A stretch of DNA of 64,000 nt, taken from positions 480,996,001 to 481,060,000 of the forward strand of contig CM097882.1 in assembly GCA_044892505.1 (NCBI GenBank), given 5' to 3'. The notes beneath the pieces are model-generated. The model did no database searches, was not told the origin of the DNA, and worked only from the letters and a program-made list of their open reading frames with translations. Below are positions 1 to 64,000 of this stretch, piece after piece. Source of the stretch: Schmidtea nova. Taxonomy: Eukaryota. The translations under genes and the position numbers were made by a program. Numbering within the stretch: the first letter of the stretch is position 1; the number at the start of each line of letters is the position of its first letter.

Positions 1-23729: not shown

Positions 23730-26700
23730 CTATACCATCATTATCGTCTTTTCCTCGTATCGTTCTTCATCTTCTATTTGTTTCCAGAATTCTTTACCTT
23801 TCGTTCTTCTTTGAAATTCTTTCTGTATCTCCTCTGGTATTTCTATTCCTAGTTTCATGATTTTGATATCTGGCCATTGTATGGCTATCGCTTTGTTTCT
23901 CTTTCTGTATCTCCAATATACTATTATGCTTGTCGTCAGTATTCCATATGCTATTAATATTCCTATACTCATTAATCCTATTATTGTTTTTCCACTGTTT
24001 GTTTCTCTTTTATTCTGGTTCGCTTTTATCTCATTTTGGGTTTGAGCCTCTGGCTTCTTCTCTTTCGGTATTTGACTCTTGACTTTGTTCATTACTTCTT
24101 GGGTAGACCAATGGCGATTTAGTAGTTGTTTGACGTTATTTTCTTTTGTCTGGTTTTCTACGTTTCCTGGTTCGATCTGTTGTTGTGGTTTCTCTGAGAT
24201 CTGATATAATCCGCATTCTGGTTTTTCTGAACCTTTTCTGGTGAAGGTACATATCGCGTATGTCCTATTTACTTCCATTTTCTTTAATTCGACTTTTTCT
24301 TTATTCTTTATTTCTTTACAGTGGGTTAGGTTGTCTTCTTCCACTTCTGGGTTGTACTTTATCCAACATATTCCTTTAACTGTCTGATCGAGTCCTGTTA
24401 ATGTCAGAGTTCTTTCTGTCTTGGTTAACCTTTCTTCGTCGAAGTTCAGTGTCTCTCCTTTTTGGAATGTTTTGCAATGCTCTATTCCGGGTTGATCCTC
24501 TTGGGTTCCTTTCTCCCATATACATATACTTCCTTCTTCGTTCATTTGTATTTCTTGTATTTCGATTTCCTTGTTTGTTCGTGATTCGTCGCTTGTCTGA
24601 ACTTGGTATTCCTTCCTTGGTTCGTTGTATGTTCCCCAGCATAGTTTGTTGCTACTTGTTTTCCTTATTGTTATGGCCATTTGTTCTATTATTATTCCTT
24701 TATCGATACGTTTGGACATTGCTAGTATTAATGCTATGCATACGCACTCCTGTTGGGGTGATATTCTTTCTCTCGTTTTATTGGTGCTTCTCTCCCCTTC
24801 TCTTGGTTTGTTCGTTGTATTTTCCTTCTGAGTTGCTGGTCGATCTATTGTGGTTTTGATCTCTTTCTTTGTTGGTTTTACTTTGTACCACTCAAGTCTG
24901 GGCGTTTCATATTTTTGACATACGACTGTCTTAGGTAGCCCTGACTTCTTTTCCTTTCCTATTATACATATCCGATGCATGATTCCTCTGTCCATCCCTT
25001 CTATTCGTACTATATCCTGGTCGGATTTTCTGATTATGCATTTTAGTGGGTTATCTTTCCCAATTGGTTCATCCTCTCTATTCCAGCATATTTTCTCGAC
25101 CTCCTGGACATTTACTATTTTTATCCCTGCTTGTAGATTTGTTGCTTCTTCCCTATTGATTAATGTTAGTATTATTGTTAGACCCAACCATTTTGAACTC
25201 TGCGGTAGGCTTCTGGTTCGCCTTTCATATTTTTTCTCTTCTCCTTTAATCTCTTTTATTTCCTTGTCTTTGTTGTTTATTCCTAGTTTTCCGCTTTTTG
25301 CTTCTTTCTTTTTTGGTTCTTCTCGTGCTTCTTCTTCTAGCATTTCCACTCCATGGCTTGTACTATCTCTATTTGTCCATTGGGTTACCGATTTCTTTGG
25401 GTTTATCTTGCGTATCCATATAGCTGATAACGCGATTATTACTGGTATGGTCGCTGTTAATATTCCTAAGCCAATTAGTTCTTTAATTTCTTTATTCTCG
25501 TCTGTTTGTATAGATTCGCTTTGGTTGAACATTATTCCGTATTGTCCCTTTAGTTTTCTCATTAATTGTTCCCGTTCCTCTTGCTTTCTTTTGACTTCCT
25601 TGATAACTTCTTCAGGTGTCCATTTTGCTTGAGGGTCGGTTATTGTTTTTTCTGCGTCCATTTGTTCATTCGTTTGGCTTAGTTCCTTGAATTCGAGTTT
25701 CCTTGTTATTCCTTTTGATGTTGCGTTTGCTGGTGTATAGTAGGTTTCGCATCTTTCTTGTTGATTTCCTAGTGCGTCCGTTTTTTCTATTGTACATACT
25801 TCATACTCGCTATTAAATTGTAGTTTTTCGATCTTGATTTCTTTATTTGTTTTTCTGCACTCTCTTGATTGTCTTCTTATATGTTTCTGAACTCTTATCC
25901 AACATATTTCTAATGTTTTATTCTCTATTTTCCATAATGTTAGAGTTGCTGATGTCTTTCTCTCGGGTTTTGTCGTAACTTCCTGGCTTATTGGTTGTTT
26001 ATTGTTTTTAAAGGTAGTGGTGTACTTCGGTTTTCCTTTGTTTTGTTGTTTTCTTTTATTTTTCCGTGTTAACGTTTTGGTTCTTGTTCCGGATGAAGTT
26101 GTATATATTCCGCATTCTAGGTCGTTTATCGTTATCTGATCATCTTTCTTTACCAAACATATTTCATAGGTTTGTTTACTTTCTAGACCTTTTATTTGTA
26201 TCATTGTTGCTCCTGTGCTTGTTTGACATTGTGGTGTCTTTCTTTCATTCGTTTCTTTTTCGTACTTCCTCCAGCATACTCCTTTCACATTTGGTTCTAT
26301 CTCTTTTATTTCTAATGTTATGTTTACTTTCTGCTTGATTTGTTTATTTCTCTTCCTCGTTCTCCTTCTGAACTTTATTACTTCTCCAGGTTGGAATGTT
26401 TTACATTTTATGGTACCTTTCTTGTTCCTCTCTTTTTCAAGTAGGCATAGTTTGTACGTCTTATCTGCTTTTACTTTGGATACTTTAATTACTTTATTCG
26501 TTGTTGGTTTTCGACTTTTCCTTATTTCATTTACGCCGATTTCCTCGTTATTCCTCGCCCAACATTTTATGTTAGTATTCTGTGTATCTTCTACTTCTGT
26601 TATTGTCATAGTTTCAATTTCTATTCCTTCCTCTAATCGTTTTATTATTATTAGTATGAGTGCTAAGCATAATACTTCCATTTGGTAAGACACTCTTTCG

Positions 26701-29700
26701 GTTTCGTTTGTGGCAATTCTTGTTTCGGGCCTCTTTATTGTAATTCGTAGGGTTGGTGTTGTTTGCTTATCTATTGCCTGGGGTTTTTTGTTTTCTGTTC
26801 CCTGTGTCTCTGTTCTTCCACATTTTCCGATGATGTAATCTCCTTTGGGTGACTGTTGTATTGTCATGGCTGCTTTAGGTGTTTGGTATTTTGCACATGC
26901 GATTGTGTTGTGTGATCTTGGATGCTTTTGTTTCCTAACGGTGCATATTTTGTACCAGGTATCTAGATCTAGGTCGTTGATCTCTATGATCTCTTGCTCG
27001 TGTTTTGAGATTCTGCAATCCATCGGACTATTTTGTTCCGTGATTTTGTCCTTTTTTGACCAACATACTCGTTCGATTCCTTTCGCGTTTTTTATTTGTA
27101 TTATTGCCCTTTCTTCACATGTCATTCCTTGACTTGGATTAATTAACGTTAAAATCACTGTTAGTAATAGTAATTCTGGTTTGAAGAATGGTTTTATGGT
27201 TGATTTATAACCTGTTCTTTGGGTGTCATTTTTATCTCCTTGGTCGTTTGTTCCTTGTTCTCTCTCTTCATCTCTTTGTTTTTCGTCTTCACCTTTCTTT
27301 CCTTCCTTGTCTCGTTTCTTGTCTTTTCTCTCGTTTTCCTCTTTATCGGGTGGTTCGTGATCGCTTAAATTTTCTGAGTTGTTACCGTCGTCACTATCTG
27401 TGTTGTCATCTCCCCCTGGCTCGTCGAAAATGTCGTCCTCGACATTGATTTCTTCTATTAGTTTCGCATATGCTAATGTCGTTAGATTACTTGCCTCAAA
27501 CTCTTGTGTTTCTACCTGTTCTGGTATTACTTTGTTAGTGGATTTATATTCTAAGATTTCCTTTTTGGCCTTGATCCAATTGTTGATGTATGTCTTCATC
27601 AATTCTTTCCATTTGCCTGTGTATTTTTCTTCTTTCGGGCTGGTTGTGATTCTTAGATCCTTTCTTTCCATAAACATCTTCAATATCTCTGGCCATTTAT
27701 ACGTTATTAAGGCACTTCTTATACACCAGTTTTGGTTATGTTCTGTAAATTTATTAATCCTGAATGCTGGTTCGTTAGTATTAGGATTTATCCACGTAAG
27801 TATTGATTCTGTTAGTTCGACGTTGTTCATCATTGCTAGTACACTGGGTTTCTTGACCGTATCAGTTAGGTGATCTATTTCTTCCTGATTTGGGACGGTT
27901 TTAATGAAATTGACCATTTCCCAATTGTGTGTTAATAATGCTACATCCAATATCGAATTATCTTTATCTGTCTTTCCTGTAAGTCCTGCACCTGCTTTGT
28001 ATAGTTCTTCTAATACCTTTGTTTTCGTTTTGGCCCTTGCTGCAAATACCATAAGTGTATCTCCTTTCTCGTCTATCATATTCATATTGCTTCCGCAATT
28101 TAGCATTACTCTTGCAATTTCCATTACTTTCCTATCTTTGCCATTTCGTAGAGCTCTATGTATGGGCATTATTCCGTCTTTTGGTAATAGGAATGTTACT
28201 GGCATCTCCTTTTTTATTATTACTATGTCGTTACCATTGTATGTTCCTTTTGCGTATGCGTGTACTTTTTCAACTAATGCGCCGAGTATTTCCAGTGCAT
28301 GTTTACTATTCTCGAATTCCGGTAACAATTCTTTTGCTTTTTCTTGTATCGCATCTAGTCTAGCTTGGTATGGTGCTTCTGCTTTGAAGAGTGGTGTGAG
28401 TTTCTTGTTACTTTCTCTTTCTTTTTTCTCTAAAACCTGTTTGCATTTTTCGGGATGGTTTAAGATTTTTACTAATTCCTCATATTCGCTTACTATTGTC
28501 TGGTATTTCTCGTTAAAATTGTTTATGTCTTTGTATGTTATTAGTTTATCAAGTGGTTTCGCACACCATTTCCTAATCTTATTGAATAAGGCTTCCTTCT
28601 CTTTATCGAATTTGTATTCTTCTTCATTCTTTGTGATGTTTATGTTTCCTCTGCCTAATAAGGTTAGTAATGTCTTCTGATCACAAGTAAATTTCAAAAG
28701 GTATCTTAACAGTGCGTTTTGTCCTTCGCTGTATACTTCGTTTATGTCTAAGACCCATGTATCATCTTCTGGTCGTTTCCATTTGATTAACTTACGGATC
28801 GTGTTGCATTTACCAATTTTGATTGCCTCTTTGATAATGTCTCCTTTAACTAGTTCGTCTATCTCCCAAGTGGAGTTAGCTATTATGTATTTCAGCATTG
28901 GTTGGTGAGAACTCCATATTACGTGATTTAGCACTGTTTTGTCCTCTCTATCTCGTTCTGTCCAACTGAAATGAGCTTTTATCAATAGATCTATCATTTC
29001 TTTATCTGCTTGGTGGATTGCGGCTGTCATTAATGGAGTTTCTTGTTCACGATTCCCAACGTCTAGGTTTTGGTTTGTTTCTTTTGCGATTTTCAAGAAT
29101 TCTTTTGCTCTTTCAATGTTTTTACACTGAATCGCATTATGTAAGGCCGGTTGTCCTCCTACATCTTTCAATAAGAGTATTTCCGGAATTTTTTCCAATA
29201 AATCCGAAATAATTGGTTCGGTTGGCAATCCTTGTGCGTAACGGCTAATTATATGTCTAATGTCCCTTGATATGCCTACTTCGTCTTTAACATGCCATCT
29301 TCCCATTATTTCTCTCGCCTTCAATATGATCTCTTTATTTCTGATTTCTTTTTGCCTTATTTCTGCTTTGTCGTCTTCAGTTGCATTAGCTCTGAGCATA
29401 TTTATCCTGGCTGTTTGTGATCTGGTTATTATTCGATTTTCTGGTGTTGTAGTTATCGTTTTAGGCACTTTCTTACATCTGCAGGTGTTTACATATATGG
29501 GTCGTACTAAGGGTCGATTTATTAGCTTAACTTTGACATTGTTGTCCTTTTTGTATATAATTTCATAAGGTCCTCTTCCAGGTCTTTGGAGTTTCTTAAC
29601 AGTTCCGGGTATTATTTCGGGAGTTTCTATTATCACCCAATCTCCTGGTTTTAGATCGTTCGCTTTAACATTTTTCTTCTGGTCGTGTAAGTCCTTATAA

Positions 29701-32700
29701 CTTTCCTGATAAAATTTAATGTTGAGTTCTGCTGTTTTCCATATTTCTTGCATTCTTTCTTTGAATTTGGTTACGTAGTCGTCATCTTCCATATATTGCG
29801 ATAATGGTGGCTGATACTCTAAATCTATGGGCATGTTGCATTCTCTTCCATACATAAGTTGAAATGGGCTTAGTTTTGTTGCTGCATGTATCGACATTCG
29901 GTATGCCATTAAACATAATTTTATGTATTCATCCCAGTCAGTTTGGTGTCTGCTGACGTAGTTTGATAACATTCTAATCAATGTGCCGTTGAATCGCTCC
30001 GTTTGTCCATTCGTTTGCGGGTGATATGGTGAAGTTCTCAATTTTGCTATTCTGAAGTAGTTTGTCACCTCGTTCAATAATTCACTCATAAAATTAGTTC
30101 CTTGGTCTGTGAGTATTTGTTTTGGAGTTCCGTATCTGCAACATATTTCTTCCACTAAAATTTTTGCTACAGTTTTTGCTTTTTGGTCTTGCATGGCAAA
30201 TGCTTCCGGGAATTTTGTTAGATAATCTGTTATCACTAATATATAAATATTTCCGTTTAGACTTTCTGGTAATGGTCCTATTACGTCCATTGCTATAGTT
30301 GTCATTGGCTCTGCTGGTATCGGCATTGGTTGTAGCGGGTTCTTCCATTTCTTCCCACTATCCTTTCTGGTTGCGCAAGTTAGACAATTTTTAATCCATT
30401 CTTTTATATCTTCTTCCATTGTTCGCCAATAATATTTTTGTCTCATACGATTTATTGTCTTCTTCTCGGACATATGGCCTCCTAATTTCCCATCATGGTA
30501 CTGGATCATTATCTCTTTCCTTCTGTTTTCCGGTAAACACATCAATCTCTTTTCTCCGTCTTGTATTAATAACCATCCTTTATTTATTATGTAGCGATGT
30601 TGATATTTTCCTATATGTTCCTTTAATTCCTTATTCTCTTTGAATACCTCCATATTTCGAGACGTTAGGAACTCTATGATCTGTCCCAATTCTTTGTCTT
30701 CCTGTTGATCTTTCTTTAACTCACTAAAATCTAAATCCTCCGCTATTAATACACAAATTCGTTGTACATCAGGATCGGTTAATTCTGGAAATGTCAGTCT
30801 TGACATACAATCTGCATTCGCATTCGCTCTTCCTGATTTAAATTTTATGTCTGGTGAGTACTCCTGTAACTGCATCGCCCATCGCATTAATCTACTGGAT
30901 GTTTCCTTGTGCTGTCCTAACCATACAAGCGGTTGGTGATCTGTTGTTATGCAGATGATGTGTCCCCATAATAAATATTTAAAATGTTTTATTGCTAGTA
31001 TAATCGCTAATGCTTCCCGTTCTGTTACTGAGTAATTTTTCTCATGCTTTTTGAATGTCCGGCTATAATATCCGATTACACGTTCTTTTCCTTCGTCATC
31101 GTATTGTCCTAATACGGCTCCTGCTGCATATCCGCTTGCATCTGTTGCAAGTAGGAATGGTTTCTTGAAGTCTGGGTGTACCAATATAGGTGCGGTTATC
31201 AGTTTATCTCTTAATGTCTCAAAGGCTGTTTGTTGTTCATCTCCCCATATGAATGATACATCTTTCTTTACCAGTTCCTGTATAGGCTTTGCGATTCCGG
31301 CGTAATCTTTTATAAACTTTCTATAGTATCCACATAATCCGAGAAATTCTTGTATTTGGGTTATTGTTTTTGGTACTGGGCATTCTTTTACTTTGTCGAT
31401 ATTTCTAGGATCCGGTTCTTTTCCTTTTGCTGACACTATATGTCCTAAAAATGTTACTTTCTCTTTCGCCCAATCACACTTGGATGGCTTGAGTTTTAAC
31501 TTCCATTGTCTAAGCCTAACGAATACATCTCGAATATCCTGTATGTGTTGTTCGAATGTACTAGAGTAAATCAATAAGTCGTCGATGTAGACCATGCACT
31601 GCTTTATTCCGTGGGTGACGAAATTCATGCATCTCTGAAATGATGCTGGTGCGTTCGTCAATCCAAATGGCATTTTCCGAAATTGATATAAATCTCTCCC
31701 GATGGTAAAGGCAGTTTTCTCCTTATCTTCTTCCTTCATTTTTATTTGCCAATATCCGCTTTTCAGATCTAACGACGTAAAATATGCTGCTCCTTGTAAT
31801 GTTAGTAGCATCTCGTTGATGTCTGGTAATGGGTAAGTATCTCGTTTTGTCACTGTATTCAATCTTCGGTAATCTATACAGAATCTCTGTGTTCCGTCTT
31901 TCTTCTTCACCATTACCACTGGAAATTGCCAGGGTGAACAACTTGGTTCGATTACTTCTGCATCCAACATTTTCTTCACTTCTGCTTCTGCTACTGCTTT
32001 CTGTGCTTCCGCTAATTTGTACGGCCTTAATGCAATTGGTGTTTCATCTGTTAATGGTATTGTATGTAGCGTGACATCACATGTTCCTAGATCCAAATCG
32101 GATGCTGCAAATATGTCCTTATACTCCATCAGCAGTTTTTCTAACTGTTTCTTTTGGTCCTTATTTAATAATTCACTATCAATATTCCAGGTTGGTTCTT
32201 TATCTTTCTCTGCCCCTTCTATTGGTAGTTCGATATCCATCATTGGGGTTAATTTACCTAATCTTTCGTTTTCGTATATTATTTTGTCCTCTTCATCGAA
32301 GTTTACTACGTTTATTGGGATTTCTCCATCATCGTTTATGTTAACTAGTCCTCTTGCCATTGGCAACGCTTTTCTTTTCTCGAATCTCTTACTTGGTTCG
32401 AAAATCATATCGCCTTGGATTGTCGGATCTATTTTTACGTAACATATTTTCTCCTTTCTTGCGGGTATTATCATTTGCTTTGAACTTGTCACTTTAGCTT
32501 CTATTGCGCATATTTGTCCTGTGCGATCTTTTAGTCTCATTGTTCCGAGATCGATTACAATTTCTTTAAATAATGCTGGCATCAAATCTGTTCCGATGAT
32601 GCAAGGTACGCTTAACGCTGGTATAACTGCTACGTATGTATCGATTTCCGTGTTTAAGTGGCGTATTTTTACCCACCATCTTCCTGCTACTTCTACAACT

Positions 32701-35700
32701 TCTTTGCTACATGCAATTACATGGACGTTTGTCCTTTCTATCTCCCGTCTTTGCTCTTGTGGTATCCATTTGATGTCGATGGCAGAAATGTTTGCTCCAG
32801 TGTCGATCATTGCTTCGATTTCTCTTCCGTTAATTTCTATTGTCGTGGTTAGTACTGGACCTGTGTTTGATGACATTACTGCGATCGTGTGTGTATCTCC
32901 TTGTGGATCCACACTTCTACATCTTCTCATTTTATAATCTTCTGGTATCATGGGGTATACATTTGTCATTGGCATCATTTGCATCGTGCTATTTTTTCCT
33001 CCTTGTAGTGGTTCTTGATACATGGTTGGTGGAGGTGCGTAACATTTCCATGCGTCGGCTGGATTCTTTTCGATGTATTGTGGTGCTTGGTTCTTATACA
33101 CTTGTCCTCCCTTATAGTCGTCATCGTCGTCATCGTCGTCACTCGAATCATTTTGGGTTTTATATCCTTTCATCCTCTCCCATAAACCTTTTCTTTCTCT
33201 CTTGAGCTGTTGTCTTGCTTGTTCGTCATTCATTATCTTTTTAAATTTTCGTCCTACTTCTTCATCTGTTCCTTTCATTTTTGCTAATATCTTTAGGAGT
33301 CTTTTTATTCGGTGGATATCTTTTGAGTGACCGTGTAACACCATCGTTTTCGCAAGGAATGGTAAAAATCCTACTACCATTTTCCAATTCACTTTCTTTT
33401 CTCTCTTGTAAATATCGAAACACGCTAACATTTGCGTTATTATCACTCTGACGATTTGTATTATTAATATAACCCCAAGTATTCCGGCCATCATTTGTCC
33501 GAATATCAGGAATCTTCCCCACATTGCTTTCATCATATTTTCGGTGGCTTTCTTGAAATGTGCTGGTGACAACAACAGTTCATAATTCGGTCCTTCTCGA
33601 TAATTCGTTCCTCCCGTTATCGTTACGATATTTGACAGTAATGCTTCTCTTCTCGCTGGAAATAATATATTCTGCCTTGCTGCTTCTAAATCTTTCGGAC
33701 TATATATTCCGTTGTTTGAGACATCTACGTCGCTGAATTGCCTATCCTTTGACAACTGCATTAATTCGAATTCTCTTGGTGCTATCACTTCGGATCTTCC
33801 TGGGAACATAACCCATTTACCATCTGGTTTTTGATAAAGTGGTCCATACGCATTACTACAGTTGAATGGATTTGGTTCAAACCCTGGTGGATTTATGATT
33901 CTCGTCACCGGTTGAACGTATCGTACTTTTCCTTTGTAATCGATTTCTAACTCATTTGTACAGGTTCCAGGTTTCAACTGTGTTGTTGCTGCTAGCGACG
34001 CGTGTGTTTTTTCGCAAATGTATACGTACATTGCTTCTCCGACCACTCTTCCGAAATGTCCTTCTCTCAGTGGTAATAATGGCATCGCGCTATCTGGATT
34101 CGTAATCGCTACGGCCAACTTTGTCTTTAATATTTCTCGATTTAGTATACAATCATTATTTATCAAATCGTAGTACACTTTTTGTAATGAGGCTTGTCCT
34201 CTATGGAATAGGAAATCCATTTTATTATTCACATACAAGTGTAGTTTGATATCCATTGTGTCGATTTTGGGTTTCGCATTTGGCACTTCTTGTTTTGACA
34301 CATATATTCCTGGATAATTCGTTTCGTATACCGTTGTACTACACTTAAGGGTTGCTTTCCCTTTTATGAATCTCATTCCCACATCTTGATTTGTGGTTAT
34401 CAACACTGTTGGTGTGGCTCTCATCTCTATCCGTTTTTCTCTATGATCTGGTTTCAGTTGTCTTTTATTCTCTAAAGCTTCCTTGAGATGCTTTGCTCTC
34501 GCTTTGTCGTCATCGTCTTCTTCCTGAAACGTTTTTCCTTGGATTTCGTCGAACTGTGCTCCTTGTAGCAGTTGTAATTGACATTCGTTCACCTTTGGTT
34601 TGTATACTAATGTTGACATTCCTGTTTGACACATGCTCCTGTCGATTTTACACATGGATAACGTTTTCATTTCTCCCGTTGTTGGTTCGAAGAATGCTTC
34701 ATAGCTTTTCAATTCGACTATATACGTATCCATCACCACTAAGTTGGTTGCGGGTACTCCGAATATTGGGTAGGTTTCTCCTTGACAATATCCTTCTCCT
34801 CCCGTAATCCGTCCTGCTACATAGTATGTCTGTTGCATCATCATTCCTGGCTTTCCTCTTATCTTGATTTTATCTCTTGTTGTTACTTCTCCATGTTTAA
34901 ACAGTGCTTCGCAGTCTTCTCCTTGTAACACGATTGGTTCTCTTTCCGTTCCTGGCATGACAATTGCTGAATAATGTCCTCTCCCGCAGTAGAATGCGAA
35001 TCTCGTCTTCTGCACTTTACATTCATTCACCATTGTCTTTATGAGTTCTGCTTCTTGATACACGTGGTACCATTGTTCCTTTTTAATCTTTTGCAACTCT
35101 ACCGGAGTTGCATCTTTGCATTGCTCCGTACCTCTCAATGAATACTTTTCTCCTAACTTCATTTGGTCACAATCAAACACTTCGAATGCTGTTGCGCTAT
35201 CGGTGCTAATCATCCAAATCAACATCATCATTATTATAGCACTCAGATTCATTGATGACTTTGCGTTTCCTGTTCCTGCTTGTTCTTTTCCTAACTCTTC
35301 CAATATTTTTTCGAATTTCTTTTTCATATTCTTCGCTTGCGTTTTCTTCTGGTTAGTTTTTATAAATGTTTCCCATCCTCCTTTGTTAATGACGTAGGGT
35401 TCTATTTCTCTAGCTATAATCTTTGCGGTATTTTTTATATGTCTCTCTAATGCAGTAGGTTTTGGTCGACCTCTACTCAATGTCAACAGATTGTATATCG
35501 TGTATGCAATGGCTATTACGTATTTGTTATCCGTTTCCGCTCCTTCTGTCAGTTTCTTTATTAACATAGTGGTCCCTTGCCAGTCTAAATGGTTTGACTT
35601 CGTTTTTTCTTTTATGAATTCCGGTAAGATGGGTGCAATTGCGCTGTGTAATGACTTCGCCTTTTCGCTTATCTCAGTTATCCGCCAGTATTTTCTCAAT

Positions 35701-38700
35701 TCCGGATCAATTATTGCCAATATCTCCATTATCGTTTTCGATATCCATTCCTCCCCTTGACATATTGGTGTTGTCTCTTTTTCTTTCATTTCCGCAATTT
35801 TATTTAATTTCCTTAAACATAATTCCCATTGATCTTGTCTCTTTTCGTCTTTATTTCTGATAACTATATTCGCTGGGTCTGTCTTGGGTCTACCTCTAGG
35901 TCGTCTATCCATTCCTGTCCCTGTTTCCACAAATCTTGTTGCCTGTCCGGTTTCTTCCGTGACATCTCTTGGTTCGTTAGCTCTTTCCTCTAACCATCTT
36001 TCCATTTCTTGCGTTAATTGTACATTTTCGACATTCGTTCCTCTCGTTTCGTCTTCTGTCAAATCGTTTACTTCTTCTATTATTATTTCTTCTTCGACTT
36101 CTGCTTCTCCGGTGTTGGTTACTTGTATTGTCGTAGGTAGTTCTTGTATTCTTTCGAAAATGTTATCGTCCTTTTCCTTTGTTAATTCGGTTAATTCTTC
36201 TATCATATCGTCGCTGTCTGTCAATATTTCGTCCACGTCATATGGTTGTGGTGGAGTCCTTTCTCCATTCCCTCTGGGTGTTGTCTCAGATCGTCTCGAA
36301 CTTGTCCCTGGTGTTAATGCTGATTTCATCGGACTCGGCGTACTTATACTTCCGTGTGGTTTACAGTTTTCTTCTTTACGTTTCAATGGTTGACCCGCTA
36401 TTGCTTCTACTGTCAAGGTATTCATGAGGTCTAATTGTGCTGGTGTTATTCCGATTTCCAAACTGTTATCTAATGATCGTCCTTGGTGTTGTAAATGGAA
36501 TGGTGGTTCGTATCTCAATTTCTTTTTAATATCTCGAATTTTTTCTGCAATTCCTACCCAAAGCTCTTCCTTATCCTTGTTTGGATATATTATTCTTAAA
36601 TGTACTTTTTGTGGAATTTCTTGCGAGAATTCTTGATTTCTCCATTTCCTGATTACGTGGTCTAGTTGTTCCGGACACCACTCGTTAACTCTTTTATATT
36701 CCGCGATTGCTTTTGCTACTTTACGCAAGCATGTTATATCTTCCCCATTTACCACGAAAAAATCTGCGAGGCCTTTTATTAATTTGGTTTTTAATATTTC
36801 GACAAATTCTTCCGTTTTTTGCTTTTCCCTTTCTAACCACATGGCCGCTGTTTCTGGTCCATCTAGGTCTATTGGCGTAGCTTTCCTTGTTACCATGCAA
36901 ACCCTTCTTATCTCTGGTTCGCAGTCATCTTCAATTCCTCTTTTATATTCTTCTTCATATTCCCCTTCTTTTGGTTCCCAACATTTTCCTTTCTCGTTCC
37001 ATTGTTTTTCTACGGGTGTTCGTATTCGTCTGTTGAGATTGAGTTCTTCTAATACATTTTCCCACTCTGGCCAAATTCGCCAATTTCGATAAATTTCTAC
37101 TATTTGTTGTAATTTACGCATAACTTCTTTCCGTCGTTCCCGTTCTCTTTTCTCATCTTTAGCAGTTTCCCTTGGTGTATCGTCCATTCTGCTAACGTGG
37201 ATGGTTTGGTGATTATCCCATATACCGATTTTATATAGTCGTCTCTCATCGTGATCCCATAATACATGTTCGTTATATTGTATGATTATGTCGTCTTCCC
37301 ATTCGTCTTCTGGTTCTCTTTGCACTAGTGTCTCGTTGATGACATTTATTAATTCTTTAATGGTGCAGTCCGCTACCACTTCGATTTCTTTGGTGTCTTC
37401 ATTAGGTAACTCTACTGAAATTTTTAGATCTGTTATTTTCCCTTGTCTGAACATTGTTTTTCCCATTTTTGCGATTAATTTATCGTGTGAGATTTGTGAC
37501 CATCTCGTGTGACTTGTGTCACGTATGCACTCAATACATCGTTTCAATTTCTCGTATTCGTTTCTCATTAACTCTTTTCTATGTTTTTTGACTTGTGGTA
37601 TGATTTGTTCTATCAGGGAATTTAGATTCTTTCGCAAAACTCGTTCTTTCTCGTATTCTAACCGTGGTTTTATTCTCCTTTCGAAGCACGCGTTTGCTTC
37701 CCTTGCAACTTCTTGTAGGTTCTCTTCTTCTTTTTCATCACATATTGATAACAAGGTTATTTCTCCTGGCCATATACCTGTTTCTACTAAGTGAGTTCTT
37801 TTCTTTACGAGTCTATTCTGCGAATAGATGAATTTGTTTTTGTATGAGCTCCCTAGTCTATCTTCTACCCATCTGTAGATATCGTCTGTAAATGGAGTTT
37901 TGATCCAGATTCTTGGTGTAGACGTATTTATTATTATTGAGATGGTGTAATTGAGGAGTGGTTCCTCTATTAATTTCCCTACGTATCGATTCAACATGTC
38001 TACCTCCCGGTCTTGTAACCATTCTTTGTAGTTCATTTGTAGTAATGCTTTCATGAATTTCCGGTATTGTTTCTTGTCCATGAACTCTTCGTTATATATT
38101 ACCTCTAGCGAGTTATCTAGTAATTTCTGGATTTCATCTACTTTTATCTGTATAGGTTCTGAGGTCTTTATTACTTCTCTCTCTTTATTTTCGTCTTCGG
38201 ATTCATTTAATATGTCTCCTGCTAGGCTACTGATGTCACTATCTTCTTCTTCATCGGAAAACTCTCTGGTGGTATTTCTTAACATATTAATATGTGCTAT
38301 TTGGTTCGTTTCTCCTTGTATATTCTCCGTTGGTTCTGGTTCGTTTTTGTCAATTTCTGGTGTTGGTTCACTCTTGTCCTCTATTACTTCGACTTTTTCC
38401 ATTTTCTTTCCCAACTCGTCTATCTCTTTTAAACGTCTTCTTATCATTTTCCCTTCAAATATTCGCCTGATTCGGGTTTCGTGACGTATTGGTGGTGGAA
38501 TTTCTTCTGGTTCTATTTCTTTAATTCTCATCACATTTCTTTTTGTCTCTGTTACTCCCACGTTTTCCCATATATCCGTTAATTTCAATTTTACTGATGG
38601 TGCATCTCCTATTTGTAAGAACGCTTCTCTGGGCAGTTTTGTCACTCCTGGAATCATCTGGTTTACTTTATTGAACAGTATTTCCACCTGTTCTTTTGCG

Positions 38701-40679
38701 TTATATTGGAATCGAAACATATGGTCGTTGGGCATGATTACCATCATTCCTTTTTTCCAAATCTCCTTTCCCCCTTCCTGGTTTATCTCGGTTTCCACTT
38801 CCTTTTTTGTTTCTTTTTCTACTTCTTCATCTTTTTGTACTATCTCTTTTCGACTTTCGTTGTCGGCTGGATTTGGGTCTATCGAATTCATTTCCAGTGT
38901 GGTTTCTTTCTCGCGAGTGTCTGTTTGGTTTGTTGCTCTTAGCATGTTAATTCTTAGAGGTTGTCGTTCTCTTTCTTGCTGTTTTTGCTCATCCTCTCTT
39001 TGTATTCTTGCCCATTCCTGAGCGTGTCGTGCTTGACTTTCTCGATTCAATCGTTCGTTTTCGCTTTCTATTTTTCTCATCATGCTAATTTGCTGTTGAT
39101 TGGTTTGCGGATTTCCTCTCGTCGTATTGTTTATAAGTTCCGTCAATCTTTGGACTTCTTGCATTAAATGTATTTCTTTGGGGGTGGTTTTGTTCTGATT
39201 ATTGTTATTATTGACTTGTTGGTTCCCATAATCTGGTCGGTTTACGGTATTTGCTTGATTTCCGTAATTTGGTCGGTTCCCATTACTCTGCCAGTTTCCT
39301 CGTTGATTACTTTTTTGTCCGCAATTTCTTGAATAGTGACCAGGTCGTCCGCAATTAAAACAGATTATTGTAGAACATCTGCTTTCCGAGTGTCCTTTGA
39401 CTCCACATTTTCCGCAATTCAAATTTTGATAGCATTCTTGCTGCCAGTGTCCCAACTTCCCGCATGTTTTACATTGTTTTGTTTGTCTTTGAGGGTTGTA
39501 ATTGTTTTGATTGTCAAAGTTCTGCACTTTGTTTCCTTCATTCCTTCGTTGAGGGGGTGGTCGGTTTAATTGTTGCGAGTTTGGAATATGATTGTTGAGA
39601 TTTACTTCTGGTTCGGTTTGCGCTGTGTCCATGGCTAAATAAATTCTGCCTTCGCTTCCTATCATATGCAATTCAAATCGGTTAGCTGTTTCTAACGCTT
39701 GATCTATGGTTTTGCATCCTTGACATCCTACTTGCGCTCTTATGTCGGGTCTTCTTAGTCCTCCTATGAAGATAGCTGCCATTAACTCCTCGTTTATTGG
39801 ACCTCCATCCTTGAATACCGATTTTGCTAATTTTTTCAGTTCGCTCGCGTATACCGCATTAGATTCATTCATCTTTTGTTTCCTCATTGAGAATTCTATG
39901 AATGCCTCGCTCAGCACTTTATTTATTCCAAATGTTTGTTGGAAAAAGTCTTTTATCGCTGTCCAGCTTGTAGGTGGATTGGTACCATTTTTCGCTTCCA
40001 AATATAGGTCCAATGCACTATCTTTCAAATATAACTGAATTCTGCTTACCGTTGTTTCAGCTTTCCACTTGCATACCTCCACGAATATGCCAAATTCTTT
40101 TAAAAAGGTTTCTAATTTACTCGCATCTCCGTTAAACGGTTCTCCTGAAAATTTATCCTTTATTTCTTCTCTTGGTTCACCCATTTCAATTCCGCTGTCT
40201 TGAGTTATTTTACTTTCGTTTCCTCTTGTTTCTAGTTCGTTGTTATGTTCGTCTTCCGTTTTACTCGAGCTTGAATCGCTTTCTGTTTCTCTTATTACTT
40301 CGTGATCTGATATTATACTTTCGTTATCACTCTCGTTGATTTCTACTTCTTGTTCTACTTCACTCTCTAATTCTTCTATATTATCGTTATTAGTTTCGTC
40401 TACTTCTATTTCACTTGTTTGGCTCTCTTTGGGTTCTGCTTGGTTTTCTTTGTTACTTGAACTGTTGCTTACTACTGACAATTTATCGTTTTCGATAATC
40501 GCTTTATCTCTTATTATTTTCCTCGCTTTACTCCCTTGTGGGTTCTTGTTGTTATCTTTGCCGGCTTTCTGCTTTTTTGTTGTTTTTGTTGTAGTACTAG
40601 TTTTGTCTTTTTTATTGCTCTCGCTGCCGACTTTCTTTTCTGTTGGCTTTATTACGACACTCTTTACTCCTGTTCTCAA
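23730..40679 (-). CDS. gag-env-pol: 5649-aa polyprotein: Gag-UBLs-Bcl-2-like-Env-PR-RT-RNaseH-IN-ankyrin-FN3 membrane modules
   Basis: Capsid ~39660-40150; three CCHC knuckles 39321-39473; protease DTG 32796-32804; RT YIDD 31578-31589; RNase H TDAS ~31140; integrase GH...CLTC, DVIGP, TDQG, ERFN, GPY ~29500-30520. Track start is TTG; first in-frame ATG is at 40184. Confidence 0.96.
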   Translation of the reverse strand: MRTGVKSVVIKPTEKKVGSESNKKDKTSTTTKTTKKQKAGKDNNKNPQGSKARKIIRDKAIIENDKLSVVSNSSSNKENQAEPKESQTSEIEVDETNNDNIEELESEVEQEVEINESDNESIISDHEVIRETESDSSSSKTEDEHNNELETRGNESKITQDSGIEMGEPREEIKDKFSGEPFNGDASKLETFLKEFGIFVEVCKWKAETTVSRIQLYLKDSALDLYLEAKNGTNPPTSWTAIKDFFQQTFGINKVLSEAFIEFSMRKQKMNESNAVYASELKKLAKSVFKDGGPINEELMAAIFIGGLRRPDIRAQVGCQGCKTIDQALETANRFELHMIGSEGRIYLAMDTAQTEPEVNLNNHIPNSQQLNRPPPQRRNEGNKVQNFDNQNNYNPQRQTKQCKTCGKLGHWQQECYQNLNCGKCGVKGHSESRCSTIICFNCGRPGHYSRNCGQKSNQRGNWQSNGNRPNYGNQANTVNRPDYGNQQVNNNNNQNKTTPKEIHLMQEVQRLTELINNTTRGNPQTNQQQISMMRKIESENERLNRESQARHAQEWARIQREDEQKQQERERQPLRINMLRATNQTDTREKETTLEMNSIDPNPADNESRKEIVQKDEEVEKETKKEVETEINQEGGKEIWKKGMMVIMPNDHMFRFQYNAKEQVEILFNKVNQMIPGVTKLPREAFLQIGDAPSVKLKLTDIWENVGVTETKRNVMRIKEIEPEEIPPPIRHETRIRRIFEGKMIRRRLKEIDELGKKMEKVEVIEDKSEPTPEIDKNEPEPTENIQGETNQIAHINMLRNTTREFSDEEEDSDISSLAGDILNESEDENKEREVIKTSEPIQIKVDEIQKLLDNSLEVIYNEEFMDKKQYRKFMKALLQMNYKEWLQDREVDMLNRYVGKLIEEPLLNYTISIIINTSTPRIWIKTPFTDDIYRWVEDRLGSSYKNKFIYSQNRLVKKRTHLVETGIWPGEITLLSICDEKEEENLQEVAREANACFERRIKPRLEYEKERVLRKNLNSLIEQIIPQVKKHRKELMRNEYEKLKRCIECIRDTSHTRWSQISHDKLIAKMGKTMFRQGKITDLKISVELPNEDTKEIEVVADCTIKELINVINETLVQREPEDEWEDDIIIQYNEHVLWDHDERRLYKIGIWDNHQTIHVSRMDDTPRETAKDEKRERERRKEVMRKLQQIVEIYRNWRIWPEWENVLEELNLNRRIRTPVEKQWNEKGKCWEPKEGEYEEEYKRGIEDDCEPEIRRVCMVTRKATPIDLDGPETAAMWLEREKQKTEEFVEILKTKLIKGLADFFVVNGEDITCLRKVAKAIAEYKRVNEWCPEQLDHVIRKWRNQEFSQEIPQKVHLRIIYPNKDKEELWVGIAEKIRDIKKKLRYEPPFHLQHQGRSLDNSLEIGITPAQLDLMNTLTVEAIAGQPLKRKEENCKPHGSISTPSPMKSALTPGTSSRRSETTPRGNGERTPPQPYDVDEILTDSDDMIEELTELTKEKDDNIFERIQELPTTIQVTNTGEAEVEEEIIIEEVNDLTEDETRGTNVENVQLTQEMERWLEERANEPRDVTEETGQATRFVETGTGMDRRPRGRPKTDPANIVIRNKDEKRQDQWELCLRKLNKIAEMKEKETTPICQGEEWISKTIMEILAIIDPELRKYWRITEISEKAKSLHSAIAPILPEFIKEKTKSNHLDWQGTTMLIKKLTEGAETDNKYVIAIAYTIYNLLTLSRGRPKPTALERHIKNTAKIIAREIEPYVINKGGWETFIKTNQKKTQAKNMKKKFEKILEELGKEQAGTGNAKSSMNLSAIIMMMLIWMISTDSATAFEVFDCDQMKLGEKYSLRGTEQCKDATPVELQKIKKEQWYHVYQEAELIKTMVNECKVQKTRFAFYCGRGHYSAIVMPGTEREPIVLQGEDCEALFKHGEVTTRDKIKIRGKPGMMMQQTYYVAGRITGGEGYCQGETYPIFGVPATNLVVMDTYIVELKSYEAFFEPTTGEMKTLSMCKIDRSMCQTGMSTLVYKPKVNECQLQLLQGAQFDEIQGKTFQEEDDDDKARAKHLKEALENKRQLKPDHREKRIEMRATPTVLITTNQDVGMRFIKGKATLKCSTTVYETNYPGIYVSKQEVPNAKPKIDTMDIKLHLYVNNKMDFLFHRGQASLQKVYYDLINNDCILNREILKTKLAVAITNPDSAMPLLPLREGHFGRVVGEAMYVYICEKTHASLAATTQLKPGTCTNELEIDYKGKVRYVQPVTRIINPPGFEPNPFNCSNAYGPLYQKPDGKWVMFPGRSEVIAPREFELMQLSKDRQFSDVDVSNNGIYSPKDLEAARQNILFPARREALLSNIVTITGGTNYREGPNYELLLSPAHFKKATENMMKAMWGRFLIFGQMMAGILGVILIIQIVRVIITQMLACFDIYKREKKVNWKMVVGFLPFLAKTMVLHGHSKDIHRIKRLLKILAKMKGTDEEVGRKFKKIMNDEQARQQLKRERKGLWERMKGYKTQNDSSDDDDDDDDYKGGQVYKNQAPQYIEKNPADAWKCYAPPPTMYQEPLQGGKNSTMQMMPMTNVYPMIPEDYKMRRCRSVDPQGDTHTIAVMSSNTGPVLTTTIEINGREIEAMIDTGANISAIDIKWIPQEQRREIERTNVHVIACSKEVVEVAGRWWVKIRHLNTEIDTYVAVIPALSVPCIIGTDLMPALFKEIVIDLGTMRLKDRTGQICAIEAKVTSSKQMIIPARKEKICYVKIDPTIQGDMIFEPSKRFEKRKALPMARGLVNINDDGEIPINVVNFDEEDKIIYENERLGKLTPMMDIELPIEGAEKDKEPTWNIDSELLNKDQKKQLEKLLMEYKDIFAASDLDLGTCDVTLHTIPLTDETPIALRPYKLAEAQKAVAEAEVKKMLDAEVIEPSCSPWQFPVVMVKKKDGTQRFCIDYRRLNTVTKRDTYPLPDINEMLLTLQGAAYFTSLDLKSGYWQIKMKEEDKEKTAFTIGRDLYQFRKMPFGLTNAPASFQRCMNFVTHGIKQCMVYIDDLLIYSSTFEQHIQDIRDVFVRLRQWKLKLKPSKCDWAKEKVTFLGHIVSAKGKEPDPRNIDKVKECPVPKTITQIQEFLGLCGYYRKFIKDYAGIAKPIQELVKKDVSFIWGDEQQTAFETLRDKLITAPILVHPDFKKPFLLATDASGYAAGAVLGQYDDEGKERVIGYYSRTFKKHEKNYSVTEREALAIILAIKHFKYLLWGHIICITTDHQPLVWLGQHKETSSRLMRWAMQLQEYSPDIKFKSGRANANADCMSRLTFPELTDPDVQRICVLIAEDLDFSELKKDQQEDKELGQIIEFLTSRNMEVFKENKELKEHIGKYQHRYIINKGWLLIQDGEKRLMCLPENRRKEIMIQYHDGKLGGHMSEKKTINRMRQKYYWRTMEEDIKEWIKNCLTCATRKDSGKKWKNPLQPMPIPAEPMTTIAMDVIGPLPESLNGNIYILVITDYLTKFPEAFAMQDQKAKTVAKILVEEICCRYGTPKQILTDQGTNFMSELLNEVTNYFRIAKLRTSPYHPQTNGQTERFNGTLIRMLSNYVSRHQTDWDEYIKLCLMAYRMSIHAATKLSPFQLMYGRECNMPIDLEYQPPLSQYMEDDDYVTKFKERMQEIWKTAELNIKFYQESYKDLHDQKKNVKANDLKPGDWVIIETPEIIPGTVKKLQRPGRGPYEIIYKKDNNVKVKLINRPLVRPIYVNTCRCKKVPKTITTTPENRIITRSQTARINMLRANATEDDKAEIRQKEIRNKEIILKAREIMGRWHVKDEVGISRDIRHIISRYAQGLPTEPIISDLLEKIPEILLLKDVGGQPALHNAIQCKNIERAKEFLKIAKETNQNLDVGNREQETPLMTAAIHQADKEMIDLLIKAHFSWTERDREDKTVLNHVIWSSHQPMLKYIIANSTWEIDELVKGDIIKEAIKIGKCNTIRKLIKWKRPEDDTWVLDINEVYSEGQNALLRYLLKFTCDQKTLLTLLGRGNINITKNEEEYKFDKEKEALFNKIRKWCAKPLDKLITYKDINNFNEKYQTIVSEYEELVKILNHPEKCKQVLEKKERESNKKLTPLFKAEAPYQARLDAIQEKAKELLPEFENSKHALEILGALVEKVHAYAKGTYNGNDIVIIKKEMPVTFLLPKDGIMPIHRALRNGKDRKVMEIARVMLNCGSNMNMIDEKGDTLMVFAARAKTKTKVLEELYKAGAGLTGKTDKDNSILDVALLTHNWEMVNFIKTVPNQEEIDHLTDTVKKPSVLAMMNNVELTESILTWINPNTNEPAFRINKFTEHNQNWCIRSALITYKWPEILKMFMERKDLRITTSPKEEKYTGKWKELMKTYINNWIKAKKEILEYKSTNKVIPEQVETQEFEASNLTTLAYAKLIEEINVEDDIFDEPGGDDNTDSDDGNNSENLSDHEPPDKEENERKDKKRDKEGKKGEDEKQRDEEREQGTNDQGDKNDTQRTGYKSTIKPFFKPELLLLTVILTLINPSQGMTCEERAIIQIKNAKGIERVCWSKKDKITEQNSPMDCRISKHEQEIIEINDLDLDTWYKICTVRKQKHPRSHNTIACAKYQTPKAAMTIQQSPKGDYIIGKCGRTETQGTENKKPQAIDKQTTPTLRITIKRPETRIATNETERVSYQMEVLCLALILIIIKRLEEGIEIETMTITEVEDTQNTNIKCWARNNEEIGVNEIRKSRKPTTNKVIKVSKVKADKTYKLCLLEKERNKKGTIKCKTFQPGEVIKFRRRTRKRNKQIKQKVNITLEIKEIEPNVKGVCWRKYEKETNERKTPQCQTSTGATMIQIKGLESKQTYEICLVKKDDQITINDLECGIYTTSSGTRTKTLTRKNKRKQQNKGKPKYTTTFKNNKQPISQEVTTKPERKTSATLTLWKIENKTLEICWIRVQKHIRRQSRECRKTNKEIKIEKLQFNSEYEVCTIEKTDALGNQQERCETYYTPANATSKGITRKLEFKELSQTNEQMDAEKTITDPQAKWTPEEVIKEVKRKQEEREQLMRKLKGQYGIMFNQSESIQTDENKEIKELIGLGILTATIPVIIALSAIWIRKINPKKSVTQWTNRDSTSHGVEMLEEEAREEPKKKEAKSGKLGINNKDKEIKEIKGEEKKYERRTRSLPQSSKWLGLTIILTLINREEATNLQAGIKIVNVQEVEKICWNREDEPIGKDNPLKCIIRKSDQDIVRIEGMDRGIMHRICIIGKEKKSGLPKTVVCQKYETPRLEWYKVKPTKKEIKTTIDRPATQKENTTNKPREGERSTNKTRERISPQQECVCIALILAMSKRIDKGIIIEQMAITIRKTSSNKLCWGTYNEPRKEYQVQTSDESRTNKEIEIQEIQMNEEGSICIWEKGTQEDQPGIEHCKTFQKGETLNFDEERLTKTERTLTLTGLDQTVKGICWIKYNPEVEEDNLTHCKEIKNKEKVELKKMEVNRTYAICTFTRKGSEKPECGLYQISEKPQQQIEPGNVENQTKENNVKQLLNRHWSTQEVMNKVKSQIPKEKKPEAQTQNEIKANQNKRETNSGKTIIGLMSIGILIAYGILTTSIIVYWRYRKRNKAIAIQWPDIKIMKLGIEIPEEIQKEFQRRTKGKEFWKQIEDEERYEEKTIMMV
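33150..35250 (-). other. env: Envelope glycoprotein domain of the polyprotein, chuvirus (Jingchuvirales)/class III fusion-like
   Basis: Internal signal LSAIIMMMLIWMISTDSATA then FEVFDC; motifs CKVQKTRFAFYCGRGH, GYCQGETY, CILNREILKTKLAVA..NPD, GHFGRVVGEAMYVYIC, GIYSPKDL...ILFP, MWGRFLIFGQMMAGILG (TM 33420-33537); furin-like REKR at 34431-34442. Confidence 0.8.
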
Positions 40680-41288
40680 CGGGATTACTTTTGTATACTC
40701 AATTTTCCTGTCTTATCTCTTATCGTGTTCTGATTCTTCTTGTTTGATTGGTTGGTTTGATTGATTTGTATATCTAAAATACAAAGGTCCTCAACGATAC
40801 ATTATTGTTATCGTCGCGCTTTTATTCCCTTTCTTTCGGGATTACTTTTTACTGGGTTTTCATTATTTCCCAATTCCCAGATTCCCCTTTATTTTTAGTC
40901 TATTTAAATTATCTATAGACTGGTCACAATTATCTATTTATGTCGTAATAATTATCTATACTTTATAAATCAATTACTTTTCCCACAGTTTCCCAAATTA
41001 TTGGTCGCTCGAGCGCTCTAATTCCCTGAGTCTTTCTGACTCGTTTATCATTATTTTATCATTTCTATTCATTATTCCCTGCTAGCAATCGTTTTACTCA
41101 TTCTGCCGGTTGCTCCGGTCAGCCCAAATTTTTACTATTCTCCTTGCATGCTTTACTTAAGGTTGCATAATCAGCTTTACTCGCATTTTCTTAACTACTG
41201 GTGCGCACTACTCTAAATCTCGTCGACGATTTTACTAAGGGTCTATATTCCCTTTGTTACTATATATCCGGATATCTCTATAATTCAC

Positions 41289-41610
41289 TATGGCTCTTCT
41301 GGCCTCAATTTTATATCTCACATGGCTCTATTGGCCTCAATTTAATCTCTCAAATGGCTCTCCTGGCCTCAATTTAATCTCTCAAATGGCTCTATTGGCC
41401 TCAATTTAATCTCTCAAATGGCTCTCTTGGCCTCAATTTAATTTCTCAAATGGCTCTATTGGCCTCAATTTAATCTCTCAAATGGCTCTATTGGCCTCAA
41501 TTTAATCTCTCAAATGGCTCTCTTGGCCTTAATTTAATCTCTCAAATGGCTCTCTTGGCCTTAATTTAATCTCTCCAATGGCTCTCTTGGCCTTAATTTA
41601 ATCTCTCCAT
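41289..41610. repeat. 32-bp tandem array (~10 copies, ATGGCTCTATTGGCCTCAATTTAATCTCTCAA) in the element leader
   Basis: Direct reading; no unique spacers. Confidence 0.93.
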
Positions 41611-41649
41611 AACGCCTAGCTAGGTCATTCAATAAGGCTCATTGGCCTC

Positions 41650-42028
41650 AACCCTTTTTTTCAAGGGACAAACCGCTAATAACCCTTTGTTTCAAGGGAC
41701 AAATCTCATAACCCTTTGTTTCAAGGGACAAATCTCATAACCCTTTGTTTCAAGGGACAAATCTCATAACCCTTTGTTTCAAGGGACAAATCTCATAACC
41801 CTTTGTTTCAAGGGACAAATCTCCTAACCCTTTGTTTCAAGGGACAAATCTCCTAACCCTTTGTTTCAAGGGACAAATCTCCTAACCCTTTGTTTCAAGG
41901 GACAAATCTCCTAACCCTTTGTTTCAAGGGACAAATCTCCTAACCCTTTGTTTCAAGGGACAAATCTCCTAACCCTTTGTTTCAAGGGACAAATCTCCTA
42001 ACCCTTTGTTTCAAGGGACAAATCTCAT
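41650..42028. repeat. 29-bp tandem array (~13 copies, AACCCTTTGTTTCAAGGGACAAATCTCCT) in the element leader
   Basis: Direct reading; each unit holds a CCCTT-N6-AAGGG hairpin. Confidence 0.95.
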
Positions 42029-42508
42029 AAAACTTTACTTAACCGGTTAATCACAATTCTTAACTTCGCTAGCGATTACTATTTCTCAGCTGAGTTATAA
42101 CTACTTCTATGCGAGCTGACTATGCACCTTTTATTCTCTCAAAAATGTCATTTCTCTCTATTCTATCGTGATTATTTACTGATCTGTCTGCTTTAACCTT
42201 TTTATTTATTTTTCTCTATGCGCGCTTTACTCCATCACGATTTCCCTATCTCTCTCCCCAACCAAAATATACAAAAAGATCGCGTTGGTTCATTAATGCA
42301 GGATGTGGTGATCAATCACATCACAAAAACTTTCCAACATTTGCGATGGGCCCCTTTCTATACACCCTGACTAGGTTGATCAATCGGTACCTCCCAATGG
42401 ATTCTTATCGGACTACTTTGCAGTAGCTCAAAAATTATTTATATATGACAATTGTACCCATGATTTCATCATTAATAAACCAATAAAATTCCATTCAAAT
42501 TTTATTTA

Positions 42509-42970
42509 TTATAAATATACAATAATTTTATCGTCTATCATCAGGTTGCACATAGGACATAGGTCGCGCTTGCTGGCACATATTTTACAAAAACGAAAAT
42601 GTCCGCAAGGTAAAAACATAATTTGTATCTCCCTATCCTCACATATATAGCACTGTCGGTATTTTTTCGCTGCTTCTACCCCCTGCGCCCTCCATCGATT
42701 GTATGTTGGGGTTAATCGTTGTTCTATTTGCCTGCACTTAATGTTTAGTTCTGCATTTTCTAATCGTGCTCTGTACCATTTGTAGCGGGTCTTTATGTCG
42801 ATTTTACCTGTTCTTTCTGTTATCTTTATTAACTCATCCGTCTCTTCAGTCTGTGTTGTGGGTTCCTGAAATTCAGTCTCTCTAAATCGGTTTATTTTCT
42901 TGCCAATCGTTTCTAATGTTTCACTTTCTGTGTTGAGAAATTCTTCAATTTCTTTCAGTTTTTCCTCCAT
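42509..42970 (-). CDS. Element-encoded 153-aa protein: coiled coil plus C-terminal IAP/MDM2-type RING finger, no BIR
   Basis: CYICEDREIQIMFLPCGHFRFCKICASKRDLCPMCNLMIDDKIIVYL-stop parallels the XIAP/cIAP RING, including the terminal hydrophobic tail. Confidence 0.9.
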   Translation of the reverse strand: MEEKLKEIEEFLNTESETLETIGKKINRFRETEFQEPTTQTEETDELIKITERTGKIDIKTRYKWYRARLENAELNIKCRQIEQRLTPTYNRWRAQGVEAAKKYRQCYICEDREIQIMFLPCGHFRFCKICASKRDLCPMCNLMIDDKIIVYL

Positions 42971-43277
42971 TTACTAAATAAATAATCGTTTTAACTCTGT
43001 TATTTTTATCGTTTTAAGGTAGTAATATGTTTCGTTTTGTATCTTTTAATATTTAACTCCCCCCGTGTTTCCGAAAATTGTCGTCCCGACAAATTATCTA
43101 TGCATGCATTTTAATTTTTAAATTCACTTTTGTTCACTGCCGTGTTGTTATTTTAATTTTTATACAATAATTTAAATTTAATTATAACCTTTCTGTTTTT
43201 TATTAAATTAATTGACACGAGCATTTTAAACTTCTCTGCAGATTTTACATTTACATTTTTCCGATAAAACGAAGTTG

Positions 43278-43295
43278 ATCCCGGCTGAGCCCCCA
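43278..43295 (-). promoter_or_regulatory. Primer-binding site, tRNA-Pro type
   Basis: TGGGGGCTCAGCCGGGAT, 6 nt inside the 5' LTR; differs from the MLV tRNA-Pro PBS (TGGGGGCTCGTCCGGGAT) at two positions. Confidence 0.85.
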
Positions 43296-43769
43296 AATTT
43301 ATGCTGGGTTCATGGAGGGGTTAGATGAAAAATGCTCTAACAATGACTAGGGATCCCTCATCCATGATCATGCATAAAATTGCAATTCTACACTCAAGCG
43401 CCCTTGATTATTTCCCTATATAATCAAGTTGGTGATGCGCAGGGTGGTTAAACAATGATGGGCAGGTGAGCACTATCGCTAGTACTACTCCCCATTTATG
43501 TTTACGGGTCCATTGCTGCCGTTAGAAGGACTTACGCTTTAATCATCCCCTTAGGTATTCCGTGTTAATCTTTCAGAAAATTTATTTTTATCATTACTCA
43601 GTCTGCGAGAAGTATTTCAACGAATGCTCGCTTAATTATTTAATTATCTCTATTCGATATTTTGTAAACTAAATTTATACTTTTGTTCTATCTTTATTTA
43701 ATCATTGGTAAAGTTAATTAAATCAATTTAAATGAACGATGAGATTCTTAAGCCAATGCAACAATTTAT

Positions 43770-44366
43770 TTAATTTTTAATGAGTTCGGTAAAAACTCCC
43801 GCCGGAGGAAAAATCTCCGTCAATAATGCTTCCTCAGTCATCTGATGTAGACCATCGACTTGGATTTGTAATTGCTGGGCAAATAATTTTCTCTGTCTCC
43901 GCCGTTTCTGCCCAATGCGCTTGCGTTTCTGGTGCGCAGTCGCCGATGAAGTGGTTGAATTGGCTGGAGGAGCTGTCTCATTCCGACTTTCAATTAAATC
44001 GGTGACATCCGTTCCAATGGAGTTTACTGTCTTCTTTTCTGCCGTCCAAGCTTGGTACGTAATCGGACGGATTTGCTCTCTGAGTTCCTTCTCGATGTAT
44101 GAGGCAGTTACGGAATGGAGGCATTTTCGGAGTTCTATCTTTGTAGCCTCCCATTCCATCTGGTAATCGGCTGCAGTCTGTTGGGCGCGCTCGGTTTTAC
44201 TGATTTGCTCCTTCATTCGGGCCGGAGCAAACCAGCTTTTGCGCAAATATGCAATCTGTGCCTCTGCTTTGATCAATTGTGCCTTGAGGAGACCCAATTC
44301 CTTGTCCTGGGCTCTCCGAATCCGCCACATCTTTTCCAATTCTTTCTGCATCAAATCTGGGTTCAT
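43770..44366 (-). CDS. LTR-encoded 198-aa coiled-coil protein (5' LTR copy)
   Basis: Identical to 17109-17705. Confidence 0.6.
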   Translation of the reverse strand: MNPDLMQKELEKMWRIRRAQDKELGLLKAQLIKAEAQIAYLRKSWFAPARMKEQISKTERAQQTAADYQMEWEATKIELRKCLHSVTASYIEKELREQIRPITYQAWTAEKKTVNSIGTDVTDLIESRNETAPPANSTTSSATAHQKRKRIGQKRRRQRKLFAQQLQIQVDGLHQMTEEALLTEIFPPAGVFTELIKN

Positions 44367-44550
44367 TCTATAATTTATTTAGGATATTTACTCTATGATT
44401 AAATGATGTGAAAAATGAAACTGATTATAGGGTTATTTGGTTACGAATATGAATTATTAAAAACACAATACCAAAACTCAAAACAACATAACAAAAACAC
44501 TGCTGAATATTAATATTTAATCACAATTTGAAAGATTTGACAATCAGTTC

Positions 44551-45030
44551 TTATCTCCGAAACAGGCTATGTAATTCGCTGTTAATCGGTTTCTGACGGA
44601 GACGAGCCCAAGAGAATGAGGGTTGTCCTTTCTGGCACTCCTTGCCGAACGGTTTTCGTGGCAGGAATTCGTGTAGGCCTAGTTGGCATAGTTCCCGACG
44701 AGGGATATGCCCCCAATAAATTACACGGCTTGTCCGTCCATCGGTGTCCTTGATCAGTACGACAAGTCGGCCAAATTTGTTTGAGTACGGCCTTTGAGAA
44801 ATCGGCCAGTTCGGTCCTCCTCGATAGAGTATTTGGTCGTGCCCTCCTGTCCATATCGAGAACGGGCATTTTCGGCCAAACCCCCGTCGCCACTTATACA
44901 TTTGGCAGTTGAGGGTTCGCAATATCGATGCTGGTAGATCCTTGAGCTGCGAGATATTTTCATTCCGCAGATTCCCTTGCTCCATATTCCGTAGTTGCGT
45001 TAATTGATTTGTAAGTTCAGCTGTCGACAT
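44551..45030 (-). CDS. LTR-encoded 159-aa protein (5' LTR copy)
   Basis: Identical to 17890-18369. Confidence 0.55.
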   Translation of the reverse strand: MSTAELTNQLTQLRNMEQGNLRNENISQLKDLPASILRTLNCQMYKWRRGFGRKCPFSIWTGGHDQILYRGGPNWPISQRPYSNKFGRLVVLIKDTDGRTSRVIYWGHIPRRELCQLGLHEFLPRKPFGKECQKGQPSFSWARLRQKPINSELHSLFRR

Positions 45031-47903
45031 CTATATTACATTTATTGGATATAAAATATATGAGTTAAGGGGAAAATTCATTGATAATTTAATTATGTTG
45101 CCTATAATCACAAAGGTTATTTAAAAATAAGATTAATTTTATTTCTCTCCGCCGTGATCTACCACGGTCGGAATAAAGAGTTCATAATTAGTCCTGTGCT
45201 ATATACAGCATTCAGGAATTATCAAATTTAATCAAGATTTCCGCGCTATATACAGCGATCGGAGAATAACTTGGGAAACCGCGTCATATACGACGATCGG
45301 CCTATTTTTAGTAACTAATTTAATTTGGATTTTCCGACGCATTCCATCGCGATCGGAATTTATCGATATTACAATTTTGTAGGCGAAATGCTGATTCCGA
45401 ATGAAATCGGACTTTGGACTACGTTGGATTTTCTCATTCCAACGAAATTATTCAAATTTATTTTAGTTGTTGCTCACTGTTTTCCATGCGGGAGGTTCCC
45501 TTTCGATTCAATTTACCAAAATTTAAAGACTGAGCATGCCCTACCATGGGGTGTCCCTCCTTATCCATCCGCCCTCCGTAATCTACATATTGGGCCCTCG
45601 ACCTTCGTCCGTTGTGCAACCCAGAATTAAATAATTTGCAAATGGTCTGTATTAGACTAAAATTCAATCAAATTTTTCTAGATAAAACTTCACATCTAAG
45701 TTAAATAATAAAAAGGTTGAACCGCCATGTGAGACCCTGAGGCCCCACGACGACGACTCGGACTCCCTCGCCGCGTGAGCAGCATAGGAAGTATAGCTAT
45801 ATGCATTAAAAATAATCAATGAAAAAATAAAATAACTTTTACATATAAACTTTTAATTAAATAAAAATCATGGGTACATTAAAAAATAACAATAAAAATT
45901 ACGTTCCGTACTTGAATTCTGTTTTTTCAAAAAATTCTCGCCTCGTTAAATGAAATGTTACTTAAATCAAAGTTTAGTCTTGATTGTAAGTGAAAAGTAA
46001 AACGTCTCTGTCTGTGATTTTTGGATCGGTATTTATACTGATCCGTCTGGTTGGATTGACCAATCAGGATCAGGCCGTCCTTCAAAGTATTTTTATTATT
46101 TTAATCTAATCTAAACATTATTTTGTTTCCTTTTCCGGTTTCTCGCTGGGTGGTCCTGATTTTCTAAGTAATTAATTAATTATTTGTACTATTATTTTAT
46201 TTAATTCTATTTTTTCTTATTTCAGGCCCCCTTTTGCGGTTGTTTACCGGTTTATTTTCAAAACTTCCTTTTACTGAAAATTTATCAATTATTATTTGTC
46301 GTTTTATTGTTATTTTTAATTTGTTTTTCTTGCTATTTTTATTTTTATTATTTCTTTATTGTTTCATGCTTTTGTTCGTTTTATTGTGTTTTTAGGTGAT
46401 TTGGCGGGCCCAACAAAGTGTACTTTTTAGAAGAAACCGTTGCTTAAAATATTTCTTTATCTAACAGTTATTGAAATCCAATAGGCATTTTGATTCTTCC
46501 TTTTCTTATGTAATCAAACTAAAAATCAATAACATCTTTTACTTTTTCACCTTTGATCTTTTTATTTCAAGAATTTTCATTTTTTATAAATAAAAACTAG
46601 ATAAAATTTTTTTTGATTATACACGAATTTCCAGCAGTCATTCTCGAGTTTGTATTTCTACGCTTAAAAAAGGATTGATCTAGTCTATGTAAAAAAACAA
46701 AAATGTTCCCTTTTGATCTCTTATTTCCTATTTAAGAAATTTTTTAAAATTTAATTTAAATTTTTGATTTAGTCTATGTAACTAGTAAATCAAAAAAAAA
46801 TTCTTTTTTCAAATCCATGCTTTATGCGAGCAGAACTCCACTTGGCTGAGAAATTTTTTTTTGTTATATTTTGTAGAAGGGAAAATTATATTACATTTTT
46901 CGTGTGTCCTCAAAAAAAATTTTTAAAAAAAAATTTGTTTTCAAATTTTTTTTCAAAACATTTATTTTTATATTAAAAGTTAAATTAATTAAATAAAAAA
47001 GCAAAAAAAAGCATTAAAAAATTAAAAAAAAATTTCACTTGAGATGATTCGAACAATAATTTATATTACATTTACACGCAAAATTTCTCTGAAGACACCA
47101 ACACATTTACCTCTCGTCCATTGTTAAATGTATGGGGAAATTCAAATTGTTATTTAGTTAACTTAATTAACTTTTTTTGGTCAAATTTATCAATTTCCAT
47201 GTATTGTCACCGGAAGTGAGCAAGTGTGCAAAATTTGAAGTGAATCGGTTGAGAGAAAAGCACTAAAAATTGATTTGTAATTTTGTGGCACACACATATA
47301 TATAGAAAGCAACCTTATATAAAGCATGGAAAAATAGATGACAATCTCTGAAATAGAACTAAAAATGGTTTATGAAATTTTTATTTTTTTACTTTAATTT
47401 ATTATACATTTGACATTGCTACCCATAATTATAATTAACAAATATATCAGTTAAAATTCACCGATCAAGTATAAAAGCGACAAAATAAACAGAAGTGTAT
47501 AGCGTACTTGGTATTATCCTAGATCTATGATGTTTGGAGAGTTAACCAGCTAGATATTTTGTAAATATTTTTATTTTAAAAATAAATCGAATATTTTAAA
47601 TATTTCAATAAATTAATAAAATCATGCAAATTCTTTATAAATAGGCAAAGCCAAATTTACGAATTATTTGTAATTATTCTCAGAAAATGTTTACAGAAAT
47701 AAATGAACGTAATATTTTCAGTGTCAAATTCATCATACCAAAAAAGCTATGGGTCATCAACAGATGGGCAGTACCATTCTACGACCAGTATTCCAGTTTC
47801 TAATCAAAATTCATATTTGAAGCAGGTAATAATAATTTTTTTTAATTTTAAATATACGTTATTTATTCAACTTACACGCTATATTAAAAGAAATACTCTA
47901 GTA

Positions 47904-48219
47904 CAGCGGTCGGCAACCTATGTCACGTAAATAAAATGCCAATTTATTAAAATTTATGTTAAGAAATAGGTTATGAAAAGGTATCCCGACAACAACCTAG
48001 TATAAATATGTTAGCTTCCAAAGTTGATCCCCACAGTATTATTTAATGTTATTTCATTGATTATGTTTTGTAGTAAGATTTTTGTAACTAATTTTACTAA
48101 AACAATAAAATTATCTTCATATCAAAGACTTTTGTTATTTTTTGGTGGCACGCTTAAAGTGTACTAGTTTCAATTATCTGTCTTGTGACACACTGATGTA
48201 TTTGGGTTGCCCATTGCTG
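47904..48219. mobile_element. Non-autonomous hAT (Charlie/Buster-type) MITE
   Basis: Imperfect TIRs CAGCGGTCGGCAACCT / GGGTTGCCCATTGCTG; 8-bp TSD CTCTAGTA / CTTTAGTA. Confidence 0.7.
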
Positions 48220-49049
48220 CTTTAGTAAAATGAGATCATTTTACGAGCTTGCTTTATTACTAGTGTTGGGTTATTCTATTTGAACAATAGATCGGTTCAG
48301 ACTTGGACTCCTCATGTCTTTTTAGTTATCAAAAATCTATGAAACCCAACACAGAATAGCTTTATTTGATTATCATAATTATAATTTCTCTTTAATTCCA
48401 ATCATTACAATTTTCCAATAATTTGCACTTTCTTCCGTTTATTAATTTGATTTGCGTTAAGGCAGACAACTCAAGGGGTAATCGCTTTTTCTGGTACGTT
48501 CTATTTGAATAAAGTTTTGCTATACTTGCTTCTTACCTTCCTTAAAGTTTCTCAACTAAATATTTTGAATTGACTCTTCGACCGACTGGCCGCTCGTCTC
48601 TTCCGTTCTCTTTAAGCTCCTTGTGAGGAAGATTGAGACAATTATCTAATTATTTTAGGAATTAATTGGACAACAACAATCCAACTGTCCCATTCTTAAC
48701 GGCGCCTGGGTAGGATTTTCAATAATTATTTGGGCAATTACCAGATTTTGATCTCTTGGTTCTGTAATGCGCTCGGAGTTTTCTTCGTCTCTCGAGCTAT
48801 CCATTGAGCGATTAATTAATTTTAATTTGTTTTTTCAATATAACTTTCTCTGGGGACCCATTACTAAATTTTTATTATTATTATTGGATTCGTCTTTTGA
48901 TTTGGCGTTCAACCATACCCATTTCCATAATGAATATTGATTTTAATTTTTTCTTTTTGTACTGACACTAGTTTATTAATAAAATTGTATTTATTTCGGG
49001 ACGCAATTAGTAGTTGAAATTGTTAACAATATTATGGCAACTATCTAAG

Positions 49050-49950
49050 TTATCAACAGTTTTGTGGGCTTCTCCAAGAAGTCGATCACGATTGCTCTGA
49101 TCTTCTCTTGCACAACAAGGTACTGTGGTTATTTAAAGTACAAGTTCTGAAGAGATTTGCTGCTTGTTTTAATGAAGTAAAGACTTGGCTAAAAGAGAAA
49201 ATTGAATATTCGGAGTTATCAGATCCTGGTTGACTACAAATCTTCTTCGTGCTGAATATGACTTCTCACTTGAAAATTTAAAATAAAACAATTTCAAGGA
49301 AATTGTAATATAGCATTTTCGCTCTTTGGAAGAAGTTTCTTTCATTTAATCACAAACTATCTACGTTTGCAAGAGAAATTGGCAGCTGTAAGTTATTACA
49401 CTTCCGAGCACTAAGAGAATATATGAAAACAAGTTCCTGAAAAATATATTGAGTAAAATGGCAAGTTCATTTGCTTATCGCTTTCAAGAATTTAGTAGGG
49501 TATAGTTATTCTTTTAATTTTTCATAAAACCGACTGAACAAATATTTCCAAACTGAATTTTTCACTCTTTCATCAAATTGACCAAGCTGAATTTGAACAT
49601 GTAATAGGTAGATTTAGGAGACAAGGCATTGTGGTGTTCAAAATTTACACACCTGACACCAAGAATTTGAAAACTTTGGAATGCAGAAATCAGTCTTGTC
49701 ACTTCAATTATAAGGGTCGGAGATAATGGAGCTCAAATTATCTTTGATGTTTGGAACTGTTTACTAGGCAGCTATGTTGAGCTGAAGAAATTTGTTTTCT
49801 CTCATTTCGTGGATCGACAAAATTTTGTAAATAACTATTTTCCAATATAAATCATATAAAATGCAAACTAAGAAGCGTATTGAATGGCCCTAGCCTTCAG
49901 TCAGGCTTAAAAATGAAAACAATAGTTTATTCACCAAATACTGACAAATT
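49050..49950 (+). pseudogene. Degraded hAT (Buster/GTF2IRD2-like) transposase
   Basis: DLLLHNKVLWLFKVQVLKRF..FNEVKTWLKEK resembles DLLYHTEVRWLSRG.VL.RF; dimerisation-like LSLMFG at ~49740; many stops; TIR-like AAAAGGTTCTCGACCCC at ~50665-50682. Confidence 0.65.
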
Positions 49951-49984
49951 TCGTAAGGATATCACATTGCAGAAATCTTATTAA

Positions 49985-50500
49985 TTTTTTAACTTCCAAT
50001 TTCTGTTTGTTTTCTTGTCAAACTTTGGATCTATTTTTAACCCACTTCCCGATATCCAATCGATCTGAAAATTTGCGAGCAGACTCGTGGTGGTCCACAA
50101 ATTAGTCCATTGAAAAATTTTGAAACAATGTGATTTTTCAATTTACTGTTGACAAGAAACTACCAAACAATGAAACAACAATAAAATTATTTAACTCTTT
50201 CTTTTAACTTCCAATTTCTGTTTGTTTGTTTTCTTATCAAACTTTGGATCGATTTTTAACCCACTTCCCGATATCCAATCGATCTGAAAATTTGCGAGCA
50301 GACTCGTGGTGGCCCACAAATTATTCCATTGAAAAATTTTGAAACAATGTGATTTTTCAATTTACTGTTGACAAGAAACTACCAAACAATGAAACAACAA
50401 TAAAATTATTTAACTCTTTCTTTTAACTTCCAATTTCTGTTTGTTTGTTTTCTTATCAAACTTTGGATCGATTTTTAACCCACTTCCCGATATCCAACCG
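49985..50500. repeat. ~219-bp tandem repeat, about 2.4 copies
   Basis: Unit starts AACTTCCAAT at 49991, 50206 and 50425. Confidence 0.9.
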
Positions 50501-51049
50501 AAGTGAACATGAGAAAAAGAAAGAGTTACATTAAAGACATGTTTTTATGGGTTCCTTTTTTTATTTCTTTTCATTATTATTGTTACATTTATCTGAATTT
50601 TTTTCGTTTGCCTCTTCAATTTTTTTAACTGGATCCAAATTTAATATTTGGCTCTTTGCCATGAAAAGGTTCTCGACCCCTTCGCTAGTCTTTATAAAGT
50701 AAATGAAAATTTTTGAAATAGAAAACGATCAAAGATGAATTTGTTTGTTTGTTTTTAAAATTAAAATTGATAAAAATTTAAAGATTCAGGAGAAACTAGG
50801 AACAATGAAGGACAATTTGACATCAAAATTCAAGTCATATGAACAGCCAGGTATTTCATCCCATCAGTCAGGGAATATGTTCAGCTCAGTAAATCGAAAG
50901 GTTACGAATTCTAAAACTAATCAGAACGGCGGAGAAACTTTATCTCCGGATTTATGGAGGTAATTGAGGTTTGCTAACTGATTATTAGCAATGAATTGGT
51001 TGATATGTGATAATACTTGCGGTATTCTGTGGAGTAGGTCACATCCGTG

Positions 51050-51860
51050 GTGATCCGATTCTGTATTGTAGCAATATGTAATTATTTAATATTCGTTTTA
51101 TCATTTGGCGATGTTCAATTTGATGTTCATCCTATTGATGACAAATATCAAGTTGTTAAGGTGCTTGCGATATCCCTTGTGTTTCAGAACGACTTTCCAA
51201 AATTATATGCTCGTATTTGTAGTTGAGAATGAATCCAAATTTTCCTTTATTGCATTGTATTCTTTATAATCCAGATTCTATGCATTTGCATCATTATTAT
51301 TATAATAAATATTGGTTCTAGATAAATCAATAAGTTTCGTATTAATAATTGTGCTTGGAACCGGTTTGCAATTCACATTGGTTTTGGCACCAATGCCAAA
51401 TTCGTATGACCCTATTTTACATTAAAACGCTGCAAATGAACAAATAAAACGATAATTTAGAACACTGTTGGGCAAACTGATTTGGATACAACTCCGTTTT
51501 TGCTTATTATGATTGTCATGATTCACTATCATTTCGTCCGAAAATTCATTTTAACTTTCACGATAAACATACAAAAGTAACTTCTATAACCGCTTCTGAA
51601 GCCTTAAAAGTGCAATTTAAAAATCGGTAAGAATCTTCTGTGGTTTAATGTCCACTAAAATATTTAAAACCTTTGAAAATAGAGTTTAATACGTTATGCA
51701 TGATTTGTCAGGAAGCAATGCAAATAGCAGTGGTGGTGACTAATCATAGGCCAATCCATGAATGGTAAATAACTGAGTAAAATTATTTGGCGAAACTTTA
51801 AACGTTCGGTCCATATACCAGATATTTGAGGCCTTTAGCTCATCAATAAGTTGGTTACAA
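51050..51860 (-). pseudogene. Degraded MULE (Mutator-like) transposase
   Basis: IWYMDRTFKVSPNNFTQLFTIHG...LFALLPDKS..TY*TLF...PQKILTDF*IAL matches the MULE DDE core, with in-frame stops. Confidence 0.7.
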
Positions 51861-54059
51861 GAATTATGGGAAGTTATGTCTGAATTATCACATTTCAAAC
51901 TAATGACAGCTATGTTTTTAAAAGTAGTTATAAAAAAAGCATGAGTCTTTAAATAAAATACAGAGTTTCATAACAGAAATATTTTAATATCTCAAACCGT
52001 TTTATGAGACTTGTTTTCTCCTGTTGTTTAATTAGCGAAGGTTAGATATGATAGTATGAATAATTTATAACCAATAGCACCTGGTCAGATAGTGGAAGAG
52101 TTTTAAATGTTTAAAAAGTGATTAATTCAACCTTTCTATTTAGGAAGGGCTTTAAAATATATAGAGTGAAGAGTAACGAACACGAATAAAATAAATAAAA
52201 GTTTTAAAATTTCAAAATCAAATCTCAGAGAAGCACCTCCAATGTCAAGCACGAGACGGGTACAGCATAAATGATTATTCTTATCAATGAAAATTCGTGT
52301 CAATATGGTGAGTTGTACTGATGTGGCCCACTTTGTATGGGACAAATTTCTATACGGCCCTACGTTAAAAAATCTACCGACCTCTGATTTAGAATAATTT
52401 GGATGCCATTTATATGACTCTGAAAGATAAATATAATACAAAAATTGAATTATGATTAACTCCATCTTTCAGAAGACTATCGAAAAGACATTTAGTGAGA
52501 GTTTCGGGCAAACGCATTTTTGCAGAATGACTAATGAATATGTCAGAGAACAATGAAGAATTTTTTTGGCCACAAGAATAAAATTCGAAAAAGAAAGTTT
52601 GGTTTTAATATATTAATACAATTGTTGGTACCATTGGCGAATCATTGCTGTAATAGCCTAATAATTATTGTTTAACCAGTAGTTATTCGTCGAAAACCAA
52701 CTTGGTAATGCAACTATTGGGTAAAAAGTGATTTATAAATGTGCTCTGCGGAGCTCAAGTGCTTTATTGTAATATTATAAAGGTTTTGTGAAATTTTTGC
52801 ATTCAAAGAAATTTAATGAGTTACTCAGAATTATAATTTTTCAGTTAGAAAAAATCGTTGTACAAAATCAAAGCAAATATTTTGTCGCTTTTGAATGTTT
52901 TACACACTCGTAAGTTTCGTGAATTTAAACTGGATTAGTTTGAAGAAAGAAATTGTTGATAATATTACCTGATTTTCAGGATTTATAGAAATTGAAACAT
53001 TCTCATTCATCAATTTAGGTTAGACACCAATAAAAAGTAAAAGTTATGCGTTGTAAATAATATCTTTTATATTTTAGCTCTTTTTCAACATTAATTATCT
53101 GTAAATACATTTTTATCGTTATGACAAACATTTAACTAATTTAGTTATAAAACATCGACCAATTAAGTAGGCAGTTATGTTGAGCATGAGTCATCGCCGA
53201 ACAAAGGGAATGACGTAACCTCCCGGGTAGAAATTTTTATGACGTCATTGATGACTCATTTCAAATTTTAAGGTCAAAACTTCAAACAAGGGTATCATTT
53301 GAAAGGTCTTCGAGAGGTGCCCAAATTGGTCATACCTTTGAAGGTCTATGGTGGGTGCTTACGCCTTGTATATTATATGTCATTCGAAAGGTAATGGAGA
53401 GGTGCACACAATATACATACCTTCGAAGGTGTATGGTGGGTGCTCGACCCTTAAAGGGTGCAAAACCTTCAAATTTTTTCAAACCTTATATGTTATTATG
53501 TAAATTTTCATATTCACTCTCGCTTTCTGAGGACGAAGAAGCTTTTTCATTGTCAGAAGAGTCACTGTCACTAGCACATGTTATATTTTTGCTGTCAAGT
53601 AATTCACTTTCACTGTCTTAAAGTTCATCACTTTCGTTGTCAGAACACTCTTCGGCTATGTGATTTATGTTTTCCAATATTTTGGCGTTATTCATTCTTT
53701 TTGTCATTTTTACCAAAAATTTTAATGATAATAATAAAAAAAATCTTTAAAAATAGAATAATTATTATATGAATTCGTTTTACATACTCTTTTTTGTGTA
53801 GGTTTGATACTCATCACACATATTATTTACGATTTAATAGGTGACAGGCAGTACCAGTCATTTTGACTGGTGTTAGTATAAGTAGCCAAAGTAAAAAAAA
53901 AAATTTTATAATTAGGTAAACACAAAATAAAATTTATAATAATAAACACATATGTATCACTGGAGAAGTTGTAACATAATTCATAAAAAAATAAAAAAAA
54001 TAGTACGAATTTTAATGATAAAAAGTGAAACCAGTCATTTTGACTGGTCTTGTAGTTTT

Positions 54060-57000
54060 AGTGTTAAAAATGAATTTTTATCTAATAATGCCGAAATCTT
54101 TTCGCCAAATTTTCTAATAGAAGGTATTAGGAAATTAAATAATAAAATTGAAAATTTCACACAGATTGGTAGCGGCTGGATTGTAAATAAAATACGGGAA
54201 ATCCATTTTATTTTGACAAAGTATCCCACCATGAGTCGATAATCTGGTCATGGACATTTTAAAACCACTAAACCGTTATTAAATAAAAGAGCTATTATTA
54301 ATGTGGCAAATCCTGATAAGTTATGTTTTATATATAGTGTTTTGGCTATATTAAAACATGGCTCAATCAATAATAATCATTGTGTAACTTCAAGTTACAC
54401 TCCATATTTACATGATTTGGTTTTTGACCTAATAGAAAACTGTCCCATGAAATTATGTAACATCCCAAAATTTGAGAATAATAATCCAGGCTTAGCCATT
54501 AATGAATTCTCATACAACCCTATAGTAATTCCTAATTATAATATTGGTGTGAAAGCTGATGATTATGTTCCTCATCATCCCCACTTGTAAATAATACATC
54601 GAACAAAATTAAATAATTCTAACCCCTTTTATCTTTTATAATAAGAAAATGAGGACATTTACCATCATACTGTAGTCATTAATCTTCAAGGGTTAATGAA
54701 CTGTCAAAAAAATAACATAATTGAAGTAGGATTCAATCTTTAAGGTGTCACAGATGCTTAAACAGATTCCGCATCCAGGAAACCAAACAAACATTATAAT
54801 TTATGTAACAAAAATCAAGTGAGAACTACCCTTTATAGTTTACCCAAAAATAAGAATTTAGAATTTGGGGATTATTCAAAAACTGTAACCCCACCGTTTG
54901 TAATTTATGGAGACTTTGAGTCAATTTTATCAATTGACGCTAAATATCACCAAAAACATTTGCCGGTATCAGCAGGTCTATTACTAATAAATAATTTAAA
55001 TAATATTGGTCGCGCCCGCTTTTAAAATATTTTTAAAAATAATTAAATAATATTTAAAATAATTAATTGCGGGGCTTGATTGCTGTGAGAGATTGTGGAG
55101 CGAGCCTGAAGCCGTTAGACGGTCTTATCGAAATCGATATAAATCTTATATGTTTTTATTTATCAGTTACAATTTACAATCAACAAATGGATTTACGCCC
55201 CATTTATATGGCAGCTCAAGAAAATCATCGTGAAGTACTGACATTTCTCATCAACAACGGAGCCGATCAGACAATTACAACTGAAGATGGTTTTACTCCT
55301 TTTTTTACGCCGTTGCTCTCCAACAGGGCCACGAACGAATGGTAGCTCTTCTTTTAGAAAATTACAGCAGCAGACAGACTGACTGCAGAAATAACAACAA
55401 CGTTTGTGTGCGCGGTGGTGATAATTTAATGTGGTATAGAGTGTGCGCACACAGACGCGAGTGGTTCAATTTCTCTTGGAGTTGAAAAATAATCAATGGA
55501 AATTATGTTGGAATTATTTTAAAAACTTTAAGACTTATTTGTTGTTGTTTTACTGATTTAATTTCAGTAAAGGTTTTGGAGTTTTTTGATTTTAAATAAT
55601 TGATGGAGTGTAATTTAAAAGGTGATTTCGGATTGTTTTTGAAATTTTAAAATAAAGACTTTGTCTTTTTTGGATTATTGCCGTGTTGGATTTAAAAACG
55701 GTTTTGTGAATTTAAAGGAATTTTGAGATTGGGTCTTTGTCACATATTGTTCTGTTTTATCTGTGGCTTTTGGAATTAATAATGGATGAAAATAATTTTG
55801 TAATATTGTGGAATTAAATAAAGTCTTTGTGACTTGGGATTTTTGATTTATATTCAAATATGAATGGTGAAATGGAATCTGATCACAAGCTATATTCTGA
55901 TAGCGATTCAAATTATAGTTTATGGGAAAGTGCTGACTTTCTCAGTATCTTGGGAGTTCCCTTTATAAAGAGCCTGGATAAATCTGCTTGTTATGAAGAG
56001 AATCCTAATTCGAATGAGGTCAATGGAATCGAGAGCTCTTTTGTTAATAATTTAATTAATGTTTTGTCTTCGCGAGATTCAATCATTTCTGATAAAGTGC
56101 GATCGTCAGTAATTGTAGAAAAGCTACAATTTAATTCACCGATATCTGACAGTGATTATTGGTGCAAATTGAATGTTGGTCGAACACATTTTACAGAAAA
56201 GCTTCAAAATTCTCCAATATGTAAATCTTGTTATAATTTTCGAACAAACATTTTGTCCAACCCCAAACTTATGCTTGATGATATAGAAGATAGATCTGAA
56301 GGCAATGATATTAATAAAACTGATAAAATTGATAATATAAAATTGATGCTTGTAAATCGAAAAGATAATTTGATGAAATCTATCACTTCATTCCAATCTC
56401 AGTCGACAAATGGCCAAATTCGTATAAAGACAGACCATATCTGAAGCCATTAAACTGTTCAATGATCACATTGTCATATGATAAGAAGATGGATAAGCCA
56501 CTGTTATTCAAAACCGATCCAAGTGGATTTGTAGCTGGTAATCGAGCTGTTGCGGTCGGTGGAAAACAGTTGGAAGCTAAAAGATATTGGGAAAAGAAGC
56601 TTCGTAAAAATACAGGATTTTCAATTGATGAGGAAATCAATCGCTGCTGGACGCGGCGAACCAAATACTAAATCATATTTTAACTTCAGAGGTATTGAAT
56701 GCGTAATCCAATTTTTAAAGAAAGTTGAGAAAATAGCTGTCACAATTGTCCTACCATATTACGAAATTAATGGAAATGCATTAATAAGTACTTTATCTTT
56801 CTCGGAACAAGAATCTTTTAGGACTTGTTCTAATTGTTATCTTTGTAAAAAAACTATTAGAAATATAGTTAGAGATCATGACCACTTTTCAGGGAAATAT
56901 CTTGTAGCTGATTGCAGAATCTGCAATATTTCTAGGCGAATTCGTCAACATTTGCCTGTAATCTTTCATAATTTATGACCTATATCACATTTCATAATTT

Positions 57001-57790
57001 ATGACCTATATCACATTTTAAAGTATGTTCTGTCTGATTTCTCTTTATGGGAATTAGATATTATTCCGACAACAACAGATAAATTTATTTCTCTTATAGC
57101 TCATATTAATAAATTTGTTGTTAGGTTTATTGATAGTTATCAATTTGCAATAGTTTCCTTGGATAATGCGGTAAAAACGCTGTCCGTTTTTCCGTTTACA
57201 TCATCAGTTTTTACTGGCTCTGTCATGAATTGTAAGGGCATTTTTCCATTTAATTTTGCTACCAACCTTGAGATTTTAGAAACTACTTTTGAGTTGCCGT
57301 CAATTTGGATTTTTCTACAATTTATGATTTCACTATAGGCATTGTTGCTGGTGACACTGATTCGTTCTTTCTTGAGGTTAAAAGCTGTAAACTTACAACT
57401 CTTTTACCAGCTATGATATCAGATTGTCATTTAGAAACATTTAACTTTGATCACGACCATCACTTATATTTAAGACATCTTGACTCGTTATAGGTAAATT
57501 TAAGGATGAAAGTAAGGGTCGTGGATATAAGGAATGGGGTTTCTTACGTCCGTAATGTTATAGTCTTCTTGGTGATGTTGAATGCAATAAAGCTAAATGG
57601 GGGTCAAACTTAAAGGCACCAACATCAAGCATCGATCTTATATTGATTGCAATCTTAATAATAGGATTTTCACTTTACCACAAACTCGTATCGGAACCAA
57701 AAACCACCAGTTCTTAACTATAAAAAATAATAAGATTGCTCTTAACAATAACGATGATAAACGCCAATGGGTTGGGATAATTGACAGTCA
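54060..57790 (+). pseudogene. Fragmented Polinton/Maverick-type protein-primed DNA polymerase B relic, interrupted (~55020-56680) and internally deleted
   Basis: IENFTQIGSGW, INVANPDKLCFIYSVLA, PFVIYGDFESIL, VRDHDHFSGKY...C..CN (endonuclease VII-like), LPVIFHNL, RFIDSYQF, KGIFPF, AGDTDS (57347-57364), GKFKDE, KIALNNNDDKR; many stops and frameshifts. Confidence 0.8.
55167..55345 (+). pseudogene. Ankyrin (ANK1/2/3-like) exon fragment with two homopolymer frameshifts
   Basis: NLQSTNGFTP/IYMAAQENHREVLTFLINNGADQTITTEDGFTP/AVALQQGHERMVALLLEN matches ankyrin repeats 3-4. Confidence 0.7.
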
Positions 57791-59252
57791 TGCATTTGTA
57801 AATTATTTACGAATCAATGCCTGGGCTGATGACGATAATATTCCACACGAATAATTGCCAGAAGTAGAAATTTGTTATTTATATTTCCAAAAAATAAAAT
57901 TTAAGAATTTTTTTTAAATGTTATTATCAGAGTTTTTAAAATGTTTAAGATTTATTATTATTATCGTGGAGAAAAATCATGGTATTAAGCCGAAGCATAT
58001 AATAGAACAGCTCAATAAACTTGGGCACAAAGAGACCAAAACATAAAGAACCTGAAATAGATGAAAATGAAGTGGAAAACGTTGAACCTGCAAAAAACTC
58101 TACTGTTGAAAAATAAAATACTCACTAATTAATTTTTGTTTTAATTATTAGATGAAAATGTTGTATTTTGTTTAATATTTTTTTGAAAATGCTTAGAAAT
58201 TCTATTAGAAAAATAAAATATTAGAGAAAGGTTAACTAATTTTGGTTTAAAAAAAATTAAATTTGACAATTAAAAATTATATTTTGTTTAATAAAATAAA
58301 TTAATTTTGAAATATTTGATGGTAAAAAATTAAATTGTTAAAAAAATAATCATGATATTAGTATTATTCATTTTGTAGAATCAGTTTCTCAAATGACTCA
58401 CTTGACTAGAAATTAGCAATAATTTCGAATTCTTTCTCATAATAATACAGACAATTTATTATTACACACATTCATAAAATATCTACGCCTTACTTTTTAA
58501 TAATTTACATTTATATGAAATAAACAAAACTTAAGCTTTCATAAAAACATGAAAAACACAATTGACAAATTTTTTATTTATTGACATTAATTTGATCATT
58601 ATTTCCAAAAATTTATTCTGAAACAAAGAAATTTAACTTAACAAAAACTTGAAAACTTTATCTTGTAAATATATTTCAACGTAATATCTTCTCCAATCAG
58701 CAAAATTAGTAATTGTTTTTTGCTAATAAAAAATAAATTATTAATCACCAATTTGTGACTACAACAGAAAAGAGAATTTCATGCAGTAAAATTCGATCAA
58801 GTCTCTGAAAAAATGCGCACGCATACATACAATTGAAAATACACAATCACAAACATACACAAGGTGTATTCTTAAACAAATCAAAACTACAACTTGAATA
58901 AACTGAAAATTAAGCATGCAATTAAGATAAAAATGAATTTTTTATATAAAAATTAAGAATTGGAAACATAACCGGTAACAAATAAGCATCATAGATGTCC
59001 AATCAATCAATATATAGAATTAAATTTTTCCAAAAAAAAGAATTCACACAATTTATTTATTAATTAGCCCTTTGAACATTAATCAACACAAGAATAATTA
59101 TTATTACTACAAGCGGGTGATCAAGTAGAAATATACGAATATACAACCAATCAATGTCACGGACACAATCGATCAACAGATTCTATGCTAATTATAATTC
59201 TGGAAATGGAAAATTTAGAGTTGAAAATTGACAGTTCCTTTCATATTTATTT

Positions 59253-60582
59253 CTAAAACTCCTCAGGTTCATCATCTGGTGCAGCAAAACCTTCCTGGAT
59301 AATAATAAAAAATCATTGAAATCCCATCTCGTTTAGCAATATAAAATTTACTTCAGTAGCATACAGAATTTCGAGCACTTTAGCAATGACTGGATTTTTT
59401 TCACCGTCTTCTTGGCACAGCACCTCAATGTCTCTTAATTTGTTGAAATAGAAATCTCTTTCTCGCATAAGATTGTCGATTGTTGTTTTGTCGTCCTCAG
59501 CCTTTAGTAATATCAAATGTATAAATAGATAATATATATGATAATGTAACAATAAAAATATTCTTCATTAAATCATTTATTCAAAAATAATTGAATTGTT
59601 TTAGCAATAAAGTTAGAAAATAAAAAAACCGAATAAAATTCAGAGGAAATTCCCTTCTCCTTTATTCCAGGAAGCTGGTAAATGATTCAAGTATGAAATT
59701 AAAATTAGATGAGCGATATCCAATAGATTTTCAATGTTAAGTCGACGCCAGCTGTGAAACATTTTTTGATATTTTATGGATTTTATAACAATCTGCCACG
59801 TTCGCAATGTTCAAAGTGTGTACATATCTTTAATATTAATTTTTAAAAGTCCAACTCGTCAGATATTTTTGCCTGTCCAAGAAAGTAAGATATATCGATA
59901 TCATAATTTTATGAAGCTTTTCAAGAAGTGTGATTCTAGAAGACATGTAACACCTTTGATATGTAATCATTACATGAAAACATTTGAGTCATAACTAGTG
60001 CAAGATTTTTAAAAGTATTTTTTAAAATATTTTCACGAAAGTAATCAATAAAATTACATATTTATAAAATTTTCATATTAATTTCAAGAACAATTTCCTC
60101 CTTAGAAACACTATATATCATGACAGCCGTTATCAAATACACTAGATAAAGACTGTGCCGAAATATCATGTTAAAAAATATTACTGTGTACTATGGCACC
60201 TTTCGGGTTTCCGCGAGTCAAACTTCAACAGTTTTTAAAAAAATACAAGCCCACCCTAGCCACTTAATATAATGCAAGAATGTGAGACATATGAATGATG
60301 AGTACATACTATTAATGAGTAAAATACGTTAATTTTATGTAATTTTTTTTTCAATAAAAAATATTTTTTATTATTTGTAAAATACATAAAGTAAAGTACC
60401 TATAACTAGCATTGATTTAGTTTGAATATTATTTTAAGATATATTTTTATATGTGCTACGTGAATCGACAAAGTTTGAAAACCACTGATCAAAATTAATA
60501 TGAAAATAATTGAATAAAAAAAGATAAAAGGTGAAACCAAAAGATAATTGCATGATATTTATAAAAGTTTTTATAAAGAATA

Positions 60583-60619
<37 letters not shown>

Positions 60620-63371
60620 TGTATAAAATTTATTGATTTACTAAAAAAATGATTCATTTTTATGCAATATCTGAAGTTTTATTATACATTCAATCCTGAT
60701 TCGTGAATAATTAACGTAACGTCGGCTGAAGGAATATAATTATGGTTTTTACAATGCAAAAAATTCAAAAATTCAATCGTGAATTTTTACAGCATTTATG
60801 CACATGGACTTATTACACAGCATTTATTACACATCCCTCGAGTAACAACAGATTCATGAATTATGGAAAAATCAATAATTTGATTACAAATTTGGCATTT
60901 ACTCAAGAATACATTCACTTAATATCGTACGAATTAATATATGTAAAATTATATTCCTACACATCAAAGTTTACATAATTCAATTTAATTTTTAGTTCAG
61001 AATTCTTTTCCAATAAAATTTTACATATTTTTAAAATTTTCCATTATCACAATTATTAGGAGAAAAAACACGATAAAGCGATCTACATTATGTTTAGAAA
61101 AAAATAGATTTAAATGTTGTTTAAAAATCAAAATGAGCAAATCAGTATTCGAATTATTCCATAATATCTTCAAGTATATAAGCATTAAATGCACCTAAGG
61201 TGGTATAACAATGTATTCACACAATAATATGTAGGTAGTTAAAGCATACGCTATAGCAGTATCAACAATATCGCCTAGTACAAGTCTAGTTCGATATATC
61301 TAGATCAAATGTGTCCAAAGATCATAGAATGTTGGCCGCGAAAAATGTTTAATCCAATTCACAAAACGAACCAACGGGCTTTTACCTATGGTGGTATTAT
61401 ATAAAGCCAGGAAAATGAGTTTGTTCTTTTAATACATTTGTTTTTATGTAAAAAATTCAATTCAAATTCGTTTAAATGTAAAGTTTTTACGTCCATTTTA
61501 ACAATGGCGTGCGATTTTTTCAGATTATATTGAACCAAGGCTACAATTGAACGACATATTGAATGTTATTAATTACAGGCATATTATTTTCAGAAAGAGA
61601 TATTAATTTTATTATTTTCGCTGCTTGTGTGTTTACGATGTGCGTATATTGTCGTTTTTTATTACAATTTAGGTTAAATTGAAAATCAATTTTTATTTTC
61701 TGAAAATAAATGTAACAAAATATTTTAATCACAATGGTAATGGCTGCACAAAAAGGGAAACTGTGGCACCATTGATCTTCAGTCTAAATTAATAAATAGA
61801 AATTTTAATGCAGATTATTTTGATTTTTTAAGAAAATAGATCAAAATATATCAAAGAAATTTCTATACTGCCGTTTTCGAGCGTTTATTTGATTTCTGAT
61901 GTTTATATCGGAAAATTTACAAATTTATTACCATAAACTAACAAAACATATATGCTGTAAAATATAAACAAATTGAAGTATGGTTATGAAATAATTACCA
62001 CACAATGGTAACAGCCGCACTTTTGACACCCTTGATCTAGATATTTACAAAGGTCATCCATAACCATATTAACAGCAAAGTATTAAACCAAAGGCATTTT
62101 ACAATCAAATTCCATGTTACGGTCTAAAAGTAGCTCATATATAATTTGAATTCTGATTGCTATTACAAATTCCATTTATACCACAGATCAAAACAATAAT
62201 AAAAACCAATGGCGCTTTTATAAACAAAACATATTTTATAAATATAAACTGTTACATAAATTTATATTTTTCAATGCTTTTATTTTCACATTTTACACCT
62301 CTGCTATGGCAGATTTTTAAAGTATTTTTGGAGCCATTACAGATTCACCCGTGAAAGCCCTTCCATATAAAGTACAAATGGTATGCTTTAAAATTTGTAA
62401 AAATAATATAAGTGTTTCATACAAAAGATTTGAAGTTTTATAAATTTTAATTGTTTCTATTTTCCCCGTAAATTTACAAGGAACATAAAACAAAAAACAA
62501 AAAACTCTATCGACTTAAACAAGAAGCTCAAAATAATAAAGTTACTAGAAAACATTGAGAATTATAAATATGATTCAGCATAAGATATGGATTGTCAAGA
62601 CCCAATTACCCTGAATACAGGAGAATGAATACACACAATGAAGCCAAATCTACACCAAAAACAGGGGATAAATACACACACACACATATATATATATATT
62701 GGTATACTAACAAGATTTTTGGTCTAGTGTTTATAAAAAATGAAAATCTTTGAAATAGAAGAGAAAATATGAAAGGTTATCAATGTAAAAGATTTTTAAT
62801 AAAAAAATTATTTATTGAAAGAAATTGATCCCTAAATGAATAACAGTCTTTAACACTTTGTCACCTAAAGGGTTCTTTTATATTCTGAACACTGTAAAAG
62901 AATATAAAAGAACCCTTTAGGTGACAAAGTATTAAAGAATGTTATTCATTTAGGGATCAATTTCTTTGATTAAATTATTTTTTTGTGTTGAATCGATCAG
63001 GAAAATCGATTTTGTGATTGTTGTTTAATTATTCAAATTCTAAAACCGCGATACAAGTTATTTTACCTGCGAATAAAACCTGGGAGGAAACCTTTGATAG
63101 AAAATTACTGCTGAAAATCCGGGTTGCATAAGAATATATATAAATATAAATTAGCACATGACCAAAATAATGCATAAATGAATCAAAATGTAAACAAAAC
63201 ATACTTGCAACGTCAAAGATTCAATTGCTTTTCGTAATTTATTAACTTCTGCTTGGTCTCCGCCATTGATTGTTACGGAATTGTGACTTCCGGCAGGTGA
63301 AATCTTGCTGTGCTGAGTTGGTTGTGCAGTGGGACGTGTCATAACAGGTTTATGAGCAGTTGATTGCTTGA
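59253..63371 (-). CDS. EB1: Host EB1/MAPRE microtubule plus-end protein, last three exons (63371-63205, 59501-59352, 59294-59253)
   Basis: Spliced ...SLTLQ|AEDDKTTIDNLMRERDFYFNKLRDIEVLCQ...ILYATE|EGFAAPDDEPEEF-stop: EBH domain and EEY/F tail; GT-AG junctions in phase. The CH domain lies beyond the window. Confidence 0.92.
62818..62967. repeat. Foldback inverted repeat (MITE-like) in the EB1 intron
   Basis: gaaattgatccctaaatgaataac...agggttcttttatattct / agaatataaaagaaccct...gttattcatttagggatcaatttc; arms of ~65-70 bp. Confidence 0.85.
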
Positions 63372-63905
63372 CTAAATTGTGCAGAGGTTTTGAATGTTTT
63401 TTTGTATTTTAGTAATCACTTTGTTATTAAATTAAATAATGTTTATTAGCGGGCTCAGGAGTGGGTACAATGAAAATTAAATTTTTATAACAGCTTAATT
63501 TAATTTAAGGAACAATATATCTGAAATTCTTTGCCAAACTTTTCATTCCGATGAATTCTTAAATATAGGGTGCTATTTTCCGCATTTAGTGCCCTCCAAT
63601 TGCGCCCACCCCCGCCCAAACACATAACAGGTTTATGAGCAGTTGATTGCTTGACTAAATTGTGCAGAGGTTTTGAATGTTTTTTTGTATTTTAGTAATC
63701 ACTTTGTTATTAAATTAAATAATGTTTATTAGCGGGCTCAGGAGTGGGTACAATGAAAATTAAATTTTTATAACAGCTTAATTTAATTTAAGGAACAATA
63801 TATCTGAAATTCTTTGCCAAACTTTTCATTCCGATGAATTCTTAAATATAGGGTGCTATTTTCCGCATTTAGTGCCCTCCAATTGCGCCCACCCCCGCCC
63901 AAACA
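63340..63905. repeat. 283-bp tandem duplication spanning an EB1 intron/exon boundary
   Basis: Units start CATAACAGG at 63340 and 63623. Confidence 0.92.
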
Positions 63906-64000
63906 CGAAAAAGATTAAAGTAAAATAAATTAATTAAAATGCGATACTCAATCATTTCGTTTTATTTATACTACTTGAATAGAATAACAGAAACTGAAAT

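What the first reader, a model, noticed from the sequence alone, without database searches (positions are those of the whole stretch)
23730..40679. Gag, Env and Pol in one 5649-aa frame, with env between gag and protease
Seen: no stop or frameshift; order Gag-Env-PR-RT-RH-IN. An internal signal peptide (35187-35250) and TM (33420-33537) would put Env in the lumen and return Pol to the cytosol as Env's tail. Established: retroviruses and insect errantiviruses place env 3' of pol on a spliced mRNA and down-regulate Pol by frameshift or readthrough. Inference: flavivirus-like co-translational processing by signal peptidase plus the element's protease, giving 1:1:1 stoichiometry unless splicing alters it.
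Basis: partly seen in the sequence, partly recalled or inferred. Interest (0 to 1): 0.88.

Follow-up and report, generated by a model that had tools for sequence, protein, structure and literature searches.

The report
Giant flatworm retroelement, one-frame gag-env-pol
A 30-kb jumping-gene copy, likely from a planarian, encodes its capsid, envelope, enzymes and two receptor-like membrane modules in one unbroken reading frame that is predicted to be cut into pieces after translation; the odd gene order is already published, while the receptor-like tail, an envelope swap between families and envelope-less or enzyme-less sister forms were not in the papers found.

Summary
In detail: one open frame at 23730-40712 (minus strand; 5,484 aa from the first ATG) with Gag, a Monjiviricetes-type fusion protein (Pfam E 1e-71), PR, RT, RH and IN in that order. 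It lies in an intact 29,775-bp element with 3,114-bp LTRs differing at one base. It is not new in kind. It matches the giant planarian Burro elements, for which PMC6431247 (2019) already reports env in frame between gag and pol, and PMC13524379 reports Gag-Env-Pol elements in flatworms, nematodes and bryozoans. Additions not found in the papers I could read: (1) the frame runs about 1,900 residues past integrase into ankyrin repeats and two signal-FN3-TM modules; (2) env is under strong purifying selection (dN/dS 0.024) and was exchanged between two otherwise 64%-identical families; (3) a sister lineage exists as full, pol-deleted, env-deleted and doubly deleted in-frame forms, joined at microhomologies rather than splice sites. 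New variant of a known kind.

The parts
43302..46415 (-). 5' LTR, 3,114 bp, TG...CA; holds two short ORFs (43770-44378, 44551-45030) with no Pfam family
   Evidence: 1 mismatch to the 3' LTR
16641..19754 (-). 3' LTR
46416..46419 (.). 4-bp target-site duplication AAGT (other copy 16637-16640)
   Evidence: flanks printed
43278..43295 (-). primer-binding site; tRNA-Pro-like (assignment recalled from the MLV PBS, not tested)
   Evidence: sequence
42509..42970 (-). accessory ORF, 153 aa, C-terminal RING finger
   Evidence: PF13920 E 5e-12
41290..42036 (.). two tandem-repeat arrays in the leader (about 32-bp and 29-bp units)
23730..40712 (-). the single polyprotein frame; first ATG at 40184; 165 open codons before it
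39321..40034 (-). Gag: capsid-like region and three CCHC zinc knuckles
36396..38756 (-). region with four ubiquitin-like units read by eye; only one weak Pfam hit
   Evidence: Ubiquitin_4 E 0.042 for 1 of 4 units; alignment
35346..35846 (-). helical domain where Burro has its BCL2-like domain; BH2-like end motif by eye only
   Evidence: conserved 57-87% in four other families and in P0005; no Pfam, PDB or Atlas hit
35187..35252 (-). internal signal-sequence-like segment with small residues at -3/-1
   Evidence: same in P0002 and P0005
33510..35186 (-). Env ectodomain, Monjiviricetes fusion family, 14 Cys, 1 sequon
   Evidence: PF24664 E 1.3e-71
33435..33512 (-). Env transmembrane segment, followed by a second, amphipathic hydrophobic stretch
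32574..32846 (-). aspartic protease (DTG)
   Evidence: RVP E 1.3e-7
32220..32510 (-). dUTPase-like position between PR and RT; weak support
   Evidence: dCTP deaminase E 0.09
31434..31910 (-). reverse transcriptase core (YIDD)
   Evidence: RVT_1 E 3.5e-37
30858..31247 (-). RNase H
30018..30533 (-). integrase zinc finger and core
27450..29402 (-). ankyrin-repeat region after integrase
   Evidence: Ank_2 E 1e-12
25413..27179 (-). membrane module 1: signal-like segment, four FN3-like units (one extra short hydrophobic stretch after unit 1), TM
23913..25190 (-). membrane module 2: a diverged repeat of module 1 with three FN3-like units and TM; families B, C and D have one module only
21779..23158 (-). 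accessory ORF with TRAF zinc fingers and MATH domain
20604..21692 (-). accessory ORF, coiled-coil-like
   Evidence: weak Filament hit E 0.004
19959..20564 (-). accessory ORF, small membrane protein by eye
   Evidence: no Pfam family

Best explanation
This is an intact, very recently inserted 29.8-kb Burro-type Ty3/gypsy element whose one reading frame encodes Gag, accessory domains, a viral-type fusion glycoprotein, protease, RT, RNase H, integrase, ankyrin repeats and two FN3-like membrane modules, and it is likely translated as a single membrane-threaded polyprotein that is predicted to be cut by host signal peptidase on the lumen side and by its own protease on the cytosolic side. Shown: frame, domain order, LTRs, copy number, purifying selection on every part, env exchange between families A and B, and deletion forms in lineage D. 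Inferred: the segment at aa 1811-1824 sends Env into the ER lumen and is cleaved there, leaving the upstream Bcl-2-position domain tail-anchored by the leftover signal; the TM at aa 2390-2415 returns PR-RT-RH-IN-ankyrin to the cytosol; signal-like segments at aa 4501 and 5164 and TMs at aa 5068 and 5566 thread the FN3-like modules as type I surface proteins; the protease frees the cytosolic pieces at I-x-hydrophobic-hydrophobic sites. All parts would be made 1:1, with Gag and Pol concentrated on the membrane that carries Env. Env is likely used for spread between cells and is not needed for copying within a cell, because env-less copies with intact pol exist.
For: Frame and domains. 31 of 131 scored env matches in the own genome (hand count, the window's copy included; the list mixes families A and B) lie in open frames of 5,600 aa or more. 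dN/dS of 10 A copies against the window copy: Env 0.024, RT 0.003, Gag 0.039, FN3 modules 0.18 and 0.30. Protease-site-like motif conserved in A, B, C and D at 531, 577, 797, 1260 (Gag side), 2599 (before PR) and 3759 (after IN), and in A, B and C at 3308 (RH/IN). Signal-like segments conserved in five families; N-side positive, C-side neutral or negative for the three signal segments, C-side positive for the three TMs. Independent ENA/JGI proteins keep Gag-Env-PR (P0002) or Env-PR (P0004) in one frame, and the Bcl-2-position domain before Env (P0005). Env-deleted pol-bearing copies: 3 of 3 examined keep an open frame. Published anatomy of Burro matches.
Against: No RNA or protein data. No SignalP or DeepTMHMM run; the first signal segment is only moderately hydrophobic (Kyte-Doolittle 1.47 over 19 aa, 2.12 over 15 aa). 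The Env TM has positive charge on both sides (+3/+2) and the last TM +3/+4. Extra hydrophobic stretches at aa 4668 and 5312 could act as stop-transfer signals and change the FN3 topology. The protease-like pattern also matches 12 places inside folded domains or membrane segments (21 matches in all), and no such site was seen just before RT. The Env fold was not obtained (pLDDT 30). The 20 fetched A copies were the best DNA matches over the Env/PR junction, so they lean towards an intact junction there.
Confidence: 0.7

Rival explanations
1. The frame is continuous in DNA, but splicing or internal initiation makes separate Gag-, Env- or Pol-rich products, so the ratio is not 1:1.
For: Usual in enveloped retroelements (established knowledge). 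13 T-rich AG sites lie in the ORF and 2 in the leader. The 121-197 open codons before the first Met in every family show some constraint (pN/pS 0.21-0.63), which suggests a non-ATG start or an unseen leader exon.
Against: The genomic deletion forms of lineage D join at short microhomologies, not GT-AG, so they are not copies of spliced RNAs. A suspected cluster of A copies opening just before env proved to be unrelated breaks. No long pyrimidine tract before an AG in the A-rich ORF.
Confidence: 0.2
2. Env is kept for a role inside the cell or for the host (membrane anchoring of assembly, budding into the ER, superinfection block), not for entry into other cells.
For: No particle or transfer data exist here. 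Env-less copies multiply (23 of 24 matches span the env-deletion junction). Only one N-glycosylation sequon in the ectodomain.
Against: The whole 559-aa ectodomain, not only the anchor, is about as constrained as IN and PR. The exchanged block between A and B starts at the predicted signal cleavage site and ends just past the TM, as expected if the ectodomain itself is selected.
Confidence: 0.15
3. The long frame is an assembly chimera or a one-off fusion in this copy.
For: None found; 15 of 20 fetched copies are broken or partly deleted somewhere.
Against: Matching LTRs and TSD; unbroken frames in many loci and in families B and C; relatives from other data sets with Env and PR in frame; published precedent.
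Confidence: 0.01

Closest known systems
Burro1-4 / GYPSM1 giant gypsy elements of Schmidtea mediterranea and the Burro-like element of Dugesia tigrina (PMC6431247, section 7 read)
   Same: About 30 kb; one ORF of about 5,000 aa; Gag with three CCHC; ubiquitin-like and BCL2-position domains; env in frame between gag and pol with hits to mononegavirus fusion proteins; dUTPase-like position; ankyrin repeats; MATH/TRAF present.
   Different: MATH/TRAF is a separate ORF downstream of the polyprotein (inside ORF1 in Burro1, upstream ORF in D. tigrina). No BIR hit; a separate RING ORF instead. The ORF is longer (5,484-5,660 against 4,873 and 5,140 aa) and ends in two signal-FN3-TM modules that this text does not mention. 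Its figure 2A and the original Burro paper could not be seen.
GAG-ENV-POL errantiviruses with HSV/gB-type Env (PMC13524379; passages and supplement rows read)
   Same: Gag-Env-Pol order in flatworms, nematodes and bryozoans; six S. mediterranea elements of 14.5-18 kb; their aligned Env row resembles this Env by eye.
   Different: The main text has no occurrence of 'polyprotein', 'in-frame', 'fibronectin' or 'ankyrin'. It describes recombination of env as ancient, whereas the A/B exchange here is recent.
Atlas virus and related hookworm belpaoviruses (PMC9094657, passages read)
   Same: Env, Gag and Pol in one uninterrupted polyprotein, Env bounded by TM segments and host-protease sites.
   Different: BEL/Pao, not Ty3/gypsy; Env is last, phlebovirus-like class II; 2,828 aa; no return to the cytosol for Pol.
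Flavivirus polyprotein (recalled, not tested)
   Same: Works like it in principle: alternating signal and stop-transfer segments, signal peptidase plus own protease.
   Different: No homology claimed; a retroelement with LTRs and integrase.

Membership tests
Ty3/gypsy (Metaviridae) LTR element | LTRs with TG...CA ends, TSD, PBS | tested here: met
   the tRNA identity of the PBS is recalled
Ty3/gypsy (Metaviridae) LTR element | PR-RT-RH-IN order | tested here: met
Ty3/gypsy (Metaviridae) LTR element | RT groups with Ty3/gypsy rather than BEL/Pao in a tree | not tested
   no reference RTs held; YIDD and three CCHC seen
Burro-type giant elements | internal region up to 25 kb, about 30 kb with LTRs | tested here: met
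   23.5 kb internal, 29,775 bp total
Burro-type giant elements | one ORF of about 5,000 aa with env in frame between gag and pol | tested here: met
Burro-type giant elements | ankyrin and MATH/TRAF cargo | tested here: met
Burro-type giant elements | BCL2-like, ubiquitin-like and dUTPase-like domains | tested here: inconclusive
   right positions and motifs by eye; Ubiquitin_4 E 0.04, dCTP deaminase E 0.09, no Bcl-2 hit; the paper needed HHpred
Burro-type giant elements | sequence kinship to named Burro1-4 | not testable with these tools
   named sequences not held; original paper not held; by-eye likeness to the S. mediterranea Env row
Burro1/GYPSM1 itself | MATH_TRAF and BIR in the element's 4,873-aa ORF1 | tested here: not met
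   MATH is a separate ORF; no BIR family in the Pfam scans of the element's ORFs; so not Burro1 itself
Errantivirus with HSV/gB-type Env | Env homologous to Monjiviricetes/chuvirus-type glycoproteins, bounded by signal and TM | tested here: met
   PF24664 E 1.3e-71
Errantivirus with HSV/gB-type Env | class III five-domain trimeric fold | tested here: inconclusive
   single-sequence model pLDDT 30; no PDB sequence hit
Errantivirus with HSV/gB-type Env | infectious or cell-to-cell spread | not testable with these tools
   needs experiments
Fibronectin type III domain (C-terminal units) | seven-strand FN3 sandwich and FN3 sequence pattern | tested here: met
   model units match FN3 chains at Z 6.4-7.6, rmsd about 3 A over 70-80 residues, nearly all of the top 50 being FN3 proteins (a middling Z); Foldseek top hit fibronectin E 1e-3; a profile of 11 units found 53 proteins, 10 of the 12 best carry PF00041; Atlas leads FNDC4/5/9 at 0.8

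The most novel reading that the evidence does not exclude
Burro-type elements are active one-ORF enveloped viruses of planarians that tune their Gag:Env:Pol ratio not by splicing or frameshift but by keeping complementary genomes (env-only, pol-only, neither) that co-package with full copies, like a segmented retrovirus; env is a swappable entry module that sweeps between families, and the FN3-TM tail is a set of captured receptor mimics released from the same polyprotein.
Probability: 0.2. Interest if true: 0.75.

Novelty: new variant of a known kind. Interest (0 to 1): 0.4.

Why it matters
The gene order itself is in print, so the headline adds little. What this locus adds bears on the question the 2019 review left open, whether Burro env is in use. 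Env is as constrained as integrase, it moved as a block between two families, and it can be dropped without stopping copying, which together point to a role in spread between cells. The pol-less, env-less and doubly deleted forms give a natural genetic dissection of the polyprotein: Gag, protease, ankyrin and the FN3-TM module are the parts kept in all forms examined. The FN3-TM tail, if expressed, would be a retroelement-encoded surface protein in an animal whose body is renewed from stem cells.

Tried and rejected
Env structure from a single sequence failed (pLDDT 30) and was not searched. No PDB sequence relative of Env, of the Bcl-2-position domain or of the FN3 profile; no usable Atlas hit for the Bcl-2-position domain. 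No relative of the FN3 region by word search. No Env relative in phages, viral contigs or metagenome contigs. No RNA holder listed; the three runs laid were contigs of unknown kind, so they say nothing on splicing, and their higher depth over env was not used as evidence. Rejected: that the D deletion forms are retro-copies of spliced RNA (microhomology junctions); that frame lengths near 3,860 aa in A mark an env-starting form (6 copies: 1 stop, 2 frameshifts, 3 with no break upstream); that low pN/pS in pol-deleted D shows selection on these copies themselves (their env interleaves with that of pol-bearing D); that low A/B divergence in env is an RNA-level constraint (synonymous diversity of env within A and within B is ordinary). 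The original Burro paper is not held. Three look-ups of earlier scan findings were empty. Searches behind 'not found in print': and in-text searches; figures and subscription papers were not seen.

Full report
Observation. The frame is real: 23730-40712 on the minus strand, 5,660 codons stop to stop, with a chance of about 1e-178 from base composition. Pfam finds, in order, a weak Retrotrans_gag, zinc knuckles, PF24664 Monjiviricetes_fusion (E 1.3e-71), RVP, RVT_1, RT_RNaseH, integrase and then ankyrin repeats.

The element. The frame sits in a 29,775-bp LTR element (16641-46415): 3,114-bp LTRs with one mismatch, a 4-bp target duplication, a PBS, a RING ORF upstream and TRAF/MATH, coiled-coil and small membrane ORFs downstream. 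These hold ankyrin repeats and two modules of signal-like segment, three or four repeated units and a TM. The seven units share C-W and two further Cys. They are FN3-like by four moderate lines: Atlas leads at 0.8, Foldseek, VIA-align Z up to 7.6 with rmsd about 3 A (on a model of mean pLDDT 42), and a profile search in which 10 of the 12 best of 53 hits carry fn3 (only these 12 were scanned). A direct Pfam scan gave only Fn3_ELFN at E 0.6, and a word search found no relative.

Copies. The own genome holds at least 40 copies at 97-100% identity over the Env/PR junction, from 824 candidates. Of 20 fetched (9 of the 10 best after the window itself, 1 further high match and 10 from the lower part of that list), 5 are unbroken over all 5,649 residues; the others show 35 break points, all different, none in the Bcl2/Env or Env/PR linkers; these copies were chosen by that junction. 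By hand count 31 of 131 scored env matches lie in frames of 5,600 aa or more. So there is no programmed stop or frameshift. Against the window copy, 10 long-frame copies give dN/dS 0.024 for Env, 0.003 RT, 0.026 IN, 0.039 Gag, 0.09-0.10 ankyrin, 0.18 and 0.30 for the FN3 modules (pairs are not independent). Four further families (B 64%, C 80%, D about 70%, E about 59% aa identity) share the layout, B, C and D with a single FN3-TM module; the one E copy fetched is broken once. Proteins from other data sets keep Gag-Env-PR or Env-PR in one frame.

Env exchange. A and B are 98% identical in Env (pS 0.29) but near saturation elsewhere (pS about 0.8); 10 of the 11 B copies fetched could be scored over env and all agree. 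The block runs from about the predicted signal cleavage site to about 35 residues past the TM. Trees join A with B in Env (98/98) but A with C in Ank+FN3 (100, quick tree), and leave A, C, D apart from B in Bcl2+PR (81/92, unresolved inside). Env diversity within A and within B is ordinary, so this is recombination rather than RNA constraint.

Deletion forms. Lineage D occurs with env and pol (L094-L097), without dUTPase-RT-RH-IN (9 of 9 fetched, same 1,007-1,013-codon loss; 62 of 63 junction matches among 150 scored), without the Ubl-Bcl2-Env block (3 of 3 examined; 23 of 24 matches) and without both (12 of the 23, by coordinates; 4 checked). The junctions lie in short microhomologies, not at GT-AG, which fits template jumps during reverse transcription. 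Env of pol-less and pol-bearing copies interleaves on a tree, which suggests co-packaging and means the low pN/pS of pol-less copies (0.038) cannot be credited to them alone. No such forms were seen among the A copies fetched; they were not searched for directly.

Mechanism. Signal-like segments are conserved across five families and charge patterns mostly fit. A motif I-x-hydrophobic-hydrophobic recurs at the borders after Gag, before PR, after PR, between RH and IN and after IN and is largely conserved; its reading as the protease site is inferred, and the loose pattern also hits inside domains. Neither cleavage nor topology nor splicing was tested: no RNA holder was listed and the Env model failed.

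Comparison with what is known. [quoted passage not shown] PMC13524379 (passages; supplement rows) finds Gag-Env-Pol elements with gB-type Env in nematodes, bryozoans and flatworms, six of them in S. mediterranea. PMC9094657 (passages) shows single Gag-Pol-Env polyproteins in hookworm belpaoviruses. PMC8532177 (passages) shows that BURRO1 RNA is expressed when piwi silencing fails. PMC11410931 (passages) mentions Burro only in passing; PMC6952103 (passages) gave no Ty3 consensus to test the motif. The host is likely a dugesiid planarian, inferred from this anatomy. The element is not Burro1 itself (MATH in a separate ORF, no BIR hit). The FN3-TM tail, the recent env exchange and the four-form lineage did not appear in searches, but the original Burro paper, its supplements, figure 2A of the review and Repbase entries were not seen and may cover the tail.

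Verdict. Observation confirmed; headline already published; a new variant of Burro with useful new evidence that its env is in use. Interest 0.4.

Noticed in passing
L061-L063, L078-L108 (lineage D in G000): Four in-frame genomic forms: full (env and RT present in L094-L097), pol-deleted (about 4,118 aa; 62 of 63 matches cover 80-81 of the 81 junction residues), env-deleted (about 3,330 aa; 23 of 24), and both (about 2,323 aa; 12 of those 23 lie about 490 bp from a pol junction, by hand). Junctions at microhomologies.
   Followed up: yes
window 33330-35190 against L042:1514-3400: Env block exchanged between families A and B: 98% aa and pS 0.29 in env against pS about 0.8 in flanks; tree support (A,B) 98/98 for env, (A,C) 100 for Ank+FN3. 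Likely B to A; direction not tested.
   Followed up: yes
window 40185-40712: 121-197 open codons precede the first Met in all families, ending in a conserved D-S-G-I-x-M stretch; pN/pS 0.21-0.63. Non-ATG start or unseen leader exon.
   Followed up: partly
window 43770-45030 and 17109-18369: Two ORFs inside each LTR; ORFs of similar size and place in the LTRs of B, C and D; no Pfam family.
   Followed up: no
window 28380-29400: First ankyrin part is only 37% identical between A and B while IN is 82%: fast change or another exchange.
   Followed up: no
window 11091-13571: An 826-codon minus-strand frame with an RT domain (RVT_1 E 9e-36), LINE-like, between two arrays of a 15-bp repeat (7700-9100, 13437-14341).
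   Followed up: no
P0002, P0004: Relatives from other data sets carry two protease-like domains in tandem after Env.
   Followed up: no
G000:C1:590853644-590954498: Four family-A env matches about 33 kb apart on one strand, perhaps a tandem array of whole elements.
   Followed up: no

What the first reader, a model, noticed from the sequence alone, without database searches (positions are those of the whole stretch)
35355..35835. Bcl-2-like domain between Gag and Env
Seen: an all-helical ~150-aa segment ending IEPYVINKGGWETFIK, close to the Bcl-xL BH2 motif (LEPWIQENGGWDTFVE), with a divergent BH1-position helix (KLTEGAETDNKYVIAIAYTIYNLL) and a BH3-like helix (IMEILAIIDPELRKY). The following hydrophobic Env signal could double as its C-terminal membrane anchor. 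Established: viral Bcl-2 homologs are known from large DNA viruses. Inference: an anti-apoptotic or NF-kB-inhibiting vBcl-2 in a retroelement, which I have not seen described.
Basis: partly seen in the sequence, partly recalled or inferred. Interest (0 to 1): 0.85.

Follow-up and report, generated by a model that had tools for sequence, protein, structure and literature searches.

The report
Eroded Bcl-2 domain in Burro retrotransposon
This stretch is very likely a strongly diverged Bcl-2-like domain inside a giant Burro-type retrotransposon, an arrangement already in print; it is likely left tethered to a membrane by the envelope signal and likely acts on host cell-death control, which is untested.

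Summary
The motifs are there. They lie in a 5,660-aa ORF (Gag, spacer, segment, signal, Env, PR, RT, RH, IN, ankyrin) of an intact 29.8-kb LTR element with at least 150 near-identical copies. This is a Burro-type element, and the "not described" claim fails: a review (PMC6431247) already reports a BCL2-like motif in Burro elements, with Env between BCL2 and protease.

The segment alone matches nothing (Pfam, PDB, Atlas, 1.8 billion proteins), so its homology is indirect. Three sister families in the same genome carry a recognisable Bcl-2 domain at the same place, and profiles built without the segment score it above 1,000 of 1,000 shuffles. The fold test was inconclusive (pLDDT 62, TM about 0.3, best Foldseek E 0.09).

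The domain is under purifying selection. A signal-derived membrane anchor is plausible. An anti-apoptotic role is inferred, not shown. Verdict: new, diverged member of a known kind.

The parts
16641..46415 (-). Whole Burro-type Ty3/gypsy LTR element, 29,775 bp, TG...CA ends, 4-bp target duplication AAGT
43302..46415 (-). 5' LTR, 3,114 bp, 1 mismatch to the 3' LTR (very recent insertion)
16641..19754 (-). 3' LTR
42509..42970 (-). 153-aa ORF with an IAP-type RING finger; no BIR domain found in it
   Evidence: PF13920 E 5e-12; XIAP RING E 2.4e-10
23730..40712 (-). 5,660-aa open frame (first Met at aa 177): Gag, spacer, Bcl-2-like, Env, PR, RT, RH, IN, ankyrin, membrane-protein-like tail
39303..40184 (-). 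Gag with CCHC knuckles (approximate bounds)
   Evidence: zf-CCHC E 1e-7; Gag similarity to sister families
37173..37430 (-). Possible ubiquitin-like domain in the Gag-Env spacer (weak)
   Evidence: Ubiquitin_4 E 0.047, under the cut-off; no PDB hit
35340..35852 (-). Diverged Bcl-2-like domain, aa 1621-1791 (the finding)
35775..35846 (-).
   Evidence: the BH3 likeness is recalled, not tested
35706..35756 (-). Helix holding IMEILAII: likely helix 1/BH4 equivalent rather than BH3
   Evidence: inference from alignment A1 and helix order in the model
35625..35669 (-). Likely helix 2 (BH3 position), without the Gly-Asp pair
   Evidence: inference from helix order and spacing
35490..35558 (-). BH1 region; the NWGR position (35523-35534) reads TDNK in 30 of 30 copies examined
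35364..35402 (-). BH2 motif EPYVINKGGWETF, identical in 30 of 30 copies examined
35187..35252 (-). Internal hydrophobic signal for Env with a predicted peptidase site after ...SATA; likely left as the tail anchor of the Bcl-2-containing product
   Evidence: hydropathy; cleavage and topology inferred
33423..35186 (-). Env, Monjiviricetes-type fusion glycoprotein, with a transmembrane helix near aa 2407-2425
   Evidence: PF24664 E 3.7e-73; hydropathy
30018..32846 (-). PR-RT-RNase H-integrase in gypsy order
28875..29144 (-). Ankyrin repeats after the integrase (best stretch)
   Evidence: Ank_2 E 8e-13
21779..23158 (-). 459-aa TRAF-like accessory ORF (RING, TRAF zinc fingers, coiled coil, MATH)
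   Evidence: MATH_2 E 5e-21, zf-TRAF E 6e-8

Best explanation
The segment is very likely a host-derived, strongly diverged Bcl-2-like domain of a Burro-type giant retrotransposon, likely left on the cytosolic face of the ER by the cut Env signal, where it would likely dampen death signalling in cells that express the element. Shown: position in one open frame directly before the Env signal; a recognisable Bcl-2 domain at the same place in three sister families; purifying selection; loss of the NWGR signature. Inferred: (1) the element's protease cuts the polyprotein at recurring [IV][NCS]M[LMV][RT] motifs, the last one before the domain being at aa 1271; (2) the hydrophobic stretch at aa 1821-1842 sends Env into the ER and is cut after ...SATA, so a product of about 570 aa keeps it as a tail anchor; (3) the domain binds host Bcl-2-family proteins in a non-canonical way, as poxviral Bcl-2 proteins without clear BH motifs do, working with the element's IAP-type RING and TRAF-like proteins. 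Odds: homology 0.9, anchor 0.7, pro-survival activity about 0.5.
For: PF00452 search of the own genome: 16 of the 30 best loci are retroelement copies with the domain directly before an Env signal. Three such families all read Gag-domain-Env-Pol, with Env 34-35%, RT 52-54% and IN 49-50% identical to the window's. Their profile A3, without the window's family, hits Bcl-xL at E 7e-7 and non-Burro Bcl-2 genes at 96.7% HHalign probability; the Atlas puts L041 with Bcl-2 clusters (0.92, 215 of 256 features). Window segment against 4 sister domains: z 3.5-5.5; against intron-type gene L036: z 8.4, 0 of 1,000 shuffles. Profiles without it beat 1,000 of 1,000 shuffles. Foldseek: 44 of 46 listed PDB rows name a Bcl-2-family protein, and 5 of the 8 best viral rows are named Bcl-2. 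Against subfamily L130: gapless, 70% aa identity, pN 0.16, pS 0.81. GGW-to-signal spacing is 40-50 aa in 5 of 5 lineages. PMC6431247 gives the same order. DPV022 lacks recognisable BH motifs yet binds Bak, Bax and Bim (PMC11209288 passage).
Against: No direct hit for the segment or its own-family profile. HHalign gives only 55% to the sisters and 26% to non-Burro genes, over the C-terminal part. The model is weak (pLDDT 62, pTM 0.52); no Foldseek row reaches E<=0.001, TM is about 0.3 and rmsd mostly 9-13 A. 6 of 7 non-Burro Bcl-2 genes gave z under 3. NWGR, whose Gly and Arg matter for BH3 binding (PMC9027176, PMC7719400 passages), reads TDNK, and the sister families also lack the Gly. The whole Gag-Env spacer is about as conserved (57-75% per 100 aa), so selection is not special to this domain. 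The function reported for Burro1 is credited to its IAP region (as cited in PMC13465017).
Confidence: 0.6

Rival explanations
1. A Bcl-2 fold reused as a signalling scaffold. The BH3 groove is dead or filled by the domain's own N-terminal helix, and the surface binds innate-immune or ubiquitin-pathway proteins, like the poxviral A46/A52/B14 group (recalled), together with the element's TRAF, RING and ankyrin proteins.
For: The BH1 Gly is lost in all families and the Trp in nearly all copies. A BH3-like helix is kept 126-144 aa before GGW in 5 of 5 lineages. TRAF-like, IAP-RING and ankyrin modules lie in the same element.
Against: A basic residue is kept at the NWGR Arg position in all 14 aligned sequences. 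No similarity to that poxviral group was singled out. No partner evidence.
Confidence: 0.2
2. A Bcl-2-derived domain that has lost its signalling role in this lineage and is kept as a folded, matrix-like spacer. It tethers the Gag-side product to the membrane where Env sits and couples capsid to envelope during assembly.
For: The window's family sits on a long branch (2.58 changes per column). Conservation is like that of the surrounding spacer and Gag. Position next to the Env signal is fixed in all lineages.
Against: Protease-site-like motifs at aa 542, 588, 808 and 1271 would separate it from capsid (cleavage inferred). BH2 and the helix-5 core stay conserved.
Confidence: 0.13
3. Not homologous: the ancestral Bcl-2 domain was replaced or has drifted away in this family, and the GGW match is chance or a last remnant.
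For: No direct database hit; low TM-scores.
Against: Collinear matches at the N-helix, helix 5 and BH2, at the same place as in the sisters. 0 of 1,000 shuffles reach the score with three profiles.
Confidence: 0.07

Closest known systems
Burro (GYPSM1/Burro1-4) giant gypsy-like LTR retrotransposons of planarians (PMC6431247, section 7 read in full; Grohme 2018 and Jurka 2007 known only as cited there)
   Same: About 30 kb; one huge polyprotein; Gag with CCHC knuckles; BCL2-like motif followed by an in-frame mononegavirus-type Env before PR-RT-RH-IN; ankyrin repeats; MATH/TRAF and RING modules; possible ubiquitin-like domain before BCL2.
   Different: Longer ORF (5,660 aa against 4,873 and 5,140). 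The TRAF-like gene is a separate ORF downstream of the polyprotein. The IAP-type ORF has a RING but no BIR. The Bcl-2 domain has diverged below Pfam detection. No direct sequence comparison with published Burro elements was possible.
Cellular Bcl-2 family (Bcl-xL, PF00452), including this genome's own genes L031-L039
   Same: BH2 motif, helix-5 core, helix order, hydrophobic tail after BH2.
   Different: NWGR reads TDNK; no Gly-Asp at the likely BH3 position; extra N-terminal helix; embedded in a polyprotein; anchor shared with the Env signal.
Viral Bcl-2 proteins of DNA viruses (KsBcl-2, ORFV125, DPV022, ASFV homolog, lancelet adintovirus Bcl2)
   Same: A Bcl-2 domain carried by a mobile element, with eroded BH motifs; these are the best though non-significant fold hits.
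   Different: They are stand-alone genes of DNA viruses, several with measured BH3 binding; KsBcl-2 and ORFV125 keep the BH1 Gly-Arg.

Membership tests
Burro giant LTR retrotransposons | About 30 kb with long LTRs, many copies | tested here: met
   29,775 bp, 3,114-bp LTRs; 150 of 150 scored matches at 94-100% identity
Burro giant LTR retrotransposons | Single polyprotein with Env in frame between Gag and PR-RT-RH-IN | tested here: met
Burro giant LTR retrotransposons | Accessory MATH/TRAF, RING and ankyrin modules | tested here: met
Burro giant LTR retrotransposons | BIR domain (Burro1) | tested here: inconclusive
   No BIR among Pfam hits of the polyprotein and five accessory ORFs; short or spliced ORFs were not searched, and it may be specific to some families
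Burro giant LTR retrotransposons | RT sequence groups with published Burro elements | not testable with these tools
   No published Burro sequence was returned
Bcl-2 family (PF00452) | Pfam score over the cut-off | tested here: not met
   Segment: no hit at E<=1. Sister domains score about 26-35 bits around the cut-off of 31.4
Bcl-2 family (PF00452) | BH2 motif (W/Y-x4-GGW) | tested here: met
Bcl-2 family (PF00452) | BH1 NWGR signature with Gly-Arg | tested here: not met
   TDNK in 30 of 30 copies; several viral members lack it too, so this lowers canonical membership, not descent
Bcl-2 family (PF00452) | Helical bundle around a central hydrophobic helix 5 | tested here: inconclusive
   pLDDT 62; Foldseek best E 0.089, TM about 0.3, Bcl-2 family on top
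Bcl-2 family (PF00452) | C-terminal membrane anchor | tested here: inconclusive
   Hydrophobic stretch 40-50 aa after GGW in 5 of 5 lineages; whether it stays attached is inferred
Pro-survival viral Bcl-2 proteins | Binds BH3 motifs and blocks intrinsic apoptosis | not testable with these tools
   Needs binding and cell assays

The most novel reading that the evidence does not exclude
Burro elements make a working, ER-anchored Bcl-2-fold protein whose tail anchor is the leftover Env signal, so survival factor and envelope are made one to one. Its groove is regulated by a built-in BH3-like helix, and it descends from one host Bcl-2 paralog lineage (L036-like) that a Polinton-like DNA element of the same genome also captured.
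Probability: 0.15. Interest if true: 0.7.

Novelty: new member of a known kind. Interest (0 to 1): 0.3.

Why it matters
A Bcl-2-like domain in a retroelement is unusual but already recorded for Burro elements. This copy adds an intact, very young element, four domain families to compare in one genome, and specific features to test: loss of NWGR in all families, a conserved extra helix, and a signal-anchor topology. Burro1's IAP region is reported to protect stem cells from apoptosis (seen only as cited in PMC13465017). A working Bcl-2-like protein would be a second survival arm upstream of caspases and, as far as my searches reach, has not been tested.

Tried and rejected
Direct searches with the segment found nothing: Pfam, PDB sequences (7; own-family profile, 60), ESM Atlas (19, best 0.79), word-index searches (L041 against longer proteins, 38; A1, 88) and the 1.84-billion-protein HMMER scan (75). 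The single-sequence fold was unusable (pLDDT 43.5). VIA-align against 48,161 chains listed no Bcl-2 protein in its 50 rows (best Z 6.3, generic bundles), which is no evidence either way. The complex of the domain with the BH3 region of own-genome gene L032 gave no verdict (0.13 and 0.02 against a mark of 0.34). No RNA holder was listed; four runs of unrecorded kind cover the element evenly as contigs and say nothing on expression. The BH3-bearing exons of the Bak-like genes were not found in two 10-kb stretches. L041's near-canonical NWDR is a private change (1 of 27 copies; the family reads NRDR or NQDR), so its Pfam score and Atlas result are slightly flattered. The tree groups the 8 Burro domains at 93/91, not starred and with long branches, and does not name a donor. 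Three look-ups in earlier scan findings gave nothing on this element. Grohme 2018 and Lee 2026 are not held, so their text and supplements are unseen; either may already treat the BCL2 domain in more detail.
Full report
Observation. The segment lies on the minus strand in one open frame of 5,660 codons (23730-40712). In stop-to-stop numbering IMEILAII is at aa 1661, the BH1-position helix at 1719-1741, GGW at 1778, the hydrophobic stretch at 1821-1842, and Env starts at 1843. GGW occurs once among the 212 window ORFs of 60 aa or more.

The element. Pfam gives CCHC knuckles, a Monjiviricetes-type fusion glycoprotein (E 3.7e-73), protease, RT, RNase H, integrase and ankyrin repeats, in that order. 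Two LTRs of 3,114 bp differ at one base; the ends are TG...CA with a 4-bp target duplication, 29,775 bp in all. Accessory ORFs code an IAP-type RING without BIR and a TRAF-like protein. The segment found 1,014 candidates in the own genome; all 150 scored are 94-100% identical and 144 of them have no stop.

Already in print. PMC6431247 (passages, then section 7 in full) describes the Burro elements of planarians. They exceed 30 kb and have one polyprotein of about 4,900-5,100 aa with MATH/TRAF, BIR, ankyrin and a BCL2-like motif (credited to Grohme 2018), a ubiquitin-like domain before BCL2, and a mononegavirus-like Env between BCL2 and protease. This is the anatomy found here, so the host is probably a planarian (inference). 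PMC13465017 (passages) cites Lee 2026 for an anti-apoptotic role of Burro1's BIR-RING region. I could not read Grohme 2018 or Lee 2026. Passages of PMC8532177 and PMC11410931 add only that Burro elements are abundant and can be transcribed. Searches listed no paper whose title or abstract start points to a test of the BCL2 domain.

Is this segment the Bcl-2 domain? Directly, no tool recognises it; indirectly the case is good. A PF00452 search of the own genome scored 150 of 1,679 candidates, 33 over the cut-off. Of the 30 loci read, 16 are retroelement copies with the domain directly before an Env signal and 14 are other Bcl-2 genes. Three families examined over 20 kb each read Gag-domain-Env-Pol in ORFs of 2,992-3,073 aa, with Env 34-35%, RT 52-54% and integrase 49-50% identical to the window's. 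Their profile, without the window's family, hits Bcl-xL at E 7e-7 and the non-Burro genes at 96.7%. One member maps to Bcl-2 clusters in the Atlas, though its near-canonical NWDR is a private change (1 of 27 copies).

The window's segment aligns collinearly with these sisters. Pairwise z is 3.5-5.5 for 4 sister domains and 8.4 for gene L036, but under 3 for the other 6 non-Burro genes. HHalign gives 55% to sisters and 26% to non-Burro genes. Three profiles lacking the window's family score the segment above all 1,000 shuffles and pick it as the best place in the polyprotein; among the 212 window ORFs, though, the polyprotein ranked 3rd, 1st and 2nd. Pfam Bcl-2 matched 10 of the 14 aligned sequences at E<=1, not the window's.

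Fold. With 14 retroelement sequences AlphaFold2 reached pLDDT 62 and nine helices. Foldseek found no match at E<=0.001. Of 46 listed PDB rows 44 name a Bcl-2-family protein, one is unrelated and one has a cut title, at TM about 0.3; the rows are redundant and the score includes sequence. In the viral library 5 of the best 8 rows are named Bcl-2, at E 0.23 or worse.

Corrected anatomy. Counting back from BH2, IMEILAII falls on the first core helix and aligns with IIDLI-type helices of the sisters, so it is more likely BH4/helix 1; the BH3 position then lacks Gly-Asp (inference). An alternative register cannot be excluded. The NWGR position reads TDNK in 30 of 30 copies. The sisters read NRDR/NQDR, DKDK or DENR: the Gly is lost in all, and a basic residue is kept. 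Passages of PMC9027176 and PMC7719400 name this Gly and Arg as important for BH3 binding, while PMC11209288 notes that DPV022 binds Bak, Bax and Bim without recognisable BH motifs. An extra helix with an L-x-x-I-A core lies 126-144 aa before GGW in 5 of 5 lineages; its likeness to BH3 is recalled, not tested.

Selection. Against a subfamily (L130) the domain is gapless and 70% identical, with pN 0.16 and saturated pS 0.81; Gag capsid gives 73%, 0.15 and 0.78. It is kept as protein, but so is the whole spacer.

Mechanism. Shown: frame, order, homology by position, selection, motif loss. Inferred: the protease cuts at the recurring motifs at aa 542, 588, 808, 1271 and 3770; the signal carries Env into the ER and is cut after ...SATA; Env's transmembrane helix (aa 2407-2425) returns Pol to the cytosol. 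The product from about aa 1272 to 1842 would keep the signal as a tail anchor, 40-50 aa after GGW in all five lineages. There it most likely binds host Bcl-2-family proteins and favours survival of expressing cells (about 0.5). A signalling scaffold (0.2), a structural tether (0.13) and non-homology (0.07) are the rivals. Expression and binding are untested.

Origin. L036, which ends at a GT splice donor after GGW, is the closest non-Burro gene by pairwise score. A second mobile family carries 51%-identical, uninterrupted relatives of L036 in long terminal inverted repeats. The tree of 16 domains groups the Burro rows at 93/91 without a star and does not identify a donor.

Verdict. A real and very likely Bcl-2-derived domain in a known kind of element; the arrangement is published, the function is open. 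New member of a known kind, interest 0.3.

Noticed in passing
L126 (G000:C1:241178500-241188400) and many of the 150 matches: A high-copy Polinton/adintovirus-like DNA element with terminal inverted repeats of at least 1.1 kb (99.7% identical). Each repeat holds a Bcl-2 gene (PF00452 over cut-off); the element also has PolB-type ORFs, an adenoviral-type protease and a TBP-like ORF. The paper search for adintovirus plus Bcl-2 gave 0, but a lancelet adintovirus Bcl2 is in the viral fold library.
   Followed up: partly
window 33200-35200 against L130: Env is 98% identical (pS 0.28) between two subfamilies whose flanks are only 39-78% identical per 100 aa, with synonymous sites near saturation; this suggests exchange of env between subfamilies.
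   Followed up: partly
window 23730-27200 (-): The polyprotein ends in two similar blocks, each with a signal-like hydrophobic stretch, cysteine-bearing beta-rich repeats (weak Fn3 hit, E 0.0095) and a transmembrane helix: possibly surface proteins not named in the Burro description read.
   Followed up: no
window 19959-20564 and 20604-21692 (-): Two further accessory ORFs before the 3' LTR: a 201-aa protein with hydrophobic segments and a 362-aa coiled-coil protein; no Pfam family over cut-off.
   Followed up: partly
window 43770-44378 and 44551-45030 (-), repeated at 17109-17717 and 17890-18369: ORFs of 202 and 159 aa inside the LTR; the 202-aa one has no Pfam hit over cut-off, the 159-aa one was not scanned.
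   Followed up: no
window 41279-42030: Tandem repeat block in the leader between the RING ORF and gag.
   Followed up: no
L143-L148: The three sister families have a second ORF of 636-869 aa that overlaps the end of ORF1 and has no match to the window domains tested.
   Followed up: no
window 36360-38770 (-): Up to three ubiquitin-like stretches by eye in the Gag-Env spacer; only one gave a weak Pfam hit.
   Followed up: partly
window 7696-9095 and 13437-14342: Arrays of a 15-bp satellite outside the element.
   Followed up: no
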